Source of the DNA: an uncultured Planctomycetia bacterium
Lineage (GTDB): Bacteria; Omnitrophota; Gorgyraeia; Duberdicusellales; 4484-171
Direction of reading: 5' to 3'
Assembly: GCA_964420965.1 (NCBI GenBank)
Contig: CAYQUQ010000001.1
Span: 31,544-95,543, forward strand
DNA: 64,000 bases
Shown here: in pieces, positions 1 to 64,000 of the stretch
Layout: every line of letters begins with the position of its first letter
How positions within the stretch are numbered: the first letter of the stretch is position 1
Notes under the pieces: model-generated
What the model saw: only the letters and a program-made list of their open reading frames with translations
Told to the model about the DNA's origin: nothing
The model's database searches: none
Translations under genes and position numbers: made by a program

Positions 1-2
1 CT

Positions 3-581
3 ACCTGGTGGATACGTCAGGCCATAACCCGGGCTATCGCCGACCAGGCCCGGACAATAAGGATACCGGTGCATATGACCGAGACGATTAACAAAATAAT
101 CAGAATTTCCCGGCTTTTTATCCAGGAGAAGGGAAGAGAGCCTACCCCCGAAGAATTATCCAAGGAACTCAAGCTCCCGGTTTTTAAAATAAAAGATATT
201 ATTAAAGTGTCCCAGCAACCGATATCGATACATACGCCGATCGGTGATGACGGCGACACTTCTTTTGGCGATTTCATCGAGGACAAAAAGGCCGTTTCTC
301 CGGCTAACGCTACCGTATTTTCGATGCTTAAAGAAGAGCTGGAACAGGTGATGGAAAGCTTAACCGACCGGGAACGAAACATACTTACTTTAAGATTCGG
401 GCTCGAGGACGGCAGTCCCAAAACCTTAGAAGAAGTCGGGACTATTTTTAGGGTCACGCGTGAACGGATCCGGCAGATTGAGGCCAAAGCTTTAAAGAAG
501 CTGCGGCATCCCAGCCGTTCGCGCCGTCTGCAGACTTTTTTAGAGCTTACCCTTTTCCGCGGTAAATTCCGCCCTTCATGA
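3..581 (+). CDS. rpoD: RNA polymerase sigma-70 factor, 3' part only (5' end lies outside the window)
   Basis: Region 3 motif [18 protein letters not shown]; region 4 motif [11 protein letters not shown]...[32 protein letters not shown]; frame open to the window start. Confidence 0.9.
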
Positions 582-582
582 A

Positions 583-612
583 CCCCGTTAGAAAAGCTTT
601 TTTCTAACGGGG
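583..612. repeat. CCCCGTTAGA...TCTAACGGGG hairpin repeat, copy 1 (rpoD terminator position, followed by GGTAAAGGAG RBS)
   Basis: ccccgttagaaaagcttttttctaacgggg. Confidence 0.85.
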
Positions 613-624
613 TAAAGGAGCACT

Positions 625-906
625 ATGGTCGATAAAAAAACCGTTGAACATGTAGCCCAATTAGCCCGGGTAGCCATAAGCGAAGAGGAAAAAGAATCTT
701 TAGGCGATCAGCTTTCCAAGATTATTGACTACATCGATAAGCTTAAAGAGCTAAAAGTCGAAGGAGTAGCGCCCCTGAGAGGATTGCATATTGCCGGAAA
801 CATTTTCCGCGAGGATAAAGCCGTACTTAAGCCCGCAGAGGATATCTTAAACAACGTCCCTTTGCGCCAGGATAATTTCATTAAGATTCCTAAAGTGATC
901 GAATGA
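625..906 (+). CDS. gatC: Glu-tRNA(Gln) amidotransferase subunit C
   Basis: 93 aa; VEHVAQLARVAISEEEKE...; sits directly upstream of gatA/gatB; RBS GGTAAAGGAG. Confidence 0.9.
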   Translation: MVDKKTVEHVAQLARVAISEEEKESLGDQLSKIIDYIDKLKELKVEGVAPLRGLHIAGNIFREDKAVLKPAEDILNNVPLRQDNFIKIPKVIE

Positions 907-919
907 AGAAGCAATACCG

Positions 920-2347
920 ATGGATAAGTTAATTAGTCTTACCGGGCTAGAGATTGCGCAGGGAATTAAGGACCAGAGCCTTTCTAAAGAGGATGTTCAC
1001 ACTTTTTTTAAAAGCCGGATCGAAAAGCTGGACCGTTCTTTACGCAGTTTCGTAGAAGTTTATGCGCAGCCGATACCCGGGCCGGGAAGTTCTTCCTTAG
1101 AGGGTCTGCCCATAGCCATAAAGGACAATATTTGTATCCAGGGTAAAAAGATTACTTGTGCTTCTAAGATTTTATCTTCACACCGGGCGGCCTATGACGC
1201 TGCCGTGATCCGGAAATTAAAGGATGCCGGGTTAAGCATTATCGGGACTACCAATATGGATGAGTTCGCTTTCGGGTCTTCTACGGAAAATTCCTGTTAC
1301 GGGCCTACGAAAAACCCCTGGGATCCATCCCGGGTGGTTGGGGGTTCCAGCGGCGGTTCGGCCGCAGCCGTAGCCGCGCGGCTTGTTCCCTTTGCCCTGG
1401 GGTCAGACACCGGAGGTTCCATCCGCCAACCGGCCGCTCTTTGCGGCGTGGTCGGGTTTAAGCCGACCTACGGGCGGGTTTCCCGCTACGGGCTGGTTGC
1501 TTTTGGTTCGAGCCTGGATCAGATCGGCCCTCTGACTACAAATTTTGGGGATTGCGCTCATCTGCTCAATATAATTTGCGGGGCCGACGCTAAAGATTCT
1601 ACCGCGGTTTCTTTAGCCGTTCCTGATTTTAGAGAGAGTTTGGGCTGTTCCTGTGCCGGGGTAAAAGTGGGTTTGCCGAAACAGTATTTTGGGCCGGGAC
1701 TAGACCCGGCGGTAAAAACGGCGGTGGACGAAGCCATAGCTACCTTTAAGAAAAAGAAAGTAAAGTTTGTTCCCATAGACTTGCCCCATACCGAATACGC
1801 TGTAGCCACCTATTATATTATCGCTTCTTCTGAGGCCAGCTCCAACTTGCAGAGGTTCGACGGGATCAAATACGGCTTAAGGAGTAAAAGCGGTAATTTA
1901 AAAGAGCTTTATGCGAAAACCCGGGCTGAAGGTTTCGGCGACGAGGTGAAACGGCGAGTATTTTTAGGGACCTACAGCCTTTCCAGCGGCTACTACGACG
2001 CTTACTACCTCAAAGCTCTGAAAGCAAGGAGGCTGATTAAGGACGATTTCGACCAGGCTTTTAAAGCCGTCGATTTGATTCTCACCCCCACCTCGCCTAC
2101 GGCAGCCTTTAAAATCGGTGAGAAAGTAAGCGACCCCTTAAGTATGTATTTATCCGATATTTATACCATATCGGTTAATTTAGCCGGGATTCCGGCGGTT
2201 TCTTTCCCCTGCGGCTTTACTCCCGGCAATTTGCCGATCGGAGTCCAGTTGATCGGCAAAGAGTTTGACGAAGCCACGCTTATTAAGTTGGGCTCGCTTT
2301 TCCAGGACTGCACTGATTTTCATAAAAAAATACCCGCAATAAAATGA
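920..2347 (+). CDS. gatA: Glu-tRNA(Gln) amidotransferase subunit A (amidase family)
   Basis: Amidase signature GGSSGGSAAAVAA; KDNI..QG..TCASKIL; 475 aa. Confidence 0.95.
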   Translation: MDKLISLTGLEIAQGIKDQSLSKEDVHTFFKSRIEKLDRSLRSFVEVYAQPIPGPGSSSLEGLPIAIKDNICIQGKKITCASKILSSHRAAYDAAVIRKLKDAGLSIIGTTNMDEFAFGSSTENSCYGPTKNPWDPSRVVGGSSGGSAAAVAARLVPFALGSDTGGSIRQPAALCGVVGFKPTYGRVSRYGLVAFGSSLDQIGPLTTNFGDCAHLLNIICGADAKDSTAVSLAVPDFRESLGCSCAGVKVGLPKQYFGPGLDPAVKTAVDEAIATFKKKKVKFVPIDLPHTEYAVATYYIIASSEASSNLQRFDGIKYGLRSKSGNLKELYAKTRAEGFGDEVKRRVFLGTYSLSSGYYDAYYLKALKARRLIKDDFDQAFKAVDLILTPTSPTAAFKIGEKVSDPLSMYLSDIYTISVNLAGIPAVSFPCGFTPGNLPIGVQLIGKEFDEATLIKLGSLFQDCTDFHKKIPAIK

Positions 2348-3765
2348 GTAATTTCGAAACAGTGATCGGCTTAGAGGTGCATGTGCAGCTTAAGACAGAT
2401 TCCAAGATATTCTGCTCCTGCGCCACTAAATTTGAAAGCCCTCCCAACACCAATATCTGTCCGGTCTGCTGCGGCTATCCCGGGGTACTCCCGGTTTTTA
2501 ATAAAAAAGTTCTGGAATTAGCCCTGCGGGTTTCCCTGGCTTTAAACTGTAAAGTTAATAAGGATATATACTTTGAAAGGAAGAATTACTTTTATCCCGA
2601 TTTACCCAAGAATTATCAGATTTCTCAGTATAAGATGCCCCTGGGAGAAGAGGGTTCTCTTTTGCTGGCGTCGGGTAAAACCATAAAGATCAACAGAGTG
2701 CACATGGAGGAAGACGCCGGGAAATTAGTGCATAAAGAAGATTGTTCACTGGTAGATTTCAATCGTACCGGAATCCCTTTACTGGAAATTGTTTCCTCCC
2801 CGGATATCCGCAGTCCCGAGGAGGCTTACGATTACCTAAATCATCTTAAATTAACCCTTCAGTCTATCGGCGCCTCCGATTGCGATATGGAGAAGGGATA
2901 CTTACGCTGTGACGCTAATATTTCTCTCCGCGAGAAGGGTCAGGAAGAGTTAGGCACAAAAGTGGAATTGAAGAATATGAATTCCTTTAAAGGGGTAAGG
3001 TCGGCTTTACAGTTTGAAGCCGAAAGGCAGGCCAAAGCACTGGTTGAAGGCGAGAGAATCGTGCAGGAGACCCGGCTCTGGGATGTAGAGAAGCAAAAGA
3101 CTTTTGTTATGCGCACTAAAGAAGAGGCTCACGATTACCGCTATTTTCCCGAACCGGACCTCCTTAACTTTTCGGTTTCCGCAGAGCTCATCGAGCAGGA
3201 GAGAGGGTTGATTGGAGAATTACCGCTTAAAAAGAAAGCAAGATTAATGCAGGATTACGGAATCGGAGCTAAAGAGGCCGATATATTTGTGGGTAATTCT
3301 AAACTGGCCCGATTCTTCGAAGAGATACTTAAGGTTTATCCGCAACCCAAAGAGGTGTCTAACTGGCTCCTCGGACCCTTCTTAGAGCAGGTAAACAACT
3401 TAGCGGGTAATTTCGATTCCGTAAAAATATCTGCACAAAACTTCGCGAAGATAGTAAAATACTTCAGTGAAGGCAAAATGAATAATTTAGCCGGAAAGCT
3501 TGCCCTTTCCTTAAGTATAAGCACCAACGAAGATGTGGACAGCATTATCGACAGGGAGGAGCTTTTCCAGGTATCGGATCAGGATTCTTTAACTAACTTT
3601 GTCGAGGAGGTTATTAAGGAAAACCCCAAGCCGGTCAGCGAGTACAAAGAAGGCAAGCTCCCGGCGGTTCAGTTCTTAGTGGGTCAGGTAATGAGGAAGA
3701 GTAAGGGTAAGGCGAATCCTAAGGTCGCCAGAGAAATGCTAGAAAGGAGGCTAAGTGAGGCTTAG
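2344..3765 (+). CDS. gatB: Glu-tRNA(Gln) amidotransferase subunit B
   Basis: N-terminus MSNFETVIGLEVHVQLKTDSKIFC; 473 aa; 4-bp overlap with gatA. Confidence 0.95.
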   Translation: MSNFETVIGLEVHVQLKTDSKIFCSCATKFESPPNTNICPVCCGYPGVLPVFNKKVLELALRVSLALNCKVNKDIYFERKNYFYPDLPKNYQISQYKMPLGEEGSLLLASGKTIKINRVHMEEDAGKLVHKEDCSLVDFNRTGIPLLEIVSSPDIRSPEEAYDYLNHLKLTLQSIGASDCDMEKGYLRCDANISLREKGQEELGTKVELKNMNSFKGVRSALQFEAERQAKALVEGERIVQETRLWDVEKQKTFVMRTKEEAHDYRYFPEPDLLNFSVSAELIEQERGLIGELPLKKKARLMQDYGIGAKEADIFVGNSKLARFFEEILKVYPQPKEVSNWLLGPFLEQVNNLAGNFDSVKISAQNFAKIVKYFSEGKMNNLAGKLALSLSISTNEDVDSIIDREELFQVSDQDSLTNFVEEVIKENPKPVSEYKEGKLPAVQFLVGQVMRKSKGKANPKVAREMLERRLSEA

Positions 3766-3825
3766 ATTTTTGAAGCGTACAAAGGAAAGCTAACAAAAAT
3801 CTGTAGCCGAACTTACCCCCACACC

Positions 3826-3923
3826 AATTTGTACACTTTGTTTAAGGAGCGAAATTGGTGTGGGGGTTAATTCGCCCATACGACTTACGTTCATTCGCTT
3901 CGCTCACTCCGTAAGTCGTGGGC
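3826..3923 (+). other. Two consecutive strong hairpins in the 180-nt gatB-ctpA intergenic region
   Basis: cccccacaccaattt-N28-aaattggtgtggggg (3826-3866); gcccatacgacttacg-N20-cgtaagtcgtgggc (3874-3923). Confidence 0.5.
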
Positions 3924-3945
3924 TCATTAAAAGGAGGCTTAAGAA

Positions 3946-5208
3946 ATGAGAAGGAGAAGTGTTGTTTTTATAGTGATTCTGGCCGTAATCGCACTTTCTT
4001 ACCGGGCCGGTATTTCTTTCGGCCAGGAAGGCGAAAAGAAAAAGGCAGTTAAAAAGGCAGTTAAAAAAGTAATTAAAAAGGATGATTTATATAAAGAGCT
4101 GGAGATCTTCGCCGAAGGATTAGCCGTCATTGAAAAGAAATACGTCGAAGACAAGTCCGCGCAAGACTTAATCTACGGAGCCATGGAAGGGCTGCTGATG
4201 TCCCTGGATTCTTACAGCCAGTTTTTAAGCCCCGATGACTATAAAAACCTTTTAGTGGAAACGGAAGGAAAGTTCGGCGGGTTAGGTATTGAGATTACCA
4301 TCAAGGACGGTTTGCTTACCATCGTCTCGCCTTTAGAAGATACACCGGCATGGAAGGCGGGAGTTAAGGCCAGCGATATAATCGTTAAGATCGAGGGCGA
4401 GTTGACCAAGGGTATTACTTTGAATGAAGCCGTTAAAAAGTTACGGGGCAAACCCGGCACCAAGGTTACCATAACCGTTTTGCGGGAAAAGGGCCGCAAG
4501 CTCGAAGACATAACCATCACCAGAGGAATTATTAAAATAAAAGACATAAAAAGAGCCCTGGTCTTAGAAGACAATATTGGTTACGTGAAAATAGCCGAAT
4601 TTAGAGAGAATACGGCCCGGGATCTGGACAAGGCTTTAGAGAAATTGAATAAAAAAAAGCTCAAAGGTATAATCATTGATTTACGCAATAATCCCGGCGG
4701 GCTGTTGAGCTCAGCCATAGAAGTCAGCAGCCGGTTTATAAAAGACGGGGCCGTGGTCGTATCCACCAAATCCCGCAGTGAAGCGGAGCGGGTGTATAAG
4801 TCCTTGCGGGTCAATAAGAAGTATTTGGATATCCCTTTGGTGGTATTGATAAATAAGGGCAGCGCTTCCGGGAGCGAGATCCTGGCGGCGGCCTTGCGGG
4901 ATAATAAGCAGGCTATTCTGCTGGGGGAGGCAACGTTCGGTAAGGGCTCAGTGCAGACCATAGTACCTTTATCCGACTCTTCGGCGATGCGTCTGACTAC
5001 TTCGAAGTATTATACCCCCACCGGTAAGAGTATTCACGAAAAGGGCATTGAGCCGGATATTCTGGTGACTAAGACCGAAGCCGAAGGCGAGGAAGATGTT
5101 TTTAAAGATCTGGACAAGAAAAAGAAATTCGATTATAAAAAAGATTATCAGATAATCAGAGCCCTGGATTTAATCCGAGGCCTGCTCGTTTTAAAAAACA
5201 GCGAGTAG
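3946..5208 (+). CDS. Carboxyl-terminal processing protease (S41 family) with PDZ domain, signal-anchored
   Basis: N-terminal hydrophobic segment; PDZ-like segment GLGIEITIKDGLLTIVSPLEDTPAWKAGVKASDII; S41 core IIDLRNNPGGLL...GSASGSEILAAAL; RBS AAAGGAGG. Confidence 0.85.
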   Translation: MRRRSVVFIVILAVIALSYRAGISFGQEGEKKKAVKKAVKKVIKKDDLYKELEIFAEGLAVIEKKYVEDKSAQDLIYGAMEGLLMSLDSYSQFLSPDDYKNLLVETEGKFGGLGIEITIKDGLLTIVSPLEDTPAWKAGVKASDIIVKIEGELTKGITLNEAVKKLRGKPGTKVTITVLREKGRKLEDITITRGIIKIKDIKRALVLEDNIGYVKIAEFRENTARDLDKALEKLNKKKLKGIIIDLRNNPGGLLSSAIEVSSRFIKDGAVVVSTKSRSEAERVYKSLRVNKKYLDIPLVVLINKGSASGSEILAAALRDNKQAILLGEATFGKGSVQTIVPLSDSSAMRLTTSKYYTPTGKSIHEKGIEPDILVTKTEAEGEEDVFKDLDKKKKFDYKKDYQIIRALDLIRGLLVLKNSE

Positions 5209-5210
5209 GC

Positions 5211-6203
5211 ATGTACACCCTGGGTATAGAAACTTCTTGCGATGAAACTTCCTGCGCGATTTTAAATAATTTTGAAGTCCTTTCCAACGTTACCCTGTCT
5301 TCTTTAAGAGAGCACAAAAAGTACGGCGGGGTGATTCCCGAAATAGCCACCCGCGCCCACCTTAAGGCTATGGATAGAGTTTTAAAAGAAGCTTCTATTC
5401 AGGCCGATGTGCCCCTAAAGAAAATAGGCCTGATCGGCGCGACCTGCAAACCGGGTTTGATCGGAAGCCTGGTGGTCGGCCTTAACTTTGCCAAAGCCCT
5501 GTCGGTAGCGCTTAAAGTGCCTTTTATAGGAATAAACCATCTCCACGCGCATCTTTTTGCCCCTTTTTTAAATTGTGCGCATAAGTTAAGATTTCCCTTC
5601 TTAGGTTTAGTAATTTCCGGCGGGCATACTGAGATTTACCGCGTCGACGATTTCAATAAGATAAAAACTCTGGGCGAAACTCTCGATGATGCCTGCGGGG
5701 AAGTTTTTGATAAAGTGGCTATGGGCTACGGCTTGGGGTATCCCGGAGGTCCGGTTATTGACCGGCTTTACGACCAGAGATACAGAAAGGATTTTGATTT
5801 TAAATGCGGCCGATCCGGATTTGATTTAAGCTTCAGCGGAATAAAAACCGCCCTTATTTATAAGAGAAACGAACTTAAGGCCAAGGGCCTTTTTGATGCC
5901 AAAACGAAGATAAGGCTTATCTCTTCTTTTCAGTATGCAGTTTGCGAAACGATTATCCGCGCGGCCCGGGAAGCGGCCGCGAAGTTTAAAATAGACCGGA
6001 TAGTCTGCGGCGGCGGAGTCGCCGCCAACAGCTATTTACGCCGCCGCCTGAAAAGTGAAGAAAAAAAGGCCAGATTAGAGATTTTGGTTTCGCCCCGCAA
6101 GTACGCCGGGGATAACGGAGCAATGGTTGCAGGATTAGGGTTTTATCTGTATAATAAAAGGAGAACAAAGAGCCCTCTAAATTTAAGGGCCGAGCCGAAC
6201 TGA
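5211..6203 (+). CDS. tsaD: tRNA N6-adenosine threonylcarbamoyltransferase (Kae1/TsaD family)
   Basis: MYTLGIETSCDETSCAIL; GINHLHAH; VISGGHTEIY; CGGGVAANSYLR. Confidence 0.92.
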   Translation: MYTLGIETSCDETSCAILNNFEVLSNVTLSSLREHKKYGGVIPEIATRAHLKAMDRVLKEASIQADVPLKKIGLIGATCKPGLIGSLVVGLNFAKALSVALKVPFIGINHLHAHLFAPFLNCAHKLRFPFLGLVISGGHTEIYRVDDFNKIKTLGETLDDACGEVFDKVAMGYGLGYPGGPVIDRLYDQRYRKDFDFKCGRSGFDLSFSGIKTALIYKRNELKAKGLFDAKTKIRLISSFQYAVCETIIRAAREAAAKFKIDRIVCGGGVAANSYLRRRLKSEEKKARLEILVSPRKYAGDNGAMVAGLGFYLYNKRRTKSPLNLRAEPN

Positions 6204-6210
6204 CCGCATA

Positions 6211-6651
6211 ATGATTAGCTTTTTTCAAACCATAATCAGGCTGATTTTAGCTTTTATTTTAGGGAGCGTTATTGGTTTAGAACGGGAGAAAAAGGGGGGT
6301 AGCGCGGGACTACGGACCCATATCTTGGTTTGTGTGGGGTCGGCATTAATAATGTTGACTTCCCTTTATATTTATGATATTTATCAGGATAAGGCCGCAA
6401 TTGATCCTTCCCGAATCGCCGCCGGGGTAGTTACCGGTATCGGATTTCTGGGGGCGGGGACGATAATCCGCAGCCGGGAAGGAGTCAAAGGCCTGACTAC
6501 GGCCGCAAGTATCTGGGTGAGCGCAGCCATCGGTCTGGCCGTGGGTTGCGGATATATCAGCGCCGCGCTGGTAGTTACCGGCCTTTCCTACTTATCGCTT
6601 TCTTTTTTGAAAAAAATAGAAAAAAGGAGCTCAGCTAATAAGGCAATTTAA
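6211..6651 (+). CDS. MgtC/SapB family membrane protein
   Basis: RLILAFILGSVIGLEREKKGGSAGLRTHILVCVGSALIM matches the MgtC N-terminal domain; 4 predicted TM helices. Confidence 0.8.
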   Translation: MISFFQTIIRLILAFILGSVIGLEREKKGGSAGLRTHILVCVGSALIMLTSLYIYDIYQDKAAIDPSRIAAGVVTGIGFLGAGTIIRSREGVKGLTTAASIWVSAAIGLAVGCGYISAALVVTGLSYLSLSFLKKIEKRSSANKAI

Positions 6652-6661
6652 TAAGATTTCT

Positions 6662-6730
6662 CGTCCCGACTCATCGTCGGGACTCGAGATCAATTTTCCT
6701 GAGTGAAACGCTATAAAATTGAGGGGGTGA
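6662..6730 (+). terminator. Terminator-like hairpin with conserved tail GGGACTCGAGATCAATTTTCCTGA and downstream AAAATTGAGGGGG RBS module, copy 1
   Basis: cgtcccgactcatcgtcgggactcgagatcaattttcctga...aaaattgagggggtgaaaaaATG. Confidence 0.6.
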
Positions 6731-6734
6731 AAAA

Positions 6735-7223
6735 ATGGCGAGACGTAGAGAAGAAGAGAAAATTTTAGACGTAAGTGCGGCCATGCAGGGAAGCTTAGTT
6801 TTTTCGGACCCCGTAAACTTACGGATTAACGGAAAGTTTGAGGGCACTTTAACCACCAAAGGTAATTTGATTATCGGAGAAAGCGCTGAGGTTAAAGCGG
6901 ACATCATCGGTGAGAGCATAACTATTGCCGGTTATGTCCGGGGAAAGATTAAAGCCAGCGGGATGGTCCGGCTCGTAAGCACGGGGCGGATTGTTGCCGA
7001 CATGGAAGTTCCCCGGCTGTCTATCGAAGAAGGAGCGGTCTTTAACGGTAAATGCGCCATGCTCGAGGGAAGAATTTCCCTGGAAGAGCTATCCGATTAT
7101 CTTTCGATCGAAGAGGATAAGATCATGGAATGGGTCGACGGCGGTAAAATTCCCGTAGAGAAAGAAGGGAGCAGATTATTATTCGACCGCGAAGAGGTAG
7201 AAAGCTTTATAGCCCATAAATAA
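6735..7223 (+). CDS. Bactofilin-domain protein with a C-terminal excisionase-type helix-turn-helix
   Basis: Beta-helical xGxVxGxI repeats (NGKFEGTLTTKGNLIIGESAEVKADIIGESITIAGYVRGKIKASGMVRLVSTGRIVADMEV...GAVFNGKC); C-terminal LSIEEDKIMEWVDGGKIPVEKEGSRLLFDREEVESFI resembles the HTH of the next gene. Confidence 0.7.
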   Translation: MARRREEEKILDVSAAMQGSLVFSDPVNLRINGKFEGTLTTKGNLIIGESAEVKADIIGESITIAGYVRGKIKASGMVRLVSTGRIVADMEVPRLSIEEGAVFNGKCAMLEGRISLEELSDYLSIEEDKIMEWVDGGKIPVEKEGSRLLFDREEVESFIAHK

Positions 7224-7262
7224 ACCTTAGATAGAATAATCCCTGTAATCTAATTAATAATT

Positions 7263-7577
7263 ATGAAAGAAAAACTTCTGGCCACCAGAGAGGTTTCACA
7301 AATCTTAGGCATCCCCGAAAAAGAGATTATCGACCTGGCTAATACCAATATTATCCCCCATTTCAAGGTAGCCGGGGAGTTCTTCCGTTTTAAAAGAGAG
7401 GATGTATTGCGAATTAAACCTGCCATTAAAAAGAAATATAATCTTCCCGAAAAAAAACGCCACCGCTCAGAAAGCATTAGGGAATTTTTTTACTTTAATG
7501 ATTTTTATATTGTGGCGACAGCCTTAATAATTTTTTTGCTCTGGATAATCATTAAGGATATCGCCTTTAGCGCCTGA
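7263..7577 (+). CDS. Small excisionase-family HTH DNA-binding protein with a C-terminal transmembrane helix
   Basis: REVSQILGIPEKEIIDLANTNIIPHFKVAGEFFRFKREDVLRI; C-terminal FYIVATALIIFLLWIII hydrophobic helix. Confidence 0.55.
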   Translation: MKEKLLATREVSQILGIPEKEIIDLANTNIIPHFKVAGEFFRFKREDVLRIKPAIKKKYNLPEKKRHRSESIREFFYFNDFYIVATALIIFLLWIIIKDIAFSA

Positions 7578-7625
7578 TTGCACCGCCCCCCTTAATTTAA
7601 TCTCTATAACCCCGGGAGGAAGAGA

Positions 7626-7946
7626 ATGATAACTTACGATGAGTTTTCTAAGCTGGATTTAAGAATCGGCAGAGTTTTGGAGGTAAATCCTCACCCTGAC
7701 GCCGAAAAGCTCTATTTGTTAAAGGTGAACATCGGCGCAAGCACGATTTCTCTGGTTGCGGGAATAAGAGCTTTTTACGCCGCGCCGGATTTAGTCGGTA
7801 AATTAATAGTCGTTCTGGTTAATCTGGAGCCGAGAAGCTTAAGAGGCATTGTTTCGGAAGGAATGCTCCTTGCGGCTCAATCCGACGGCGACGTCAGCGT
7901 GATAGTTTCTGATCGCGAGGCAACTCCGGGGAGCAAGGTTAAATGA
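7626..7946 (+). CDS. tRNA-binding domain protein (CsaA/Trbp111-like, MetRS C-terminal-like OB fold)
   Basis: FSKLDLRIGRVLEVNPHPDAEKLYLLKVNIGAS....VAGI; 106 aa. Confidence 0.8.
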   Translation: MITYDEFSKLDLRIGRVLEVNPHPDAEKLYLLKVNIGASTISLVAGIRAFYAAPDLVGKLIVVLVNLEPRSLRGIVSEGMLLAAQSDGDVSVIVSDREATPGSKVK

Positions 7947-8356
7947 TGAAAACAGAATATTTAAGGGTCAATACAAAAGGAAACTGCGATATTATCGATA
8001 TTACCCCCGGCATAAGGGAAATAGCCGGGAAAGAAAAGCTTAAGGATGGGATTATCTTTCTCTCGGTCATCGGCTCAACGGCAGCTTTAACCACCATGGA
8101 GTACGAGTCGGGACTTAAGCAGGATTTAAAGAAGATGTTCGAGAAACTTATCCCCTACCGCAGGGATTATTCCCATAACTTTACCTGGGCCGACGACAAT
8201 GGCCACTCTCATCTGCGGAGTTCATTTATTAAAACCTCATTCTTTGTCTCGGTTACCGGCGGCAAACTTGATTTAGGAACCTGGCAGCAAGTGGTCTTAA
8301 TCGATTTTGACACTCGCCCCCGGGAGCGAAAAATCGTAGCCAAAATATGGATTTAA
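7943..8356 (+). CDS. YjbQ/UPF0047 family protein (secondary thiamine-phosphate synthase-like)
   Basis: ITPGIREIAGKEKLKDGIIFLSVIGSTAALTTMEYESGLKQDL...HLRSSFI..S...V..GKLDLGTWQQV; 137 aa. Confidence 0.8.
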   Translation: MMKTEYLRVNTKGNCDIIDITPGIREIAGKEKLKDGIIFLSVIGSTAALTTMEYESGLKQDLKKMFEKLIPYRRDYSHNFTWADDNGHSHLRSSFIKTSFFVSVTGGKLDLGTWQQVVLIDFDTRPRERKIVAKIWI

Positions 8357-9180
8357 GCCGGGATATCGAAGAATATGATTTGATTTTTCTTGACCTGGAA
8401 ACAACCGGTCTGGATGTCGTAACCGGGGATTCTATCTGCGAAATCGGAGCTTTAAAAGTAAGAAAAAGAGAGGTCATCGATGAATTCCACACTCTGGTTA
8501 ATCCGCAAAAAAGTATGCCCCCGGAAGCTTTCCGGATCCATAAAATATCGGATCAGGATTTAAAGGATGCCCCGGCTTTTGAAAAGATAGCGGATAAGCT
8601 TATTTCGTTTCTTAAGGGCAGCGTAATTTTCGCCTACAATGTTGAGTTTGATATGGGATTTGTGGATCAACATTTAAAAAAAATTAATTATCCGCCTTTG
8701 GATACCCCGGCAGTAGATATCCTTTCTATGGCCCGGGACGCTCTTTATTTGCCGAAATACGATCTGGCGACTACATCCCGGTTTTTTAATATTGAAAGCA
8801 GGGGTAATTTCCACCGGGCTTTAGACGATGCTTATGTCGCTTACCGGATATTTTTCCGGCTGCTGGAGATTTTCAAAGAAAAAAGGCTGAACAGGCTTGC
8901 CGAATTCATTTCCCTTTACGGTTTTAACAACGATATTTTCCGCTCCCAGGAAAACAGTAAAGTAGATTTTTTTAAGGCGGCGATCGATGCGAAAATGAAT
9001 ATAAAAATCAAGTGTTTTTTGCCCAAGGGTGGTGCGGAAGAGAAACAGATCCGGCCCCTCAGGATATTTCAGGAAAACCGGCATTTTTATCTTTTATATC
9101 AGGGTGCGGACAATAATCCTTCCCGGGCGAGGCTAAATCGGATTTTTGATATCGCCGGAACCGGGGAGTTTAGCGATTGA
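8347..9180 (+). CDS. DEDDh 3'-5' exonuclease (DnaQ/epsilon-like) with an uncharacterised approximately 100-aa C-terminal domain
   Basis: Exo I FLDLETTGLD; Exo III HRALDDAYVAYRIF; the C-terminal approximately 100 aa have no motif I recognise. Confidence 0.8.
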   Translation: MDLSRDIEEYDLIFLDLETTGLDVVTGDSICEIGALKVRKREVIDEFHTLVNPQKSMPPEAFRIHKISDQDLKDAPAFEKIADKLISFLKGSVIFAYNVEFDMGFVDQHLKKINYPPLDTPAVDILSMARDALYLPKYDLATTSRFFNIESRGNFHRALDDAYVAYRIFFRLLEIFKEKRLNRLAEFISLYGFNNDIFRSQENSKVDFFKAAIDAKMNIKIKCFLPKGGAEEKQIRPLRIFQENRHFYLLYQGADNNPSRARLNRIFDIAGTGEFSD

Positions 9181-9231
9181 ACAGCCCGGACATGTATGGT
9201 ATTATATTTAACATAATAAAGGGGGTATGAG

Positions 9232-9714
9232 ATGGATGATATATTGGAAATTTTAGAGAGTAATGCCCGGATTTCTTTAGATGAGCTTAAGAAGCTGACC
9301 GGCAAAGATAAAAAAACCATCGAAAAGACCATAAAAGGTTATGAGAAAAAAGGGGTAATCGTAAAATACAAGACTGTGATCAACCGGCAGAAGATTAAGG
9401 GCGAAGCCGGGGTGGTGGCCTTAATCGAGGTCCAGGTTACGCCCCAGAAAGATGTCGGCTTTGATCTGGTCGCCGAGAGGATTTACCGTTTTCCGGAAGT
9501 GAAAAGCTGTTACCTTATTTCCGGAACTTATGATTTACTCTTGATCGTTGAAGGAAAGGATATCCATACGGTAGCCAGCTTTGTTTCCGAGAAGCTGGCT
9601 CCTTTGAGTTCGGTTAAGGGGACTGTCAGCCATTTTATGCTTAAGAAGTATAAGGAAGACGGAGTGGTTTTGGTAAAAAAAGAAGAAGGCCAGAGATTGG
9701 CCATAACCTACTGA
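9232..9714 (+). CDS. Lrp/AsnC family transcriptional regulator
   Basis: N-terminal HTH ILEILESNARISLDELKKLTG plus C-terminal RAM domain; extended -10 TGGTATTAT upstream. Confidence 0.85.
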   Translation: MDDILEILESNARISLDELKKLTGKDKKTIEKTIKGYEKKGVIVKYKTVINRQKIKGEAGVVALIEVQVTPQKDVGFDLVAERIYRFPEVKSCYLISGTYDLLLIVEGKDIHTVASFVSEKLAPLSSVKGTVSHFMLKKYKEDGVVLVKKEEGQRLAITY

Positions 9715-9720
9715 AAAAGA

Positions 9721-10869
9721 ATGATTGCTAAACACGTAAAAAAAGTGCCTCCCTCGGGAATCCGGGAGTTTTTTGATCTGGTCTTGGGCATGCCGGAAGT
9801 AATCTCTTTAGGCGTGGGCGAGCCCGACTTTATTGCTCCCTGGCGGATTAGAGAAAAGGCCATTACCGCCTTGGAGAAGGGTTTGACTTCCTACACCTCC
9901 AATAAAGGGCTTTTTGTGCTGCGTTCCGACATCGCCCGGCACTTTAAAAAGAAATACGCTCTGAGCTATAATCCCGATAGCGAGATACTCATAACAGTGG
10001 GGGTAAGCGAAGCTCTGGATTTATCTCTGCGGGCTATCGTTGACCCCGGCGATAAAGTAATCGTGGTCAGCCCTCACTATGTTGCTTATCCGGCACTGGT
10101 AGAGATTTGCGGGGGCCAGGTACTCTATTTAGCCACCAAAGAGAGGGAAAATTTTAAAATCGACTTAAAGCGGCTGAAAGAACTTTTAAAGAAAAACCCC
10201 AAGGCAATAATTTTTAATAACCCGGTTAACCCCACCGGCGTCCATTATTCGGCGCCGGAACTAAAAGAAATCTGGGAAGCTTTAGCGGCGAAAAAAACTA
10301 TCGTGATCAGCGATGAGGTTTACGATGAGTTGACTTACGCAGAGAAGCATACCCCCTTTTCCGCTTTATCCGGACCGGCCCGCAAGAGGACCATAGTCCT
10401 TAACGGATTCTCCAAAGGCTATGCTATGACCGGCTTTAGAATCGGTTTTGCCTGTGCAGATAAGGAGATAATTTCGGCTATGGCTAAAATTCATTCTTTT
10501 TCCATAATGTGCGCGCCGATTATTGCTCAGGTCGCCGGATCCGAGGCCCTTTTAGCCCAAAGGGAAGTCAATTCCATGCGTGCGCAATATCACCGGAGAA
10601 GAGACTTTGTGGTCAAGGAATTAAATCGACTGGGGTTGGTTACGATAAATCCCAAAGGGGCTTTCTATTGCTTTCCCTCTTTGAAAAATTACAAGATAAG
10701 CTCTTTAGATTTTGCTAAAGGGCTTTTGCTCAAGGAGAAAGTGGCTGTGGTTCCCGGGCGCGCTTTCGGAAAAGAATACGATTCCTACGTAAGAATGTCT
10801 TACGCTAATTCTTTAGACAACTTGAGAGAGGCGGTAGTACGGATCGAGAGATTTTTAAGCCGGTTGTAG
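9721..10869 (+). CDS. PLP-dependent aminotransferase, class I/II (aspartate/aromatic type)
   Basis: 382 aa; LNGFSKGYAMTGFRIGF (PLP-lysine region); VPGRAFG near the C-terminus. Confidence 0.85.
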   Translation: MIAKHVKKVPPSGIREFFDLVLGMPEVISLGVGEPDFIAPWRIREKAITALEKGLTSYTSNKGLFVLRSDIARHFKKKYALSYNPDSEILITVGVSEALDLSLRAIVDPGDKVIVVSPHYVAYPALVEICGGQVLYLATKERENFKIDLKRLKELLKKNPKAIIFNNPVNPTGVHYSAPELKEIWEALAAKKTIVISDEVYDELTYAEKHTPFSALSGPARKRTIVLNGFSKGYAMTGFRIGFACADKEIISAMAKIHSFSIMCAPIIAQVAGSEALLAQREVNSMRAQYHRRRDFVVKELNRLGLVTINPKGAFYCFPSLKNYKISSLDFAKGLLLKEKVAVVPGRAFGKEYDSYVRMSYANSLDNLREAVVRIERFLSRL

Positions 10870-10882
10870 CCACGGTAATTTT

Positions 10883-11173
10883 ATGGCCAGGCTGTCCAAA
10901 ATAAAAACGGATAAAAAGAATATCCGGACTCTGGTGATGAAGCTGGGGAATAAAAACCTGATTGTGCTGCGCGGCCAGAAAGGTTATGTTATGTGCGGGT
11001 ATTTAAGCTTAAAGGCGGCCGGTAAATTCAAGGATGCGGCGGCAGTCATTACCGGGGTTTCTACCCTTAAAGAAGCCCTTAAAGCCAAAGTTTATTCAGC
11101 TACGCTTAAGGCGAAAAGGCTGGGAATACATAAGGGTCAGTGCATAAAAGATGTCCTCAAAATTATCGCTTAA
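10883..11173 (+). CDS. DUF1805 (YunC-like) small protein
   Basis: LIVLRGQKGYVMCGYLSLKAA...ITGVSTLKEAL resembles YunC/DUF1805. Confidence 0.55.
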   Translation: MARLSKIKTDKKNIRTLVMKLGNKNLIVLRGQKGYVMCGYLSLKAAGKFKDAAAVITGVSTLKEALKAKVYSATLKAKRLGIHKGQCIKDVLKIIA

Positions 11174-13514
11174 GTTAATAGCCGGACTGGTTGTTTTGTT
11201 TTCTTTTGGCGTGACAGAAGCCTCCGGCAGCAACCCTTCCGCAGAATCTCTAAGTTCATTCACTGCGCGTTACCACGATTTGACCCTCCGGCTTGAAGAA
11301 GCCGTCGCGGCCGATCCCGATAACCTCGATTTAAGAATAAAGCTGTCCGGATTTTACTGTGATTTCCGGGATTATGAAAAGGCGATCGCCATCCTTAAAA
11401 ATATTGACTCCCGGGAAGCCAAAGTGGTACTGGCTAAGGCTTATGCTAAGCTTAAAGAGCATGATTATGCCATCGAAATCTTTGAGCAGCTTAAACCCCT
11501 TCCCGAGGATCCCGAATATCTTTATCTTTACGGCACGGTTTTAGAGGAGAAGAATTTATTCCCTAAGGCCATCAAAATTTACGCCCGGGTCGGCCCTCCG
11601 TTCGAGCTTAAAGCTAAAGAAAGAGTAAAAAGTATCCGGTTTAAGGTGGAGAAGGAAATTCCCGAAGCGATAGCAAAGATTTCCCGGAAAGCAAAAAGTT
11701 TTCTCAAAAGTATTAAAGATGACGCCGCGGTCTACCTGCTCGTTGACGAAGATATGGAAGTCCGGACCGACAACACCTCTTTGTCTACAGTGCATATTAT
11801 CGAGAAAGTTTTGAAGGAAAGGGGAAAAGAGCTGGCGGAGGTGGAGATTGGCTATGACTCTACTTATCAGCGGATAGAGCTGGAATTCGCCCGTACCATT
11901 ACCAAAGACGGTAAAGTAATTTATGCCGGGAAAGAAAACATTCGGGATATCGGCCGTTATCTTAATTATCCCCTCTACAGTAACTCCCGGGCCTTTATAG
12001 TTTCCATGCCTTCCGTGGATGTCGGTTCTTTCATCGAGTATAAAATAAAAATTTATTCCTCAAAACTGATCAATGAGGACGATTTCACTTTTATTTACCG
12101 CTTGCGGGAAAAATACCCGATATTCCGGGCTGCTTTTCGCCTGATCGTTCCCAAGAAAAGAAAGGTTAATTTTAAATTCTTCAATCCCGATTACGCTAAG
12201 GGTATAAAGCTTAAGCCTTCGGCGAAGATAAAGGGGGATAAACGGATATATTCCTGGAGTTTTAAGAAAATAGACCCGATAGTTCCTGAGTACGCCATGC
12301 CGCCCGTCTCCTTCGTTAACCCGGCAGTGTTGGTTTCCAGTTTTTCGACCTGGGAAGAGATTTATAAGTGGTGGCATTCTCTGTACCGGGATAAAATCGA
12401 GGCTACCGCAGAAATAAAAAGCTTTACCCAAAAACTTATCGCCGGTAAATCCAGCGAACGGGATAAAGCCAAAGCCATCCATGAATTCGTCGCCAAGAAT
12501 ATCCGCTATGTGGCCATCGAATACGGGGACAGCGGCTACGAGCCCCATCGGGCCGAAGAGGTATTCATCAACCGCTACGGCGATTGCAAGGACCAGGCGA
12601 TCTTACTGGTAAGCATGCTGCGGGCGGCCGGATTAAAAGCCTATCCGGTGCTCATCCCGACCCGTAAAGCCTATCCGATCGCCGAAGATTTTCCTTCTTC
12701 TAATTTTAACCACGCTATCTGCGCCGTGGAACTGGGAAAAGAGCTGATTTTCATGGATCCGACTGCCGAAGCCACTCCTTTTGCCCAGATTCCCCTTTCC
12801 GATCAGAAAAGGAAGGTGTTGGTATTTTTTGACGAAACCTACAAAATACTTACCGTCCCTCAGATAAAGGAAAATACAGTGCGCTACGTCATGGATATCG
12901 ACATCAACAGGGACGAGAATGCTACGGTTACAAGAAAGGTATATACACAAGGATTCTTTGCTTCCTCTTACCGCTGGTATTTAAAATATACCCATCCGGC
13001 TATAATCGAAGAGGACATCCGTAAAAAAATGGTCGCGCTTTCCTCGCTTTCCCGCCTTTTAGATTACGTAATAAAGGATGTCGATGATTTTGATTCTCCG
13101 CCTTCACTGGTTTATAAATTCAAGGCCGATAAATTTCTTAATCCGGCCGGTGAATTAAGAATTATCCCGGCTTTAGACGAGGTCTCTTTAAATCATGAGA
13201 TAATCAGTAAGGAGAAAAGAGATTTCCCCGTCGATTTTGAAGGGTTTTACACCAAGCAGGCGGTCATAAAGATCAATCTTCCCGGAAACTTAAAAGTTAA
13301 ATATTTACCGGACGACTTAGGTTTAGAAAATCCCTGGTTTAAGCTTTCTGCATCCTACCAGAAGCTGCCCGGGGCCATTGATTTCCGCCAGGAGCTGACG
13401 GTTAAGAAGAAATTGGTAGCCCAAAAAAATTATCCGGAATTTAAGCGTTATTTCGAGGATGCGCTTTACCGCTTAAAAGAGCAGATTATTTTAAAGAGAA
13501 ACAAACCCCGTTAG
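11151..13514 (+). CDS. Secreted TPR plus DUF3857-like plus transglutaminase-like cysteine-protease-fold protein
   Basis: Signal peptide; N-terminal TPR helices; transglutaminase core YGDCKDQAILLVSMLRAAGLKAYPVLI ... NHAICAVELGKELIFMDPT; 787 aa. Confidence 0.8.
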   Translation: MSSKLSLKLIAGLVVLFSFGVTEASGSNPSAESLSSFTARYHDLTLRLEEAVAADPDNLDLRIKLSGFYCDFRDYEKAIAILKNIDSREAKVVLAKAYAKLKEHDYAIEIFEQLKPLPEDPEYLYLYGTVLEEKNLFPKAIKIYARVGPPFELKAKERVKSIRFKVEKEIPEAIAKISRKAKSFLKSIKDDAAVYLLVDEDMEVRTDNTSLSTVHIIEKVLKERGKELAEVEIGYDSTYQRIELEFARTITKDGKVIYAGKENIRDIGRYLNYPLYSNSRAFIVSMPSVDVGSFIEYKIKIYSSKLINEDDFTFIYRLREKYPIFRAAFRLIVPKKRKVNFKFFNPDYAKGIKLKPSAKIKGDKRIYSWSFKKIDPIVPEYAMPPVSFVNPAVLVSSFSTWEEIYKWWHSLYRDKIEATAEIKSFTQKLIAGKSSERDKAKAIHEFVAKNIRYVAIEYGDSGYEPHRAEEVFINRYGDCKDQAILLVSMLRAAGLKAYPVLIPTRKAYPIAEDFPSSNFNHAICAVELGKELIFMDPTAEATPFAQIPLSDQKRKVLVFFDETYKILTVPQIKENTVRYVMDIDINRDENATVTRKVYTQGFFASSYRWYLKYTHPAIIEEDIRKKMVALSSLSRLLDYVIKDVDDFDSPPSLVYKFKADKFLNPAGELRIIPALDEVSLNHEIISKEKRDFPVDFEGFYTKQAVIKINLPGNLKVKYLPDDLGLENPWFKLSASYQKLPGAIDFRQELTVKKKLVAQKNYPEFKRYFEDALYRLKEQIILKRNKPR

Positions 13515-13536
13515 AGAACGAAGTTCTCTAACGGGG
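13506..13536. repeat. CCCCGTTAGA...TCTAACGGGG hairpin repeat, copy 2 (overlaps the stop codon of the transglutaminase-like gene)
   Basis: ccccgttagagaacgaagttctctaacgggg. Confidence 0.85.
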
Positions 13537-13545
13537 TAAATAGCC

Positions 13546-13905
13546 ATGGTTCGGAAAGATTTCGAGATTAAATTTTACGAGGATATTTTAAAAAAACACC
13601 CCGATTTTGTTAATGTGCTTATATCTCTCGGCGATACTTATACCCGTAAAGGGCTCCATCAGGAAGGTCTAGCCGTAGACAAAAAATTAGTCAGTTTAAA
13701 GCCGGATGACCCGATCGTACACTATAATCTGGCCTGTAGCCTTTCTTTAACCGGCCAGGTTAAAGAAGCTTTGTCAGAGCTGAAAAGGGCGGTTTTGCTC
13801 GGCTATGACGACTCCTCGCATATCTTAAGAGACCCCGATTTAGAAAACCTGCGTAAGAGCCCTGAGTTTAAGTCTTTTTACCAAAAGTTAAAAAGGCTTA
13901 AATGA
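13546..13905 (+). CDS. Small TPR-repeat protein
   Basis: TPR-like helices (DTYTRKGLHQEGLAVDKKLVSLKPDDPIVHYNLACSL..GQVKEALSELKRAVLLGYDD). Confidence 0.6.
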   Translation: MVRKDFEIKFYEDILKKHPDFVNVLISLGDTYTRKGLHQEGLAVDKKLVSLKPDDPIVHYNLACSLSLTGQVKEALSELKRAVLLGYDDSSHILRDPDLENLRKSPEFKSFYQKLKRLK

Positions 13906-14810
13906 GCGGCAGGACGAAATTTAAATCCGGTTTTGTAGCCCTTTTAGGCCGGCCCAACGCCGGAAAGTCAACTCTGCTTAACGCCCTGGTGGGGAATAAG
14001 GTCAGTATTATCTCCCCGATTCCTCAGACCACCCGCCATCAAATAAAGGGGATCCTCAACTTAAAACAGGCGCAATTAGTCTTCGTGGATACTCCCGGAA
14101 TGCACTCCTTTAAGGATAAGCTGGCCGAGCACTTAAATACCATTGCTAAGAAATCGCTAAAGGGATGTGATCTGATCATCTATGTCGTGGATGTTTCCCG
14201 GCGGATCGGAAAGGAGGAGGAAAGGCTGCTTTCGCTCCTGGCCGGGCAGAATATTAAGACGATAATGGTTTTAAATAAGATTGACTTAGGTCTAAACTTT
14301 TTCAATGATTACGTTGCTTTCTGGCGAAAAAAGGCTAAAGAAAAAGATCCGCTTTTATGTTATATGCCCCTTTCGGCTAAAACCGGTAAAAATGTTGATC
14401 GGTTAAGGGAGGTTCTAACCGATAATTTACCCCCGGGGGAACCCTATTACGATAAGGGTACGCTTACCGATTTCCCCCTTAAGTTTCGGGTCGCCGACAT
14501 CATCCGGGAAAAGCTGTTTTTAGAGTTAAAAAAGGAATTGCCCCATTCTCTGGCCGTCGAAGTTGAAGAGATCGCGGATAAGGGAAAAAAGATTTACATC
14601 AAAGCCAATATTTATGTAAAGAGCAACTCCCAGAAGAGAATTGTGGTGGGCAAAGGCGGCGGGCTGCTTAAAAGAACCGGCAGTACTTCCCGTCCCGAAA
14701 TCGAGCGGATTTATCGGAAGAAAGTTTTTTTAGATATCTGGGTTAAAGTGCTAAAGGACTGGCAAAGCCGCCCCCGGATCCTTAAAGAATTAGGGTACTG
14801 GTGGGAATAG
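13902..14810 (+). CDS. era: GTPase Era
   Basis: G1 GRPNAGKST; G3 DTPG; G4 NKID; C-terminal KH domain; 302 aa. Confidence 0.93.
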   Translation: MSGRTKFKSGFVALLGRPNAGKSTLLNALVGNKVSIISPIPQTTRHQIKGILNLKQAQLVFVDTPGMHSFKDKLAEHLNTIAKKSLKGCDLIIYVVDVSRRIGKEEERLLSLLAGQNIKTIMVLNKIDLGLNFFNDYVAFWRKKAKEKDPLLCYMPLSAKTGKNVDRLREVLTDNLPPGEPYYDKGTLTDFPLKFRVADIIREKLFLELKKELPHSLAVEVEEIADKGKKIYIKANIYVKSNSQKRIVVGKGGGLLKRTGSTSRPEIERIYRKKVFLDIWVKVLKDWQSRPRILKELGYWWE

Positions 14811-14830
14811 GTTTGTTAAAGGCTATAATT

Positions 14831-15073
14831 TTATGTTGCAATGCGTAATGCAAAATAGGGAACAACATTAAAAACGAATACAACTATTTTAAAGAAAGCT
14901 ATGCCCGCATAATGAATTGCATCGAACGTTTCTACCGGAATTTTGAACCACTTGCTATGCATACGATAAACCCAGTCATGGGCAAACAGGATAATAAAAA
15001 ACCACCACAGTAATAAGCCCATATTAATTACAGCGCACCATCCCAGTACTCCCCGCAATATGTCAACTGTCAT
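14831..15073 (-). CDS. Small hypothetical membrane protein (2-3 TM helices)
   Basis: 80-aa ORF with hydrophobic helices; RBS AAAAGGAGG 7 nt upstream; preceded by a conserved leader (see findings). Confidence 0.45.
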   Translation of the reverse strand: MTVDILRGVLGWCAVINMGLLLWWFFIILFAHDWVYRMHSKWFKIPVETFDAIHYAGIAFFKIVVFVFNVVPYFALRIAT

Positions 15074-15099
15074 TTGCCACCTCCTTTTTTTGTAAATAT

Positions 15100-15240
15100 C
15101 TCACCTAACACAAAAATCAGCCCCGTTGTAGCTTACAGTTGCCTTCGGTAACTTATCTCTAACGGGGTAAACGGCCTGAGCCCAAGTAATGGAAGGGTCA
15201 GGTGCTTGCCCCGTTAGACCGAAGGTCTAATGGGGGATTG
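15100..15240 (-). promoter_or_regulatory. Structured leader / composite repeat region upstream of the small membrane ORF: degenerate CCCCGTTAGA-family hairpins with UUCG/GAAG tetraloops plus boxes shared with the P2 leader
   Basis: Coding-strand ccccattagacc-ttcg-ggtctaacgggg; gttacc-gaag-gcaac; boxes CACCTGACCCTTCC and GATTTTTGTGTTAGGTGA. Confidence 0.55.
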
Positions 15241-15291
15241 ATTTGTTATAGGTTTATTAGATTATCAATATCTTTTCCAAATTCATTCTGT

Positions 15292-16911
15292 CTACTCATT
15301 TTTCTTAACAAAAACTGCAATAGTACCTGCTACGAAAATTACAAGACCGGCAACAATCCATAGATTTGATACAAGTACTCCATAGTAAGTTACTACGATC
15401 CCAACTATCATAAAGACTATTCCTACGATCCCCTTTGCTATATGCCAAATTTTCTTATTCGAATTTAAATAAAGCTTCTTTCTTTTTATCAAACACCTAA
15501 TTGCAAACCCGACAGTAATCAGTGAAGAAATCAGTAAAAATAATAGTACACCCCCCCATTTTTTTATGAGAAAGAGTTCCCTTAAATCAGAATCGATAAA
15601 TGAAACTGCCATATGATTTCCTATACTGAGATAAAATCTTTTTAATTGCCAATAAAGCCCTTTCGCTTCGCGGTATCTTCCAGTGTCACCATAAAGGTCT
15701 GCTAAATCTTCGTACCGCCAAACGTCATCTGCATTGGCAACGTTAGGCTCTATTTGAATGGATTTCTCGTAATAAGATATTGATTTGTCAGGATCTCGCC
15801 AGCGGTAAATTGCACCAATTCTTGCGTATGGTACATGGTGTTCCGGGTTTATCTCGATTGCTTTTTGGTATAGTTCAACTGACTTTTGATAATCCCTTAT
15901 ACCTCCATACGCCTTAGCAAGCAGCATATAGAGATCAAAAGAATCAGGTTTTAACTCTAAGGCTTTCTCGAAATAAGTAATCGCTTCACGGTATTGATCT
16001 TCCGAGGGCACATAATCTCCCTGAAGCGCTTTCTCCCCCTGCATCCGATAATAATCTGCTTTTGTCGATTCATCAATACCCCCAAAAGCTAATTTACGAT
16101 ATTTTTCTAAAACTGGCTTGATATGATTGATTGCTAAGGCAAAATTAATGTTTTGACCTTCTCTATATTGCCAGGTGACTAAGCCGATAACCTCTCCTTT
16201 GGAATTGATGAGAGGGCCGCCGCTATTCCCTGGAGATACGGGAGCGGTCAATTGAAGCCAACGTAAATCCTGATCATGCCGAACACCCGATAATACTCCA
16301 TCACTAAAGGAATATTCCAATCCTAATGATGCTCCTATGCAATAAACAGCTTCTCCGGTTTCTACTGTATCAGAATTACCCAGATTAACGACGGGGAGAC
16401 GATCGGCAGTAATTTTTAGAATCGTCATGTCATATTTAGGGTCTGTATATACTACGCTTTCTATAGGAAATGTTGATTCGTCCTTCAGCACAACCACGAG
16501 TCTCTCCCGATCAAATTGATGGCCAACTACATGATGATTAGTAATAATCAAACCTTTACTATCTACAATAAATCCACTTCCGATATTTTCTCTTCTTTCA
16601 CTCCCATACTCTTTTTTAGAGAAATATACAACAGCCGGGCTTACATCTGCAAAGATGTCTCGAGATGATTTTATTGAAGATGTTCTAGATGAAAATTTAT
16701 TTTGTTCCTCGTTGACTGCCTCACCAATAATCTTCTCGATATCTTCCCGATAATAGGTCATCGGCACACCGTAAACATCTATTTTTATATAATCCTCAGC
16801 TCTTTCGATTATTTCTGCCTCTATGGTTCTGCCGGATTTGAGAATAATTATTTCGGCAAATAGAGGCGATGTTAACACTAGAGATAGCAAGGCAATAATT
16901 AATTTTTTCAT
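15292..16911 (-). CDS. Secreted trypsin-like serine protease (S1C/DegP-type core) plus TPR repeats plus C-terminal transmembrane segment; paralogue P1 of the N-module family
   Basis: Signal peptide then ETIILKSG-type N-module; protease motifs TNHHVV, DMTILK, GNSGGPLIN; TPR block; 2 C-terminal TM helices; RBS AAGGAG. Confidence 0.85.
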   Translation of the reverse strand: MKKLIIALLSLVLTSPLFAEIIILKSGRTIEAEIIERAEDYIKIDVYGVPMTYYREDIEKIIGEAVNEEQNKFSSRTSSIKSSRDIFADVSPAVVYFSKKEYGSERRENIGSGFIVDSKGLIITNHHVVGHQFDRERLVVVLKDESTFPIESVVYTDPKYDMTILKITADRLPVVNLGNSDTVETGEAVYCIGASLGLEYSFSDGVLSGVRHDQDLRWLQLTAPVSPGNSGGPLINSKGEVIGLVTWQYREGQNINFALAINHIKPVLEKYRKLAFGGIDESTKADYYRMQGEKALQGDYVPSEDQYREAITYFEKALELKPDSFDLYMLLAKAYGGIRDYQKSVELYQKAIEINPEHHVPYARIGAIYRWRDPDKSISYYEKSIQIEPNVANADDVWRYEDLADLYGDTGRYREAKGLYWQLKRFYLSIGNHMAVSFIDSDLRELFLIKKWGGVLLFLLISSLITVGFAIRCLIKRKKLYLNSNKKIWHIAKGIVGIVFMIVGIVVTYYGVLVSNLWIVAGLVIFVAGTIAVFVKKNE

Positions 16912-17033
16912 GGCGCTCCTTTTATGTTTTATTTTTTCCTATAGTAATTAACATGCGGATTCCCTGTTTTTTAGCTAAGCACGGGATACCGAAGATAGTA
17001 TAGCATTTTCTTGCCAATTTTTGAAAGAATTTT

Positions 17034-17090
17034 AGCTTAAGATTAACCGATAAAGTATTGTTTGAAATCAGGGTGAATATCGAATAGAAT
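17034..17090 (+). promoter_or_regulatory. Conserved promoter module GCTTAAGATTAACCGATAAAGTATTGTTTGAAA-N17-TAGAAT upstream of the nitroreductase gene
   Basis: TTGAAA (17062-17067), 17-nt spacer, TAGAAT (17085-17090); the upstream 28 nt are near-identical to 48257-48289. Confidence 0.6.
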
Positions 17091-17098
17091 TATACGGT

Positions 17099-17608
17099 AT
17101 GAGTATTTTAGAGGTAATAAAGGCGCGCAGGTCAGTACGGAAGTTTAAGCAGAAGGCCGTTCCTTTGAAGGTTATCGAGGGCATTTTAGAGGCCGGCCGG
17201 TGGGCCCCTTCCGGGCTGAATAACCAGCCCTGGCGGTTTATGGTGTTGGGGAAAGAAAAGAAAGATTCCTTAGCCCAATTTACCCATTATGGCCGTATCG
17301 TAAAGGGAGCAGATAAAGTTATTCTGGTATTTTTGGACAAGAAGGCTTCCTATAATTATGAAAAAGATTTAATGGCAATAGGAGCGTGCATTCAAAACAT
17401 GCTCCTTTATATCCACTCTATAAAATTAGGTGCCTGCTGGCTGGGCGAGATCCTAAACCAACGGGAGAAGGTGCAGGGCTTTTTAAAGATATCGAAAATC
17501 CTGGAGTTAGAGGCTGTCATCGCTTTAGGCTATCCCGCAGCCGGCATTAAGAAGGGACGGCGAAAACAGCCAAAAGATTTATCGATGGCAAAATATGAAA
17601 GTATGTAA
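17099..17608 (+). CDS. Nitroreductase family protein
   Basis: IKARRSVRKF....P......ILEAGRWAPSGLNNQPWRFMV. Confidence 0.85.
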   Translation: MSILEVIKARRSVRKFKQKAVPLKVIEGILEAGRWAPSGLNNQPWRFMVLGKEKKDSLAQFTHYGRIVKGADKVILVFLDKKASYNYEKDLMAIGACIQNMLLYIHSIKLGACWLGEILNQREKVQGFLKISKILELEAVIALGYPAAGIKKGRRKQPKDLSMAKYESM

Positions 17609-18740
17609 ACATTTCTCTGAGTGCGGTGGTTGCCGCCTCCAGGATACTCCCTACCCGGAACAACTGGCCGGCAAAGAAGATAAAATAAGAACTCTCCTTG
17701 GTTCTTTAGGTCTTTGCGCAGAGTTAAAACCCATCAATTATTCCGACCAGTGGTATTACCGCAATAAGATGGAGTTTAGCTTCGGCCGGGATGAAAGGGT
17801 TATTTGCGGTTTGTACAGTAAAAACCGGAAAGGGGAGCTTGTCGATTTAGAGGAGTGCCTGATTTTCTCACCCGTCGCGGCCCCGATTCTAAGAGCAGTT
17901 AAAGATTTCGCCCGGCGCAATGAATACCCGGTTTATAATCGCTACTCTCACCAGGGCTTTTTACGCAATGTAATTGTCCGGGAGGCTAAATTTACCCAGC
18001 AGCTCATGGTGGGAATGGTAACTACCAGCAGCCGGGAGTTTAAAGCTGAAGAGTTTGTGGAGGAATTAAGAAGTTTAAAACTAAATTCAGAAGTTAAATC
18101 TATTTACCGGATTATCAATGACTCCTGGTCAGACGCCGTGGTTTTTCAGAGAAAGGAGTTACTTTGGGGAGAGCCGCTGATAGAGGAACAGCTGGGTGAT
18201 TTTAAATTTAAAATCGGTATGGATACTTTTTTTCAGGTTAACCCCGGCATGATCGCTGGCTTCTATGATAAGCTTGCCGGCTATGCTAACCTGTCCGGCC
18301 AGGAAAGGGTTTTAGACCTTTTTTGCGGAGCCGGGTCCATCGGAATCTGGTTGGCCCGAAAAGCTAAGTTTGTCTGGGGGGTGGAAGCCAGCAAAGAGGT
18401 TGTGGATTTAGCCTGGCAAAACGCCAAGATTAATCATATCGAAAATATTTCCTTTTTTAGCGCGGATGCCCGGCGGTTTCTTAATACCCAGGGGGCCTTT
18501 TATCGCGATATCGACCTTTTGGTTATCAATCCTCCCCGCTCGGGGCTCTCCAAGCGGATAATCCGGTCCATCTTAAGGCTTTCTCCCCGGACGATTATTT
18601 ACTCTTCCTGTAACCCCACCGCCTTAGCTCAGGATTTAGGCCAGCTCATTACCGGCTATAACCTCGATTCTATTGAACCCTTTGACTTCTTCCCCCACAC
18701 TCCGCACTTAGAGGTTCTTTGCCTTTTGCGCCGCAAGTAA
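17595..18740 (+). CDS. 23S rRNA (uracil-C5)-methyltransferase, RlmD/RumA family (Fe-S plus class I SAM methyltransferase)
   Basis: N-terminal Cys cluster CKHFSECGGCRLQ; SAM fold LDLFCGAGSIG; C-terminal SSCNP motif. Confidence 0.85.
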   Translation: MKVCKHFSECGGCRLQDTPYPEQLAGKEDKIRTLLGSLGLCAELKPINYSDQWYYRNKMEFSFGRDERVICGLYSKNRKGELVDLEECLIFSPVAAPILRAVKDFARRNEYPVYNRYSHQGFLRNVIVREAKFTQQLMVGMVTTSSREFKAEEFVEELRSLKLNSEVKSIYRIINDSWSDAVVFQRKELLWGEPLIEEQLGDFKFKIGMDTFFQVNPGMIAGFYDKLAGYANLSGQERVLDLFCGAGSIGIWLARKAKFVWGVEASKEVVDLAWQNAKINHIENISFFSADARRFLNTQGAFYRDIDLLVINPPRSGLSKRIIRSILRLSPRTIIYSSCNPTALAQDLGQLITGYNLDSIEPFDFFPHTPHLEVLCLLRRK

Positions 18741-18830
18741 GCGGTTACAAAAAAGCGGTGATTTTGGCCTCAAAGAGAAGATTTTTAGGTATATAAAATG
18801 GTATATTAGAACGGTTACCTGAATTAAGAT
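18741..18830 (+). promoter_or_regulatory. Promoter-region segment A, copy 1 (extended -10 TGGTATATT at 18799-18807)
   Basis: gcggttacaaaaaagcggtgatttt...aaaatggtatattagaacggttacct is duplicated at 19078-19172. Confidence 0.6.
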
Positions 18831-18904
18831 TACCTTGTTTTCTTAAGAGCTTTTCGGGAGAGGCGATAAAAATATTCCTGTTTTTCCAGAATCAGTGATA
18901 GTAA

Positions 18905-19070
18905 ATACTTAGTCTTCATCACAGCCGACACGGAAGAGCGCCGCCGGGGAGGGTGTCGGCAGACCATTCCCTACAGGTAACCAAAACACCGGCGGCATTG
19001 ACTTTATCCCCGGTAGCCTCAGTTTACAGGTTACCGGGGATCTTCAAAATCGAACCCCGGAACGAACTCT
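18905..19070 (+). pseudogene. Decayed fragment homologous to the 3' end of the giant ORF (25990-26160), lying between two copies of a duplicated promoter segment
   Basis: cagccgacacggaagagcgccgccggggagggtgtcggcagaccattccctacaggtaaccaaaacaccggcggcattgactttatcc versus cagccgacacggaggggcaacaacgccgccggggagggtgtcggcagaccattcctcaaaggtaaccaaacacccggcggcattgattttaacc. Confidence 0.7.
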
Positions 19071-19077
19071 GCTTGTA

Positions 19078-19172
19078 AGCGCTTACAAAAAACCCTTGAT
19101 TTTAAAGGGAAATACGAGATTTTCCCTTATCCAAAATGTTATACTCAAGAGGTTACCTCTTTTTTTGAGCGC
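19078..19172 (+). promoter_or_regulatory. Promoter-region segment A, copy 2 (extended -10 TGTTATACT at 19137-19145), about 50 bp upstream of the giant ORF
   Basis: gcgcttacaaaaaacccttgatttt...aaaatgttatactcaagaggttacct. Confidence 0.6.
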
Positions 19173-19219
19173 TTTTTGGTTACCTATAGTTTGTAAAACT
19201 TAATTTCGGGAGACGAAGA

Positions 19220-22200
19220 ATGCTGTCATTTTTTCAGAGGCAGAAGGCCACTGTCTCTCTCCGCTTATTAGGTGCATTACTCATTTTCTTTCTGTTTATC
19301 TCTCTAGCCGCTACCTACTTACCTAAGAGATCACCGAAGTATGCTGATTTTCTTCCTCCCCCCGGCAAACTAGTAGCTTTAACCCCCGCCTTTATCCCGC
19401 CGCTTTTACGCGGCCTGACCATCTATCCCCAGGATCCTTTTCGCTTCGACTTCTATATCGAAAACGGCGACAAACACCTTAAAGATGAACAGTTTAAACA
19501 AGAATCCCGGCAGCTGATCAAGTACTTTTTAGCGGCCTTAACCATACCCGAGGAAGACTTCTGGGTCAACCTCTCCCCTTACGAACAAGAAAGAATCGCT
19601 CCTGAGGACTTAGGCGTAACCGAGCTGGGAAAAGCCCTCTTAGGCCAGGACTATATCTTAAAACAACTCCTGGCTTCCCTGATGCACCCGGACAGTGAGA
19701 CCGGAAAAGAGTTCTGGAAGCGGGTCTATAGACGCGCCCATGAGCTCTACGGCACGACCAAAATACCCATTAACACCTTCAACAAGATTTGGATTATGCC
19801 GGAGAAGGCCTTAGTTTACGCCCGGGACAATACCGCTTATGTGGTGGAAAGCCGCCTCAAAGTTTTACTGGAAGAAGACTACCTGGCCTTAAAGCAAAAT
19901 CTTAACCACCCGGCTCCCGGTTCGGAAAAGCTCTCGCCGGATAAGACCAAGGTTTTATGCCGGATATCTTCTAATCTGATCAAGGAAGTCATCCTGCCGG
20001 AAATCGAAACAGAAATCAACCAGGGAGAAAACTTCGCCTCTTTGAGGCAGGCCTTTAACGCCATGGTCTTAGCCGCCTGGTTTAAACGCCGCCTTAAAAC
20101 TCACCTCCTCAATCAGGTCTATACCGATAAAGCCAAACTCAAAGGTGTCGATCTTAAAGATAAAGCCACCAAACAAAAAATCTACCAGCAATACTTAGAG
20201 GCCTACCGGCAAGGCGTATACAACTACATCAAGACTGAATATGACCCCAATATGCAGAAAAACATTTCCCGCCAGTACTACAGCGGCGGCTTTGCCTGGG
20301 GAAAGCCCGGGGAATGGTTGGGTGAGACCGGCCAGGCCCCCTTATCCCGCCGGGAAGGAGCCAATGTCCAGGTGGCTTTGCGGGCGGAAATGGGGCAGAC
20401 AAGGAGAGTTTCCTCGCCCAGTGAGAGTAGTGGAGATGAGCTTAAGGTTCTCTATAACGCGGCTTTAGCCGGTGATAGTTCCGCGGTAAACCAGTTAAAG
20501 GCATTTGCTCTCTCTTCCGACCACGCCCTAGCCCAAAGCGCCTACGAATACCTGGATCACCTGGCCTACAAAGAAAGCAACTTAGAGAGCATCCAGGCCG
20601 TAAAGGAGCTGGCCCTTTCTGCGGATATACCCCGGGAAGCCAAACTTAATTCCAATAGCCAGGGTATCATCGATGACTTAGCTTATATCGTCCGGGAAGC
20701 CCAGCACCATATCAGCAGCGAAGCCCGCAAGGCGGCTTTAGACGCTTTAGAGGAAATCATGTTTGCTTATGCTAAGAGCGATACCAAGATAGCCGATTAT
20801 ATCTTAAACCGCATATTCACCCCCTTAAGGAATGGCTACATAAACACTATCCCCGACGGAGCCGAGCTGGCCACCCAGGCCTTAAAAAGAATGGTGGAGT
20901 CTGACCAGATCGGTTCAGGCTTAACTGCCCAGGCTTTAACGGCTAAACCGGAACAACCCTTAGCCGTATTTAATACCGTAACTGACCCGGCGGCCCAAGG
21001 ATATACCCCTGGGCATAAAAAGACAGCCTTGGAAAACTTAAACCTGGCCCAGGCCGCCCAGGTAATCCCCCGGATAAAGGAGCTGGTCTTCTCCCAGGAC
21101 CACGCCCTAGCCCAAAGCGCCTACGAATACCTGGATCACCTGGCCTACAAAGAAAGCAACTTAGACAGCATCCAGGCCGTGAAGGAGCTGGCCCTGTCTG
21201 CGGATATACCCCGGAAGGCTAAACTTGACTCCAATAACCAGGGCATTATCGATGACTTAGCTTATATCGTCCGGGAAATACAACTGAACGTCAGCAGAGA
21301 AGCCCGCAAGGCGGCCCTGGCGGCTTTAGAAGAGATCCTGTTTGCCTACGCTAACGATACCAACATAGCCGATTACATCTTGAACCGCGTATTCATCGCC
21401 CTAAGGGAACAGGTGATAAGCGCTATCCCCGACGGAGCCGAGCTGGCCACCCAGGCTTTAAAAAGAATGGTGGAGTCTGACCAGATCGGCCCAGGTTTAA
21501 CGGCCCGGGCCTTAACGGCTAAACCGGAACAACCCTTAGCCGTATTTAATACCGTAACTGACCCGGCGGCCCAAGGATATACCCCTGGGCATAAAAAGAC
21601 AGCCTTGGAAAACTTAAACCTGGCCCAGGCCGCCCAGGTAATCCCCCGGATAAAGGAGCTGGTCTTCTCCCAGGACCACGCCCTAGCCCAAAGCGCCTAC
21701 GAATACCTGGATCACCTGGCCTACAAAGAAAGCAACTTAGACAGCATCCAGGCCGTGAAGGAGCTGGCCCTGTCTGCGGATATACCCCGGAAGGCTAAAC
21801 TTGACTCCAATAACCAGGGCATCATCGATGACTTAGCTTATATCGTCCGGGAAACCCAGCACCATATCAGCAGCGAAGCCCGCAAAGCGGCCCTGGCGGC
21901 TTTAGGAGAGATTGCTGCCGCTGATTTTGCCGACGATGCTATCATCAGATACTTACAGAATGATAACGGCGTTAAAGCAATAATCCGCAGTACCTCACTA
22001 CCAGCTATCCCCCAAGATTTATGGGAGTTGCTACAAACAGCTAATCAGGATGCTCCTTCCAACAAGCAGATAAATTTAGAATCATTTATGGCTGACTACT
22101 GGCTTACCGTGGCCCGGCTTTACCACCTGGATCCACGCTATTGCCGCCAGATATTTGACGCTATCCTTTCCGGCCTGGGGCCAAAGCGGCTAGCGGCATT

Positions 22201-25200
22201 CTTAAAGGATATACAACCGGCCCTTTGGGATGAAACCATTTACCCAGCATTAAAGTCAATATTTAAACAGGCCCAAGAGCGGGATCATGCTTATGCCCAG
22301 AGAATTATCGAGTTAGCTGCCGCCTATAAGGATTTAGGGATCAGCCAGTTATTTGTGCAGCTGGCCGCGCAGGAAGCCCAAAAACGCCGGGTTACGGTCC
22401 GGCAGGTATATTTAGCTCTAGCCCAGGAGTTAATCAAAGCCTTTGCCCAGAAACTGGGAGTTACCCTGGACCGGGTGACTGCCGAGACCATTGAAAATTG
22501 GTATTTGCCTTATTTATCCAAGCTGTTTGTGGGCCGGCGCATTGTCTATGCTCACGGCAGCAGCCACCGGCCCCTGCAGCAGCTATTCGATTCAGTGATC
22601 AAGGCCACCCTGGAAGGTAAATTCGCTGAGATGATCACTGATACCAGTGATGCCAACGCTTATCCCATGGGTAAAAGAATTGCTGAGCAGAATCAGAAGG
22701 TGAGAAAAGCCTTAGAGTTATTAGGCATTGACTTAGAAGAGTGGTTAGGCTATCAAGAGGAAGCCCGGTTTAGCTTAGAGCAGGCCCAGGGCAGCCGGAT
22801 TGATGTGGCCGCAGAATTACAGGGCTTGGCCGAGCAGTTTTTCGCTCTTCTCGATAAGCTGCAGGAAAAGCACGGGAATATGGTCAGGGGTAGTTTAGGT
22901 AAGATGGGCTTAGAATTAGTGGAAGATGCTCAAGGCAGGCGTCTGGTTCAGAATAATGGTCGGCAGGAAACCAATCAGAAAGTGGCCCTTAAAGCCTTGA
23001 TGGGTTTATTATTTAAAAACCAGGGTAACTTCAGCAAACTCCAGAAAAGCTTGAATTTCCTGGATAGAAATTATCAGGGCCAGGAAGCGGCTACCTTAAT
23101 CTTCCACATCCGGGAAAAACTAGAGATGCTTAACCGCCTGGTCAATAATCCCGCAGAATTTAAAAAAGCCCTGGAAGGCCCGCAGGCATTTTTAATCCGC
23201 AGGTGGGCCCGAAATCCCGGCCGGGATATCTTCCAGGGTAACTTTACCGGATGCTGTGTGGCTATCGATAACGACTTACACCCGGAGGCCATTATCGAAT
23301 ACCTCATTGACCAGGGGATTCAGATTGTGGAGGTTGTTGATGAGGCTACCGGCTTAGCCGTAGCCCAGACATGGGTTTTTGTAGCCGTTAATCAAAACGG
23401 CAAGCCGGTTTTAGTTTTAGACAATATTGAAGTCGAGGAAACTTACCCTAAAACTTCCGGTCAGAATAAAATAATCCGTGATCACCTGGTAGCCTACATG
23501 CAGAAATATGCGCAGGCTATCGACGTCGAGGAGCTTTATTTAGGGGTAACCCAGTACAACGATGTGAACACCAGTGATTACCCCACTGTTTCTGATCAGT
23601 TGGTCAAGCCCGGGGGTTACCTCTGGGATTTTGAAGGCGCAAACTATACCTACTATTTAGAGTCCATGTACGGCGAAACCGTTCAGCAGAGTTCGCACCG
23701 CGCCGACGGAAGTATCCCTTCTACGGCCCGGCAGTTCCACCGCCTTCCTTTGCCTAAGCTTCCGCCTAAACCGGTGGATAATAGCCGGATCGGCGTCGAC
23801 CGCGTTCTACCCGATCAGGCCGAGGGGATTTTAGATCAACTGGTCCAGGTAGAGGCCGGGGCTTATTCTAATCCGGAATTAAGGCTGGGAAGAGAATTTT
23901 TACGCCACTCCGTAAATAATCCCCAGGGGGTCAATATGGTATTGCGCTACAAGGGAAGAATAATCGGCTACGCCCTCTCTGTTCCGGCTGAGGACGAGGA
24001 GGCTGCTCCCCAGATTCCCCACAGCCTTTACCTTGAGGATTTTGCTATTCTGCCCGAGTTCCGCAATAATCCGGCGGCCAATCTTAAGTTTATCCGGGGA
24101 TTTCTCCGGGAGGTAACCAACGGTACCTATCAGACCGTAACCCTGCATACTCATGGTGGGATTGTCAAATTTCTGGTGGATGATTTTGGCTTTGCCATAG
24201 TCGGTAAAGAAGATAATTGGCTTGATTCGGGAGAGACCTTTTATTTATTGCGCTGGGATAAGGCTTCTTCTTCGGTCTCCTCACCATCGTCTTCTCCCCG
24301 CAGAGAGGAGCTAGAGAGGTTACGCGATGCCCTGATGAATGCCGCGGAGAGATTAAAATCGAATCTCGTCCTACACCATAAGGAAGTAGAAGATTTTCAT
24401 AGCACAGTCAGTATATATAATGGACAAGAAATGACCACCGGAGAAATGCTGGATGAACTCAGAAGAGGTATGTATAGGATTAAAACCCGCGAAGAATTAA
24501 TGGATGAGTTGCACCTCTGGATGGATTGGCATATTGAGCATGCATTACATGTAGATAGTGTTGTTTCCCACGCTGCTTCCCGCAGCTCCAAACAAGTGGT
24601 AAGAGAATTGCTGATCAGAGAGTTCGATCTTAAGACTTTAATGTTGATCGATATAGAATATTTAGAGGGGGAAGGAAAAGGCTTTGCCCGGGGCGGATAC
24701 GGAATAGGTAAACACGAGAAATTAGACGAACCGAGACAAAAACAAGTAGCCCAGTGGTATAATCGCCATTTATATGAAGGATTCGAAGTCTTACAGACGG
24801 TTTTAGAAGAGCGGGAACTTCCCTGGGAAGTTGATTTTCAGGAGTATGAACAGTCATTTAAATTTTGGTTTCCTGACAATATTTCTCGGCCTATTGCCCG
24901 CGAGCGGCAGAGAGGGCAGACTTACGAAGATAGCGTGAATGCCAGTCTTGCGGAGGTTAATGCAGCCATTAAGGAGGTTAATGAGGAGTTACGCCAGTAT
25001 GCTGATCCCGATGAAAGTTCATCGTCCCCCAACGCCTCGTCCTCATCCCAGCCGGACGGTACAGGAAAAGATATTACCAGAAGAAGATTTTTGAAGCGTC
25101 TGACCGCGACTGCAACTGTAGCGACGGTAGCGCCTAATGATATCATTCTACCGGGATCCACGTTACCGTCTCCGGCATCTCCAGTCAGAATAAGTTATGC

Positions 25201-26281
25201 TCTTCTGCGCGATATGCTATCAGGAATAGGTGCTGTTCAAATGCCTACTACAGGGAGTCGGGGTAATTTAATTGTATTTGATGATTTTCCTTTTTGGTGG
25301 CATCTGCGGAGAGTATTGCCAGAGGGGCAGAAAGATGAAGCAGAAAAAATTGCAGAAAAATTACTGAGAGCGGCTGTGTTAGAGGCCAGACAGAGGCTGA
25401 GGACAGCAGGGATTATAGAGACAGGAGAGGCCGCAGAACAAGTTATTGGAGATATCGAGAGGGCATTCGATGATTCAGCCCATGAGGTTCGTAGAACGAT
25501 AGAGAAAGGAGGTTATTCAGAAGACCTGGTATACGATGCTATTAAAAAAGCACAAAAAGCAATAGCGCAACAGCAGGATAAAAAAGAGGATGGCCTTGAG
25601 CAACCAGAACCGGAGATCATGTACACCGACTCCGGCTTTCCGGACTTTGATATTACCCAGATGCAGGATATAGAGCTTATTGGACGAATTGAGGTAATCG
25701 AAGCTGACCTGTTCAGGCAGCTGCAGCTAAGGAGTGCTTCTGACCGGGATATCCGCACACTCGCCGGCCGTATCTATCTGGCCCAGCGGGCAGCAGAGGG
25801 AAGGGCTATGGCTGAAGTAACTGATCTTAGTCCGATTGGTAATATCACCCAAGATGATCTAGAGTCAATCGGCGGCCGCGTGTTAGGTCTGATGGGGATG
25901 AGCGGGGTAGGCGAAAGTCCGCCTGAAGGTCAACCCAAGCAGGCAGGACTTACCGTCTTATCAACGACAGATTCGTCTTCTCCCAACGCTTCGTCCTCAT
26001 CCCAGCCGACACGGAGGGGCAACAACGCCGCCGGGGAGGGTGTCGGCAGACCATTCCTCAAAGGTAACCAAACACCCGGCGGCATTGATTTTAACCCTGA
26101 TAACCTGGATTTACAGGTTATCGGGGATAATAGCAGGGAGCGGTCTCGACCGTTCCCTGCTGAATCTCAGCTTCCTTTCGATACCCATAATTTCCAAGGC
26201 TTTACCTTCCAGATTCTCAAAATCGAGCCGGTTACAGACCCAGTCCATATTACCAAAGGACCCCAGCTTTCTCGCCGCTAA
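19220..26281 (+). CDS. Giant modular membrane-anchored protein (2,353 aa) with internal 192-aa tandem repeats and Ser/Pro-rich linkers; function unknown
   Basis: Uninterrupted 7,062-bp ORF; N-terminal TM helix LLGALLIFFLFISLAA; repeat array 20515-21915; possible GNAT-like segment at about 23900-24260; internal Tat-like motif TRRRFLKRL; duplicated linker SSSPNASSSSQP. Confidence 0.8.
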   Translation: MLSFFQRQKATVSLRLLGALLIFFLFISLAATYLPKRSPKYADFLPPPGKLVALTPAFIPPLLRGLTIYPQDPFRFDFYIENGDKHLKDEQFKQESRQLIKYFLAALTIPEEDFWVNLSPYEQERIAPEDLGVTELGKALLGQDYILKQLLASLMHPDSETGKEFWKRVYRRAHELYGTTKIPINTFNKIWIMPEKALVYARDNTAYVVESRLKVLLEEDYLALKQNLNHPAPGSEKLSPDKTKVLCRISSNLIKEVILPEIETEINQGENFASLRQAFNAMVLAAWFKRRLKTHLLNQVYTDKAKLKGVDLKDKATKQKIYQQYLEAYRQGVYNYIKTEYDPNMQKNISRQYYSGGFAWGKPGEWLGETGQAPLSRREGANVQVALRAEMGQTRRVSSPSESSGDELKVLYNAALAGDSSAVNQLKAFALSSDHALAQSAYEYLDHLAYKESNLESIQAVKELALSADIPREAKLNSNSQGIIDDLAYIVREAQHHISSEARKAALDALEEIMFAYAKSDTKIADYILNRIFTPLRNGYINTIPDGAELATQALKRMVESDQIGSGLTAQALTAKPEQPLAVFNTVTDPAAQGYTPGHKKTALENLNLAQAAQVIPRIKELVFSQDHALAQSAYEYLDHLAYKESNLDSIQAVKELALSADIPRKAKLDSNNQGIIDDLAYIVREIQLNVSREARKAALAALEEILFAYANDTNIADYILNRVFIALREQVISAIPDGAELATQALKRMVESDQIGPGLTARALTAKPEQPLAVFNTVTDPAAQGYTPGHKKTALENLNLAQAAQVIPRIKELVFSQDHALAQSAYEYLDHLAYKESNLDSIQAVKELALSADIPRKAKLDSNNQGIIDDLAYIVRETQHHISSEARKAALAALGEIAAADFADDAIIRYLQNDNGVKAIIRSTSLPAIPQDLWELLQTANQDAPSNKQINLESFMADYWLTVARLYHLDPRYCRQIFDAILSGLGPKRLAAFLKDIQPALWDETIYPALKSIFKQAQERDHAYAQRIIELAAAYKDLGISQLFVQLAAQEAQKRRVTVRQVYLALAQELIKAFAQKLGVTLDRVTAETIENWYLPYLSKLFVGRRIVYAHGSSHRPLQQLFDSVIKATLEGKFAEMITDTSDANAYPMGKRIAEQNQKVRKALELLGIDLEEWLGYQEEARFSLEQAQGSRIDVAAELQGLAEQFFALLDKLQEKHGNMVRGSLGKMGLELVEDAQGRRLVQNNGRQETNQKVALKALMGLLFKNQGNFSKLQKSLNFLDRNYQGQEAATLIFHIREKLEMLNRLVNNPAEFKKALEGPQAFLIRRWARNPGRDIFQGNFTGCCVAIDNDLHPEAIIEYLIDQGIQIVEVVDEATGLAVAQTWVFVAVNQNGKPVLVLDNIEVEETYPKTSGQNKIIRDHLVAYMQKYAQAIDVEELYLGVTQYNDVNTSDYPTVSDQLVKPGGYLWDFEGANYTYYLESMYGETVQQSSHRADGSIPSTARQFHRLPLPKLPPKPVDNSRIGVDRVLPDQAEGILDQLVQVEAGAYSNPELRLGREFLRHSVNNPQGVNMVLRYKGRIIGYALSVPAEDEEAAPQIPHSLYLEDFAILPEFRNNPAANLKFIRGFLREVTNGTYQTVTLHTHGGIVKFLVDDFGFAIVGKEDNWLDSGETFYLLRWDKASSSVSSPSSSPRREELERLRDALMNAAERLKSNLVLHHKEVEDFHSTVSIYNGQEMTTGEMLDELRRGMYRIKTREELMDELHLWMDWHIEHALHVDSVVSHAASRSSKQVVRELLIREFDLKTLMLIDIEYLEGEGKGFARGGYGIGKHEKLDEPRQKQVAQWYNRHLYEGFEVLQTVLEERELPWEVDFQEYEQSFKFWFPDNISRPIARERQRGQTYEDSVNASLAEVNAAIKEVNEELRQYADPDESSSSPNASSSSQPDGTGKDITRRRFLKRLTATATVATVAPNDIILPGSTLPSPASPVRISYALLRDMLSGIGAVQMPTTGSRGNLIVFDDFPFWWHLRRVLPEGQKDEAEKIAEKLLRAAVLEARQRLRTAGIIETGEAAEQVIGDIERAFDDSAHEVRRTIEKGGYSEDLVYDAIKKAQKAIAQQQDKKEDGLEQPEPEIMYTDSGFPDFDITQMQDIELIGRIEVIEADLFRQLQLRSASDRDIRTLAGRIYLAQRAAEGRAMAEVTDLSPIGNITQDDLESIGGRVLGLMGMSGVGESPPEGQPKQAGLTVLSTTDSSSPNASSSSQPTRRGNNAAGEGVGRPFLKGNQTPGGIDFNPDNLDLQVIGDNSRERSRPFPAESQLPFDTHNFQGFTFQILKIEPVTDPVHITKGPQLSRR
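20515..21915 (+). repeat. About 2.4 tandem copies of a 576-579-bp coding repeat inside the giant ORF (copy 1 20515-21093, copy 2 21094-21669, partial copy 3 21670-about 21915)
   Basis: Identical string ccacgccctagcccaaagcgcctacgaatacctggatcacctggcctacaaagaaagcaacttag at 20521, 21100 and 21676; the copy ends share more than 150 bp of exact identity. Confidence 0.9.
26132..26161. repeat. Near-palindromic 30-mer related to the korA palindrome, inside the giant ORF 3' region
   Basis: agcagggagcggtctcgaccgttccctgct (2 mismatches from a perfect palindrome). Confidence 0.8.
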
Positions 26282-26285
26282 AGTT

Positions 26286-26445
26286 CCATAAAGCAGCATT
26301 TTCTCACTAAGACACGATTTTGCCTTGCCTACGGCAGGCACACAAAAAATGGCTAAAAATCGGCTCCCAGCCTCCGGGCTCGCCGATTTTCTTAACGCCA
26401 TTTTTTGCTAAAATCGTGAAATGTTCGAAAATACTGCTTTATTCC
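26286..26445. repeat. About 160-bp nested imperfect palindrome downstream of the giant ORF (inner hairpin 26343-26407); terminator or MITE-like
   Basis: Outer arms ccataaagcagcattttc...cacgattttgcc pair with gctaaaatcgtg...gaaaatactgctttattcc; inner arms caaaaaatggctaaaaatcggc pair with gccgattttcttaacgccattttttg. Confidence 0.7.
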
Positions 26446-26483
26446 ACGACTTATCAGGGCAGTAGGCCGTCTTAAAAAAAGGC

Positions 26484-26511
26484 TTGACTAAAACTTGAAA
26501 GATAGTAAAAT
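26484..26511 (+). promoter_or_regulatory. Sigma-70-type promoter candidate for the acyl-CoA ligase gene (TTGACT-N16-TAAAAT)
   Basis: ttgactaaaacttgaaagatagtaaaat lies about 30 bp upstream of the ATG at 26541. Confidence 0.5.
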
Positions 26512-26540
26512 TTTACTAATCAAATTTTACTAGTTTTCCG

Positions 26541-28037
26541 ATGCATATCCAAAATCTGCTTACAAAACATACCCAAATTTGTCCCGGCAAAGCGGCCATA
26601 ATCTTTGAAGGCCGGGCTATTTCTTTCTCCGAGCTCAAAGAGAAGGCCTTGAGAGTCGGTAATTATTTATACCGTAGAGGTATCGGCAAAGAAGAAAAGG
26701 TCGCCCTTTTTCTGGCCAATACCCCCGAGGCCGTATTCAGTTTTCTGGGGGTATATGCGGTGGGGGCCTGTGTAGTCCCTCTGGATTTTATGCTCACCGA
26801 AGAGGAGGTTATAAATCTCCTTAACCACAGCCAGGCCAAAATTTTAATTACGTATCCCCGGAAAGGAGTAGATTTAGCCCAGGTCAAAAGCCGCTGTCCC
26901 CATTTACAGGAAATAGTCGTTTGCGCCGAAGCTGCGGCTGGTTTTACATCCTGGGATACTATGCTTAAGGAGAGCAAAGCCGATGAGATTCCGGTAACCA
27001 TTGATCAGAATGACCTTTCTTCTATATTTTATACTTCGGGGTCAACCGGCCATCCTAAAGGGGTAATGCTTAACTATGCGCATCTGGATAACCCCCCTTA
27101 CGCGGTAGATTATTTTTTAAAACTGTCCGCAGAGGATATATTCCTGTGCGGGGGGGTCCCTTTTTCTCACGTCGGCGGTTTAGTTTATATTCTGTTGACC
27201 CTGCGTTTTAGCACCACCCTGGTCCTGATGCGGCGTTTCCATCCTTTTGAGTTTTTGAAAAATATCCAGGAACACCGGGCTACTATTTTCTGTATTGTGC
27301 CGGCCATGTTTATGGCTATTTTATCCTTAAAAGATTATGAAGGCTTTGATTTTTCCTGCCTGCGCTATGCTGTTGTTTTTGGCGCTCCCTCTTCACCCGA
27401 ACTGCTTAAGCGTTTCCACCAGGCTTATCCTAAGGCTCAGTTAGGAAACGGCTGGGGTATGACTGAAACCGCTGCCCCCAACACTTTGTCCGTAGGCGAT
27501 GCCAACATAAGAAGTATCGGCAAATTCACGCCCAATATAGAGGTAAAGGTAATCAACGATAAAGGTGATAGCTTAGGGCCCAATCAGCGCGGCGAACTCA
27601 TGCTCAAGGGCCAGCCGGTAATGACCGGTTATTTTAAGGAGCCGGAATTGACCAGCCAGGCTTTAACCGGCGACGGCTGGCTTAAGACCGGGGACGTGGC
27701 CTATTTTGATGAGGCGGGTTTTTATTATATTGTGGGCCGTAAAAAAGACATGATTAAGGTCGCCGGAGAGATTGTATTCTCTGCCGAGGTCGAAGAAAAA
27801 ATTCTTAAGAATCCTAAAGTCCAAGAAGCAGCCGTTATCGGCGTCGCCGATAAATTGCGGGGAGAAGTACCCAAAGCCTTTATTGCGGCCAAAGCCGAGC
27901 AGACTTTAGACGAACAGGAGCTAAAAGAATTCTTAAAAGAACACCTGGCCCATTTTAAGATGCCCCATTATTTTGTGTTTGTGGATGAACTGCCTAAAAA
28001 CCGAACCGGGAAGATAGATAAGACCAGGTTAAGTTAA
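26541..28037 (+). CDS. AMP-dependent synthetase/ligase (acyl- or aryl-CoA ligase)
   Basis: AMP-binding motif YTSGSTGHPKGV; GWGMTET; C-terminal GEIVFSAEVEE...KMPHYF..VDELPKNRTGKI. Confidence 0.9.
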   Translation: MHIQNLLTKHTQICPGKAAIIFEGRAISFSELKEKALRVGNYLYRRGIGKEEKVALFLANTPEAVFSFLGVYAVGACVVPLDFMLTEEEVINLLNHSQAKILITYPRKGVDLAQVKSRCPHLQEIVVCAEAAAGFTSWDTMLKESKADEIPVTIDQNDLSSIFYTSGSTGHPKGVMLNYAHLDNPPYAVDYFLKLSAEDIFLCGGVPFSHVGGLVYILLTLRFSTTLVLMRRFHPFEFLKNIQEHRATIFCIVPAMFMAILSLKDYEGFDFSCLRYAVVFGAPSSPELLKRFHQAYPKAQLGNGWGMTETAAPNTLSVGDANIRSIGKFTPNIEVKVINDKGDSLGPNQRGELMLKGQPVMTGYFKEPELTSQALTGDGWLKTGDVAYFDEAGFYYIVGRKKDMIKVAGEIVFSAEVEEKILKNPKVQEAAVIGVADKLRGEVPKAFIAAKAEQTLDEQELKEFLKEHLAHFKMPHYFVFVDELPKNRTGKIDKTRLS

Positions 28038-28045
28038 GATCTCTC

Positions 28046-28127
28046 ATCCCGTCCGCCAATGGCGGACGTCGGGATTCGAGATCAATTTTCCTGACTTAAG
28101 GTCAGGGGAAAATTGAGGAGAATAACC
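28046..28127 (+). terminator. Terminator-like hairpin with conserved tail GGGATTCGAGATCAATTTTCCTGA and AAAATTGAGGAG RBS module, copy 2
   Basis: cgtccgccaatggcggacgtcgggattcgagatcaattttcctgacttaaggtcaggggaaaattgaggagaataaccATG. Confidence 0.6.
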
Positions 28128-28883
28128 ATGATGCAACGCGATATTCATATGACTGCCCAAGAGCTTCTCTATTCACTGCAATTTAAAGACGGCGATTTCG
28201 GGGAAATTGCTTTGGTCAGCGGTCAGCAGCACCGGGCCCAAATGTGCCTTAAGCACCTTGAAAACCACGTTAAGAATTTTACCTTTTTAGGTTATACCTT
28301 CTGGACCGGATTTTATAAGGGCAAAAAGGTAACTGTGGGTAACGGCGGCTTTTACGCCCCGGATTCGGCTTTGGCCACCGAACTTTTATGTGCCGGCGGA
28401 ATCAATACTTTTATCCGCCTGGGTTCCTGCGGGGCCTTGCGCCAAGATATCAATATCGGCGATTATGTCTTGGTTACCGATGTTCTCAGAGGCGACGGGA
28501 CAACCCGCTATTATGTTGCCGACGATTTTGTTCCCCGCATAAGCAGTGACTTAAGCGACAGCTTAGAGGCGGCTTTTAAGGAAGCCGGGCCGGTGCATCG
28601 GGGCGGAATCTGGACCACCGATGCCATATTCCGCGAGACCAAAGAAATAGTCAATCCCTATATCGAGAAGGGGGTCATTGCCGTGGACATGGTAACCTCG
28701 CCTTTTGTTACCGTAGCTAATTTAAACCACAAGAAAGTCGCCGCCATATGCGCAGTTTCCGATAATCTGATTACCGGCCAGATGGGCTTTACCGACTTCC
28801 GCTTTTTTGAAGCCGAAATGAAAATGACCGGTTTAGCCTTTAAGGCCATCGAAAATCTTATCGCGGCCCCGGCCCCGGATTAA
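28128..28883 (+). CDS. Nucleoside phosphorylase, PNP/UDP family 1 (purine, MTA or uridine phosphorylase-like)
   Basis: GSCGAL motif; VDMVTSPF; start chosen at ATG 28128 (RBS GAGGAG 7 nt upstream) rather than the TTG at 28113. Confidence 0.7.
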   Translation: MMQRDIHMTAQELLYSLQFKDGDFGEIALVSGQQHRAQMCLKHLENHVKNFTFLGYTFWTGFYKGKKVTVGNGGFYAPDSALATELLCAGGINTFIRLGSCGALRQDINIGDYVLVTDVLRGDGTTRYYVADDFVPRISSDLSDSLEAAFKEAGPVHRGGIWTTDAIFRETKEIVNPYIEKGVIAVDMVTSPFVTVANLNHKKVAAICAVSDNLITGQMGFTDFRFFEAEMKMTGLAFKAIENLIAAPAPD

Positions 28884-28896
28884 CCAGGAGAAAATC

Positions 28897-29157
28897 ATGG
28901 AAATTAAATGGAACGAAGAAACCCGGAAGCATTTTGACCAGGTGATCGGAAATCTGCCCCAGTTTCACCGGACCATTGCCCAGCAACTGGTCAAGGAGAG
29001 CGCGGAAACTATCGCCCAAGAGCGGAGTTCGCCCTGCGTGGAGGAGAAAGATCTGGTGGTAGCTTTTTTTAAAGAAGTGCCGCCGGCTTTTAAGGATATG
29101 ATGAAGCGGCTGTTTAATCAGCAGGGCATAGATTATAGTAAATATGTAGATGGGTAG
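28897..29157 (+). CDS. Small hypothetical protein (86 aa)
   Basis: ORF with RBS AGGAGAAAA; tightly packed between the phosphorylase and the reductase; no motif I recognise. Confidence 0.45.
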   Translation: MEIKWNEETRKHFDQVIGNLPQFHRTIAQQLVKESAETIAQERSSPCVEEKDLVVAFFKEVPPAFKDMMKRLFNQQGIDYSKYVDG

Positions 29158-29165
29158 AAAATAAA

Positions 29166-30182
29166 ATGAAAGTAGCGGTTTTAGGTTGTGGAGCCATCGG
29201 CGGACTTGTCTTAGGGTATCTGTCCCGGGAGGGGTGCGATGTGATAGGGATTGTGCGGGACTATCAAAAGGAACTCCTGTTGAAAGCCGGTTTAAATATA
29301 GAGGGCGTTCGGGGCAACCAAGCCATTAAGGTAAAAGTCGACACAGCTTTAAGGGAAAGGGTAGACCTGGCCATTTTTGCCACTAAGATAAACAATCTCG
29401 AGGACATTATAAAAGAAAATATCGCGTTTTTAAAAGACTCGACCGCTCTTTCTACTCAAAACGGCATCCAGGCCGATTACCTGCTGAATAAGTTTTTTGT
29501 TCCAGAAAAAATTATCACCGGTATCGTTATGTTCGGGGCCACTTTTTACGCTCCCAGCAAAGTTGTGCATAATTTTGAAGGGGATTTTATATTAGGTAAT
29601 ATATATAATACTAAAGTAAATTCTTTGGATAATGTCCTAAACTTATTAAAGCCGGCTTTCAATGCCGTTAATTTAGAAAATATAAAGGGTGCTAAGTACC
29701 TGAAATTATTTATCAATTTGAATAATTGCCTCCCGGCTATTTTAGGACTCTCCATGCAGGAGACTTATTCCGATATAGATTTAGCTAAGTTAGCCATACA
29801 ACTTAATAAAGAGGCTTACGTAGTTATAAGCAAAGCCAATATTAAATTAGAGAGCCTGCCAAGTTATCCCCAAGAAAGAATACAGGGCTTAATCTCAATG
29901 CCGATTGAAGAAGCGGCCGGCCTTTTTTCCAAAATAATGACCAATTTAAGCAAAGAACCTTTATACGGCTCAATCTTGCAGAGTATAAAACGCGGCAAAA
30001 AATCAGAGATTGATTACATCAACGGAGAAATCAGGCACCAGGCCACAGCTAATAAACAGCAAGCACCTTTAAATACAAAAATAGTTGAATTGGTGCATCA
30101 GGTGGAAGAAAGGGGTAGGTTTTTTTCTAAGGAAGAATTGCTATCGCAGTTAAAAGGAGCAGTGTCCCATGAAAAATTATAA
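29166..30182 (+). CDS. 2-dehydropantoate 2-reductase (ApbA/PanE) family NAD(P)-dependent oxidoreductase
   Basis: N-terminal Rossmann MKVAVLGCGAIGGLVLGYL; ApbA-like length and C-terminal domain. Confidence 0.75.
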   Translation: MKVAVLGCGAIGGLVLGYLSREGCDVIGIVRDYQKELLLKAGLNIEGVRGNQAIKVKVDTALRERVDLAIFATKINNLEDIIKENIAFLKDSTALSTQNGIQADYLLNKFFVPEKIITGIVMFGATFYAPSKVVHNFEGDFILGNIYNTKVNSLDNVLNLLKPAFNAVNLENIKGAKYLKLFINLNNCLPAILGLSMQETYSDIDLAKLAIQLNKEAYVVISKANIKLESLPSYPQERIQGLISMPIEEAAGLFSKIMTNLSKEPLYGSILQSIKRGKKSEIDYINGEIRHQATANKQQAPLNTKIVELVHQVEERGRFFSKEELLSQLKGAVSHEKL

Positions 30183-30792
30183 AGCAGAATATTGCCAGGC
30201 TAATTGCGCGGAAATAAATACCCCTTTTCCCCGGATCAAGCTGACTTGCATCGGTGTTTACGGCGAGTGTTATCACGGGTATGAGGTCGGCGATGAATTT
30301 ATTTTAGGTGATTTTACCCATCCGCCTCAGCACTTTTGTTTAGGCTTAGCCCATGCGGTTTTTCCGGTGGCCTATGCTTTAAGCTTCGGCGCTAAATTCG
30401 GCTTTATGGAGAATCAAAAATCATTAAAGGTAACCTGTCCCGACGGGGGCAAAGCCGAATTTTTAGTGGAATTGCTGGATAAAAATGACCAGGTTAAGTT
30501 TGTGCCCAAAGATCCCCATCACAAAGGGCCTAATCCCAAAGATATGGAGATCGAGGTGGTAAAAGCCCAGGGAAAGTGTTCTTACGGTTATAAGATTGGT
30601 GATAAATGGGAGATAAAGGGTTTAAAGTGCATCGAGGGTTTTTGCGGGGCGGCCTGGCATACGGCTTTTCCGGCCCTGTTCGCCCTTAATTTCGGAGCCA
30701 AGTTTTTCTTTATGAAGGACCACAACTCCATAGACACAGTAACCTGCCCTGACGGAGGCAATATTGTGTTTAGAGTTAGACGGAAGGAATAG
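30169..30792 (+). CDS. Cys-rich protein with an internal tandem duplication of an approximately 100-aa domain (TIGR04076-like)
   Basis: Two homologous halves: CIGVYGECYHGYEVGDEF...FCLGLAHAVFPVAYALSFGAKFGFM...VTCPDGG and CSYGYKIGDKWEI...FCGAAWHTAFPALFALNFGAKFFFM...VTCPDGG; overlaps the upstream gene by 14 nt. Confidence 0.65.
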   Translation: MKNYKAEYCQANCAEINTPFPRIKLTCIGVYGECYHGYEVGDEFILGDFTHPPQHFCLGLAHAVFPVAYALSFGAKFGFMENQKSLKVTCPDGGKAEFLVELLDKNDQVKFVPKDPHHKGPNPKDMEIEVVKAQGKCSYGYKIGDKWEIKGLKCIEGFCGAAWHTAFPALFALNFGAKFFFMKDHNSIDTVTCPDGGNIVFRVRRKE

Positions 30793-30863
30793 ATGCGGAT
30801 TACTGCGGATTTAAACGCAGATAAACGCTAAACATCTATGGCGTAGATCCGCGTGAATCAGCT
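30793..30863. repeat. GCGGAT/ATCCGC iteron-containing palindromic intercistronic element, copy R1
   Basis: gcggattactgcggatttaaacgcagataaacgc...ggcgtagatccgcgtgaatcagc. Confidence 0.7.
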
Positions 30864-30883
30864 TCTAATATGGAGGATAATAA

Positions 30884-32137
30884 ATGAAGAGAGTAGTAGT
30901 CACCGGTATCGGTATTATCTGCGGAGCAGGGGAGACAAAAGAAGAATTTTATAAAAATCTCATCGACGGTAAACCCTGTGTTGAGCGGGTGGATAATTTC
31001 GACGTCAGTTTGTTTAATTCCAAAATTGCTTCCCAGGATTTAGGTTTCGACCCCTTGAAGTTTGGCATCAAAGACCATGAACGCATGGATAGGTACGTTC
31101 AATTCAGTATTGCCGCCGCCAAACAGGCAGTTGAGGACAGCAACATCGACGGCAATTCTATCGATCACTACCGGGCCGGGGTGGTTTTAGCCAACGCTAT
31201 CTGCGGCACGCGCTGGATGGAGGAAGAGTTTCTTTTGGTGACCGATTGGGGCAAAAATCCTATCGATCCCCGCAAGGGGCGCCCTTATCTTTATGATGCC
31301 TCTATGTTTAATACCCCGAGCACAGAGATAGCCGCTATTTACGGTCTTAAAGGGATTAACTGCACTATTTCCACCGGCTGTACCGCCGGGACGGATTCCG
31401 TCGGTTTTGCCTACGAGCTGATCAGAGAGGGCCGGCAGGATATGATCGTAGCCGGAGCCGGCGAAGCACCGATTACCCCGATTACTTTCGGCGCTTTCGA
31501 CGTAATCAACGCGATTTCCAAACGTAATGACGAACCGCATAAAGCATCCCGCCCCTTTGACAAGCAGAGAGACGGATTTGTTCTTTCCGAGGCCAGCGGA
31601 ATTCTAGTGTTAGAGGAATTAGAACATGCCCGAAAAAGAGGTGCGCCGATTTACTGTGAAATAATCGGTTACGGGACTTCCTGTAATGCTTATCATATGA
31701 CTGATTTACCCCAGGACGGCGTGGCTATGGTTCAGTGTTTAGAGGAGACTTTCAAAGACGCTAAGATTGCCAAAGAAAAAATCGATTACATCAACACCCA
31801 CGGTTCATCTACCCCTCAGAATGACGTTTTCGAGACCAACGCCTACAAAACTTATTTTGGCGATTTAGCCTACCAGCTTCCGATCAGTTCAATCAAGTCG
31901 ATGATCGGGCATCCCCTGGCCGCAGCCAATGCCGTAGAGTCAGTTCTTTGTGCCCTGATTTTTAAGAAAAACATTCTTCCTCCCACCATAAATCAGGAAG
32001 AGAAAGATCCCCGGTGCGATTTAGACTATATACCTAATAAGGCCAGAGAAAAAAAAGTAGATTATATTTTGAAGACCAGCAGTGGATTCTCCGGAATTCA
32101 CTCCTCAATGGTTTTTAAACGTTGGGAGGATAAATGA
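30884..32137 (+). CDS. Beta-ketoacyl synthase, KS-alpha type (type II PKS/FAS ketosynthase)
   Basis: Active-site region ISTGCTAGTDSVGFA (Cys present); His motifs INTHGSST and SMIGHPL; 417 aa. Confidence 0.9.
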   Translation: MKRVVVTGIGIICGAGETKEEFYKNLIDGKPCVERVDNFDVSLFNSKIASQDLGFDPLKFGIKDHERMDRYVQFSIAAAKQAVEDSNIDGNSIDHYRAGVVLANAICGTRWMEEEFLLVTDWGKNPIDPRKGRPYLYDASMFNTPSTEIAAIYGLKGINCTISTGCTAGTDSVGFAYELIREGRQDMIVAGAGEAPITPITFGAFDVINAISKRNDEPHKASRPFDKQRDGFVLSEASGILVLEELEHARKRGAPIYCEIIGYGTSCNAYHMTDLPQDGVAMVQCLEETFKDAKIAKEKIDYINTHGSSTPQNDVFETNAYKTYFGDLAYQLPISSIKSMIGHPLAAANAVESVLCALIFKKNILPPTINQEEKDPRCDLDYIPNKAREKKVDYILKTSSGFSGIHSSMVFKRWEDK

Positions 32138-33369
32138 AAGAGCGCGTTGCCGTTACCGGCTTAGGGGTTGTTTCACCGGCAGGATTGAAGAAGGAGACTT
32201 TCTGGGCTAATTTAAAGGCCGGCCGCTCGTTCATTGACGCCATAAAACGTTTTGATGCCGGGCTGTATCCTTCCCGAATTGCCGGACAGGTCCGGGAGTT
32301 AGATATTTATACCCATCTTTCCGGCCGGCTGCTTAAAAAAATAGATGTATTTTCTCATATGGCCCTGGTTGCCAGCGATCAAGCCTTTAAAGATGCCCAG
32401 GCTGATTTAGATAAAATTGATAAAAATAGAGTGGGAGTATTTATGGGTAACGCTTTAGGCGGCTGGCTGTTTGCCGAAACCGAGTTAAGGGATTTATATT
32501 TAGAAGGAAGAGAAGGAATTTCTCCCTATATGGCTTCGGCCTGGTTTCCGGCTGCACCCCAGGGGCAGGTCACCATTTACTACGGGATTAAAGGTTACAG
32601 TAAGACCGTAGTTGCCGATAAAGCCTCCAGCGCTTTAGCGGTCTGGTACGGCTCAAGAGTTTTAAGGGATGAAAAGAGCGATTTTATTTTAGCCGGGGGG
32701 ATGGAAGCTCCGATTACCCCTTACGCCCTTTTATGCGCTAATACCTACGGGAGCCTTTCTAAAAATAATATGATCCCTCATTGCGCCTACCGGCCTTATG
32801 ATTTGTATCGTGACGGATTTGTAATCGGAGAAGGTTCGGGCATGACGCTGCTGGAAAGGGAAAGCCAGGCTTTAAAAAGAGGCGTGCATATTTACGGATT
32901 CATAAAAGGTATTGGCTTCAGTTCCGACGGGATTCACCACATGCGCTATGCGCTGGAAACGGAAGCTTTAGAATACGCAATTGACCAATGCCTTAAGGAT
33001 TGCGGCTGGAATAAAGAAGACGTAGATTACATCTGTCTCGACGGAGAGGCTACTGCCCTGGGCGACGCCCTGGAAGCAAAAGCTCTGCATCATGTTTTTG
33101 GGGACAAACTTAAAAGCATTTCTTTAAGCGCTCCCAAAAGCATGTACGGTAATCTCCTCGGAGCTCAGACTTCCCTGGATTTAATTGCCACTCTGCTTTC
33201 CATGCAAAACAGCCTTGTGCTTCCCACTATCAATTTCACGGAAAAAGACCCTCACTGCGATATCGACTGCACGCCGAATGAACCGGTTTCCCGGGATATA
33301 AATAAGGCTTTGATTCTGGCCCGGGGTCGCGGCGGAATAAACGTAGCTTTAGGAGTAGAAAAGGAATAG
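32134..33369 (+). CDS. Beta-ketoacyl synthase-like partner subunit (KS-beta/chain-length-factor-like; active-site Cys absent)
   Basis: KS fold, but the active-site position reads VADKASSALAV (no Cys; Lys where canonical chain-length factors have Gln); translationally coupled to KS-alpha by a 4-bp overlap. Confidence 0.8.
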   Translation: MKERVAVTGLGVVSPAGLKKETFWANLKAGRSFIDAIKRFDAGLYPSRIAGQVRELDIYTHLSGRLLKKIDVFSHMALVASDQAFKDAQADLDKIDKNRVGVFMGNALGGWLFAETELRDLYLEGREGISPYMASAWFPAAPQGQVTIYYGIKGYSKTVVADKASSALAVWYGSRVLRDEKSDFILAGGMEAPITPYALLCANTYGSLSKNNMIPHCAYRPYDLYRDGFVIGEGSGMTLLERESQALKRGVHIYGFIKGIGFSSDGIHHMRYALETEALEYAIDQCLKDCGWNKEDVDYICLDGEATALGDALEAKALHHVFGDKLKSISLSAPKSMYGNLLGAQTSLDLIATLLSMQNSLVLPTINFTEKDPHCDIDCTPNEPVSRDINKALILARGRGGINVALGVEKE

Positions 33370-33379
33370 GGAGGTTAGT

Positions 33380-33613
33380 ATGACCTTAAAGGAAGAAATT
33401 ATCGATTTGATTTGCCAGGCCTTAGAGGTCAAAAAGGAAGAAATTAAAGAGGACCAGACTTTATATGATTCCGTAGGGGTTGATTCTACCGAGATGGTGG
33501 AGCTGAGGGTAGCCATTAATAAGAATTTGGGCGTTAATTTAGAACAGGGCGATATTACCAATAAACAAACCATAAACCAGATTGTAGACACAGTCCAAAA
33601 CAAAAAACAATAA
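33380..33613 (+). CDS. Acyl carrier protein
   Basis: 77 aa; phosphopantetheine attachment motif DSVGVDSTEMVEL. Confidence 0.85.
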   Translation: MTLKEEIIDLICQALEVKKEEIKEDQTLYDSVGVDSTEMVELRVAINKNLGVNLEQGDITNKQTINQIVDTVQNKKQ

Positions 33614-33620
33614 TTTGTAG

Positions 33621-33640
33621 GGGCCGGACATGTCCGGCCC
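33621..33640 (+). terminator. Perfect 20-bp palindrome gggccggacatgtccggccc directly after the ACP gene (intercistronic stem-loop)
   Basis: Direct reading; a similar TAGGGGCCG...CGGCCC hairpin follows korB at 63361-63383. Confidence 0.5.
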
Positions 33641-33652
33641 GATACTAAATCA

Positions 33653-34450
33653 ATGAAAATAATAGATATAAGTTTACCCATTGACGATACCGCTTTCGAG
33701 GTGCATCCTTTAAGGATTGAGCGCACTTTGCATCAGGAAGGCGTGGAAAAATTGAATAAAGTGCTTATGTCGCGCACCCCGGAGCAAAAAGCGCAATACG
33801 AAAAGGGTGAGCGGATTATCGAAAGAAAAGATTTGCCGGACGAAGAATTCTTATCCCTGGAGATGGTTTACTCCTCGGTTCACAGCGGGACCCACCTCGA
33901 TTATTCATACCACTACGGCAGTGAATCTGAAGGCCGGCCTTCAAAAACTGCCGATGAGATTCCTTTAGACTGGTGTTATCAAAATGGTGTGAAAATTACC
34001 CTGACTCACAAAAAGGCTGATCAGGTGATTACAGCCCAGGATATCGAAGAAGGTCTTAACAGGATTAATTACCAGATAAAGCCGTTAGACATTGTTTTGC
34101 TGCATACCGGTTGCGATAAACTCTTTGGCCGGTCCGAATATTTCAGCGATTATCCCGGCATTGACGCTTCGGCTATAGATTATTTGCTGGATAAAGGGGT
34201 TAAAATATTCGGAGTTGATACCATGGGCATTGACCGTCCTTATAAATTCATGATCAAAGAATTTTTGGAGAAGAAAAACCCTAAGCATTTATGGCCGTCC
34301 CATTTCCACGGCCGTAAGCGAGAATTTATCCATATCGAAAGATTGGCCCATTTAGATAAATTACCTGATTTGGGGTTTAAAGTAATTTGTTTTCCGGTAC
34401 GGATCAGGCAAACCGGCGCAGCCTGGGCCAGAGCGGTAGCGATTTTATAA
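33653..34450 (+). CDS. Putative cyclase family protein (PF04199-like, kynurenine-formamidase fold)
   Basis: MKIIDISLPIDDT; SVHSGTHLDYSYHYG; GVDTMGID; this family was named for its occurrence in polyketide clusters. Confidence 0.75.
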   Translation: MKIIDISLPIDDTAFEVHPLRIERTLHQEGVEKLNKVLMSRTPEQKAQYEKGERIIERKDLPDEEFLSLEMVYSSVHSGTHLDYSYHYGSESEGRPSKTADEIPLDWCYQNGVKITLTHKKADQVITAQDIEEGLNRINYQIKPLDIVLLHTGCDKLFGRSEYFSDYPGIDASAIDYLLDKGVKIFGVDTMGIDRPYKFMIKEFLEKKNPKHLWPSHFHGRKREFIHIERLAHLDKLPDLGFKVICFPVRIRQTGAAWARAVAIL

Positions 34451-34531
34451 AAGCTTTCAGCTATCAGCCATCAGCTCTCAGCATAGAGATAAAAAAGCTG
34501 ACAGCTGAAAGCAGAAAGCTGATAGCTAAAA
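34451..34531. repeat. CAGCT/AGCTG-rich imperfect palindrome between the cyclase and SRPBCC genes
   Basis: aagctttcagctatcagccatcagctctcagc...gctgacagctgaaagcagaaagctgatagct. Confidence 0.5.
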
Positions 34532-34544
34532 AAGGAGGATTAAG

Positions 34545-34988
34545 ATGGCGCACACCCGAAATGCAATCGTGATCAATGCTGCTTATGACAAGGTTTTTGA
34601 TGTCAGTAATGATATTGCCCGCTGGAAGGAATTCTTCAATGAATACACTGAGTCAGAAGTTTTGGAAAAACAAGGCAATAAACTGACTTTTAAGCTTACC
34701 CACGAAAAAGGGATGAATTGGAAATCCTACCGGCTGCTATTTAAAGAAGATAAGTTTGCTTATGCTTCCCGGGTCGAACCGATGTTTCCTTTCGAATACA
34801 TGCGGATTATCTGGCTCTATCGGGAAGTAGAGGGTGGTACGGAGATGATCTGGATTCAGGATTTTAAGATGGATAAAGGGGCTAAGTTTACCGACGAGCA
34901 GGTGGAGAAGATGATGAATGAGCACTCCCAGGAAAACTTAAAGCGGTTTAAGGAGATTATCGAAAGCGAAGCGAAAGTGAATGCCTAA
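34545..34988 (+). CDS. SRPBCC (Bet v1-like) polyketide cyclase/dehydrase family protein
   Basis: 147 aa; N-terminus IVINAAYDKVFDVSNDIARWKEFF typical of SRPBCC/aromatase-cyclase domains. Confidence 0.7.
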   Translation: MAHTRNAIVINAAYDKVFDVSNDIARWKEFFNEYTESEVLEKQGNKLTFKLTHEKGMNWKSYRLLFKEDKFAYASRVEPMFPFEYMRIIWLYREVEGGTEMIWIQDFKMDKGAKFTDEQVEKMMNEHSQENLKRFKEIIESEAKVNA

Positions 34989-36120
34989 AATAAGCTTTCT
35001 CATTTTTTGCCTGATATTCTGCACGGTTTCTTTTGGGGTGGCGGCCATGGCCGCTTTGATCCCCTCGATTGCCGCCCATTTCGGGGTTTCTCCAGACTAC
35101 GCCATCCGGCTCACCTGGCTGTATATGCTTCCTTACGGAGTAGTGGCCCTTTTCTGGGCCCCGTTAACCCGGATTATCAAGATAAAAAAAATACTCCTTT
35201 TTGCCACTGCCGGATTTTTCTTATCGGCGTTGCTGTTTAGCCTTTCGCGCAGTATACACCAGGCCTTTATTTTTCGCTTCCTGATGGGAGCCTTTGCCTG
35301 CAGCTTCGTACCCCTCTCCTTAATTACCGTAGGCAAGGTCATTGATGCCGAGAGTAAGGCAAAGTATGTGGGTACGTTTTTCGGCCTCTCTTATATATCT
35401 ACCCTGGTGAGCGTTTTTTTAAGCGGATTTATCCACTGGAGGATTATTTATCTGATCCCGGCTGTATCCAGCCTGGCTATATTCGCGCTGGTTTTAACCC
35501 ACCTGCATGATTTTGATTTTAGAAAGACCAGCTTTAAGATCAGCTATCTGGAGACACTCAAAGATAAAAATGCCAGCCGCTTTTTTCTGGTAATTATATT
35601 GGGAAGCATGCTTTATCACAGCTTACAACAGAGGCTGGGGGTATATCTCAGCCAGACCTTTTCTTTAACCCAGGTGGTTATCAGCACCATTTTTACCATC
35701 GCCACCCTCGCCGCGATTGCTTTTGAGTTTTCGGGAGGGTTTTTAAGCTCCCGTTTCGGTAACCTTAGAGTAGCCCGCATCGGTTTTATTCTGATGAGCG
35801 TTTTTACCTTAGGCCTTATTTTTACCCGCCAATATCAGCCCTTATTTTTCTTTATCGTTCTCTGGGGTTCGGGCTGGGCCTTGACTCATGTCGGGTTATC
35901 GACTCACCTCACTAATTTTCCGGATCGAATATTACGTGATGCATCGAGCTTAAACAGCTCCCTGCGTTTTAGCGCCGGGGGCCTGGGGGCTTTTTTAGGC
36001 GGAGTGCTGGTTACAATGGCCGGCTTTAAATTTTTGTTCTGGCTGGTGGCAGTAAGTATATTTTTATTGGGGTTTTATCTGGAAAAATTTTTAAACGGAG
36101 GAAAGAAAAGCCATGGCTGA
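34981..36120 (+). CDS. MFS transporter (probable exporter)
   Basis: About 12 predicted TM helices; MFS motif region RFLMGAFACSFVP. Confidence 0.8.
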   Translation: MPKISFLIFCLIFCTVSFGVAAMAALIPSIAAHFGVSPDYAIRLTWLYMLPYGVVALFWAPLTRIIKIKKILLFATAGFFLSALLFSLSRSIHQAFIFRFLMGAFACSFVPLSLITVGKVIDAESKAKYVGTFFGLSYISTLVSVFLSGFIHWRIIYLIPAVSSLAIFALVLTHLHDFDFRKTSFKISYLETLKDKNASRFFLVIILGSMLYHSLQQRLGVYLSQTFSLTQVVISTIFTIATLAAIAFEFSGGFLSSRFGNLRVARIGFILMSVFTLGLIFTRQYQPLFFFIVLWGSGWALTHVGLSTHLTNFPDRILRDASSLNSSLRFSAGGLGAFLGGVLVTMAGFKFLFWLVAVSIFLLGFYLEKFLNGGKKSHG

Positions 36121-36874
36121 TTTAAAGGATAAAGTCTGTATTATTACCGGAGCCAGCGGCGGAATCGGTAAGGTAATCGTGGCCAGATTAGCTCAGCAAG
36201 GGGCAAAACTGATTTTGGCCGCGAGGAGATTAGAAATACTCGAAGAGTTAAAACAATCCTTGCCGCATCCCGATAATATCTTATGCATCAAATGTGACGT
36301 TACCCAGCAGGCGGATTTAGAAGGCCTGGTGAATAAAGCTTTAGAAAAGTTTAAAAGAATCGATATTCTGGTTAACGCGGCCGGTGTTTCCAGCCAGCAC
36401 CCTTTCTTCAGCCAGCCCCTGGAAGATATTGAAAAGATAATGTATACTAATTATTTCAGCTATGTAATGCTTTCCCGGCTGGTGGTAAATCCGATGAAAG
36501 AACAGAGAGGGGGGCATATTATCAATATTACCAGCGGTTCGGTTATGGTTGAACCGCCCCCGCGCAATTTTATCGTTTATACATCACTGAAGGTGGGTTT
36601 ACGGGCCTTTGCCAAAGGTCTTTTCTGGGAAATGCGCGACTTCGGGATTAAAGTCACTTCGATTTTTCCGGGCGTAACCCGCACCCCTTTAACCGGAAAA
36701 TTGAAAAATATCGCTGAAGATAGATTAATCGAGCCGGAGGCTATTGCCGATACGGTTTTATTCGCCTTAGCCCAACCGGCTAATACCTGTCCGCTGGAAT
36801 TAGCCGTAATCAACCAGCAGACTCCCTGGACTAAGCCGGTGATACCGTTTAAGCAGGATCATCCCCAAAAGTGA
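36113..36874 (+). CDS. Short-chain dehydrogenase/reductase (ketoreductase)
   Basis: TGASGGIGK NAD(P)-binding; catalytic Y...K (YTSLK); NAAG motif. Confidence 0.88.
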   Translation: MADLKDKVCIITGASGGIGKVIVARLAQQGAKLILAARRLEILEELKQSLPHPDNILCIKCDVTQQADLEGLVNKALEKFKRIDILVNAAGVSSQHPFFSQPLEDIEKIMYTNYFSYVMLSRLVVNPMKEQRGGHIINITSGSVMVEPPPRNFIVYTSLKVGLRAFAKGLFWEMRDFGIKVTSIFPGVTRTPLTGKLKNIAEDRLIEPEAIADTVLFALAQPANTCPLELAVINQQTPWTKPVIPFKQDHPQK

Positions 36875-37461
36875 GGTGGAATATGGACAAGAAAAGGCGT
36901 TTTTTATGGTTAGGGTTAGTGGCTTTACTGCTCTGGGGTTGTAATATCGAATCCCCGAATCCGTTAGGCGACCCGGCCGCGGCGGTGATTGATCCGGATT
37001 TACCGGGAATATGGTATGCCGTGGAGAACGAAGGCGAGGGTGCCGAGTTTTACGCGGCTATTTTTCAGCGCGACCAAGGCCGCTTGCATATAATTTATTT
37101 TAGCGACGCGCGGGAAGAAGACCTTATTTATCTGGAAGGGTTTATTTCCGAGATTAATGGCCAGCGGTTTTTAAATTTAAAGCTTATCGACCGCTATGCC
37201 GAAGAAGATGACCAAAATTACATATTTTTTCCTTACGATATCGACAAAAAAGGGCAATTAGTAACCCGTACTCTTAAAACCGAGTTTTTTACACAGGCCA
37301 TAGAGGACGGAGCAATCAAAGGAAGCGTTTCCGACAGTGAATTCTTCACTTCGGTAACCTTAGACGACTCTACCCAAAATCTGGTTGCCTTTATCGCCAA
37401 GCACAAAAAGGAAGAGTATTCGGAGAAAGACTCCGGTATTTTCCGCAGGATGAAGAAATAA
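36871..37461 (+). CDS. Hypothetical lipoprotein
   Basis: Signal peptide with lipobox LLLWGC; 196 aa; no motif I recognise. Confidence 0.55.
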   Translation: MRWNMDKKRRFLWLGLVALLLWGCNIESPNPLGDPAAAVIDPDLPGIWYAVENEGEGAEFYAAIFQRDQGRLHIIYFSDAREEDLIYLEGFISEINGQRFLNLKLIDRYAEEDDQNYIFFPYDIDKKGQLVTRTLKTEFFTQAIEDGAIKGSVSDSEFFTSVTLDDSTQNLVAFIAKHKKEEYSEKDSGIFRRMKK

Positions 37462-37496
37462 TTGGGGACAGACCCTAATTCAAAGGGAGGAAAAAG

Positions 37497-38957
37497 ATGA
37501 AGGTTTTGTTTGTGATGCCAAAAATCGGGGCCTGGGCTACCCACGGAGAGCATGTGGCGCCCAACCAGTTGTATGCCCAGTGGGCGGCTTATATTCGCCA
37601 GAAAGGGTATACGGATTTAGAGGTTTTAGATTGCACCATTCTCAATATCCCTCTGGACCAGCTAGCCGGAAAAGTTAAAGAGAAGAATCTGGATTTGGTC
37701 CTGATGGGTGATATGATTCACTGTTCGGTGGGATTCGGTATTATCTGGCATTTTAATGAAGCCGCTTCCCGGATAAGGCAAGCTTTACCTGAGGTTAAGA
37801 TTGTTGTCGGCGGCCTCTGGTATTCAGCTACCCCTATTGAGACTTTAGAGGATAACCCGGCTATTGATCATGTGGTTATGGGCGAAGAGGAAGCTTTTTA
37901 TGATTTAGTCAAAACCATTGACAGCGGGACATCGACTAAAGATGTGGCCGGAACCGCCAGTCGCATTGACGGTAAGCCTCAAATGGGGCCGCACCGGCCG
38001 TTGATGACCGATTTAGACAACTTACCTTTACCGGCTTATGACTTGTTTCCCATGGATAAATATGTGGGTCATACTCACTGGAAGCCGTTTGTAGAGATGA
38101 TAACTTCCCGGGGGTGTCCATCAGCCTGTACCTTTTGTTATGAGTGGAACCAGTATGATCCCCGTTCACCCAATGATTTTTTAACCTGGCGGGCCAAGTC
38201 TCCGGAACGGGTGATCGAAGAGCTGGAGCTGCTGCACCATAAGTTCGGTGTTAAAGTAGTAGTGATCCAGGACGATAACTTTAACGTTGACGCTGAAAGG
38301 GTGGAGAAGTTTTGTAATTTAAAGAAAGAAAAAGGTAATCCCATTAAATGGGTTTCTTTGGGCCGGGCTATTGACTGGGTAAATTGCGAGAAGATATTGC
38401 CCCTGATGAAAGAAACCGGTTTATTTATGGGGGTATTTGGAATCGAGGTAACCACTCCCGAGGAACTCAAGAAAATCGCTAAAGGAATAACCGTTGAGCA
38501 CATTAAAAAGACCATTGATATTTTACGGGCCAATGACGTGGCCATTGTGGCTGATATTATGATCGGCTTTGACTATGATAACGAGCAGATTGTAAAACAG
38601 CGGCATGAGTTTACCGATCAGGTTGATCCGGATATTTTATGGGTCGGCTATGTTACCCCGGCGCCCAATTCGCCGATGTGGAGAATTAGCTTAAAGAAGG
38701 GGTGGTTTGACCCCCGGAAAATCGATTTTCTTAAATGGGATTTTCTGCACCCGGTAATACCTACTGACCATCTCTCCATCGAGGATTTAGGCCGGCTGGG
38801 GGCCTGGTCGATGCGGGAGTTTTTCTCCAAGCCGGGCAGAATTCAGCGGATTATGACCAGTAACTTCGATCCCCTGGCCAAACTTTGCTTCCAGGATGTT
38901 ATGCGTGGAGTGCAGAAGTGGGAGGAAGGCGCGGTCAAAGGCGAAAAACACATATAA
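37497..38957 (+). CDS. B12-binding domain radical SAM protein (class B radical SAM, probable C-methyltransferase or related)
   Basis: N-terminal cobalamin-binding-like Rossmann region; radical SAM motif SRGCPSACTFCYEW; 486 aa. Confidence 0.85.
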   Translation: MKVLFVMPKIGAWATHGEHVAPNQLYAQWAAYIRQKGYTDLEVLDCTILNIPLDQLAGKVKEKNLDLVLMGDMIHCSVGFGIIWHFNEAASRIRQALPEVKIVVGGLWYSATPIETLEDNPAIDHVVMGEEEAFYDLVKTIDSGTSTKDVAGTASRIDGKPQMGPHRPLMTDLDNLPLPAYDLFPMDKYVGHTHWKPFVEMITSRGCPSACTFCYEWNQYDPRSPNDFLTWRAKSPERVIEELELLHHKFGVKVVVIQDDNFNVDAERVEKFCNLKKEKGNPIKWVSLGRAIDWVNCEKILPLMKETGLFMGVFGIEVTTPEELKKIAKGITVEHIKKTIDILRANDVAIVADIMIGFDYDNEQIVKQRHEFTDQVDPDILWVGYVTPAPNSPMWRISLKKGWFDPRKIDFLKWDFLHPVIPTDHLSIEDLGRLGAWSMREFFSKPGRIQRIMTSNFDPLAKLCFQDVMRGVQKWEEGAVKGEKHI

Positions 38958-39844
38958 TGCTTTGCGATAGCCATATTCACTTCATTCCTAAAGAATTGTC
39001 GGCCTATACTGCCTTCTACAAGGGCATATGGACGGATAAGGATAAGCTTTACGGGTTTTTGGAGCACCATAAAATAGAAAAGGCCCTTTTGGCTTATCCT
39101 TCTACCGATGCCCATCTAAAGCTGGAAGTCTTTTCCCGGGTCTGTGAGATTTACAATTCGGCTTTGGCAGAGGTTATTAAAGAAAATCCCCAGATTATCG
39201 GGGCGGGAATTGTGGATATGGATAATCTTTCCGGGGTGGCGGCGCAAGCCGAGGAGCTAAAGCAAAAGGGCTTTGGGGCCGTCAGTATCGCTTCCAGCCA
39301 TAACGGAAAATTCTGGGTTAAAGAGCTAGAACCTCTGTTTGCGGCGGCCCAGAATCAGAATTTACCTGTTTTTGTCCACCCCCAGACCATAAACCCCATT
39401 GGCTTTGAGCGGGTAAAAGACCCGTTGCTTATGCCGGTATTAGAATACAGCCTTGACTCTTCAATGTTTATGGGGCTGTTGATGATGGAAGGGATTCTGG
39501 AAAAGTACCAGGTAAAGTTTATCTTTTCTTCTTTAGGCGGAATCACTCCTTTTCTAAAAGACCGGTTCGACCGGGTTTATACCATGCTCCGGAAACGGCA
39601 GATTGTGAAAGACTTAGGCAAGCTGCCCACGCAAATTTTAAAGAACGTCTATGTGGATACTTCCGGGGCCTCCTTGAAGAATATTCAGCTGGCTATGGAG
39701 TTATTCGGAGCGGATAAGCTTTTGTGGGGCTCGGACTATCCGGTCTGCGGTGACATCCCGGGTAATTTGAAGATGCTGGATGAATTAGGGCCTGAAACCA
39801 AAGAAAAAATTAGTTATCAAAATTTCCAGGCTATTTTCGGATGA
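38957..39844 (+). CDS. Amidohydrolase-2 family metal-dependent TIM-barrel hydrolase
   Basis: MLCDSHIHF metal-binding start; WGSDYP; start at 38957 (TAATG overlap with the upstream stop) rather than 38885. Confidence 0.75.
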   Translation: MLCDSHIHFIPKELSAYTAFYKGIWTDKDKLYGFLEHHKIEKALLAYPSTDAHLKLEVFSRVCEIYNSALAEVIKENPQIIGAGIVDMDNLSGVAAQAEELKQKGFGAVSIASSHNGKFWVKELEPLFAAAQNQNLPVFVHPQTINPIGFERVKDPLLMPVLEYSLDSSMFMGLLMMEGILEKYQVKFIFSSLGGITPFLKDRFDRVYTMLRKRQIVKDLGKLPTQILKNVYVDTSGASLKNIQLAMELFGADKLLWGSDYPVCGDIPGNLKMLDELGPETKEKISYQNFQAIFG

Positions 39845-40659
39845 AGATTTATTGTAACGGTGATTTAATCGAGAAGGAGCAGGTAACCGAACTCTTTGAG
39901 CCGGGGTTTCTCTTTGGCTGGGGGGTGTTTGAGGCTTTACGGACCTACGCCGGCAACATTCCCTTTCTGGATGCGCATATCGCCAGGTTGAATGAAAGCC
40001 TCGAACTTTTAGGGATTGGAAAAATAGAACTGGATTGGTCTAAGACTATAACAGATTTGCTGCAGGAAAATCGCTTAGAGGACGCCTACGTGCGCATCAC
40101 CGCTTACAAAAAGAGAAAAGGTACCGGCTTGTTAATTTATGCCGACACCTTCGGTTATTATACCGCCGATATCTATAAAGAAGGGTTTTCGGCCATCATT
40201 TCGCCCCATAGAAGATGCGGGAAAAACATCTGTTCTAAGAGCAAGTCTCTTAGCTACTTACAGAACAGAATTTCCTGGCTCGCGGCTCAAAAGGTAAAAA
40301 AAGACGAGGCCCTGGTTTTAAATCCGGAAGGGTTCTTAGCCGGCGGGTCGCGCAGCAATCTCTTTCTGGTTAAAAATAAGGAAATTTTTACCCCGGCTAT
40401 TGAGTGCGGGGCTTTTGCCGGTATTACCCGCAAGGCAGTTATGGAAATAGCTGCGGAATTGGGCTTAGCCGTAAAAGAAGGCAAACTTACTGTTGACGAT
40501 ATCGATGATTGCAAGGAAGCATTTATAACCAGCGCTTTGCTGGAAGTTATGCCTTTAGTCGAGTGCGCGGGTAAACTATTGAGTAAGGGTAAGCCCGGAG
40601 AAATGACTGGTAAGATTTTAGGGCATTATCGAGAGAGACTGAAAGTAAAGGCCGCTTAA
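39841..40659 (+). CDS. Class IV aminotransferase (branched-chain amino acid aminotransferase / aminodeoxychorismate lyase fold)
   Basis: LFEPGFLFGWGVFEALRTY...; fold type IV pattern with E..R..G; 272 aa. Confidence 0.8.
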   Translation: MKIYCNGDLIEKEQVTELFEPGFLFGWGVFEALRTYAGNIPFLDAHIARLNESLELLGIGKIELDWSKTITDLLQENRLEDAYVRITAYKKRKGTGLLIYADTFGYYTADIYKEGFSAIISPHRRCGKNICSKSKSLSYLQNRISWLAAQKVKKDEALVLNPEGFLAGGSRSNLFLVKNKEIFTPAIECGAFAGITRKAVMEIAAELGLAVKEGKLTVDDIDDCKEAFITSALLEVMPLVECAGKLLSKGKPGEMTGKILGHYRERLKVKAA

Positions 40660-40674
40660 CCAAAAGAGAAAATC

Positions 40675-41301
40675 TTGGCAGTTCAAAATAAGCACTATGA
40701 TAAACTGTACTATCGGGGCCGGGGATCGAATTACATCTTTGGCTACCGGAACCTGCGTTCACGCCTATTCTGGCGGCGCCGGCTGAAAGTTTTAGCCAAG
40801 ATTTCTCCTTCGGGAAGATTGTTAGATATCGGCTGTGCTTTCGGATTTTTTATAAAAATTCTGGAAAAGAAATACCAGGTTTACGGAATAGATATCTCGG
40901 AATACGCTATAAAGCAGGCTCGGAATTTAGTTTCTCATCCCGAATATTTAAAATGCTGTGATGTCACCCAGGGGATACCTTTTCGTGATAAGTTCAATGT
41001 GATTACGGCCTTCGATATCATTGAACACATCGCCGAGCCCCTGACTGTTTTTAAAATTATCAGGCCGTCTTTAGCCGAAGCAGGGTCTCTTTATTTGGAA
41101 TTACCTTTATCCAAAACCCTGATTGACTTTGACCGGGGCCATCATTACCGGCCTTTAGAAGAGTGGCTTAACCTTTTGTCTTCGGCCGGCTTTAAGCCGA
41201 ATTTTATGCAAACTTACTATACGGTCGGCTTAAGAGGCGTGATGATTCCGGCCAAACGCCGAATGAATTATGCCAGTATTGTGGTTAAAGCTATACCTTA
41301 A
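40675..41301 (+). CDS. Class I SAM-dependent methyltransferase
   Basis: Motif I LDIGCAFGFF; motif II VITAFDIIEHI. Confidence 0.8.
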   Translation: MAVQNKHYDKLYYRGRGSNYIFGYRNLRSRLFWRRRLKVLAKISPSGRLLDIGCAFGFFIKILEKKYQVYGIDISEYAIKQARNLVSHPEYLKCCDVTQGIPFRDKFNVITAFDIIEHIAEPLTVFKIIRPSLAEAGSLYLELPLSKTLIDFDRGHHYRPLEEWLNLLSSAGFKPNFMQTYYTVGLRGVMIPAKRRMNYASIVVKAIP

Positions 41302-41312
41302 GGATTAAAAAA

Positions 41313-42251
41313 ATGAAACTTTCACCTTTATTCTGGCCGATTCAGCTCAAAGGGAATACTATTTACATTCTAGACGAGACTCTTCTTCCCGGCCAGGTTA
41401 AGTATATAAAAGCTACTGATTATCAGCAAGCCTGCCGGGCCATAAGAGAGATGAAGACCCGGGCCGTGGGGCAGGTGATTTTGGTGCTATATGTTTTCCT
41501 TGAGGTGGTCCGCAAAAACAGGAAGAAGAAAAACCTGTCCTTAGCTTTAAAAAGGGTCGCCCGGGCCATAAATTCCACCCGCCCGACATTATCTTTTAAA
41601 TATTTAACCAATATGATTCTGGGCTGGCATGAGTCCGGGGTGCCTCTGGAAAGAAATATCCTCGGCTTTTTGAAGCGGCTAAAGAATAAACGCATTCAGC
41701 AGGCAGAAGAAGCCTCTAAGTTAGTTAAAAACGGGGATACAGTTCTTACTCACTGCAACGTCAGCGGGTTGATGCCGTTAATCGGCCGGTTTGCCCGCCG
41801 GCACCATAAAAAGATTAAGTTCCTGGTTACCGAAACCCGGCCCTATCTGCAGGGGGTGAGACTGACTGCCTGGGAGCTTAGCCAGGCTGGATTCGATGTT
41901 ACCGTAATCGCCGATAACATGGTAGCCCAGGTGATGAAAGAAAAAAGAGTCAATAAAGTTATTGTCGGTTCAGATAATTTAGCTCAGAACGGCGATATCG
42001 CCAATAAGATTGGCACCTATCAGATTGCCGTTTTAGCCAGGTATTTTAAAATTCCGTTTTATGTCTTATGCCCGCCGCCATCCCGGGCCAATACCGGAAG
42101 GGAGATTAAAATCGAAGTCCGGCCGGATAAAGAATTGTTTATGTTTGCCCATAAATCCATCAGGCCCCGGGGGGTAAAGGGGTATTATCCGGCATTCGAT
42201 ATAACCCCCCATAACTTGATTACTAAGCATATACCTTTAAAATTAAAGTAA
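41313..42251 (+). CDS. eIF-2B alpha/beta/delta-related sugar-phosphate isomerase (MtnA / ribose-1,5-bisphosphate isomerase family)
   Basis: VLTHCNVSGLM; VGSDNLAQNGDIANKIGTYQIAVLA (MtnA signature). Confidence 0.8.
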   Translation: MKLSPLFWPIQLKGNTIYILDETLLPGQVKYIKATDYQQACRAIREMKTRAVGQVILVLYVFLEVVRKNRKKKNLSLALKRVARAINSTRPTLSFKYLTNMILGWHESGVPLERNILGFLKRLKNKRIQQAEEASKLVKNGDTVLTHCNVSGLMPLIGRFARRHHKKIKFLVTETRPYLQGVRLTAWELSQAGFDVTVIADNMVAQVMKEKRVNKVIVGSDNLAQNGDIANKIGTYQIAVLARYFKIPFYVLCPPPSRANTGREIKIEVRPDKELFMFAHKSIRPRGVKGYYPAFDITPHNLITKHIPLKLK

Positions 42252-42253
42252 TT

Positions 42254-43252
42254 ATGTTCGGTAAAGAGAAACAACTCAAAGAAAGAATAATCATGGTGGG
42301 CCGGAAACTCTATGCGGCCCGGTTAGTAGCGGCAACTGCAGGTAATTTAAGCGCGCGTCTCGATGAAAACAATATTCTGATAACCACAACCGGAGCCGCC
42401 TTGGGCGATTTAAATAACCAGGATATTATCAAAATTAATCTTGCCCAAAAGGAGAGCGTCGATAAGCGCCTGACTACAGAATTTCCTTTGCACCGGCTCA
42501 TCTATGAAACTCTAGGCGTAAAGACCGTAATCCACTGCCATCCGCCCCTGGTGAATGGTTATTTTGCGGTCTGTTCTGGTTTAAAGAATTTGACTTTTGA
42601 GTCCGAATTCTATCTGGGCCAGGTGCCGGTTGTGCCCCAGGATACCCCGAGCATAACTAAGCCGGAATTGGTGACCGCAGCTTTAAAAACCAATAATTTG
42701 GTGGTAATTAAGAATCACGGAGTGGTGGGTGTGGGCGAGGATTTTAAGGACAGTTTTAATTTGATTGAGACTTTAGAAGAAGCGGTAAAAGTTGCCGCTA
42801 CGGCCCGATTGTTTGACCAGAAGGTTTTAGACGATTTGGATAAGGCCCTTAAACAGGATTTAACCCAAAAAACTGATATTTACCCCATGTTCTCCCCAGA
42901 ACACATTCAGGCTATTGTCGATTTGGTGAATCAAGATGAATTTATGGCCCAAAAGGGCCGGGAACTGGATTTGACCGTGGAGCTGGCCATAAAGCTTGCT
43001 GAGGATAAAAAAGCCTATAAATTTACTTTTGAGAAAGGAAAAGTCACCCAGTTAGAGTTAAATGATAATGCCCCTTTTGTAATTTCGGCTCCGGCTCCGG
43101 TTTGGGAGCTGGTTTTTTTGGGGAAGTTAGATTCGTTTGTGGCCGTTACCCAGGGGAAGATGAAGCTAAAGGGCCAGCTCGGCCAGCTTTCCCGCTGGTA
43201 CGTCCCGTTTAAGCGCCTGTTTGAATTATTTAAGCAGGTTAAGATAAAATGA
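42254..43252 (+). CDS. Class II aldolase/adducin-domain protein fused to a C-terminal SCP2-like domain
   Basis: N-terminal AATAGNLSAR...FPLHRLIYETLGVKTVIHCHPP (class II aldolase); C-terminal FEKGKVTQLELNDNAPFVISAPAPVWELVFLGKLD...MKLKGQL (SCP2-like). Confidence 0.75.
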   Translation: MFGKEKQLKERIIMVGRKLYAARLVAATAGNLSARLDENNILITTTGAALGDLNNQDIIKINLAQKESVDKRLTTEFPLHRLIYETLGVKTVIHCHPPLVNGYFAVCSGLKNLTFESEFYLGQVPVVPQDTPSITKPELVTAALKTNNLVVIKNHGVVGVGEDFKDSFNLIETLEEAVKVAATARLFDQKVLDDLDKALKQDLTQKTDIYPMFSPEHIQAIVDLVNQDEFMAQKGRELDLTVELAIKLAEDKKAYKFTFEKGKVTQLELNDNAPFVISAPAPVWELVFLGKLDSFVAVTQGKMKLKGQLGQLSRWYVPFKRLFELFKQVKIK

Positions 43253-44742
43253 AGAATTATTCCTTATTTATTAATGGCGAGTTTAAAGATTCCGGTTTAA
43301 AGCAGGAGATAATTAATCCGGCTACCGGCGCGCCCATAGCTTCCGTGGGCTTCGCCGATGCAGAGAGTGCTGAGTCCGCCATAGATGCGGCCCGTAAAGC
43401 TTATGATAACGGGCCCTGGAGGAGCCTTCCTTTAGCTGAACGTAAAGAGTATATTTTAAAGATAGCGCAGGCAATTTTAGAGCAGGCCGCAGAGTTAGCT
43501 AATTTAGAAACTTTAAATACCGGCAAGCCGATAAAAGAATCTACTTTCATGGATATTCCTTCAGCGGCGCAAACCTTTGAATATTTTGCCCGTAATCTGG
43601 AGAAATTTCTGGCTTCGGAGAATATCGATATCCAATCTCCGATTGCGGCGGTGCAGAGCCGGCTTAAGCGCGAACCGTTAGGGGTTTCGGTTTTGATTGT
43701 TCCTTTCAATTACCCCCTGCTTATAGCCTCCTGGAAGATGGCCCAGAGCTTAGCCGCCGGCAATACGGTTATTTTAAAGCCGTCGAGTTTAACCCCTTTA
43801 ACTGTTTTAAAGTTAGGAGAAATTATCCATGCGGCCGGTTTCCCCCCGGGAGTAGTCAATATTTTAGCCGGATCTGGAAGCCGAATCGGGGATATTCTAT
43901 GTTCGGATAAGCGGGTGGACCTGATTTCCTTCACCGGCTCAAACAAGGTGGGTAAAAAAATCATCACCTCTTCTTCCGCAAACGTAAAAAAATTAATCAT
44001 GGAGCTAGGGGGCAAGTCCGCCGGCATCGTTTTGGCGGACGCCGATTTAGAAGCAGCAGTGAACGGTTCTTTGTGTTCGATATTTTTAAATCAAGGCCAG
44101 ATGTGCACCGCAATGTCGCGGATTTTTGTGGCCGAGGGAATATACGACCGATTTTTATCTCAGTTCCTGGATAAAGTAAAGCGCATAAGATTGGGCGACG
44201 GGCTAAATTACGAAACTCAGATGGGACCTTTAATTTCCCAAGAACAGCGGGCTAAAGTAATTGGCTTTGTGGAGAAGGCCAAGGAACAGGGGGCCAATTT
44301 AGTTTATGGAGGCAAAATCCCCGAAAAACCGGAATTGCAAACAGGATTTTTCTTTGAGCCCGCGGTGTTTATAGACGTAAGCCCGCAAGCGGCTATTTTC
44401 CGGGAAGAAGTTTTTGGACCGGTAGTGTGTATCAATAAATTTTCGCATATCGACGAGGCAGTTAAGTTAGCTAATGCCAGTGATTTTGGTTTAGCCAGCT
44501 GTATTTGGAGTAAGGATAATACAAAAGCCGAGAACCTGGCTAAAAGAATTAACGCCGGAACAATCTGGATTAATACCTACGGCATGTTTTTTAATGAAAT
44601 TCCCTACGGAGGCTTTAAGCAAAGCGGTTTTGGCAAGGAATTGGGGAGAGAGGGTTTCTTAGAATACACCCGGCTCAAGAATGTTATCGTTGATGAAACC
44701 AAGGAATCAAAGCCTTTGGTTAATTACTGGTATGGGCTATAG
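43249..44742 (+). CDS. NAD(P)-dependent aldehyde dehydrogenase
   Basis: ELGGKS; catalytic Cys in NQGQMCTA; 497 aa. Confidence 0.9.
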   Translation: MKNYSLFINGEFKDSGLKQEIINPATGAPIASVGFADAESAESAIDAARKAYDNGPWRSLPLAERKEYILKIAQAILEQAAELANLETLNTGKPIKESTFMDIPSAAQTFEYFARNLEKFLASENIDIQSPIAAVQSRLKREPLGVSVLIVPFNYPLLIASWKMAQSLAAGNTVILKPSSLTPLTVLKLGEIIHAAGFPPGVVNILAGSGSRIGDILCSDKRVDLISFTGSNKVGKKIITSSSANVKKLIMELGGKSAGIVLADADLEAAVNGSLCSIFLNQGQMCTAMSRIFVAEGIYDRFLSQFLDKVKRIRLGDGLNYETQMGPLISQEQRAKVIGFVEKAKEQGANLVYGGKIPEKPELQTGFFFEPAVFIDVSPQAAIFREEVFGPVVCINKFSHIDEAVKLANASDFGLASCIWSKDNTKAENLAKRINAGTIWINTYGMFFNEIPYGGFKQSGFGKELGREGFLEYTRLKNVIVDETKESKPLVNYWYGL

Positions 44743-44749
44743 AGATAGA

Positions 44750-44832
44750 AGCAGATTCACGCGGATATTTACGCGGATTCACGCCATGCATGTTTGGCGT
44801 CTATCCGCGTTTAGATCCGCGTATATCCGCCT
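44750..44832. repeat. GCGGAT/ATCCGC iteron-containing palindromic intercistronic element, copy R2
   Basis: agcagattcacgcggatatttacgcggattcacgcc...ggcgtctatccgcgtttagatccgcgtatatccgcc. Confidence 0.75.
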
Positions 44833-44852
44833 CTAAAAAGGGAGGTTTGAAA

Positions 44853-45641
44853 ATGGATTGGGGGATGAGGAATCGATTGAGTAAAGTAATTCCTGATGGA
44901 CGTTGTTTCTTTTTACCCATAGACCACGGCTATTTCCAGGGTCCGACCCGGTGCCTGGAGCAGCCCGGCGAAACCATTAAGCCGCTTCTAGCTTACTGTG
45001 ACGCCCTTTTTGTAACCAGAGGAGTGCTGCGTTCAGCGGTGGATCCCGAAAACAGTAAGCCGGTTATTTTAAGGGTCTCCGGCGGAACGAGCATGGTGGG
45101 TAAAGATCTGGCCAACGAAGTAATTACTACCTCGATTGAAGAAATTATCCGCCTCAATGTCGATGCGGTGGGAGTTTCGGTTTTTATCGGCAGCGATTAC
45201 GAAAAGCAGACTCTGACTAATCTGGCCCAGCTGGTTAATCAGTGTGAAGGCTACGGCATTCCGGTTATGGCTGTTACCGCGGTGGGTAAAGAGCTGGAAA
45301 AACGCGATGCCCGCTATCTGGGTTTGTGTTGCCGTATTTGTGCCGAGCTGGGAGCGCGAATAGTAAAGACCTACTGGTGTGAAGATTTTGATAAGGTCGT
45401 AGGAGGCTGTCCGGTCCCCGTGGTTATGGCCGGAGGGCCGAAATGCAACACCGAACGGGAAGTTTTTGAATTTGTTTACGACGGCATGCAGAAAGGCGCT
45501 ATTGGCGTTAATTTAGGCCGAAATGTCTGGCAGAATCCTCAACCGGTAGCCATGGCCAGGGCTCTGCGGGCCATTATTCACGAAAGCGCTGATGTTAAGC
45601 AAGCCGAAGCGATATTCAACGAGACCAAAAAATGCGCGTAG
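44853..45641 (+). CDS. DhnA-type class I aldolase (DeoC/LacD family; FBP aldolase or 2-amino-3,7-dideoxy-D-threo-hept-6-ulosonate synthase-like)
   Basis: FFLPIDHGYFQGP; Schiff-base region IVKTYW; start moved to 44853 (RBS GGGAGG) because a repeat element occupies 44750-44832. Confidence 0.75.
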   Translation: MDWGMRNRLSKVIPDGRCFFLPIDHGYFQGPTRCLEQPGETIKPLLAYCDALFVTRGVLRSAVDPENSKPVILRVSGGTSMVGKDLANEVITTSIEEIIRLNVDAVGVSVFIGSDYEKQTLTNLAQLVNQCEGYGIPVMAVTAVGKELEKRDARYLGLCCRICAELGARIVKTYWCEDFDKVVGGCPVPVVMAGGPKCNTEREVFEFVYDGMQKGAIGVNLGRNVWQNPQPVAMARALRAIIHESADVKQAEAIFNETKKCA

Positions 45642-46648
45642 CAGTATACTACAGCAATAATGATGTCCGGTTAGAGGAGAGACCTAAGCCGCAAATCGGC
45701 CCCGGAGAAATACTGGTGAAGATGCGGGCTTGCGGTATCTGCGGCAGCGATGTGATGGAGTGGTACCGCTTAAAGAAAGCTCCGCTGGTTTTAGGCCACG
45801 AAGCTGCCGGTGAGGTTATTAACACAGGTGAAGGAGTTAAAAATTTTAAGGAGGGGGATAGAGTTTTTGTTTCCCATCACGTTCCCTGCAACCAGTGCCG
45901 GTATTGCCGGGCTGGCCATCACACCGTTTGTCCCACTCTGCAGACCACCAACTTTGACCCCGGCGGGTTTGCCGAATATATCCGGGTACCGGCGATTAAC
46001 GTAGAGCGGGGAACGTTTCTTCTGCCGCCGGAGATTTCTTTTGAGGAGGCGACCTTCATTGAACCCCTGGCCTGTGTAGTTCGGGGTCAAAGAATGGCTA
46101 ATTTAGAGTTCGGCCAACACCTGCTGATTCTGGGGGGAGGGGTATCCGGTTTACTTCATCTTTTACTGGCCCGCTCCCGGGGCGCGGAGCGGATTGTAGT
46201 TACCGACATCAATGAATACCGTCTGAAGGCGGCTAAGGAGCTCGGCGCCGATTTAGTAATACCGGCAAAAGAAGATGTCCCCGGTTATCTAAAGGACCGG
46301 CCGGCCGATTTGGTAATTATCTGTACCAGTGCTACTGCGGCCTTTGAGCAGGCCCTAACATCCGTGGACCGGGCCGGGACTATCCTCTGTTTTGCCCCCA
46401 CGGAGCCGGGAGTTACTTTACCCCTTCCGGTCAATGATTTTTGGCGTAACAGCATAAAGATCATGCATTCTTACGGCGGCAGCCCTCAGGATATAACCGC
46501 GGCTATAGAATTACTGGCCCGCAAAGAAGTTGTGGTCAGCAGCATGATTACCCATCGCCTGAATTTAAGCCGGGCCGGCGAAGGGTTTGGTCTGGTTGCC
46601 GAAGGAAAAAATTCCCTCAAAGTAATTATTAAACCGGATGCCTCTTGA
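45632..46648 (+). CDS. Zn-dependent medium-chain alcohol dehydrogenase
   Basis: CGICGSD; GHEAAGEV; structural-Zn CxxCxxC (CNQCRYCRAGHHTVC); GGGVSGLL. Confidence 0.9.
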   Translation: MRVAVYYSNNDVRLEERPKPQIGPGEILVKMRACGICGSDVMEWYRLKKAPLVLGHEAAGEVINTGEGVKNFKEGDRVFVSHHVPCNQCRYCRAGHHTVCPTLQTTNFDPGGFAEYIRVPAINVERGTFLLPPEISFEEATFIEPLACVVRGQRMANLEFGQHLLILGGGVSGLLHLLLARSRGAERIVVTDINEYRLKAAKELGADLVIPAKEDVPGYLKDRPADLVIICTSATAAFEQALTSVDRAGTILCFAPTEPGVTLPLPVNDFWRNSIKIMHSYGGSPQDITAAIELLARKEVVVSSMITHRLNLSRAGEGFGLVAEGKNSLKVIIKPDAS

Positions 46649-46774
46649 TGAGTCAACGAAGCAACTTCCTATAACCCAAAAATCAACTTCCGAGCAAGCT
46701 GCCAGACCTGTTTAGTGACGAGTCAGGAGCGGTGGGATGAGTTGTTAGATGTTTCTATTTTTAACTTTTATAAT

Positions 46775-47596
46775 TCAATTCTGTTGTTCCTTTCCATTTG
46801 TTATTCGTTTTATTTCCTGATAAATTTCAGAACGATATTGGTCACCACCTATTTTGGAAAGAATATAATCTATTCTCAGTCGAGGAAATTGCCATTCGGG
46901 AGCAAGGCGAATTGCTTCTAAATGTGCGTCGATCGCCTCCTTATAATTACCAAGATATTCATAAGCCCAGCCCATGCTACAGTATGCTCTTGCAAAATCA
47001 GGAAAAAGAGAAATAGTTATTTTGCAGGCATCTATCGAGTCTTGAAAACGGCCCATAAGTCTGTAAGTAACGGCTTTATTTTGATAAGCGTCATACAGCA
47101 TGGGATTATGTATGATTGCCTTGTTGAATTCAACAAGAGCCTTATCATATTCTTTTAACGTCATATAGCAGGAGCCAATGCCGTAACGAGCCATACCAGC
47201 TTCTTTCCTGGCTATTCCTAAGGCACCCTGAAATTCTTTCAGGGCTTCCTTGGGTTTGCCTGATTTTTGCAAAGAGACACCCCTCTCATTGTATAAAGCG
47301 AATTCGGCTATATTAACGAGTTGGCCATAGTATTTTTCTGGCGACGAAATGGCGAGGGGCTCACGAGAATAACTGTTTTTTTCTACAGGGAGGCTGATTT
47401 TTTCATTCCCGATACATTCAATCTCATCAAAATAACAAGTGAACGGTATTCCCTGAAAATTAATTCTTATGTAATTTTCGGTACGTTCAATTATTTTTGC
47501 ATCGATTATCTCTCCCGATTTCAATTTAATGGTTTCAGCAAAGACAAAACTTAAAAAGGTTAAACTTATCAGAACTAATCCGATTACCTTCTTCAT
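46775..47596 (-). CDS. Secreted TPR-repeat protein; paralogue P2 of the N-module family
   Basis: Signal peptide plus ETIKLKSGEIIDAKIIERTENYIRINFQGIPFTCYFDEIECI; TPR block; start at the ATG rc at 47594-47596 with RBS GGGGAG. Confidence 0.8.
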   Translation of the reverse strand: MKKVIGLVLISLTFLSFVFAETIKLKSGEIIDAKIIERTENYIRINFQGIPFTCYFDEIECIGNEKISLPVEKNSYSREPLAISSPEKYYGQLVNIAEFALYNERGVSLQKSGKPKEALKEFQGALGIARKEAGMARYGIGSCYMTLKEYDKALVEFNKAIIHNPMLYDAYQNKAVTYRLMGRFQDSIDACKITISLFPDFARAYCSMGWAYEYLGNYKEAIDAHLEAIRLAPEWQFPRLRIDYILSKIGGDQYRSEIYQEIKRITNGKEQQN

Positions 47597-47705
47597 TTCA
47601 CTCCCCTTTTTTATTTTCATCCAACACAAAAATCACCTGCCTGACGAGCCCGCGACTCTAGGGAGCGGCGAGGAAGGTCAGGTGGATTGACTTGTATCAG
47701 TTATT
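47597..47705 (-). promoter_or_regulatory. 5' leader of P2 sharing boxes CACCTGACCTTCC and GATTTTTGTGTTGGATGA with the 15100-15240 leader
   Basis: rc reads caatcCACCTGACCTTCCtcgccgctccctagagtcgcgggctcgtcaggcaGGTGATTTTTGTGTTGGATGAaaataAAAAAAGGGGAGtgaaATG. Confidence 0.5.
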
Positions 47706-47712
47706 CATTTGA

Positions 47713-48102
47713 TTACTTTTCAAAATAGTTTTTAAGGCAAATGACATAACCGAGAATAATTAAACAAATGAAAAAAATAATGGATATGGCAATTTTTATC
47801 GAGATATCTGCAGAGTCGATTCGAGAAAAATTATTTAATAAAAAAATTACGATACGTACAATCGGGATAGAGTATAAGATGATACCTATTTTCCATGCAC
47901 TTTTTTGTAGAGATAGAAACGCATATCCCCACCATATCTGGAATACACAAAATAAGAAAGGAAAGGCCTGCGATATAAAATCCTTTTTCTGAATAAGGTG
48001 GTATGGGTCCCAAATAATAATAGATATGCCGATAATTCCGCTAAAGATAGAAAGCCCACTAATTAGTTTTAATCCAAACGGTTTGGCATCTTCGTACTTC
48101 AT
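47713..48102 (-). CDS. Hypothetical membrane protein (AT-rich gene)
   Basis: 129-aa ORF with 4 hydrophobic helices; directly upstream of P2 in the direction of transcription. Confidence 0.5.
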   Translation of the reverse strand: MKYEDAKPFGLKLISGLSIFSGIIGISIIIWDPYHLIQKKDFISQAFPFLFCVFQIWWGYAFLSLQKSAWKIGIILYSIPIVRIVIFLLNNFSRIDSADISIKIAISIIFFICLIILGYVICLKNYFEK

Positions 48103-48256
48103 GTTCCTCCTTTCTTATGTCCTGACAATTAATATCCGGCTGTTTTAATTTATAGTTTTTGGTTACTAGATGCCACCCCTTAAATACTAGTATAGTCTTA
48201 AATATATACGAATTCAAGCTCGGCAAACTTTTTTTAAAAAAAGTAAAAGGATTTTG

Positions 48257-48312
48257 GCTTAAGATTAGCCGATAAAGTATTATTTGAAAAGCCCTTAATT
48301 ATAGAATAGAAT
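48257..48312 (+). promoter_or_regulatory. Same promoter module GCTTAAGATTAGCCGATAAAGTATTATTTGAAA-N17-TAGAAT upstream of rlmN
   Basis: TTGAAA (48284-48289), 17-nt spacer, TAGAAT (48307-48312). Confidence 0.6.
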
Positions 48313-48322
48313 ATTAAGGCTT

Positions 48323-49351
48323 ATGAAGAATATAAAAAATTACCTCCTTGGAGAATTGGAAGGATTCTTATCTAAAAAAGGTCACCCTAAGTTCTGCGGC
48401 CGCCAGATTTTTAACTGGCTGTACCAGAAAAGGATAGAGGACTTTACGGCCATGACCGATATTTCCCGAGAGGGCCGGGACTTTTTAAAGAAGAATTTTT
48501 ACTTTTCGCGGTTAGATTTGCGGAAACGGGAAATTTCTTCCGACGACACGCAGAAACTATTATTCGGCTTGGGGGATAAAAATTCTATCGAAACGGTGTT
48601 TATACCGGAAAAGAAAAGAAACACCTTATGCGTCTCTACCCAGGTAGGATGTAAATTCAAGTGCGCCTTTTGCTTAAGCGGACAAAACGGGTTTAGGCGC
48701 AACTTAGAAACCGCTGAAATTATCAATCAGTACCTGGCGGTGGCCGACTTGATCGCTCCTTTGAAAATAACCAATATTGTCTTTATGGGCATCGGAGAGC
48801 CACTGGATAATTTTTTAAATACCGTAAAAACAATAAGGATATTGATGGATTCGGCAGGAATTGGTCTGGGAAGAAGACGGATTTGTATTTCTACCTGCGG
48901 GCTCATTCCTTCGCTTAAGAAACTGGCGGATTTAAGAATGGGGGTCAAGCTTTCCCTGTCCCTGAACACCCCGGATAATGCCCGGCGCAGTGAAATAATG
49001 CCGGTCAATAAAAAGCACCCTTTGCCGGAAGTGATAAAAGCGGCCCGGTTTCTTTCCCGGCAGGAGCGGTATCCGATTACCTTTGAATATGCCTTGCTTC
49101 GAGGGTATAATACCCGTGAGAAGGACGCAGAGGGTTTAGCCCGGCTGTTAAGGGGTATGCGCTATAAGCTGAACCTTATTCCGCTTAATTGCGCCTTTGG
49201 CCGTTTCCGGCCCCCCCAGCCGGAGGAAATCGCCGCTTTTACCCGGGCCCTCCGAGAGAAAGGGGTATTTTTCACCATACGTAAACCTCGGGGCAGCGAT
49301 ATCAGCGCTGCCTGCGGGCAGTTAAGAGCTGATTTCGGCAATGAGCATTAA
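48323..49351 (+). CDS. rlmN: Dual-specificity RNA methyltransferase RlmN (radical SAM)
   Basis: FCGRQIFNWLYQK; radical SAM CxxxCxxC (CKFKCAFC); C-terminal CGQL. Confidence 0.92.
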   Translation: MKNIKNYLLGELEGFLSKKGHPKFCGRQIFNWLYQKRIEDFTAMTDISREGRDFLKKNFYFSRLDLRKREISSDDTQKLLFGLGDKNSIETVFIPEKKRNTLCVSTQVGCKFKCAFCLSGQNGFRRNLETAEIINQYLAVADLIAPLKITNIVFMGIGEPLDNFLNTVKTIRILMDSAGIGLGRRRICISTCGLIPSLKKLADLRMGVKLSLSLNTPDNARRSEIMPVNKKHPLPEVIKAARFLSRQERYPITFEYALLRGYNTREKDAEGLARLLRGMRYKLNLIPLNCAFGRFRPPQPEEIAAFTRALREKGVFFTIRKPRGSDISAACGQLRADFGNEH

Positions 49352-50006
49352 AGTTAATATCCGCTTTTTAATTTTTATCGGCCTGATCCTACTGTTTATT
49401 TTCGGCGGAAAGCTCTTTGCCGTTGATGCCGAAAAAATCGATACTTTTCTTAAAAAAATACCCCTTCTTTACTCCGCGTTAGCCTTTGTGCTTCTGTATG
49501 TAATCGGCACCTTTTTCATCTGGTATTTAAAAGACCCCTTAAAGATTGTGGGCGCGGTAATCTTCGGCGCTTATATCAGCACCCTGCTCATTTATATTGC
49601 CGAGATAATCAATGCTTATATCTTTTTTAATATCAGCAGTATTTTAGGCCGCGATTTTGTGGATAAGCATCTGCGCGGAAAATTTAAGAATTTTTATGAA
49701 AAAGTGGGGCAGATGAGCATGGGCTGGGTGTTCTTGATGCGCCTGGTCCCGCTGATCCCTTACCGGATCCTGGACTTAAGTTTCGGTTTAAGTAAATTTT
49801 CTTTTAGAAAGTATTTGTTGATTATACTCTTAGCCTCCCCGCCGCGAATATTCTGGATTCAATTTATCCTGGCTGCGGTGAGGGAATTCTCAGTGCAGAA
49901 GATGATGGTCTATTTTCTGGAAAACCGGATAATCTATTTCTGGTCGCTTCTCTATTGTATCTTCGCCATCGTAATCGCCTTCCGGCTTAAAAAGAAGCTA
50001 AAGTAG
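49341..50006 (+). CDS. TVP38/TMEM64 (DedA-like, SNARE-associated) family membrane protein
   Basis: MRLVPLIPYRILDLSFGLS motif; multiple TM helices. Confidence 0.7.
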   Translation: MSIKVNIRFLIFIGLILLFIFGGKLFAVDAEKIDTFLKKIPLLYSALAFVLLYVIGTFFIWYLKDPLKIVGAVIFGAYISTLLIYIAEIINAYIFFNISSILGRDFVDKHLRGKFKNFYEKVGQMSMGWVFLMRLVPLIPYRILDLSFGLSKFSFRKYLLIILLASPPRIFWIQFILAAVREFSVQKMMVYFLENRIIYFWSLLYCIFAIVIAFRLKKKLK

Positions 50007-51161
50007 TTAATTTACCCTCTTCGTTTTTAAGAGGGTAATCTCTATCTGGGCGCTTTTGCCTATCGGGGTAGAGGCTATTTTTTCCCTGGCCGTAACCTCG
50101 ATACTGGCCCCGCGAAACAGAGTCCCGAAATCTTTAGAATTGGTCTGCCCGTAATACTCCCGGATGTGGTGTTCATACCGGAAACAATAATAATTTTTTC
50201 CTTTAGAGATGCCGAAAGTGGGGTCGACCGGGACCCAGCCGTATCGCGGTAGATAAATTTCCACCCAGGCATGGCCGACATCGGTTACGCATTTATTCCG
50301 GGAGACGTTAGGCATAAACACGATACCGTCTACTTCCCGCGCCGGAATGCCGCTGGTCCGGGCCAGGGCAATGAACAGCCTGGACAGATCAGCGCAATTT
50401 CCCTTTTTTATCCGGAGGGTTTGATCCGGGTTTTGAAATCCCGAAATTTCCGGCCGGTGTTCATAGGTAAAATTGCGGGTTATAAAGTTATACAGGGCTC
50501 TGCCTTTGCGATAAGGATTTTTTATATTTTTAGTTATGGATCGCGCCGTATTCTTAAGCAGCTTATTATTGATTTTTGCGTCTTTATAGCTTTTTAAATA
50601 AGCGCGGACTTTGGAATTCAGCTTGCCGTAACGGTCGGGAATAGCTTCCGGTTTCAGGCGTAAATCCGTCTGTTGTACCTGGATGGAATAGGAAATATTT
50701 ATATTAATATTTTTCCCGGTTCGGGGCCGGGGAAAGTCGAAAACAGCCACCTTATTATTATTCGGATCGTCGATAAGGGCATCGTGTTTAGGAAGAGTGC
50801 GAATAGTGGATATGGCCTGGTAGGATAAATTCCTGAGTCCTACCGGATAGCGGAAGCGCAAAGTATGCAAGTCCATAAGAGGTCTAATCGTAAAAGTTTT
50901 TTTCACCTTATAGGAAATGAGGTTTTTTATTACCGGCCTTTTGCGTTTTGAGGGGTAGTCTTTGATTTTGGCGATATCATCCCGGGGGTATTTTAAGGTA
51001 AGGTCGTCAATTTCAATTACGATATACCGGTCAGTTTTTTTTACGATTTCACCCCTTATTTTCCGGCCGGACTTAAAAGTAATCGTGTCGGCAAAAAGCA
51101 ATTGGCCAAAACAGCAGATTACTAGGGGGAGAAGTAATATTGTTTTATCGAGTTTCATCAA
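50007..51161 (-). CDS. Secreted transglutaminase-like cysteine-protease-fold protein; paralogue P3 of the N-module family
   Basis: Signal peptide plus DTITFKSGRKIRGEIVKKTDRYIVIEIDDLTLKYPRDDIAKI; core GNCADLSRLFIALARTSGIPAREV...GHAWVEIYLPRYGWVPVDPT. Confidence 0.8.
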   Translation of the reverse strand: MMKLDKTILLLPLVICCFGQLLFADTITFKSGRKIRGEIVKKTDRYIVIEIDDLTLKYPRDDIAKIKDYPSKRKRPVIKNLISYKVKKTFTIRPLMDLHTLRFRYPVGLRNLSYQAISTIRTLPKHDALIDDPNNNKVAVFDFPRPRTGKNININISYSIQVQQTDLRLKPEAIPDRYGKLNSKVRAYLKSYKDAKINNKLLKNTARSITKNIKNPYRKGRALYNFITRNFTYEHRPEISGFQNPDQTLRIKKGNCADLSRLFIALARTSGIPAREVDGIVFMPNVSRNKCVTDVGHAWVEIYLPRYGWVPVDPTFGISKGKNYYCFRYEHHIREYYGQTNSKDFGTLFRGASIEVTAREKIASTPIGKSAQIEITLLKTKRVN

Positions 51162-51710
51162 TCAAAAAAATACTGTTTTGAGCGTTAGTACAATGTAGCC
51201 GGCGGGAAAGCAAAAGGCAGCTATTCCTAATGGGTATAAAGCCGGCATGCGCTTATTGGTTTTTACATCCCGGGCTACCAGAAAGACAACGCCTAGGAAT
51301 ACGGCCCCGATGGAGCCGATTAAACCGGCCAGGCCGATAAATATATTTTGGCCGACACCTCTGGCAATAACCAGCGAGAGGATGGTCCCGATAATAAAGT
51401 TAAGGGCACAAAATATAAATCCACTCAGGATAATCTTTTCTCTCCCCACCCGGTAGGTTAATTCTTCCGGGGTGAGTTTAAGCTTCGGGTATCGGGGGTT
51501 ATATTTCCGGGCCATAATTTTTTCAATCGTCAATAAGCAGAAGATACTGTAGGCCCCGATCAGGATATCGAAGATAAAAGGCTTGGTTCCGGAAGCAGCC
51601 AGAGTGCCGCGGGCGGCATTAAAAAAATGGTAATCAGAAGCATAGCAGGCCAGCCGCAGGGTCCAGACCATAGACTCCGACCAGAAATAATCCCATTTAT
51701 TGACGGTCAT
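51162..51710 (-). CDS. Hypothetical polytopic membrane protein, co-operonic with P4 and P3
   Basis: 182 aa, about 5 TM helices; overlaps P4 by 14 nt and abuts P3. Confidence 0.55.
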   Translation of the reverse strand: MTVNKWDYFWSESMVWTLRLACYASDYHFFNAARGTLAASGTKPFIFDILIGAYSIFCLLTIEKIMARKYNPRYPKLKLTPEELTYRVGREKIILSGFIFCALNFIIGTILSLVIARGVGQNIFIGLAGLIGSIGAVFLGVVFLVARDVKTNKRMPALYPLGIAAFCFPAGYIVLTLKTVFF

Positions 51711-52461
51711 ATTGTTCTTCCATTTGCTGCCGGATGTTCTCCATCACCTGCTTGGCATAGGAAATGGCCAGATCTACTTGGCCCAGGAATTCCGGGGGCG
51801 CGCCCTGTTCGATATATACCCGCCGGAGTTCTTCCATTTCCTCGATAGTGATAGTTTGCATTTTTTGCATCGCTTCCTTAGGCCGGCCGGCCGGATTATT
51901 TCTAATTTCTTTATGCAGGGTTAAAGAGAGCCCTAAAAGCTGGAGCCGCTTTTGGTGGTAGCGGGATAACTCTACCGGCGGGGATATGCTTTCGGTCTGT
52001 TTTATGAGTGTTTCGATTCCCTGAATAGCTTCAGCGAATATGCGCAGTTTTGTTTCCTGGTCCTGGCCCTGCATTTGCTTTCGGGCTATGGCGCCGATTT
52101 GTCCGGCTTTGTGGCCGATAATCCCCATTTGATTTAAGTAGCCCGAGACCCCGGCATGCCAATTCTGCCATTTTTTTAATTCAGCGCTGTCTTTTTCTAA
52201 CAGTTTTATATAATCCGAGGTATTTTTATCCGGACCGGCATATTCCGGGCCTAAAAAAGCGGAAGCGCTCTGGCCGTTAATGCTGTCAATATCTTCGGTA
52301 TAATAAGTTATGGGGATACCGCCGATATCCACCTTTATTTTTCCCTTGGCCTTCTCGATTATTTTACCTTCTACGGTTTTACCCGATTTCAAAATAATGG
52401 TTTCGGCAAAAAGGGAGAAGGAAATTGAGGCCCAGACGAGAAATAAAATTAACTTTTTCAT
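51697..52461 (-). CDS. Secreted alpha-helical protein; paralogue P4 of the N-module family
   Basis: Signal peptide plus ETIILKSGKTVEGKIIEKAKGKIKVDIGGIPITYYTEDIDSI; RBS GAGGAAAGG. Confidence 0.75.
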   Translation of the reverse strand: MKKLILFLVWASISFSLFAETIILKSGKTVEGKIIEKAKGKIKVDIGGIPITYYTEDIDSINGQSASAFLGPEYAGPDKNTSDYIKLLEKDSAELKKWQNWHAGVSGYLNQMGIIGHKAGQIGAIARKQMQGQDQETKLRIFAEAIQGIETLIKQTESISPPVELSRYHQKRLQLLGLSLTLHKEIRNNPAGRPKEAMQKMQTITIEEMEELRRVYIEQGAPPEFLGQVDLAISYAKQVMENIRQQMEEQYDRQ

Positions 52462-52594
52462 TTTTTATCCTTTCCTCACGGCCAGTATAGCATATTTAAG
52501 GCCATTTTTAAAGCTGCGGCCGGTATTGGTTTTGCCTCTATCCAGTTTTTGTTTTTCGAGTATAATAAGTTTAAAACAAAAGGGGTTTTAAAAA

Positions 52595-53485
52595 ATGTCG
52601 TATCTGCTGCTTCACCGGGAGGGGAAACTCAAAGGCTTAAGCGCTGAATTGCTTAAGCGGCTGGCTTGCTGCACTCTTTGCCCGCGCAATTGCCGGGTTA
52701 ACCGGCTTGAAGCTCAGAAGGGGTTCTGTCAGACTCTGGATAAGGCAATAGTTTCCAGTGCTTTTCTGCATTTCGGAGAAGAACCGGAGCTGGTCGGCCG
52801 GGGCGGTTCGGGAACGATTTTTTTTGCCTACTGCAACCTGGGTTGTCTTTATTGCCAGAATCACAGTATTTCTCATTCCGGCGAAGGCCGGACGGTGAGC
52901 GCCGAGGAGCTGGCCACCTTAATGGTGCATTTACAGGAGCAGGGAGCCGAGAACATCAATTTGGTCACCCCCAGCCACGTAGTGGCCCAAATCGTGGCCG
53001 CTTTAGTCATCGCGGCAGATATGGGGCTTAAACTCCCTTTAGTGTATAATTGCGGGGGGTATGAGAGCTTAGAGACCTTAAGATTGATCGAAGGGGTTTT
53101 CGATATTTATATGCCCGACTTTAAGTATTCCCAGAGCGCTCCGGCCCAGCGCTTTTCTTCCGCTCCCGATTATTGGGAAATTGCCCAGGCGGCAGTACAA
53201 GAAATGCACCGCCAGGTAGGAGATTTAGTAGTCGAGGAAGGCCGGGCCCGGAAAGGCTTGCTGATCCGGCACCTGGTTTTACCCCATAAACTGGCCGGCT
53301 CATTTAAAATCCTGGATTTCATAAAGGACGAACTTTCTTTAAATACCTACGTTAATATCATGCGGCAATATTACCCTTGTTACCGGGCTTCCGAGTTTAA
53401 GGAGCTGGGGCGAAGAATTAATACCGCCGAATACCGGGAAGTGGTAGAATATGCTCAGCATATTGGGTTGAATAGAGAATTTTAG
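52595..53485 (+). CDS. Radical SAM protein (PflA/PflX-like activase family)
   Basis: CNLGCLYCQN CxxxCxxC; 296 aa. Confidence 0.8.
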   Translation: MSYLLLHREGKLKGLSAELLKRLACCTLCPRNCRVNRLEAQKGFCQTLDKAIVSSAFLHFGEEPELVGRGGSGTIFFAYCNLGCLYCQNHSISHSGEGRTVSAEELATLMVHLQEQGAENINLVTPSHVVAQIVAALVIAADMGLKLPLVYNCGGYESLETLRLIEGVFDIYMPDFKYSQSAPAQRFSSAPDYWEIAQAAVQEMHRQVGDLVVEEGRARKGLLIRHLVLPHKLAGSFKILDFIKDELSLNTYVNIMRQYYPCYRASEFKELGRRINTAEYREVVEYAQHIGLNREF

Positions 53486-53493
53486 GAGGAGCG

Positions 53494-54045
53494 ATGAAGA
53501 AAGAGATAGCCGTAAGTCAGGCCAGCCGGCTGATTAATTGCGGAATGGTGATCTTGGTTACCGCCGGCCATAAAGACCAGGCTACCATCACACCCTGTGC
53601 CTGGCACCTGCCGCTTTCTAAAAACCCCCCTTTGCTGGGGGTAGCTTTAGCTAAAGGACACTTTTCTGCGCAATTAATAAAGGAAAGCCGGGAGTTTATC
53701 GTGAATATTCCTCCGTGGCCTTTACGCAAGAAAGTGATTGCCTGCGGCAAATGCAGCGGCAGAGACGTAGATAAATTTGCGCAGGCCGAACTTACCCGGC
53801 TAAAGGCACATACCTTACAGGCTGTCCCGGCAATTGCCCAATGCCTGGGCCATATCGAATGCCGGCTCCGGGAAGCTAAAGAAACCGGCGACCATTTTCT
53901 GTTTATCGGCGATATAGTCTATGCCCAGGCCGAGGCCGACTGCTTTAAACAAGGGTTTTGGGATACAAAAACAACGGAGGTAATTTTTCATCTCGGCGCA
54001 AAATGCTTCTTTAAATCTGCGCCGCACATTGAGGTTCAGCCATGA
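53494..54045 (+). CDS. Flavin reductase-like (FMN-binding split-barrel) protein
   Basis: MVILVTAGHKDQATITPCAWHLPLS...LGVAL typical of flavin reductase domain proteins. Confidence 0.75.
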   Translation: MKKEIAVSQASRLINCGMVILVTAGHKDQATITPCAWHLPLSKNPPLLGVALAKGHFSAQLIKESREFIVNIPPWPLRKKVIACGKCSGRDVDKFAQAELTRLKAHTLQAVPAIAQCLGHIECRLREAKETGDHFLFIGDIVYAQAEADCFKQGFWDTKTTEVIFHLGAKCFFKSAPHIEVQP

Positions 54046-54989
54046 AGGAGAGTATCCATAAGTTGCCTCAGCATTTTTTGCATAAGTTGAAAAAAATATA
54101 CCCTAACCGCCATGTGCAGATAGCCAATACCTTCCTGCACAAAAAAACCCCGGCCTTCAGGATAAATTACCTTAAGACCGACCTGGTTAACTTGCGCCGG
54201 GCCCTTATCCACCAGCGGGTTAAGTCTAAAGAGTTGAGCTATCCGGCAGGTTCATTCCGGCTCAAATCGCCGTTAAGAGTCCTGCAGAACGCCCCGGTCT
54301 ATCAGGAAGGACGTGTTTTCGTCCAGAATATTTCCAGTATGGTCCCGGTAATCAACCTTAAACCCCAGAATGGGGATAAGATTCTGGATTTATGTGCGGC
54401 CCCGGGAGCAAAAACCACCCAGATTGCTTCTCTGGCGCCTCAGGCCGAGGTGGTAGCGGTGGAAAAAATCCGCACCCGCTACTATAAACTTATGGCGAAT
54501 TTAAAACTTCAGGGGGCGGATAAGGTTGAGGTTCTTCTTTTAGACGGAATCTGGGTGCGCAAGAAATTCCCGGAACATTTCGATAAGGTCCTGGCGGATG
54601 TACCCTGTTCGGCCGAGGGCCGGTTTCTGGTTTCGAACCCTAAGACTTTTAAGTACTGGGGAGAGAGAAAGATCAATGAAATGGCCCATAAACAAAGGAA
54701 ACTCCTTCAGGCCGCGTTCTACGCCTTAAAAGAAGAAGGAGTATTAGTCTATTCTACCTGTACCTTCGCGCCGGAAGAGAACGAAGCGGTTGTGGATTGG
54801 TTTTTAAATAAGTTTAGGGAAAAAGTAGAGATTATGCCTTTGGATATAACGCTCGGCAATGCGGCGGAAGGCTTAACCCGCTGGCAGGATAAAAGATTCA
54901 GCCCTTCTTTGCGTTTTACCCGCAGAATCATTCCCACCGATACCTGGGAAGGTTTTTTTGTGGCTAAGTTTAAAAAGGTCGCTTTTTAA
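54042..54989 (+). CDS. RsmB/NOP2/Sun family RNA (cytosine-C5)-methyltransferase
   Basis: SAM motif KILDLCAAPGAKT; catalytic DVPCSAEG and STCTF motifs. Confidence 0.88.
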   Translation: MKESIHKLPQHFLHKLKKIYPNRHVQIANTFLHKKTPAFRINYLKTDLVNLRRALIHQRVKSKELSYPAGSFRLKSPLRVLQNAPVYQEGRVFVQNISSMVPVINLKPQNGDKILDLCAAPGAKTTQIASLAPQAEVVAVEKIRTRYYKLMANLKLQGADKVEVLLLDGIWVRKKFPEHFDKVLADVPCSAEGRFLVSNPKTFKYWGERKINEMAHKQRKLLQAAFYALKEEGVLVYSTCTFAPEENEAVVDWFLNKFREKVEIMPLDITLGNAAEGLTRWQDKRFSPSLRFTRRIIPTDTWEGFFVAKFKKVAF

Positions 54990-55051
54990 GCGAGATTAGG
55001 AATAAAAAAGGCATACTTGTTATTCAGTATGCCTTTTTTTATGGCTAATCC

Positions 55052-55321
55052 TTAATTAAGAATTGATTTCAATTCTTTGGATGCTCTAAAAGCAATCTTT
55101 TTCTTGGCCGGAACGTTGACCGGTTCGCCAGTCTTAGGATTGCGGGCCACTCTTGCTTTTGTCTGTTTTACTTTGAAAGTTCCAAAACCAGAAATAGCTA
55201 CCGGCTCCTTTTTCTTAAGACTACTCTTGATTGAGTCCCAGAGCATCTCCACGATTTCCTGAGCTTGTTTTTTCGTAGCTGTCTTAGCCGCGATTACTTC
55301 AACCAGTTGCGCTTTGTTCAT
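55052..55321 (-). CDS. hup: DNA-binding protein HU
   Basis: MNKAQLVEVIA.KT...K.A...V........SL..GE.V.I.GFGTF.V....AR.ARNP.TGE; 89 aa. Confidence 0.93.
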   Translation of the reverse strand: MNKAQLVEVIAAKTATKKQAQEIVEMLWDSIKSSLKKKEPVAISGFGTFKVKQTKARVARNPKTGEPVNVPAKKKIAFRASKELKSILN

Positions 55322-55454
55322 GTAAACACCCCCTTCGTTTATTTAGCTCCCACACCGCACAGGTGTGAGGCGAAAAACCTTCAATGTTTTCAACCACTTT
55401 TACTATTGTATAGCTGTAGCTTTTCTTGTCAAGAAATTTAAATACAATTTTTTA

Positions 55455-55503
55455 CCCCGTTAGAAAAGGTTTCTTCTTGAAAAATTAGGCTTTTCTAACG
55501 GGG
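55455..55503. repeat. CCCCGTTAGAAAAG...CTTTTCTAACGGGG hairpin repeat (14-bp stems) in the hup/5-FCL divergent region
   Basis: ccccgttagaaaag gtttcttcttgaaaaattaggc ttttctaacgggg. Confidence 0.85.
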
Positions 55504-55809
55504 CTTATTGTAAAATCTACGTTTTTTCCTATAATTGCTCTGGTGATTATCGTCTCCAAAGAAGGCCCGAAGGATTAATCTTGCTATCTCATTGACAATA
55601 AAGAGGTTAAGTAAATAAGTCTTTTCTCCGGGAGGATATGGCTTTGGGGATGAGCCCGCGGGAAAGTGAGGCCTTGATTAAATTGTCCCCGATTCGGCCG
55701 GAAGTTTAGTCTGTGGCAAAAAGCATTTATTTTTCAAGGCTTTTTAGAGCTAAAACCGGCCCGGGACCGGGATGCCGGGGAAAATTTTCATAGCTTTTTT
55801 CATTTAAAG

Positions 55810-55879
55810 TGGTATAATTTTCTCACTTCCCCCAGAACCCCGGATTTAGTCTTGGGGGCGAGCAGAAGTATGGTATAAT
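55810..55879 (+). promoter_or_regulatory. Two identical extended -10 elements TGGTATAAT (55810-55818 and 55871-55879); the second overlaps the first ATG, which would make the mRNA leaderless
   Basis: aaagtggtataattttc and agtatggtataatgagtgtcatggaaatgg. Confidence 0.5.
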
Positions 55880-55886
55880 GAGTGTC

Positions 55887-56468
55887 ATGGAAATGGTTGC
55901 CAGTAGAGAAAAAAAGGAAATACGCACAGAGTTGTTAAAACGCCTTTTATCTTTGACCCAAGAAGAGTTAAAAAGGAGGAGCAGGAATGTTGAGCATAGA
56001 TTATCGGATTTACCTATATACAGTCAAGCAAAAACAGTTATGGCCTACTACCCCTTAAAGGGGGAAGTGGATATTTTGACGCTGATCAGGAAGGATGTCG
56101 AAAGTAAACAATTTTGTTTTCCGGTGATGGATTTAAAGGCAAAAAGCTTGCGGGCTTTTGCGGTTAGAGATTTAGACCGCGATTTTGTTCCCGGCCCCTT
56201 TGGGGTTATGGAACCGGATACCCGCAAGGCCAAAGAAGTAGATCTTCGAGAAATAGATCTGGTGTTAGTTCCCGGCCTGGGTTTTGATCGACAAAGAAAT
56301 CGGCTGGGAAGAGGCGGCGGATTCTACGACCGCTTCCTTAAGGTAATACCATCTTCGGTAAAGAAAGCCGGAGTAGCCTTTGAATTTCAAGTCCGGGAAG
56401 ACCTTCCGATTCATCCTCCCCTAGATCAAAAAGTCGACGTTGTCGTTAGCGAGAATTTCATAATCTAA
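55887..56468 (+). CDS. 5-formyltetrahydrofolate cyclo-ligase
   Basis: YYPLKGEVDI; DLVLVPGLGFDRQRNRLGRGGGFYDRFL; the start may be 55878, 55887 or 55893. Confidence 0.85.
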   Translation: MEMVASREKKEIRTELLKRLLSLTQEELKRRSRNVEHRLSDLPIYSQAKTVMAYYPLKGEVDILTLIRKDVESKQFCFPVMDLKAKSLRAFAVRDLDRDFVPGPFGVMEPDTRKAKEVDLREIDLVLVPGLGFDRQRNRLGRGGGFYDRFLKVIPSSVKKAGVAFEFQVREDLPIHPPLDQKVDVVVSENFII

Positions 56469-56549
56469 AACCACAAACCACCGCAGATTAAGAGCAGACA
56501 GGGGTATATTCTGCCTGTGATTACCTGCGTTTAAATAAAAGGAGGAGAA

Positions 56550-58100
56550 ATGGCTACTCTTTACATAGCAATAGGAGTGCTCGGCGGCGCAGCTTTGGGA
56601 TGGTGGCTCGGTGAAATTTTTAAAAAGAATAAACTGAAAAAATCAAAAGAAGATGCGGAGAAGATAGTAAAAGAGGCCCAGTTTAAGGCCGAGGAAATTA
56701 TCCGCAAGGCGGATTTAGACGGTAAAGAGCTGCTTTATAAGTTAAGGGTGGATTTTGAAAAGCAGAATTCGTCTAAAAGGAATGAGCTGTCGCAATTAGA
56801 AAAGCGGCTCATGCAACGGGAGGAAAATTTAGAGAAGCGGCTTGGTTTTATCGAGAACAAAGAGGGCGAGTTTAATAAGCGTGAGGCAATTTTGAATCGG
56901 AGCCGGGAGGAAGTGGAGGCCAAAAAGCAAACTCTCGAGAGGTTGATTGAAGACGAGAAGGAAAAGCTGAAAAGGATATCTTCCCTGACCCCTCAAGAAG
57001 CAAGGGAGCTTTTGCTTAGAAGGTATGAAGAAGAGCTGCGCGGCGAAAAAGCCAGAATGATCCGGGAAATGGAGGAAGGTGTGCGGGAGGAAGCGGACGA
57101 GAAGGCAAAAGAGATAATCTCCCAGGCTATCCAGCGCTGCGCCGTAGAGCACACTACCGAAACTACGGTAAGCGTGGTGGCCCTGCCCAATGATGAGATA
57201 AAGGGAAGAATTATCGGTAGAGAGGGCCGCAATATCCGGATGTTCGAAATGGCTACGGGCGTGGATTTGATAATCGATGACACTCCGGAGGCAGTAAGCT
57301 TATCGGGATTCGATCCGGTACGCCGAGAGATAGCCCGTATTTCTTTAGGAAAACTGGTTCAAGACGGACGAATTCATCCGGCGCGGATAGAAGAAATCGT
57401 CGATAAAACTAAACAAGAGTTCGATAAGAAATTGATTGAGGAAGGAAAATCAGCCGCCTTTGAGGTGGGCATTCATAATCTCCACCCGGAATTAATTAAG
57501 TTACTGGGCAAATTAAGATATCGCACCAGTTTTGGCCAGAATGCCCTTCAACACTCAAAGGAAGTAGCCATTATTATGGGCATATTAGCTTCCGAACTGG
57601 ATTTGGATGCGCGGATGGCCAAAAGGGCAGGCTTGCTTCACGATATCGGCAAGGCCATCGATCATCAGGTAGAAGGAACACACGCTCAGATCGGGGCGGA
57701 TCTATTGAGAAGATACGGAGAACACGACCTGGTTATAAATGCCGCTGAAGCACACCATGAGGAAGCAGAATTTAGCTCCATTTATTCTCTGCTGGCTTTA
57801 GTTTCCGATGCTATTTCCGCATCCCGACCCGGTGCCCGGCGCGAAACCTTGGAAACATATATAAAACGCCTGCGCCAGATCGAGACCATAGCCAGCTCAT
57901 TTGAGGGGGTCGATAAGAGTTTTGCCATCCAGGCCGGACGCGAAATTAGGGTAATTGTCCAGCCGAACAGAGTGAAGGACAACGAAATCAGCATGCTGGC
58001 TCACGAGATAAAGAAGAAATTGGAACAGGAAATGGACTATCCCGGTAATATTAAGATTACGGTGATCAGAGAAACCCGGGCTGTAGATTACGCTAAATAA
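56550..58100 (+). CDS. rny: Ribonuclease Y
   Basis: N-terminal TM helix, coiled coil, KH domain ([10 protein letters not shown]), HD domain (HSKEVA...LLHDIGKA). Confidence 0.93.
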
Positions 58101-58141
58101 CTAAAATAGACAATAGGTTGAGAAGGAGTTAGAATAGGACA

Positions 58142-58924
58142 ATGAGGATATTATTTATCGGCGACATTGTGGGGAAACCGGCCCGGTTATATCTTAAGGA
58201 AAAGCTACCTTCTTTAAGAGAAGATTTAAACTTAGGGTTTGTTATCGCCAACGGCGAAAATTGTGCCGGAGGTTCCAGTGTCACCCCGGATACCGCTGAC
58301 GACCTTTTTAACTGCGGTATAGACGTAGTTACCTCCGGCGATCACATTTTTAAAAAGAAAGAATCTAAAGATGTGCTCGGCGTAAGGGACATTATCCGCC
58401 CTTTGAATTACGGAGAGCTAGCCGCCGGGGTCGGGTATCTGATAAAGGAAGTCGAGGGAGTAAGAGTGGGGGTGGTAAATCTTTTAGGCCGGGTTTTTAT
58501 GCAGCCGGTGGATTGCCCCTTTAAAGCCATGAAGGAAGTTTTAGAGGATATCCGTAAAGAAGCGAAGGTAATCGTCGTGGATATGCATGCCGAGGCCACC
58601 AGCGAGAAGCTGGCTTTAGCTTATTTTCTGGCCGGAAAAGTAAGCGCGGTGATCGGTACCCACACCCATATCCCTACGGCCGATGAGCGGATAATCGATA
58701 ACTTTACCGCTTATATTACCGATGCCGGCATGACCGGAAGCTTTGATTCTATTTTAGGAAGGGAGAAACATCAAATTATCGAGCGTTTTATTACTAATAT
58801 GCCGGTCCGGTTTAATTTAGCCCAGAAGGATGTTCGGATTCAGGGGGTAGTCATTGACGTTAATGCCGAAACCGGAGCCGCTGTCTCGATCGAGAGGGTG
58901 GAATACAGAAGAAATAGTGAATAG
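58142..58924 (+). CDS. ymdB: YmdB-family metallophosphoesterase (2',3'-cyclic-nucleotide phosphodiesterase, TIGR00282-like)
   Basis: MRILFIGDIVGKPAR; GENCAGG; conserved rny-ymdB pairing. Confidence 0.88.
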   Translation: MRILFIGDIVGKPARLYLKEKLPSLREDLNLGFVIANGENCAGGSSVTPDTADDLFNCGIDVVTSGDHIFKKKESKDVLGVRDIIRPLNYGELAAGVGYLIKEVEGVRVGVVNLLGRVFMQPVDCPFKAMKEVLEDIRKEAKVIVVDMHAEATSEKLALAYFLAGKVSAVIGTHTHIPTADERIIDNFTAYITDAGMTGSFDSILGREKHQIIERFITNMPVRFNLAQKDVRIQGVVIDVNAETGAAVSIERVEYRRNSE

Positions 58925-58950
58925 AATGTCGCTAGTCAACGGGAGATATT

Positions 58951-59304
58951 ATGGATTGGGGCGGTAGAGAAAAAAGACGTTTTGTAAGAGCTCATTTTCC
59001 CTGCAGGGTAACGGTGCATACCCCCGAAGAGCACGTAATCAATACGCATACCGAAAATATCGGCGCCGGAGGGCTCAAGCTGGTTATTGCCGAAAAACTG
59101 GAAGTCGGAGTGCTGGTCGGCCTGGAGATTTATTTAGATAGTGAAACTATAACCTGTCAGGGGAGAATAGTCTGGGTGGTAGAAGGTAAGCCCATTCCGG
59201 ATAAACCCGTTTTTTATGATTCCGGCATCGAATTTTATCAAATCGACGAGAATGACCAGAAAGTGATTGCTGCTTTCGTCGGATCTATCGTCGAATCTTC
59301 CTAA
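58951..59304 (+). CDS. PilZ-domain protein
   Basis: RRFVRAHF.CRV....P........TENIGAGGLKL. Confidence 0.7.
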   Translation: MDWGGREKRRFVRAHFPCRVTVHTPEEHVINTHTENIGAGGLKLVIAEKLEVGVLVGLEIYLDSETITCQGRIVWVVEGKPIPDKPVFYDSGIEFYQIDENDQKVIAAFVGSIVESS

Positions 59305-59307
59305 AAA

Positions 59308-61182
59308 ATGATTTTAGAAAGAGTTAACTCCCCCCAGGATTTAAAGAACCTTAGTCACGAAGAACTAAAAGCGCTCAGTAGCGAAATAAGAGATTTAATC
59401 ATCGCGGTTATCTCTAAAAAGGGCGGCCATCTGGCTTCTTCCCTGGGTTCGGTGGAGCTCTGTTTAAGCTTACATCACTGCCTTAATACCCCCTGGGATT
59501 CTCTTATTTTCGACGTCGGGCACCAGACTTATGCCCACAAGATTATTACCGGAAGAAGGGAAGCTTTTAATACGGTGCGGGAATATCGAGGAATCAGCGG
59601 ATTTCCCAATTCTAAAGAGTCTGTTTATGATATCTACATTTCCGGCCACGCCTCTACGGCTATCTCCTGGGCCCAGGGTATATCCGAGGCGAAAAAGTTA
59701 AAGAAAGCCGAAACAAAAACAGTGGCGGTAGTCGGAGACGGCTCTTTAACCGGAGGGATGTGCTTTGAGGCTTTGAATTCCTGCGGGCATTCCCAAAATG
59801 ATATTTTAATCGTAGTCAACCATAACGAGATGAGTATTTCGCCCTCGGTAGGGGCTTTAAGTAGTTATCTGACCAAAATAATCTCCGCGCCGATATACAA
59901 CAGAATAAGAAACGAGCTGGAAAGCTTTCTTAAACATTTTTCTTTGATGAAACGGCTGGTTCAGAGAGCCAGAAAGTTCGAAGAAACCATAAAGGGCCTG
60001 GTCGTGCCGGGAATATTCTTTGAAGAGTTGGGTTTTCGTTATTTCGGGCCGATTGACGGGCATGATTTTTCTACCCTGATTCCGACTTTAAAAAACGTTA
60101 TTTCTTTAAAGGGCCCGCGAGTTTTGCACGTCATTACCAAGAAGGGCAAGGGTTATAAGTTTTCCGAGGAGAATCCCGAAGATTTCCACAGTGCTTCCTT
60201 GTTTGATGTCGCCAACGGCGGCTCCTTAAAGGAAAGCCGGGAGAGCTTCAGCGAAGTTTTTGCCCGCAAGCTCATTTCTCTGGCTGAGGATGACCAAAGA
60301 ATTGCGGCCATAACCGCCGCTATGCCCAAGGGTACCGGACTTTATTTATTCGCCCGGAAATTTCCGGATAAGTTTTTTGATGTAGGTATTGCCGAGGCCC
60401 ATGCCGTCGGTTTTGCCAGCGGACTGTCCCGAGGGGGCTTTAAGCCGGTGGTGGCTATATATTCTACATTTTTGCAGCGCTCATTCGACCAGATAATTCA
60501 CGATGTTGCCCTGCAGAATCTGGGAGTTGTGTTCGCCGTTGACCGGGCCGGAGTAGTGGGCGAAGACGGCCCGACTCACCAGGGAGTTTTTGATATCGGC
60601 TACTTGCGGATGATTCCGAACATGGTCTGTATGGCCCCTAAAGATAAAGAGGAGCTTCAGGATATGCTGGAGTTTGCCTGCCGGCTGGATTTACCGGCCA
60701 GTATCCGCTACCCTAGAGGCCAGGCCTATTCTCTGGGCCAGAAGCAGCCTATTGAGCTGGGAAAGGCCCAGGTTATTAAGGAAGGCGATTGTCTCTGCCT
60801 GATTGCCCTGGGTTCAATGGTAAAGACAGGTTTAGAATGCATTTCTTTGCTGGGTCAAGAGGGAATAGACGCCGCATTGATAAACGCCCGTTTCATCAAA
60901 CCTCTGGATGAAGAGCTATTCAGGGGCTTAGCTGAAAAGTTTAAGTTTATCGTCACCCTTGAGGAAGGAAGTTTAGCCGCCGGATTCGGAGGAGCGGTTC
61001 TAGAGTTTTATGAAAGAGAGGGGCTGCTGGAAAAAACAAATTTAGTGCGCGCCGGCCTTCCCGATGAATTTATCCCGGCAGCGACCCGAGAAAAATTACT
61101 GAGCATTTACGGTTTAGATCCTTCCGCTCTCGCCGAGAGGATAAAAAGGTTATTGTCGAATAGAATTGCATGGCAGAAGTAA
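59308..61182 (+). CDS. dxs: 1-deoxy-D-xylulose-5-phosphate synthase
   Basis: 624 aa; TPP motif GDGSLTGGMCFEALN; transketolase-like domains; DVGIAEAHAV. Confidence 0.95.
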   Translation: MILERVNSPQDLKNLSHEELKALSSEIRDLIIAVISKKGGHLASSLGSVELCLSLHHCLNTPWDSLIFDVGHQTYAHKIITGRREAFNTVREYRGISGFPNSKESVYDIYISGHASTAISWAQGISEAKKLKKAETKTVAVVGDGSLTGGMCFEALNSCGHSQNDILIVVNHNEMSISPSVGALSSYLTKIISAPIYNRIRNELESFLKHFSLMKRLVQRARKFEETIKGLVVPGIFFEELGFRYFGPIDGHDFSTLIPTLKNVISLKGPRVLHVITKKGKGYKFSEENPEDFHSASLFDVANGGSLKESRESFSEVFARKLISLAEDDQRIAAITAAMPKGTGLYLFARKFPDKFFDVGIAEAHAVGFASGLSRGGFKPVVAIYSTFLQRSFDQIIHDVALQNLGVVFAVDRAGVVGEDGPTHQGVFDIGYLRMIPNMVCMAPKDKEELQDMLEFACRLDLPASIRYPRGQAYSLGQKQPIELGKAQVIKEGDCLCLIALGSMVKTGLECISLLGQEGIDAALINARFIKPLDEELFRGLAEKFKFIVTLEEGSLAAGFGGAVLEFYEREGLLEKTNLVRAGLPDEFIPAATREKLLSIYGLDPSALAERIKRLLSNRIAWQK

Positions 61183-61409
61183 GGATAAAAAATAAATTAG
61201 GCTGCGCAGTAGCAATCGATAAAGATAGATGCAAGGGGTGCCAGCTTTGCATTTTTTACTGTCCCACCAAACATTTAAAACTTTCCTCAAAGTTAAACAA
61301 AAGGGGAGTTAAGTTTGCTCAGATTAAAAGCGAAGATTCCTGCACCGGCTGTGGATTTTGTTTCCTCATCTGCCCCGAAAGCTGCATAGAAGTTTATGAA
61401 AATAAATAG
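61170..61409 (+). CDS. 2x[4Fe-4S] ferredoxin, delta subunit of a 2-oxoacid:ferredoxin oxidoreductase
   Basis: CKGCQLCIFYCP and CTGCGFCFLICP. Confidence 0.88.
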   Translation: MAEVRIKNKLGCAVAIDKDRCKGCQLCIFYCPTKHLKLSSKLNKRGVKFAQIKSEDSCTGCGFCFLICPESCIEVYENK

Positions 61410-61410
61410 A

Positions 61411-61496
61411 AGCGGAACAAAGCGGAACAAAACGCGGATAAACGCCCAGAACGCTTCGGGCGTTAATCCGCGTAAATATCCGCATATATCCGCTTC
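61411..61496. repeat. GCGGAT/ATCCGC iteron-containing palindromic intercistronic element, copy R3 (between the ferredoxin and korA genes)
   Basis: agcggaacaaagcggaacaaaacgcggataaacgcccagaacgcttcgggcgttaatccgcgtaaatatccgcatatatccgc. Confidence 0.75.
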
Positions 61497-61512
61497 TACT
61501 AATAAAGTATTG

Positions 61513-62625
61513 ATGGTGGGTAATGAAGCCATAGCCGAGGCGGCGATCAGGGCGGGCTGCCAGTTTTATGCCGGTTATCCGATAACCCCCCAGAACGAAT
61601 TAATAGCTTATATGGCCCGGAGGATGAGAGAGGAGAAACGGGTATTCATCCAGGCAGAGAGCGAAATAGCCGCGATCAATATGGTTCTTGGGGCGGCCGC
61701 TACCGGAGCAAGGGCCATGACTACTTCTTCTTCCCCGGGAATTTCTTTAAAGCAAGAAGGTATTTCCTATCTAGCCGGGGCCCAGCTTCCGGCCGTAATA
61801 GTCAACGTGATGCGGGGCGGCCCGGGCCTGGGCAATATCGCTTCCAGCCAATCCGATTACTTTCAAGCTACCCGCGGCGGCGGCCACGGAGATTACTTCA
61901 CTTTAACCCTTTCTCCCTGGAGCGTAGAGGAGGCCGTTCGGCTTACCTCTCTGGCTTTTGATTTAGCTGATCGCTATAGAAACCCGGTGTTGGTTCTGGC
62001 TGATGCCATAATCGGGCAGATGATGGAACCGGTTTCCTTCCGCCTATGCAGGGAACGGTCGCGACCGTTCCCTGCAAAAACAAAGAAACCCTGGGCCTTG
62101 ACCGGAGCAGAAAAAAGGCCGCCCAATGTCGTAAAGTCTTTTTTCTTAAGAGAAGGCGGCCTCGAAGTTCACAATGCGCGCTTGAAAAACAAGTGGGCCC
62201 GGATTAAGGTCCGGGAGCAGAGATTTTCGGTTTACCCCGTTAGAAAAGAATTTTCTAACGGGGCACGTAAAGCCAGCAAAGTCCGATTCCTAGCGGTTGC
62301 CTACGGTTCCCAGGCCCGAATAGTCAAAGAAGCAGTAGACAGTTTAAGAAATGAGGGGGTAAATATCGGGTTGTTTAGACCCGTAACTCTCTGGCCTTAT
62401 CCCAAGAAAGGCTTAGTCAGAGCGGCGAAAGAAGTAGAGAAGATTCTTGTCATCGAGCAATCATTGGGGCAGATGCTGGAAGATGTACAGCTGACTTTGC
62501 CGGGGAAAGAAATCCTTTTTTTAGGCAAAGCCGGCGGAGGGGTCCCCTCCGTTACCGAAATTGTCAAATTTGTAAAAAAGAATGTAGGGGCCGCAGATCT
62601 GCGGCCCGTACAAAATAAATTATGA
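61513..62625 (+). CDS. 2-oxoacid:ferredoxin oxidoreductase alpha subunit (KorA/PorA family) carrying two in-frame palindromic repeat elements
   Basis: MVGNEAIAEAAIRAGCQFYAGYPITPQNEL; start moved to 61513 because 61411-61496 is a repeat element; in-frame elements at 62047-62076 and 62235-62263. Confidence 0.85.
   Translation: MVGNEAIAEAAIRAGCQFYAGYPITPQNELIAYMARRMREEKRVFIQAESEIAAINMVLGAAATGARAMTTSSSPGISLKQEGISYLAGAQLPAVIVNVMRGGPGLGNIASSQSDYFQATRGGGHGDYFTLTLSPWSVEEAVRLTSLAFDLADRYRNPVLVLADAIIGQMMEPVSFRLCRERSRPFPAKTKKPWALTGAEKRPPNVVKSFFLREGGLEVHNARLKNKWARIKVREQRFSVYPVRKEFSNGARKASKVRFLAVAYGSQARIVKEAVDSLRNEGVNIGLFRPVTLWPYPKKGLVRAAKEVEKILVIEQSLGQMLEDVQLTLPGKEILFLGKAGGGVPSVTEIVKFVKKNVGAADLRPVQNKL
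62047..62076. repeat. Perfect 30-bp palindrome tgcagggaacggtcgcgaccgttccctgca inside korA (encodes RERSRPFPA)
   Basis: Direct reading; near-copy agcagggagcggtctcgaccgttccctgct at 26132-26161 in the giant ORF also encodes ERSRPFPA. Confidence 0.9.
62235..62263. repeat. CCCCGTTAGA...TCTAACGGGG hairpin repeat, copy inside the korA coding sequence (in frame, encodes YPVRKEFSNGA)
   Basis: ccccgttagaaaagaattttctaacgggg. Confidence 0.85.
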
Positions 62626-63356
62626 AAAAGAAGTTCAGCCGTCCCCAATCCTTAAAAGACGTAAGCACCCACTATTGTGCCGGCTGCGGCCACGGTATTC
62701 TGCACCGCTTGGTGGCCCGGGCCGTTGATGAGTTAGGGGTGCGCGAAAAAACAATCGGAGTCGCTCCTGTGGGCTGCGCGGTTGTGGCCTATGATTACTG
62801 GAATTTTGATCTGGCCGAGGCTGCTCACGGAAGAGCTTTAGCCGTAGCCACGGGGATAAAGCGCTGCCGGCCGCAAAATATGGTATTCACTTATCAAGGT
62901 GACGGCGATTTAGCCTCTATCGGAACGGCCGAAACCCTGCATGCGGCTAATCGCGGCGAGAATTTAACCTGCATTTTTGTCAATAACGCCTGTTATGGTA
63001 TGACCGGCGGGCAAATGGCTCCTACTACGCTTATCGGACAGAAAACTACCACTACCCCCTGGGGTAGAGACCCTTCTGCCGGCGATGGCTGGCCGTTGAA
63101 ACTAAGCGAGATCTTGTCGGTCCTTCAAGGGGTTAACTTTATTGTCCGGACGGCAATAAGTAATCCTGCCGGGGTTAAAAAAACTTACCAGTATATCCAG
63201 AAGGCATTCCGTAACCAGATCGAGAAAAAAGGATTTTCTCTGGTCGAGGTTTTAAGCCCCTGTCCGACCATCTGGCGGATGAATCCGGTTGAATCAGTTC
63301 AATGGATAGAAAAAGAAATGACCAAAGAGTTCCCCTTAGGTGTCATTAAGGAATAA
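62622..63356 (+). CDS. 2-oxoacid:ferredoxin oxidoreductase beta subunit (TPP-binding)
   Basis: YCAGCGHGILHR; GDGD TPP motif; 244 aa. Confidence 0.9.
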   Translation: MKKKFSRPQSLKDVSTHYCAGCGHGILHRLVARAVDELGVREKTIGVAPVGCAVVAYDYWNFDLAEAAHGRALAVATGIKRCRPQNMVFTYQGDGDLASIGTAETLHAANRGENLTCIFVNNACYGMTGGQMAPTTLIGQKTTTTPWGRDPSAGDGWPLKLSEILSVLQGVNFIVRTAISNPAGVKKTYQYIQKAFRNQIEKKGFSLVEVLSPCPTIWRMNPVESVQWIEKEMTKEFPLGVIKE

Positions 63357-63360
63357 TGTA

Positions 63361-63383
63361 GGGGCCGATCCCTGTATCGGCCC
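63361..63383 (+). terminator. Intercistronic stem-loop ggggccgatccctgtatcggccc between korB and korC
   Basis: Inverted repeat gggccgat / atcggccc read directly; same TAAT-GTAGGGGCCG context as 33621-33640. Confidence 0.45.
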
Positions 63384-63389
63384 AAGAAG

Positions 63390-63941
63390 ATGGCAATGAA
63401 AACCGAAATCTTAATTTCCGGGTTTGGCGGCCAGGGTTTGATGCGCTTGGGGAAGATTATGGCTCAGGTTGCTCTGGATGAAAACAAACATACCAGCTGG
63501 TTTCCCTCTTACGGCGCAGAGATGCGGGGAGGAACCGCCCATTGTTTTGTCAAGATTTCTTCGGCGCCGATAGCCTCACCCCTGGTGGAATTTCCCGATA
63601 TATCCCTCATTTTTAATCAACCCTCTCTGGATAAGTTCGCCCCCAGGCTAAAAAATAAAAGTTTGCTAATCATAAATACGGATTTAGTCAACGGTTTCTT
63701 GAGCCGCGGGGATGTTCAAGAAATCGGCTTACCCTTAAACAAATTAGCTTTAGAGTGCGCCAGTTTACGGGTAGCTAATATTGTCGCGTTAGGATTTTTA
63801 ACCGCCTTTAAAAACAATCTGTTCAAGGAAGAAACCGTAGTTAAGGTTCTTAAGAAGGTTTTTGATAAAAAGGAGAATTCAGAAGTTAATCTTAAAGGAT
63901 TCTATAAAGGCAGGGATTTTTTTCGCCAGTTTAGCAAGTAG
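63390..63941 (+). CDS. 2-oxoacid:ferredoxin oxidoreductase gamma subunit
   Basis: ILISGFGGQGLMRLGKI; 183 aa. Confidence 0.88.
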   Translation: MAMKTEILISGFGGQGLMRLGKIMAQVALDENKHTSWFPSYGAEMRGGTAHCFVKISSAPIASPLVEFPDISLIFNQPSLDKFAPRLKNKSLLIINTDLVNGFLSRGDVQEIGLPLNKLALECASLRVANIVALGFLTAFKNNLFKEETVVKVLKKVFDKKENSEVNLKGFYKGRDFFRQFSK

Positions 63942-64000
63942 GTGTTATGCGGGCTAAGGCTATCGATAAAATTATTAAGTTGTTAAAAATTCCGGCTTTT

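Follow-up and report, generated by a model that had tools for sequence, protein, structure and literature searches.

The locus and its conservation

[quoted passage not shown] The two genes and the elements lying upstream of them are the following:

6211..6651, + strand: gene for an mgtC-family membrane protein, directly upstream of A (Pfam MgtC, 147.6 bits)
6663..6683, no strand assigned: perfect 8-bp inverted repeat, GTCCCGAC-n5-GTCGGGAC, in the mgtC-A spacer (read from the sequence)
6721..6729, + strand: strong Shine-Dalgarno sequence of gene A, GAGGGGGTG (anti-Shine-Dalgarno duplex energy −14.9 kcal/mol)
6735..7223, + strand: gene A, encoding a bactofilin-HTH_17 fusion protein of 162 aa (ORF, Pfam, TIGR01764, homologues, AlphaFold2)
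7263..7577, + strand: gene B, encoding a tail-anchored HTH_17 protein of 104 aa and lacking a Shine-Dalgarno sequence (ORF, Pfam HTH_17)

Synteny was assessed in 80 related loci from species-level genomes. In 77 of these, the next gene after A is B in the same orientation (the remaining three end at a contig edge), so the pairing pointed out in the earlier note is conserved among relatives. A is preceded by mgtC in 70 of the 80 loci, and the block order ctpA-tsaD-mgtC-A-B is kept in at least 70. Sequence divergence of the A core (0.39), the A HTH (0.48) and the B HTH (0.46) is on par with that of TsaD (0.47), indicating housekeeping-grade selection on the pair. The A-B gene pair is real, and it is uncharacterized.

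Database searches with A returned 836 homologues at E ≤ 1e-3, with both Pfam domains present in all of the best 120, and a profile built from distant members matched 2012 clusters at E ≤ 1e-10; the bactofilin-HTH fusion is far beyond chance. Wherever the top homologue matches carried an informative organism name, this was Omnitrophota or Omnitrophica. The earlier note knew of no characterized bactofilin-HTH fusion, and likewise no paper describing one was found in the literature searched. Several of the homologues are named "excisionase family DNA binding protein" by JGI.

The spacer between mgtC and A is often just 17–30 nt long in the relatives, which implies co-transcription. The inverted repeat found there in the window was not called in a terminator scan, and an equivalent conserved inverted or direct repeat near mgtC-A was found in none of the 80 related loci; the repeat probably forms a local RNA hairpin. 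Its lack of conservation, together with a spacer that in many loci leaves no room for a promoter or operator, led us to reject it as the operator of an autoregulatory HTH protein. Scanning the 64-kb window against Rfam and for tRNAs gave no matches. The Shine-Dalgarno sequence of gene A is the strongest among the 57 ORFs of the window, and the median over 77 loci is −13.6 kcal/mol, with −6 or lower in 96%. For gene B the window value is +0.8, and 72 loci have a median of −2.15. The strongest signal on A and none on B fit an abundant structural protein accompanied by a scarcer partner.

Domain architecture of the two proteins

Protein A consists of two folded domains joined by a linker of about five residues:

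6765..7055, + strand: bactofilin beta-helix core, residues 11–107, including the C-C interface residue Phe103 (Pfam, AlphaFold2, Foldseek)
7071..7217, + strand: acidic winged helix-turn-helix, residues 113–161 (HTH_17, TIGR01764, AlphaFold2, Foldseek)

Residues 11–107 match the Pfam Bactofilin family (PF04519; 85.4 bits, cut-off 27.9), and AlphaFold2 models strands 10–109 as a beta-helix (pLDDT 83–94; 80.5 for the whole model) that Foldseek places on TtBac (6rib/6ria; probability 1.00, TM-score on target 0.73–0.74). Phe103 aligns with Phe105 of TtBac and Phe130 of BacA, and a hydrophobic residue is kept at this position in all 80 sequences (Phe in 62, Leu in 16, Ile and Val in one each). [quoted passage not shown] A thus shares the beta-helix core, the C-C hydrophobic residue and the small size of the canonical bactofilins BacA from C. 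crescentus and TtBac from T. thermophilus, and would be expected to form the same nucleotide-independent, non-polar polymer. In place of the disordered C-terminal tail usual in bactofilins, A carries a folded winged helix. The proteins also differ at the N-terminus: the MFSKxxK-type membrane-targeting sequence (MTS), which is typical of bactofilins but not defining, is absent from the clade of the window (starting MARRREEEK), and the N-terminus of A in the window, MARRREEEKILD, contains no Phe.

The C-terminal domain of A (residues 115–160) matches Pfam HTH_17 (PF12728) with 34.5 bits against a cut-off of 27, and also exceeds the cut-off of TIGR01764 "excise" (33.0 bits against 28.8). The modelled domain comprises beta113–115, H116–123, H127–135, beta141–144, beta147–151 and H152–161, and superimposes on Pukovnik Xis (4j2n) with an rmsd of 1.4 Å over 48 columns; BldC and RacA were matched as well.

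Protein B comprises an N-terminal HTH domain followed by a membrane-proximal region and a single hydrophobic segment:

7275..7436, + strand: winged helix-turn-helix, residues 5–58, with a basic wing formed by K35, R42, K/R44 and K/R45 (AlphaFold2, Foldseek)
7437..7484, + strand: basic juxtamembrane linker, residues 59–74, YNLPEKKRHRSESIRE (charge; pLDDT falls to 57–60)
7485..7511, + strand: near-invariant aromatic motif F-x-Y-F-N-D-F-Y-I, residues 75–83, at the cytoplasmic membrane face (column counts)
7503..7553, + strand: C-terminal transmembrane tail anchor, residues ~81–97 (hydropathy, AlphaFold2)

Residues 6–50 match HTH_17 with 30.0 bits (cut-off 27), and B scores 23.3 bits against TIGR01764, below its cut-off of 28.8. 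The winged helix was modelled with a pLDDT of 80.6 and superimposes on BldC with an rmsd of 1.0–1.2 Å (48–49 columns) and on DNA-bound RacA with 1.9 Å (55–56 columns). Residues 53–74 have a net charge of +5 in the window, with a family median of +3 and a range of −6 to +8. The aromatic motif that follows is kept in almost all of the 78 B sequences (F75 in 75, Y77 in 78, F78 in 77, N79 in 70, D80 in 76, F81 in 78 and Y82 in 78). A C-terminal hydrophobic segment is found in 78/78 of these sequences, with a maximal Kyte-Doolittle mean over 19 residues of 2.44 in the window and 1.7–3.1 in the family, and residues 66–103 were modelled as one long helix (pLDDT 88–92 at the tail anchor), with just 0–8 residues lying beyond the transmembrane segment across the family. 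Searches of PDB sequences with B or its profile gave no significant match.

The earlier note had described a canonical bactofilin core in the 162-aa protein, an excisionase/MerR-type HTH at its C-terminus, and a neighbouring 104-aa protein that carries an HTH and ends in a transmembrane helix; these assignments all hold with the profile scores, models and hydropathy given above.

Relation and surface properties of the HTH domains

Both HTH domains adopt the winged-helix fold, with rmsd values of 1.0–1.9 Å to 4j2n, 6ama, 6amk and 5i44 (BldC 1.0–1.7 Å, RacA 1.6–1.9 Å), and the Foldseek matches of the two also included CbpM, excisionases and the centromere-binding domain of pSK1 Par. When aligned to each other with hhalign, the domains gave a probability of 97.6% (E 4.8e-12, 30% identity over 47 columns), so that the resemblance reported in the earlier note goes beyond low-complexity residues. 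A pairwise BLASTP of the two HTH regions found nothing, and the A-HTH and B-HTH profiles scored 42–50 and 30–35 bits, respectively, on stand-alone HTH_17 ORFs but only about 19 on each other. Judged by these profiles, the two domains are homologous and belong to the same family, yet are not each other's closest relatives. A recent duplication of the HTH was therefore rejected, and the description of B as a paralogue carrying a copy of the A domain is not supported. In a mirror-tree comparison controlled with TsaD, the partial r for A-HTH/B-HTH (0.35) did not exceed that for A-HTH/MgtC (0.39), so that no signal particular to the A-B pair emerged.

The HTH of A has a net charge of −8, compared to +5 for both BldC and Pukovnik Xis and +7 and +8 for two canonical HTH_17 ORFs from Omnitrophota. 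The basic residues with which BldC contacts DNA (K26, R30, K33 and R47/R48) are largely replaced: at the K26, R30, K33 and R48 positions, A in the window has D128, E132, D135 and L149, and D151 lies at the R50 position. Across the 80 A sequences, the position of the base-reading R30 is Glu or Asp in 77 and that of R50 is Asp or Glu in 78, while the K26 position varies (N/D/S/G), the K33 position is mostly N/E/D (53/80) and the wing R48 position holds L/K/R/F. Furthermore, the first wing strand is acidic in A, in contrast to the hydrophobic strand of BldC, B and the canonical HTH_17 ORFs. Canonical DNA binding by A is thus doubtful, and the conservation of its acidic residues speaks for selection on this surface and against decay. 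The domain looks suited to binding protein rather than DNA. CbpM, one of the fold matches, is a MerR-fold protein whose structure was solved together with the CbpA J-domain.

In B, the wing is retained in the window and the Arg30 equivalent is lost (K20, D24, N27, R42, K44); R42 is invariant (78/78), and K/R35, K/R44 and K/R45 are also kept. The base-reading Arg of BldC, which has an equivalent in RacA, is Glu in A and Asp in B of the window. The recognition helix of B is acidic in the clade of the window (E19, E21, D24). The net charge of the B HTH ranges from −5 to +6 across the family; together with the range of the linker charge, this led us to reject a family-wide electrostatic complementarity between an acidic A HTH and a basic B HTH.

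A putative membrane-associated module and competing readings

Bactofilins have been known as passive scaffolds whose variable, usually disordered tails recruit clients. To our knowledge, where bactofilins are linked to DNA (PadC) or to an HTH protein (BacR), the link has so far gone via a separate protein. In the present locus, a folded winged helix is part of the polymer subunit itself, next to a gene for a cognate tail-anchored winged-helix protein, both under housekeeping-grade conservation across the uncultivated phylum Omnitrophota.

We tentatively favour a reading, held with something less than even confidence, in which a membrane-associated bactofilin scaffold is coupled through winged helices to a tail-anchored, RodZ-like partner, the A module serving in protein docking and B being the likelier DNA contact. 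A and B would then constitute an Omnitrophota-specific two-protein module at the cytoplasmic membrane. A would polymerize via its beta-helix into non-polar bactofilin filaments, and because of this lack of polarity each tail-to-tail junction would present a two-fold-related pair of C-terminal winged helices, about every 6 nm. B would sit in the membrane by its tail anchor, with its HTH in the cytoplasm, followed by the basic juxtamembrane linker and the single transmembrane helix, as in the cytoplasmic half of RodZ. The winged-helix modules would act as the coupling device: the A HTH, having lost the basic DNA-reading surface and kept a conserved acidic one, would dock onto protein, most plausibly B, whereas B, with its basic wing kept, would more credibly be the one to contact DNA, if either does. 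In this way the polymer could cluster or position B and its cargo along the membrane.

There is precedent for HTH domains that bind cytoskeletal proteins. In RodZ, the target of the HTH is MreB instead of DNA, and a basic linker and transmembrane helix come after the domain (PMC6946637). B shares this cytoplasmic layout of an N-terminal HTH, a positive juxtamembrane linker and a single transmembrane helix, but its HTH is HTH_17/MerR-like (MerR/Xis-type) and not XRE-type, it ends 0–8 residues past the membrane where RodZ has a periplasmic domain, and its presumed cytoskeletal partner is a bactofilin instead of MreB; B is not a RodZ homologue, and the resemblance is architectural only. In Bacillus subtilis, the HTH protein BacR (YhbD, DUF4004), encoded beside bacEF, binds the bactofilins BacE and BacF at the membrane and is thereby recruited there (PMC13649987). 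The genetic linkage between an HTH protein and bactofilin genes is thus shared with the present locus. BacR, however, is a separate soluble protein encoded upstream, while here the bactofilin itself carries one HTH by fusion, and the other HTH protein, B, is integral, tail-anchored and encoded downstream. Finally, overproduction of PbpC, a bitopic membrane client, can stand in for the MTS of BacA (PMC12448750, which also describes the properties of this sequence). We considered B as a plain replacement for a lost MTS, but this is weakened by the 11 of 80 A sequences, all from a distant clade, that have an MTS-like start (MAF[RK]x[RK][RK]K) and still occur with B, arguing that B does more than stand in for a missing membrane anchor.

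HTH_17 domains overwhelmingly bind DNA, which counts against docking. The docking reading is likewise weakened by the basic positions that A retains (K129, K138, K143 and K/R147) and by distant members of the family in which the recognition helix is more canonical (e.g. VKPSVINQW), as well as by the mirror-tree result and by the acidic recognition helix and variable charge of the B HTH. If protein docking does occur as in RodZ, this would be new, and the pair would offer a clean natural case of an excisionase/MerR-type HTH converted to cytoskeletal coupling. As Omnitrophota have few cultured representatives, the A-B pair could provide an experimental handle on their cell biology; being small (162 + 104 aa), it should be readily testable in vitro and in E. 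coli.

The earlier note had instead proposed a filament-chromosome-membrane tether, for example in nucleoid positioning or segregation. In this reading both winged helices would bind DNA, the avidity of the polymer would make up for the weakness of its many DNA-binding domains, and DNA would be pinned to the membrane by B. Such a tether is possible but doubtful. A and B both pass the HTH_17 cut-offs, and their nearest solved folds are DNA-bound BldC, the chromosome anchor RacA, the excisionases and the pSK1 Par domain; BldC, RacA and Xis all belong to the small DNA architectural proteins with a MerR-like winged helix. Of these, RacA ties the chromosome to a polar scaffold, and it has a coiled coil that A and B lack. 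A pair of HTHs placed at a two-fold C-C junction would moreover look like a MerR-type dimer, and the retained basic residues and the near-canonical recognition helices of some distant members also speak for DNA contact. A known parallel is the BacNOP-PadC-ParABS system of Myxococcus xanthus, in which bactofilins organize ParABS and hence are tied to chromosome organization via the DNA-associating adaptor PadC, encoded immediately downstream of bacNOP and binding the bactofilin C-terminal extension (PMC5703909). PadC, however, has a ParB-like domain and no transmembrane helix, compared to the HTH_17 domain and tail anchor of B, and the extension of BacP is disordered where that of A is a winged helix. 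Against the tether stand the charge of the A HTH, the acidic residues at its Arg30 and Arg50 positions, its acidic first wing strand and the lack of a conserved DNA repeat or operator near the locus in the 80 related loci. Of the proposed polymer with its own DNA-binding domain, the HTH fold is thus borne out and the DNA binding put in question, and with this charge and residue pattern the A domain can be read more economically than as part of a tether. We consider it unlikely that the filament of A binds the chromosome directly, forming with B a nucleotide-independent nucleoid-membrane anchor studded with winged-helix pairs about every 6 nm. Should A bind DNA, this would likewise be new, the first case of a cytoskeletal polymer that has DNA-binding domains of its own, and a filament-DNA anchor of this kind would be a core invention of the ultra-small Omnitrophota, possibly replacing ParABS- or RacA-type systems in part.

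It is less likely still that A or B acts as a transcription factor on its own operon or an envelope-stress regulon, with sequestration at the membrane or polymer controlling its contact with DNA. Binding by the bactofilins does block DNA binding by BacR as it moves to the membrane (PMC13649987), and the basic wing of B is conserved. B, however, is permanently tail-anchored with no obvious release mechanism, neither A nor B matches DUF4004 (PF13171) in Pfam at E ≤ 1, the short mgtC-A spacer offers no conserved repeat as operator, and the very strong Shine-Dalgarno sequence of A suits a structural protein.

The remaining reading, that the genes are parts of a mobile element or defence system (recombination directionality factors, or MAD1 of a methylation-associated defence system), is extremely improbable and was rejected on synteny and sub-threshold scores: A does exceed the TIGR01764 cut-off, the JGI label of several homologues points the same way, and both proteins weakly match NF047737 (28.6 and 29.9 bits; cut-off 80) and PADLOC mad1 (20 and 15 bits), but such scores reflect generic HTH_17 similarity, and the named flanking genes are housekeeping genes, with ctpA, tsaD and mgtC fixed upstream across the 80 species-level genomes.

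The bactofilin-HTH gene pair and its conservation

Two adjacent genes, A and B, form the pair under study. Protein A combines a bactofilin core with a C-terminal helix-turn-helix (HTH) domain (A-HTH), and protein B carries an HTH (B-HTH) followed by a transmembrane (TM) tail.

6735–7223, + strand: gene A, 162 aa
A residues 11–107: Bactofilin (Pfam), 85.4 bits, cut-off 27.9
A residues 115–160: HTH_17 (Pfam), 34.5 bits, cut-off 27
7263–7577, + strand: gene B, 104 aa
B residues 6–50: HTH_17 (Pfam), 30.0 bits, cut-off 27

Both domains of A thus exceed curated cut-offs, and A also matched TIGR01764 "excise" (33.0 bits, curated cut-off 28.8). The AlphaFold2 model of A (mean pLDDT 80.5) agrees, with a beta-helix at residues 10–109 and, after a 5-residue connector, a beta-alpha-alpha-beta-beta-alpha winged helix at residues 113–161; the connector measures ~5 residues among members of the window's clade and reaches up to ~25 in distant ones. 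The two halves matched separate PDB folds in Foldseek, the core matching the Thermus bactofilin (6rib, 6ria) and the A-HTH matching Pukovnik Xis (1.4 Å over 48 columns), BldC, RdfS, RacA-DNA, TraN and CbpM. B, which follows after a 39-nt spacer, exceeds the HTH_17 cut-off but not that of TIGR01764 (23.3 bits), and was modelled (mean pLDDT 80.6) as a winged helix (5–58), a low-confidence linker and a single long helix (66–103). In Foldseek it matched BldC (1.0–1.2 Å), RacA-DNA (1.9 Å), SoxR, the pSK1 Par centromere-binding domain and GlnR. A hydrophobic C-terminal segment was found in 78 of the 78 B sequences examined (maximal 19-residue Kyte-Doolittle mean 1.7–3.1).

Homologues of A numbered 836 at E≤1e-3, the best 120 of which are 161–164 aa long and all contain both Pfam domains; a profile built from distant members retrieved 2012 clusters at E≤1e-10. 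All informative organism names on the homologues were Candidatus Omnitrophota or Omnitrophica. When 80 loci from species-representative genomes were compared (A identity 46–77%), a B homologue was found directly downstream of A on the same strand in 77, while the remaining three reach a contig or locus edge right after A; the median gap across related loci is 55 nt. The architecture of both proteins, the TM helix of B and the pairing of the genes, all described in the earlier note, were thereby borne out. The order ctpA-tsaD-mgtC-A-B is kept in at least 70 of the 80 loci, with variable genes downstream, and at 3946–6651 of the window gaps of just 2–7 nt separate ctpA (C-terminal processing protease), tsaD and mgtC. 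Mean pairwise divergence was 0.39 for the A core, 0.48 for the A-HTH, 0.46 for the B-HTH and 0.47 for the essential enzyme TsaD. The A-B pair is an obligate, phylum-wide module of housekeeping type. A mobile element or defence island is very unlikely, judged by the named neighbours, all of them housekeeping genes kept in fixed order, and identity with MAD1 of the MADS defence system was rejected, the matches being far under cut-off and reflecting generic HTH_17 similarity.

The literature searched, on bactofilins together with HTH or excisionase-type DNA-binding domains, with membrane-targeting sequences and with Omnitrophota (Omnitrophica), yielded neither a fusion of bactofilin and HTH nor work on bactofilins from Omnitrophota, in agreement with the earlier note, which knew of no characterized fusion. 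Both domains are already tagged by database pipelines, and the architecture is visible there though uncharacterized. What distinguishes it is a winged helix covalently joined to the bactofilin scaffold, together with an obligate partner that is tail-anchored and itself a winged-helix protein.

Relationship of the two winged helices and their residues at DNA-contact positions

The family profiles of A-HTH and B-HTH aligned with 97.6% probability in hhalign (E 4.8e-12, 30% identity over 47 columns). In some distant Omnitrophota loci, stand-alone HTH_17 ORFs of 62–65 aa, canonical and strongly basic, lie a few kb downstream of A-B; they served as the reference for a normal HTH_17, and the window holds no equivalent. 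By locus (L-numbers denote related loci among the 80 compared), they are:

L057: 6804–7001
L063: 6439–6627
L064: 7336–7530
L075: 7406–7600
L071: 11693–11881

With the A-HTH profile, four of them scored 42–50 bits and the fifth, a truncated match, 29.7 bits, against a median of 19 for B; the B-HTH profile scored 30–35 bits on the same four and 19.7 on A. Because each profile scores the stand-alone ORFs above the other, the two domains are best seen, by profile comparison, as divergent, homologous members of one family and not as a recent duplicate pair.

In BldC-DNA structures, K26 and R30 touch bases, T27, T29, W31 and K33 touch phosphates, and the wing holds H46, R47 and R48; the Arg equivalent to R30 is also in use in RacA (PMC5859096).

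Table. Residues of A (n=80) and B (n=78) at BldC positions, registered by HMMER alignment to a canonical Omnitrophota HTH_17 ORF and then MAFFT of all sequences; the wing register carries a one-residue uncertainty between the two methods.
BldC K26: A 128, N, D, S, G; B 20, K 48/78
BldC R30: A 132, E 66, D 11, N 3; B 24, D 30, E 18, R 9
BldC W31: A 133, W 79/80; B 25, L 75/78
BldC K33: A 135, N, E, D; B 27, N, E, D
BldC R48: A 149, L 31, K 13, R 11, F 8; B 42, R 78/78
BldC R50: A 151, D 65, E 13; B 44, K 40, R 33

The HTH of A has a net charge of -8 in the window (family median -4); the corresponding values are +2 for B in the window, +5 for both BldC and Pukovnik Xis, and +7 and +8 for two canonical Omnitrophota HTH_17 ORFs. 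E/D recurs in A at position 126 (75/80), 132 (77/80), 144 (74/80) and 151 (78/80), and such conservation of acidic residues points to an acidic surface under selection rather than decay. Basic residues are still present (K129, K138, K143, K/R147), and the recognition helix is more canonical in some distant members, e.g. VKPSVINQW. Judged by these residues, canonical DNA reading by the A-HTH is unlikely, and weak or non-canonical binding could still occur. B has kept the basic wing and lacks the Arg30 equivalent in the window's clade; K/R occurs at positions 23/24 in part of the distant clade. Two statements of the earlier note consequently stand in part: B does carry a homologue of the A domain, but not its closest relative, and the DNA-binding domain ascribed to A is supported by family and fold but opposed by its acidity and the Glu/Asp at the Arg30 position.

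Predicted polymerization, membrane attachment and expression

In alignments, TtBac F105 and BacA F130 correspond to F103 of A, which lies in the motif E-E-G-A-V-F-N-G-K. TtBac F105 makes a self-contact across the tail-to-tail (C-C) interface, F105R impairs polymerization, and the filaments of bactofilins lack polarity, N-N and C-C interfaces alternating along them (bioRxiv 10.1101/617639). All 80 A sequences have F, L, I or V at position 103, with G100 and G105 invariant. Were A to polymerize in bactofilin fashion, the inferred geometry would place winged helices in pairs related by two-fold symmetry, one pair per C-C junction, approximately every 6 nm.

In most bactofilins, membrane binding relies on an MFSKxxK-like N-terminus and depends critically on its F2 and lysines; the bitopic client PbpC can replace this membrane-targeting sequence (MTS) when overproduced (PMC12448750). 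The N-terminus of A in the window's clade reads M-x-[RK][RK][KR]-E-E-E-K-I-L-D, without Phe. MTS-like starts (MAF[RK]x[RK][RK]K or MFKNRKK) occur in 11/80 loci, all of the distant clade (L058, L060, L061, L062, L065, L066, L067, L070, L073, L079, L080), a distribution suggesting that the window's lineage has lost an ancestral MTS. As these 11 loci also carry B, B would be more than a substitute anchor; a role as mere replacement is weakened on that ground, and B may serve the A scaffold as client or partner.

Only 0–8 residues remain after the hydrophobic segment, and B is therefore predicted to be tail-anchored. Immediately N-terminal to the TM segment and overlapping its start is a near-invariant aromatic motif, F75-x-Y77-F78-N79-D80-F81-Y82-I83 (7485–7511 in the window), with Y77, F81 and Y82 each in 78/78. 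Its conservation exceeds that of both the TM helix and the HTH, and it may serve in interaction or oligomerization at the membrane surface. The preceding linker (residues 53–74) is basic (net charge +5 in the window, family median +3) and, by the positive-inside rule, would place the HTH in the cytoplasm.

The Shine-Dalgarno of A is very strong, with a median duplex energy of -13.6 kcal/mol (≤-6 in 96% of loci), and that of the window (-14.9 kcal/mol) is the strongest among its 57 ORFs. For B it is nearly always missing (median -2.15 kcal/mol), although 58% of window ORFs are without one too; the contrast agrees with A being an abundant structural protein and B a scarcer one. In the mgtC-A spacer (6663–6683), GTCCCGAC-n5-GTCGGGAC forms a perfect 8-bp inverted repeat, which related loci do not conserve and the terminator scan did not call.

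Candidate mechanisms and other observations

Our preferred reading, offered tentatively, is that A would form bactofilin filaments near the membrane with B as a RodZ-like tail-anchored partner, the winged helices coupling the two. The acidic domain of A would dock a protein, most plausibly B, while a contact with DNA would more credibly be made by B. In a mirror-tree comparison controlled for TsaD, A-HTH and B-HTH co-varied (partial r 0.35) no more than A-HTH and MgtC (0.39). RodZ-MreB (PMC6946637) and BacR-BacE/F (PMC13649987) are precedents for an HTH that binds a cytoskeletal protein in place of DNA or in competition with it, and CbpM, a MerR-fold protein-binder among the fold matches, is counted as another. 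The main rival is the direct filament-DNA-membrane tether of the earlier note, which draws on the usual function of the HTH family, on the fold matches to RacA, Par and BldC and, as precedent, on BacNOP-PadC-ParABS of Myxococcus (PMC5703909); faced with the acidic A-HTH, we regard it as rather unlikely. A BacR-like regulatory switch is more doubtful still, as B is permanently anchored and a conserved operator was not found near the locus.

The window further contains an orphan giant ORF of 2353 aa (19220–26281, + strand) in an otherwise housekeeping neighbourhood, for which a Pfam-A match at E≤1e-4 was not found. No tRNA genes, and no Rfam families at gathering threshold, were detected in the 64 kb (1–64000). 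The 80 loci are mostly titled Omnitrophota, with a few named "Planctomycetia", "Methanosarcinales" or plain "bacterium", which we regard as errors of binning or labelling. "Uncultured Planctomycetia" titles (L003, L006, L007, L010 and others) and "Methanosarcinales archaeon" titles (L014, L033; JAIWAR01) both occur on Omnitrophota-type syntenic loci, and these MAG records are probably mislabelled or contaminated bins.

Follow-up and report, generated by a model that had tools for sequence, protein, structure and literature searches.

A module of about 45 residues, placed directly behind the signal peptide, defines a large, previously undescribed and lineage-specific protein family and is a signature N-terminal module of exported proteins in the Omnitrophota, a widespread, uncultivated phylum with very small cells that is thought to be host-dependent or predatory and whose envelope is hardly known. 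Four members are encoded in the window, the whole 64,000-nucleotide stretch of DNA analyzed here. A crude hydropathy estimate finds about seven window proteins with a signal-peptide-like N-terminus, and because four of these carry the module it is a major feature of the exported proteome of the organism. The domain stands at the front of roughly half the signal-peptide proteins of the window and of thousands of metagenome clusters, which provides a computational handle on the exported proteome of the phylum.

Four window genes with a common N-terminal module

An earlier note on this DNA described four minus-strand genes sharing a signal peptide and a module. All four open reading frames were recovered at the coordinates listed below, with exactly four module copies. 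The bit scores and E values in the list are for the curated NCBIfam model NF047433.

15292..16911, minus strand: gene 1, 539 aa; signal peptide, module, HtrA-like serine protease, TPR repeats and three C-terminal membrane helices
16858..16911, minus strand: putative signal peptide of gene 1, MKKLIIALLSLVLTSPLF, then A at -1 of the predicted cleavage site
16723..16857, minus strand: module copy 1 (gene 1), AEIIILKSGRTIEAEIIERAEDYIKIDVYGVPMTYYREDIEKIIG; E = 4.4e-8, 32.7 bits
15304..15555, minus strand: C-terminal membrane tail of gene 1, three hydrophobic helices in a hydropathy scan with a K/R-rich loop, RCLIKRKKLYLNSNKK, after helix 1
46775..47596, minus strand: gene 2, 273 aa from ATG (the longest reading frame starts from TTG at 47629); signal peptide, module and TPR repeats
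47405..47539, minus strand: module copy 2 (gene 2), AETIKLKSGEIIDAKIIERTENYIRINFQGIPFTCYFDEIECIGN; E = 3.5e-7, 29.9 bits
47713..48102, minus strand: 129-aa membrane protein with four helices, encoded immediately upstream of gene 2 in the same orientation; no Pfam match
50007..51161, minus strand: gene 3, 384 aa from TTG (ATG at 51158); signal peptide, module, linker region of ~130 aa and transglutaminase-like cysteine protease core
50958..51092, minus strand: module copy 3 (gene 3), the most divergent of the four, ADTITFKSGRKIRGEIVKKTDRYIVIEIDDLTLKYPRDDIAKIKD; E = 4.3e-11, 42.4 bits
51162..51710, minus strand: 182-aa multi-pass membrane protein between genes 4 and 3; no family match
51697..52461, minus strand: gene 4, 254 aa; signal peptide, module and a helical domain without a family match
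52273..52407, minus strand: module copy 4 (gene 4), nearest to the family consensus, AETIILKSGKTVEGKIIEKAKGKIKVDIGGIPITYYTEDIDSING; 32.4 bits

The downstream domains differ as the earlier note had described. Pfam places Trypsin_2 at residues 111-244 of gene 1 (E = 1.7e-31) and TPR_8/TPR_1 at residues 305-422, ahead of the membrane tail, and the translation contains the His, Asp and Ser motifs TNHHV, DMTILK and GNSGGPL. TPR_1 (E = 6.7e-27) is the sole downstream domain of gene 2, and an identical 273-aa protein (P0008) is present in public collections. Transglut_core covers residues 204-314 of gene 3 (E = 3.8e-27), whose translation contains the motifs GNCAD (Cys), GHAWVE (His) and VDP (Asp). 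No Pfam family matched the downstream domain of gene 4, which is predicted to be helical with low confidence (single-sequence AF2 of the full-length protein, pLDDT 49) and is also found in 19 other module proteins. One detail is corrected: the module of gene 1, previously given as starting E-T-I-I-L-K-S-G, actually starts A-E-I-I-I-L-K-S-G.

All four signal peptides consist of a positively charged n-region, a hydrophobic core and an (L/V)FA end that is followed at once by the ~45-aa module. The junction in the window reads (L/V)-F-A followed by E/D-T/I-I: an acidic residue, Glu or Asp, comes after the conserved Ala in each of the four copies, as it does in almost all of the 150 relatives. We infer cleavage of these Sec-type signal peptides, a periplasmic location and, as discussed below, a common partner. 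A lipoprotein signal or pro-region was considered and rejected: the +1 position holds Glu or Asp and not a lipobox Cys. The suggestion that the module might prove to be a generic domain of this kind is thus not borne out at the sequence level, where the family is also restricted in distribution, although the fold itself is a generic one. The K/R-rich loop in the tail of gene 1 suggests, by the positive-inside rule, that the bulk of this protein would be periplasmic.

A profile of the four modules run against the six-frame translation of the window detected exactly four copies (E = 1e-24 to 1e-27; next best E > 2), a search that is circular. Independent support comes from NF047433, which matches all four window proteins with E values of 4e-11 to 4e-7, and from a profile built from unrelated metagenomic members, which scores the four copies at 60-80 bits. 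Pairwise amino acid identity between the modules is 33-60% over a 45-aa core and 39-59% over 46 aa. The coding stretches share 49-68% of their nucleotides, and third-codon positions at identical residues agree in just 27-60% of cases. This low nucleotide identity and the scrambling of third-codon positions indicate that the copies are old paralogues under selection and not products of recent duplication or gene conversion.

The gene for the 182-aa membrane protein shares 14 nt with gene 4 and directly adjoins gene 3, which makes a single operon of all three probable; the same three-gene arrangement was seen in other metagenome contigs. The gene for the 129-aa four-helix protein is not a conserved neighbor across other module loci. 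When 885 genes from 77 related loci plus the window were clustered all against all, no conserved neighbor of the module genes emerged, whether secretion, sortase-like or other: no non-module family was present in over 7 loci or kept a fixed relative position. The ~80 kb surrounding the window genes holds housekeeping genes and no secretion or transporter gene, and extending the contig by ~16 kb added neither module copies nor secretion genes. The co-occurring secretion or sortase-like gene raised by the earlier note was therefore found neither as a conserved neighbor nor in these surroundings. All real minus-strand genes of the window lie in the module clusters, yet elsewhere 61 of 68 module genes are on the majority strand of their locus, and an association of the module with the minus strand was rejected.

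Distribution, conservation and predicted fold of the module

The expectation of a large family with lineage specificity holds. An exhaustive profile search returned 2,185 protein clusters at 50% identity, 934 of them with E <= 1e-10. Nearly all genomic matches are Omnitrophota MAGs, and 54 of 77 genomic loci carry that label, in a set that is biased to consensus-like copies by the five-sequence consensus alignment used to seed the genome scan. The other labels among these loci are probably mostly mislabels. Several genomes hold multiple copies (for example, 7 loci in DBS2-5.bin57), and viral contigs contain none. The names given to cluster members at their source are uninformative ("hypothetical," "TPR repeat protein," "ankyrin repeat protein"). 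No description of the module was found in the literature searched on the Leptospira locus tags and on Omnitrophota in connection with SH3 or signal peptides, or in two genome papers on the phylum.

Of the 150 best members, ~90% have the module immediately after the signal peptide, and the n/h/c organization of this peptide and the conserved FA-E junction are likewise present in ~90% of relatives. Second tandem, internal or C-terminal copies occur in 9 of the 150 representatives, as in P0109, which has a copy at residues 140-184. C-terminal membrane helices are present in ~10% of module proteins, gene 1 among them. The cargo is diverse: 223 downstream regions fell into 53 similarity clusters, with 35 singletons, and among 145 representatives TPR (47) and Trypsin_2 (10) are accompanied by ankyrin, MORN, PsbP-like, DUF5684 and DUF2059 domains. 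Each of the four window architectures was found again in other Omnitrophota, which marks these fusions as old and stable.

Mean column identity is 69% over 64 modules taken from proteins less than 50% identical overall, and the module is much better conserved than its cargo. The polar positions E2, T3, K7, S8, E18, T20, D27 and T34 are conserved at 90% or more, beside the residues of the core.

Structure prediction for module copy 4 (model mc94367ac52a9) gave an all-beta structure with a pLDDT of 90.5. The predicted fold has the features of Sm/SH3-like barrels, namely five antiparallel strands (β1-β5), a 3-10 turn between β4 and β5, and a length of about 45-60 residues, and the module is accordingly modeled as a self-contained small β-barrel of ~45 residues. 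A monomeric designed SH3 is among its best structural matches. PDB chains have no detectable sequence similarity to the module, the best hit being a designed SH3 at E = 0.26. Wall-binding SH3-like Pfam models (SH3_3, SH3_8 and others) gave no significant match in the four proteins or 64 isolated modules, and the weak Pfam matches all lie far below the gathering scores: TagH_C with a best E of 0.013 (in 6 of 64 modules), RimP SH3 at E = 0.006 and MSSS at E = 0.008. Dockerin_1 had no match in the four proteins, the 145 representatives or the 64 modules. Homology to Hfq was rejected, since an hhalign comparison of the module alignment with a profile of four Hfq sequences gave a probability of 0.4% (E = 0.16), with only 13 columns aligned, in the Sm1-like stretch; what the two have in common is the fold alone.

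Candidate roles of the barrel

The reading favored here, put forward tentatively, is that the barrel serves as a shared module for docking or assembly in the Omnitrophota periplasm or cell envelope, where it would hold varied cargo through one partner. Removal of the Sec signal peptide would make the barrel the very N-terminus of the mature protein. It could then bind one common partner, which might be a protein of the envelope, a component of the cell wall or surface layer, or further copies of the barrel, and a short polar linker would tether the cargo and so keep it at a common site. The cargo held there would comprise interaction scaffolds (TPR, ankyrin, MORN and PsbP-like) and enzymes (HtrA-like serine proteases and transglutaminase-like cysteine proteases). 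Conservation of polar residues at 90% or more would be anticipated if all copies had to fit one and the same partner, and tandem, internal and C-terminal copies are behavior of a binding domain, unlike that of an N-terminal signal. A single partner, if true, would be a new envelope-organizing principle.

The best reading of the module is a periplasmic or envelope role and not an export signal. The C-terminal membrane helices of the anchored ~10% mean that in these proteins the module would act in the periplasm. A pure secretion or effector-delivery tag, one of the roles offered by the earlier note, is disfavored by the same helices in gene 1 and in ~10% of its relatives, since with their positive-inside loop they would keep the module in the periplasm; anchoring is the most plausible part of that interpretation. 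A more elaborate form of tagging, in which a dedicated outer-membrane or type II/pilus-related machine recognizes the folded barrel and moves the cargo to the surface or to prey or host cells, is unlikely. It would account for the placement of the module right after the signal peptide (~90% of the top 150 members) and for the conserved cleavage junction, for the effector-typical combination of proteases with "eukaryote-like" TPR, ankyrin and MORN repeats, and for the restriction of the family to one lineage. It also agrees with the proposed host-dependent or predatory life of the Omnitrophota and their many type II and type IV pilus genes (PMC10066038; 10.64898/2026.06.07.730766). Against such a machine, the C-terminally anchored members, of which gene 1 has the positive-inside loop, could not leave the cell, copies also occur in internal, tandem and C-terminal positions, no transporter gene turned up as a conserved neighbor or in the ~80 kb of DNA surrounding the window genes, and Pfam searches found no known secretion domain. 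The near-absolute placement behind the signal peptide and the conservation of the FA-ET junction would fit a sorting signal equally well. A rather improbable extension is that the barrel is the address tag of an unrecognized Omnitrophota sorting or assembly system, with a smaller version in Leptospira, in which one envelope receptor or translocon encoded elsewhere places dozens of proteases and repeat scaffolds on the surface or at the site of prey or host contact. If true, the proteins with this tag would make up the effector or attachment proteome of the nanobacteria.

Self-assembly explains the conservation of nearly the whole barrel surface no less well than does binding to a separate receptor. 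The barrels of the paralogues might then pair along their edges, β4 to β5′, into homo- or hetero-oligomeric rings or filaments, as in Hfq/Sm, and gather the cargo in one periplasmic complex. This arrangement is conceivable but on the unlikely side: the N-terminal α-helix of the Sm fold is absent and the mature chain would start in β1, profile homology to Hfq is lacking, and many small β-barrels of such a fold are monomeric, as is the designed SH3 among the best structural matches. It is very doubtful that there is no common partner and that the barrel is a neutral "starter" domain for export, folding or solubility, or a spacer, which spread as a convenient 5′ cassette of signal peptide plus barrel. 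The signal peptide and module do travel as a unit, the curated NCBIfam model covers both, and neither a partner nor a conserved neighbor was detected in the 77 loci. Bacterial paralogous families that share just an N-terminal region are common, which also favors such a cassette. A neutral domain predicts a conserved core and a drifting surface, yet the polar surface is kept at 90% or more over hundreds of proteins from many genomes, while third-codon positions in the window copies are scrambled. The module is also retained in orthologous fusions throughout the phylum. If there is no partner, the domain would still be a useful annotation marker that is absent from Pfam.

In function, the docking model would resemble SLH, GW/SH3b or dockerin modules. 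SH3-like barrels, present in GW, SH3b and TagH_C, are established as non-covalent cell-envelope anchors in the case of GW modules and SH3b. GW, SH3b, the TagH C-terminal domain and SLH are, like the module, small units found on many exported proteins with unrelated domains in one organism, often beside the signal peptide and joined to the cargo by a linker. The module differs in its length (45 versus 60-80 aa), its single copy in place of arrays, its diderm host and the absence of a significant sequence match. Dockerins of cellulosomes follow the same logic, a short, highly conserved module on dozens of cargo proteins, more conserved than that cargo and with some species-specific flavor, but their fold is an unrelated Ca-binding helical pair and they are usually C-terminal, whereas the module is N-terminal and predicted to be all-beta. 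No scaffold of the cohesin kind was found for the module. Precedents for the outer-membrane tag discussed above are the N-terminal TPS domain (two-partner secretion) and, in CsgA, the N-terminal targeting segment, each of which, like the module, is a conserved element at the mature N-terminus right after a Sec signal peptide. The former is a β-helix of ~250 aa with an adjacent TpsB transporter gene; the module has no such neighbor and no Pfam match, and some of its carriers appear membrane-anchored. Hfq/Sm-like proteins and other small β-barrels, including the Hfq-like "nose" domain of the exported cytochrome Kustd1711 from the planctomycete Kuenenia, were also compared. Relative to Hfq/Sm, the module is without the N-terminal helix and without profile homology, has a near-neutral charge and would be extracytoplasmic.

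Modules within a genome are 59% alike compared with 55% between genomes, a value reached in 30 of 1000 permutations. This similarity is compatible with co-evolution of the module with a genome-specific partner; the excess is small and shared ancestry could explain it.

Relatives in Leptospira

The earlier note did not recognize the module as a named domain. This stands for Pfam, which has no family for it in the four proteins or 64 isolated modules, but not for NCBIfam, where NF047433 ("Lepto_7_Nterm," the LA_0442/LA_0875 N-terminal domain of Leptospira) detects it. All 145 representatives match this model at E <= 1e-3, aligned over model positions 2-58 of 63; the best E is 2.6e-17, and P0003 reaches 59.1 bits, above the cut-off of 43. 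In the window proteins the match takes in the signal peptide and the following ~45 residues (protein residues 5-13 to 45-66, model positions 1-4 to 41-59 of 63). The window proteins are all below the cut-off of 43 bits (42.4, 32.7, 32.4 and 29.9 for genes 3, 1, 4 and 2) while typical relatives pass it, so by score the window copies are divergent relatives of the family to which most Omnitrophota copies formally belong.

The Leptospira proteins of NF047433, like those of the Omnitrophota, have a signal peptide and then the same barrel-type sequence (AETIILKSGK..G.I....), and the N-termini of the Leptospira families NF041881 (PTPDL family) and NF047503 (LB_137 family) are built likewise. A Leptospiraceae locus begins in the same way (NAETIILKSGKSLDGKIIKQ...). 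In Leptospira the domain is common to several paralogues with different C-terminal parts, as it is in the window, where four copies have four C-terminal parts. The Omnitrophota consensus differs in a distinctive and far better conserved second half (KYIKIDFQGVPLTYYFDEIESIDG), and the Omnitrophota family extends to thousands of clusters with much more varied cargo. No functional study behind NF047433 was found in the literature, and the entry is a naming model only. Because the related domain exists in culturable Leptospira, its localization, oligomeric state and binding partner are accessible to experiment now. Weak matches to the module also occur on the C-terminal ends of two Leptospira family models.

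Module genes of the window and their cargo

Four minus-strand genes of the window encode proteins that open with a Sec-type signal peptide, in which a lysine-rich start leads into a hydrophobic core closed by (L/V)-F-A, and in all four the module follows directly. The module genes and the small membrane protein genes beside them are as follows.

14831-15073, minus strand: 80-aa DUF6868 membrane protein, coming after gene 1
15292-16911, minus strand: gene 1, 539-aa ORF, module at 16723-16857
46775-47596, minus strand: gene 2, 273-aa ORF with an alternative longer start (TTG, 47629), module at 47405-47539
47713-48102, minus strand: 129-aa multi-pass membrane protein of no family, followed by gene 2
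50007-51161, minus strand: gene 3, 384-aa ORF, module at 50958-51092
51162-51710, minus strand: 182-aa multi-pass membrane protein of no family, overlapping gene 4 by 14 nt and abutting gene 3
51697-52461, minus strand: gene 4, 254-aa ORF, module at 52273-52407

The cargo of gene 1 is an HtrA-like serine protease whose His/Asp/Ser triad is intact, followed by TPR repeats and three C-terminal membrane helices. The cargo of gene 2 is TPR alone, gene 3 encodes a transglutaminase-like Cys/His/Asp core, and gene 4 encodes a predicted helical domain without a family match. The four ORFs and their cargo were thus confirmed as the earlier note described them, and its module sequences were accurate except for copy 1, which reads A-E-I-I-I-L-K rather than E-T-I-I-L-K. 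A four-copy profile run against the six-frame translation located exactly four copies in the window, and an independent curated model (NCBIfam NF047433) also matches all four proteins. The copies share 33-60% protein and 49-68% DNA identity, and where residues are identical, the third codon position agrees in just 27-60% of cases. This low identity and poor third-codon agreement indicate old paralogues kept by selection rather than recent duplicates. Each of the four architectures has counterparts in other genomes, which argues that the module-cargo fusions are old as well. A 787-aa exported transglutaminase-like protein (11151-13514, plus strand; signal peptide, TPR, DUF3857, Transglut_core, DUF3858) lacks the module, so similar cargo occurs both tagged and untagged within the same genome.

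Fold and family of the module

A Pfam scan of the whole proteins and 64 isolated modules returned no family for the module, the only matches being non-significant ones to SH3-like families (TagH_C, RimP C-terminal SH3, MSSS), and no PDB chain has sequence similarity to it. The best 50 Foldseek matches of the module model are all Hfq (TM about 0.8), and on this basis the module is predicted to be a minimal Sm/SH3-like small β-barrel. A profile-profile comparison with Hfq showed no sequence homology (probability 0.4%). Sm proteins have an N-terminal helix that the module lacks, and its likeness to Hfq is limited to the fold level.

The earlier description of the domain as unnamed holds for Pfam but not for NCBIfam, where NF047433 ("Lepto_7_Nterm", LA_0442/LA_0875 N-terminal domain-containing protein) names it. 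This model was built on Leptospira paralogues, spans the signal peptide and the domain, and has a cut-off of 43 bits. It matches 145 of 145 representatives, with E = 2.6e-17 at best and a score of 59.1 bits for the relative P0003, and most Omnitrophota copies qualify as formal members. The window proteins score below the cut-off, at 42.4, 32.7, 32.4 and 29.9 bits. The module also matches the N-termini of the Leptospira family models PTPDL and LB_137 and, weakly, two further Leptospira models at their C-terminal ends. The window set is a borderline new member of a catalogued, unstudied domain family. A literature search found no publication on the module, the Leptospira loci or the Omnitrophota expansion, and the massive expansion that put the module at the head of the exported proteome in Omnitrophota appears to be undescribed. 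On present evidence the family does not amount to a new type of molecular system; it does give a precise entry point to envelope biology in an uncultivated phylum, and the Leptospira relative makes it testable.

Family size, spread and gene neighborhood

An exhaustive profile search over 1.84 billion cluster representatives, in which each match stands for one cluster at 50% identity, returned 2,185 proteins at E <= 1e-3 (934 at E <= 1e-10), bearing out the large family anticipated in the earlier note. In about 90% of the best 150 relatives, whose consensus is AETIVLKSGKTVEGKLIEKTDKYIKIDFQGVPLTYYFDEIESIDG, a signal peptide terminating in F/Y-A is followed directly by the module, which begins at residues 15-30. 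An additional, weaker copy is present in tandem or at the C-terminus in 9 of the 150, and in one (P0109) the module occupies residues 140-184 behind a TPR region. Some relatives have a second, more divergent barrel ~20 residues past the first, and in others a barrel lies at the C-terminus or follows a TPR region that is itself N-terminal, so the N-terminal position of the domain is not invariable. Relatives with unusual module placement are P0003, P0004, P0006, P0083, L058:5938-6780, P0092, P0103 and P0109. Mean column identity is 69% (64 modules), and the module is conserved far better than the proteins it heads. Polar positions E2, T3, K7, S8, E18, T20, D27 and T34 are at least 90% conserved, as are core positions. 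The 223 downstream regions fall into 53 similarity clusters, of which 35 have a single member. TPR occurs in 47 and Trypsin_2 in 10 of 145 representatives; other cargo is MORN, ankyrin with PsbP-like, PsbP-like alone, DUF5684, DUF2059 or nothing recognizable.

A scan of one genome per species identified 77 module loci, several genomes supplying many of them. Of these, 54 carry the label Candidatus Omnitrophota; 11 bear the automated MAG label "uncultured Planctomycetales/Planctomycetia" and probably belong to the same phylum; 7 come from one unclassified MAG. The other 5 are single loci from other bins, including a Leptospiraceae MAG with a weaker match. Single module genes binned as Deltaproteobacteria (L020, 5.4-kb contig), Spartobacteria (L033, 21.8 kb), Candidatus Elulimicrobium of the Patescibacteria group (L070, 7.4 kb) and Colwellbacteria (L076, 2.5 kb) could reflect mis-binned Omnitrophota contigs or lateral transfer. 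No copies were found in viral contigs. The ~660 kb of flanks hold 14 additional copies beyond the central ones, and the window with its adjoining contig sequence (about 80 kb together) holds 4, which suggests tens of copies per genome. The metagenome contig to which the window belongs is up to 193 kb long; the window's housekeeping genes share 65-83% DNA identity with Omnitrophota loci, and its gene 1 region shows synteny with one of these module loci (L065).

Genes 1-4 lie among housekeeping genes (gatCAB, S41 protease, tsaD, era, fabF, rlmN, RNase Y, dxs and others). Genes 4 and 3 and the intervening 182-aa gene look like one operon, an arrangement conserved on further metagenome contigs (L001, L002). 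In each module-gene cluster of the window, one gene of the same orientation encodes a small multi-pass membrane protein; the 182-aa, 129-aa and DUF6868 proteins are not recurrent neighbors in other genomes. When 885 genes from the 77 loci and the window were clustered, no non-module family occurred in more than seven loci or at a fixed position. Nothing consequently points to a dedicated secretion or sortase-like gene beside the module genes, and the dedicated secretion system proposed earlier lacks gene-context support. Minus-strand clusters occupy 14831-15073, 15292-16911, 46775-47629, 47713-48102 and 50007-52461. All credible minus-strand genes fall in three module-gene clusters, except a small HU-like gene (55055-55321), and the plus strand carries about 52 others. 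Module genes follow the majority strand in 61 of 68 cases at the related loci, so this grouping is a local peculiarity.

Possible roles of the module

The module may act as a shared docking or assembly unit of the periplasm or envelope, a reading we favor tentatively and at somewhat less than an even chance. It draws on a compact barrel at the mature N-terminus, unrelated cargos, conserved surface positions, a lineage-restricted and highly expanded family, membrane-anchored members and occasional non-N-terminal copies. All copies would fit one partner, with the cargo suspended via a polar linker. The nearest functional precedent is envelope attachment by GW and SH3b, SH3-like barrels that tether exported proteins there without covalent bonds. 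Self-assembly of the Sm type, giving homo- or hetero-oligomers, would suit Hfq as top structural match, conservation over the whole module surface and module identity slightly higher within genomes than between them (59% versus 55%), but the missing Sm helix and lack of Hfq homology make it unlikely.

An outer-membrane translocation or surface-display tag would account for the strict module position and effector-like cargo. Downstream hydrophobic helices occur in 23 of 237 relatives (about 10%; three or more in 10), and the C-terminal helices of gene 1, with a K/R-rich loop after the first, would keep the barrel on the periplasmic side together with the protease and the TPR repeats, so that this barrel would be no export ticket. 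Such membrane-anchored members, the internal copies and the absence of a transporter neighbor render a tag rather improbable. A neutral starter cassette of signal peptide and barrel is very doubtful given the conserved polar surface.

By a crude estimate, the module heads 4 of ~7 signal-peptide proteins in the window. A 2,353-aa ORF (19220-26281, plus strand) starts with a membrane or signal segment, matches no Pfam family (E <= 1e-3) and contains three tandem units (20491-22000) of ~576-579 nt (about 192 aa) that are 84-97% identical in DNA. Very long membrane-associated proteins are a reported trait of Omnitrophota; a scaffolding role of this one for barrel-tagged proteins is purely speculative. 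A 207-aa protein (30169-30792, plus strand) has two matches to the uncharacterized family TIGR04076, its gene lying between a 2-dehydropantoate reductase-like gene and fabF.

Follow-up and report, generated by a model that had tools for sequence, protein, structure and literature searches.

Remains of a probable second copy of a giant-gene unit upstream of an intact long-protein gene of Omnitrophota type

The spacer between an RNA methyltransferase gene and an intact giant open reading frame (ORF) is very probably the wreck of an upstream second copy of the whole giant-gene unit. In this model, two such units once stood in tandem, and the first was later deleted almost entirely. An earlier note on the same DNA had offered a former tandem pair as one of two readings. 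That reading is supported here, and it is extended by colinear homology to both ends of the gene and by the lost coding capacity of the upstream remains. The window referred to below is the whole stretch of DNA that was analysed, 64,000 nucleotides long.

The spacer and its neighbours

The locus consists of the following three parts.

17595 to 18740, plus strand: RlmD/TrmA-type RNA methyltransferase gene (MT; PF05958, E 3.6e-24), with orthologues in 53 species
18741 to 19219: spacer of 479 bp between the MT stop and the ATG of the giant ORF
19220 to 26281, plus strand: intact giant ORF of 2353 aa, a member of an Omnitrophota long-protein family, with the ribosome binding site (RBS) GGGAGA at 19208-19213

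The giant ORF begins with a conserved N-terminal module of about 350 residues and ends with a C-terminal GGIDxNP module. Among the candidates scored, 1611 proteins belong to its family with E <= 0.001, and the sub-type found in the window ends in ..PFD..F.GFTF.I..I.P. Searches of the ORF against Pfam and NCBIfam give only a sub-threshold DUF7934 match and an internal match resembling a TAT signal. The homologues of the giant ORF and the orthologues of MT are annotated almost exclusively as Omnitrophota, and the window is placed in a Candidatus Omnitrophota genome. The intact gene belongs to this phylum's class of very long, membrane-anchored proteins with repeat and enzyme domains, and its product lies under the thresholds used for "giant" proteins in the literature on them (PMC10066038; bioRxiv 10.1101/2023.11.21.568195; bioRxiv 10.64898/2026.06.07.730766).

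Seven independent metagenome contigs of the organism were compared, from different JGI and ENA samples; they are 99-100% identical across the locus, and all of them contain the scar. An assembly artefact is thereby ruled out. The locus has no similarity to plasmids. Rfam 15 yields no match at the gathering score over the whole window, and the two regions concerned give sub-threshold chance matches only. The only small ORF in the spacer is one of 41 aa with a GTG start, which lies mostly out of frame with the homology described below; the homologous frame itself has no start.

Two promoter copies

The spacer holds a promoter segment twice, as the earlier note had claimed, and the claim is borne out by a repeat alignment. 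The two copies and their elements are arranged as follows.

18735 to 18750, unstranded: degenerate operator-like palindrome of copy 1, AAGTAAGCGGTTACAA, with 3 mismatches to the perfect copy in P2
18737 to 18820, plus strand: promoter copy 1 (P1), with palindrome, extended -10 TGGTATATT (18799-18807) and box 1 GGTTACCT (18813-18820)
18828 to 18835, plus strand: degenerate second box of copy 1, GATTACCT
19073 to 19088, unstranded: perfect 16-bp operator-like palindrome of copy 2, TTGTAAGCGCTTACAA, conserved in relatives with symmetric changes
19075 to 19158, plus strand: promoter copy 2 (P2), with extended -10 TGTTATACT (19137-19145) and box 1 GGTTACCT (19151-19158)
19174 to 19189, plus strand: box 2 of P2, TTTTGGTTACCTATAG, complementary to a box in the 3' remnant and, over 11 nt, to a box near the 3' end of the ORF

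P1 and P2 (18737-18820 and 19075-19158) align without gaps over 84 nt at 70% identity, with a blastn E of 5e-5 within the window and a score that none of 2000 shuffles reached. The repeat length of 95 bp given earlier shrinks to about 84 nt by strict alignment, while similarity at the level of motifs does run on to the start codon. The -10 motifs reported before, TGgTATATT and TGtTATACT followed by GGTTACCT, are both present as described.

When both copies are aligned with the upstream regions of the orthologous gene from seven related loci (L019, L021, L061, L062, L073, L074 and L075), a common layout appears. It starts with the palindrome TTGwAAGCGCTTwCAA, which is followed about 50 nt on by an extended -10 (ATGnTAyAyT). 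A GGTTACC box lies 5-6 nt past the -10, usually with a second box 8-28 nt downstream. Next come an RBS of the form CGGG(G)AGA and the start codon. The P1 palindrome abuts the MT stop, with the TAA (18738-18740) lying inside it, whereas relatives have a spacer of 10-37 nt at this place.

At the promoter columns conserved in the outgroups, P1 matches the outgroup consensus in 41/47 cases and P2 in 39/47. The two copies agree with each other at 39/47 of these columns and at 21/38 of the others (Fisher p 0.008). Promoter identity is 58-77% between species and 84-93% within the group of L061, L062 and L075. Since the 70% between P1 and P2 is at the between-species level and their agreement is concentrated in conserved columns, the repeat mostly reflects conserved regulatory motifs and is, by itself, weak evidence for a recent duplication.

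The box sequences are frequent in the window. GGTTACCT occurs 10 times against 1.3 expected, and GGTNACC 27 times against 9 expected, with 5 of these within the spacer. A weak terminator-like hairpin with a 6-bp stem is present at 19147-19161; no weight is placed on it.

The dead 5' end of the upstream copy

Downstream of P1 lies what appears to be the beginning of a gene.

18855 to 18901, plus strand: dead 5' end of copy 1, with RBS CGGGAGAGG (18855-18863), the former start ATA (18872-18874), seven codons FLFFQNQ and then TGA TAG

Copy 1 has ATA in the alignment column where all other sequences have ATG. Its seven codons, FLFFQNQ, can be compared with MLSFFQRQ in the window ORF, MFLFIKKR in L019 and MILFLEKK in L061. 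For the stretch from 5'-UTR to start, the pairwise test gives weak similarity when taken alone (90/2000 shuffles), and the assignment of RBS, start and seven codons rests on the alignment against five orthologous loci. Copy 1 is thus an internally deleted pseudogene, in which promoter, RBS, mutated start and seven codons are joined directly to a 3' fragment.

The 3' fragment

The 3' fragment has two parts, both homologous to the end of the intact ORF.

18908 to 19041, plus strand: 3' remnant part A, homologous to ORF 25989-26128, with an in-frame TAG at 18910-18912 and without two of the codons
19039 to 19056, plus strand: 3' remnant part B, homologous to ORF 26212-26229 (codons ILKIEP; 11/2000 shuffles)
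19057 to 19072, plus strand: junction tail, too short to assign, which may be old spacer between MT and promoter or the outermost 3' end of the gene
25989 to 26229, plus strand: segment of the ORF homologous to the remnant

Part A aligns with the ORF over 140 columns at 81.4% identity (E 2.3e-34), with repeat blocks of 108 nt and 32 nt at 84%; one identical run covers about 33 nt. Parts A and B are separated by a frameshifting deletion of 86 nt, which has GAT microhomology on both flanks. The earlier note had described a remnant of about 165 bp corresponding to the last 240 bp or so of the ORF. The homology is real, and the sizes become 149 nt matching 241 nt, with gaps of 6 nt and 86 nt. The translation of the remnant given there is correct by retranslation and by tblastn, which finds 69% identity to the ORF over 48 aa (E 6e-14). 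A short stretch of low complexity, which the earlier note had named as the finding that would speak against its claim, is not what the alignment contains: E is 2e-34, the remnant sequence is not of low complexity, and chance similarity is ruled out by this value together with the shuffles.

The differences between remnant and ORF fall on codon positions 1, 2 and 3 in the numbers 3, 11 and 8, and change 13 codons nonsynonymously and 6 synonymously. Two positions that are invariant in the family are altered, N to I in NP and D to S in LDL. From the in-frame TAG, the frameshifting deletion, the codon-position pattern and the lost invariant residues, it follows that the 3' fragment is non-coding.

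The remnant and the 3' end of the ORF are 82% identical, while the same stretch is 41-68% identical between species. The two are each other's closest relatives, and the event is therefore specific to this lineage.

A conserved hairpin and complementary boxes

The region of the ORF to which the remnant corresponds contains two elements that are conserved as nucleic acid. These elements, and their counterparts in the remnant, are listed below.

18971 to 18986, plus strand: GGTAACC box of the remnant, CTACAGGTAACCAAAA, complementary at 15/16 positions to box 2 of P2 (19174-19189)
19006 to 19041, plus strand: remnant hairpin, with a 14-bp stem and an 8-nt loop, -25.2 kcal/mol
26061 to 26071, plus strand: 3' box of the ORF, AGGTAACCAAA, in the codons K-G-N-Q, complementary to box 2 of the 5'-UTR
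26095 to 26126, plus strand: coding-region hairpin, with a 13-bp stem and the loop GATTTA, showing compensatory changes among orthologues

The hairpin is encoded by the codons N-P-x-x-L / D-L / Q|E-V-x-G-G. The sequence of its stem varies by species and the complementarity is kept, as can be seen from its arms.

Window ORF: 5' arm CCCTGATAACCTG, 3' arm CAGGTTATCGGGG
L021: 5' arm CTCTGCGAACCTC, 3' arm GAGGTTCGCAGAG
L061: 5' arm CCGCGAATCTC, 3' arm GAGGTTCGCGG
Remnant: 5' arm CCCCGGTAGCCT, 3' arm AGGTTACCGGGG

Ten aligned rows, which represent about six lineages, have 82% of their cells paired (0/500 shuffles), and 6/13 pairs show double changes. The covariation score in these ten rows from about six lineages is 0.391, compared with 0.205 in shuffles (0/500) and 0.11-0.14 in slid controls. 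Among the eight closest sequences, G.U pairs outnumber A.C mismatches by 11 to 2. This bias points to a single-stranded structure of the sense strand rather than to a double-stranded site bound by a protein. A palindrome of the loxP type (13+6+13) was also considered for this element and set aside, since the arms covary between species and G.U exceeds A.C. The hairpin is absent from more distant members of the family.

The hairpin of the remnant is slightly more stable than that of the ORF (-25.2 versus -23.7 kcal/mol). In a neutral simulation its stability is equalled by 0.07% of copies with 8 random substitutions and by 0.6% of copies with 4. At one position of its stem a C.C is left unpaired, which in the ORF has been restored to a G-C pair. 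In one strain contig (L002), a change of A to T at 19033 breaks the remnant stem; it is the sole SNP outside the internal repeats in the first aligned segment of that contig (17595-21336).

The K-G-N-Q codons, some 25 nt before the hairpin, are kept in orthologues at the nucleotide level as AAAGGTAACCAA, a sequence reverse-complementary to the 5'-UTR box. The complementarity between the 5' and 3' boxes extends over 11 nt in the window (box 2 TTTGGTTACCT with AGGTAACCAAA), 12 nt in L061 and 13 nt in L062. In L021 it also covers 13 nt (ATGGTTACCTTCT with AGAAGGTAACCAT), and the flanks of the boxes there are unlike those of other species, yet match each other. When the complementarity of each box to its own partner is compared with that to partners from other species, only L021 is clearly better with its own. 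The complementarity of the boxes is thus conserved, with thin support for covariation. The 15/16 match of the remnant box to box 2 of P2 is better than the 11 nt of the ORF's own box, and 0.1-0.5% of mutation simulations that start from the ORF version reach this level.

The locus in related genomes

In the 53 species with an MT orthologue, the usual gene order is nitroreductase, MT, AMP-binding enzyme and phosphorylase, with the AMP-binding (acyl-CoA ligase-like) gene directly after MT. Where a family gene follows MT, its length varies widely:

Window: 2353 aa
L061: about 2590 aa from the ATG at 11290 (2541 according to the gene caller)
L075: at least 5886 aa
L062: 1479 aa
L019: 1276 aa
L021: 1348 aa
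L073: 2688 aa
L074: 1910 aa
L076: 1890 aa

In L064 and L078 the family gene is absent from the locus, with a similar identity of MT to that of the window. L061, whose MT is 69% identical, is the nearest relative in the collections searched. Only the first 340 or so residues (62%) and the last 58 or so (53%) of its long protein align with that of the window. The cargo between the conserved ends has been replaced between window and L061, with the flanks remaining syntenic.

None of these relatives has a second promoter copy accompanied by a 3' fragment; L061, L075, L062, L019, L021 and L073 have one promoter each and no remnant. A covariance model of the fragment region, run on 61 sources, matches genuine 3' ends and the window remnant and no other extra copy. 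The earlier note had proposed to look for relatives with two intact tandem giant genes; none turned up among the 53 MT loci, in a protein search with MT or in nine look-ups of gene context. A scan of metagenomes with an alignment of the C-terminal module returned 8 loci, and a protein search with the same alignment returned one irrelevant match.

Other rearrangements occur at the same site. L074 and L076 carry a second copy of the 5' end, made up of box, UTR and about 25 codons, which has turned into a conserved ORF of about 160 aa located after the promoter and before the main gene. In L019 and L062, an AAA_14/DUF4143 gene is inserted after MT, and L019 also carries a duplication of about 60 nt from the MT 3' end. 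Between the window and L001, the only strain contig that covers the expressed 3' module, there are 16 differences. All of them lie in internal repeats (21598-21703), and the expressed 3' module is identical.

How the scar may have arisen

The proposed process starts with two tandem units, in both of which the gene is preceded by an operator palindrome, an extended -10, GGTTACC boxes and an RBS. Such a pair could have formed by tandem duplication in situ or by insertion of a homologous unit. Next, the upstream gene would have lost everything between codon 9 and its last 97 or so codons, as well as the 86 nt and the two codons missing from the fragment. Its ATG would have become ATA, and stop codons would have been gained. 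The order left today would be P1, dead 5' end, 3' fragment, junction and the intact unit (P2 and gene), with the fragment untranslated. The tandem stage, which is needed whether the second unit was duplicated or acquired, has to be reconstructed from these remains, because the search for relatives yielded none that has both genes intact in tandem, and the closest MT is 69% identical.

Such a history would leave much the same traces as those of tandem-duplication pseudogene fragments. Here too a colinear partial copy stands beside an intact paralogue, with a duplicated promoter, disabling mutations, microhomology deletions and no coding constraint. Unlike such fragments, the 3' piece coincides with two conserved nucleic-acid elements that are better kept than simulated neutral decay predicts, and the upstream promoter retains 41 of its 47 conserved positions.

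The same layout would result if a homologous unit, promoter and gene, had come from another Omnitrophota lineage and been inserted beside the resident gene, whose own copy then decayed. The between-species level of P1-P2 identity fits such an origin, as do motifs shared by each promoter with a different set of relatives: AACCCTT..TTTTAAAGG in P2 is common to L061, L062 and L075, and GATTTTGGCC.CAAA in P1 to L073 and L074. So do the non-homologous central cargo of the window and L061 between syntenic flanks, and the varying presence of the gene among close relatives, as in L064 and L078, which lack it. However, the 3' fragment resembles the resident ORF far more than the sequence of any other species, the promoter motifs in common are short and may be due to chance or to retained ancestral states, and no integrase or mobile-element gene is found at the locus. 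Acquisition from outside is on this evidence unlikely. An invertible promoter switch is a good deal less probable still. Inversion between 18971-18986 and 19174-19189 would flip a 219-bp segment holding P2, and the box in the 3' module could even allow inversion of the whole gene. Short inverted repeats matching at 15/16 nt do bracket a promoter segment of about 200 bp in front of the gene for a predicted membrane-anchored protein, much as in fimS-type invertons, and their complementarity is above the neutral expectation. An inverted repeat of 9-13 nt between 5'-UTR box and 3' module is moreover conserved in orthologues, including L021 with its differing and yet matching flanks. Against a switch, all seven assembled strain contigs show a single orientation, and no recombinase is found among the 27 window ORFs scanned against Pfam or in the gene calls around the locus. 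Unlike the repeats of fimS-type systems, one of the two here derives from the 3' end of the gene itself. A clear advantage of own over foreign box partners is seen in a single lineage, and a switch would leave the retained hairpin, with its G.U bias towards a single-stranded sense structure, unexplained.

There is no support for the second reading of the earlier note, in which the remnant would be a recombination cassette for the C-terminal domain. A silent donor that varies this domain by gene conversion would be expected to look like a non-expressed partial 3' copy near the gene, and the remnant is one, in direct orientation and with its identical run of about 33 nt. Yet it is a single, degenerate copy with a stop, a frameshift and replaced invariant residues, the expressed 3' module is the same in L001, no recombinase or reverse transcriptase is encoded in the scanned ORFs, and the C-terminal module is the conserved rather than the variable part of the family. 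Such a cassette is very improbable. Omnitrophota is a phylum with many diversity-generating retroelements, and a non-coding repeat of about 135 nt that shows some 82% identity to a large gene's 3' end resembles the template repeat of a template/variable pair. Here the mismatches are not specific to adenine (by a hand tally from the codon table, A accounts for about 7/22 in the remnant and about 6/22 in the ORF), indels are present, and no reverse transcriptase is found among the 27 window ORFs scanned against Pfam or in precomputed calls within ±10 kb. The mismatch spectrum rules such an element out, and hardly any likelihood is left to it. A tandem pair of which the first member decayed accordingly stays the best explanation of the spacer.

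A possible role in a long leader

The remains of the tandem pair may not be wholly inert. P1 is inferred to be still active, so that the gene would be served by two tandem promoters 338 nt apart. Transcripts from P1 would carry a structured leader of about 400 nt. This leader would retain the hairpin of the fragment, and the fragment's GGUAACC box would pair with box 2 in the 5'-UTR of P2. The RNA from the P1 box to the start codon has a predicted fold of -130 kcal/mol with a z of -4.2, and in its minimum-free-energy structure the remnant box does pair with box 2. The 5'-UTR of P2 alone and the UTRs of L061 and L021 have no significant fold (z -0.6 to +0.7).

It is possible, though on balance somewhat improbable, that the remnant has been co-opted into such a leader. 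The role is suggested by the 41/47 conserved columns of P1, by the predicted fold of the leader and by a remnant hairpin and box that are kept better than neutral simulations predict; the statistical tests behind it were devised post hoc, after the pattern had been seen. The changes that preserve the hairpin could also lie in the ORF copy, which is under selection, and not in the remnant; the G-C pair restored in the ORF is an example. The stem-breaking SNP of L002 likewise speaks against the role.

A wider model of how the complementary boxes work is improbable. In the long mRNA of orthologues, the 5'-UTR has a GGUUACC box that is able to pair with the Shine-Dalgarno sequence as well; its counterpart would be the GGUAACC box together with the covarying hairpin within the last 200 nt or so of the coding region. 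Translation or stability might in this way be coupled to completion of the transcript. In the window, the fragment of the dead duplicate would act as this partner in cis whenever a transcript starts at the upstream promoter. The inverted repeat can be read in three ways, of which pairing at the RNA level is one.

A comparable arrangement is known from hok/sok, where a sequence at the 3' end of the hok mRNA is complementary to a 5' element near the translation start (the fbi/tac fold-back). Such complementarity between the two ends is common to both cases, and here too the pairing would couple translation or stability to the full-length transcript. The partners in the long-protein gene differ in that they are about 7 kb apart, one of them lies inside the coding region, and their pairing is predicted.

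Meaning for long-protein genes in Omnitrophota

As a footprint of duplication and deletion, the scar itself is routine. Its value lies in being a dated snapshot of the turnover of Omnitrophota long-protein genes. At the same syntenic site, from MT to the acyl-CoA ligase-like gene, the family gene is absent in some species, and where it occurs its product has between 1,276 and more than 5,800 residues. The locus is a hot spot of cargo turnover, in which the promoter and the N- and C-terminal modules stay constant and the central cargo is non-homologous even between the nearest relatives found. The scar, the duplicated 5' end turned small ORF in L074 and L076, and the differences in copy number of internal repeats together indicate that this turnover is driven by recombination within the conserved ends.

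Term searches of the Omnitrophota long-protein literature (PMC10066038; bioRxiv 10.1101/2023.11.21.568195; bioRxiv 10.64898/2026.06.07.730766) yield no account of the shared N- and C-terminal modules, of a conserved promoter or of duplication scars at such loci. The regulatory layout of 16-bp palindrome, extended -10, GGTTACC boxes, complementary 3' box and covarying coding hairpin likewise seems to be undescribed there.

The comparison hints that the relic owes its retention to signals in its RNA or DNA. If the complementarity between the 5' and 3' boxes acts at the RNA level, it would represent a way to handle very long transcripts.

Turnover of the family gene

The two closest genomes carry, at one syntenic site, the giant ORF of the window (19220-26281) and its counterpart in L061, the locus of a relative (11290-19064). 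Their proteins share only the N-terminal ~340 and the C-terminal ~58 residues, and the ~1900-residue middle is unrelated. At two other related loci, L064 and L078, the family gene is absent altogether.

The stretch between the RlmD/TrmA-type methyltransferase gene and the family gene also varies. In two species an AAA_14/DUF4143 ATPase gene is inserted there, and at two further loci the promoter is separated from the main family gene by a conserved ORF of ~160 amino acids.

Genes found ahead of the family gene in relatives
L019 1299-2474, minus strand, AAA_14/DUF4143 ATPase gene
L062 11143-12270, minus strand, AAA_14/DUF4143 ATPase gene
L074 8572-9051, conserved ~160-aa ORF
L076 ~2047-2527, conserved ~160-aa ORF

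In L019, ~60 nt of the methyltransferase 3' end are duplicated across the insert (1236-1295 and 2512-2570), in a manner that looks like a target duplication. The ~160-aa ORF begins with ~25 residues that duplicate the family N-terminus (MLLFSKTRKAHVMFKLIAGCIMLSF), continues with an unrelated domain, and is followed by a second GGTTACC box. It is apparently a partial 5' duplication that has turned into a gene.

Repeats and an inserted module

Within the giant ORF, positions 20491-21930 hold three tandem repeats of ~579 bp (193 aa) each, which are 84-97% identical. Strain contigs of the same organism differ here. One (L002) has one ~579-bp unit fewer, and all 16 differences between another (L001) and the window fall at 21598-21703, within the repeats. 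Such clustering is as expected from conversion between repeat units or from repeat assembly.

Further downstream, the linker SSSPNASSSSQP occurs twice, at 25018-25054 and 25972-26008 (37 nt, 89% identical). The ~306-residue segment between the copies starts with a twin-arginine-signal-like motif (TIGR01409, residues 1952-1986) and looks like a module inserted at the repeated linker. The 5' edge of the remnant, the non-coding homologue of the giant ORF 3' end upstream of the gene, falls in this linker as well.

Palindromes upstream of genes

The downstream promoter copy, P2, carries a perfect 16-bp palindrome, TTGTAAGCGCTTACAA, at 19073-19088, ~50 nt 5' of the -10. Because it is conserved in relatives with symmetric changes (for instance GAAAACGTTTTC in L021), it is likely a transcription-factor operator. 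The upstream copy, P1, has a degenerate version at 18735-18750 that overlaps the methyltransferase stop codon.

A separate arrangement lies 5' of the AMP-binding gene (26484-26538): a TTGACT hexamer and, after it, a TAGTAAAATTTTACTA-like palindrome that is present twice. It is also conserved in L064 and L078, both of which are without the family gene, and probably represents the AMP-binding gene's own promoter and operator.

Conserved elements at the 3' end

Within the part of the gene that codes for the C-terminal module there is a 13-bp hairpin with the loop GATTTA, which is present in other relatives besides those listed.

Positions of the hairpin
window 26095-26126
L061 18911-18942
L021 15140-15171

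Its stem is kept by compensatory substitutions, which also change the encoded residues (D/I, G/T and A/R pairs), with G.U ahead of A.C at 11 to 2. In the window, the ~30 nt directly 3' of the giant ORF's stop codon are conserved with L061. The 3' flank also holds a 16-nt inverted repeat (26288-26303 / 26427-26442, 94% complementary, arms 123 nt apart) enclosing a GC-rich hairpin (26355-26392).

The window as a whole has 27 GGTNACC sites where 9 are expected, mainly of the form GGTWACC, so the motif is over-represented outside the giant-gene locus too.

The 3' module also contains a nucleotide-conserved AAAGGTAACCAA, ~7 kb from the GGTTACC boxes of the 5'-UTR and complementary to them over 9-13 nt.

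5'-UTR boxes and their 3' partners
window 19151-19158 and 19178-19185, with 26061-26071
L061 11249-11260, with the L061 3' module
L021 11206-11218, with 15107-15119

This complementarity could reflect pairing of the RNA ends, an inverted repeat that serves recombination, or a protein-binding site present in two copies.
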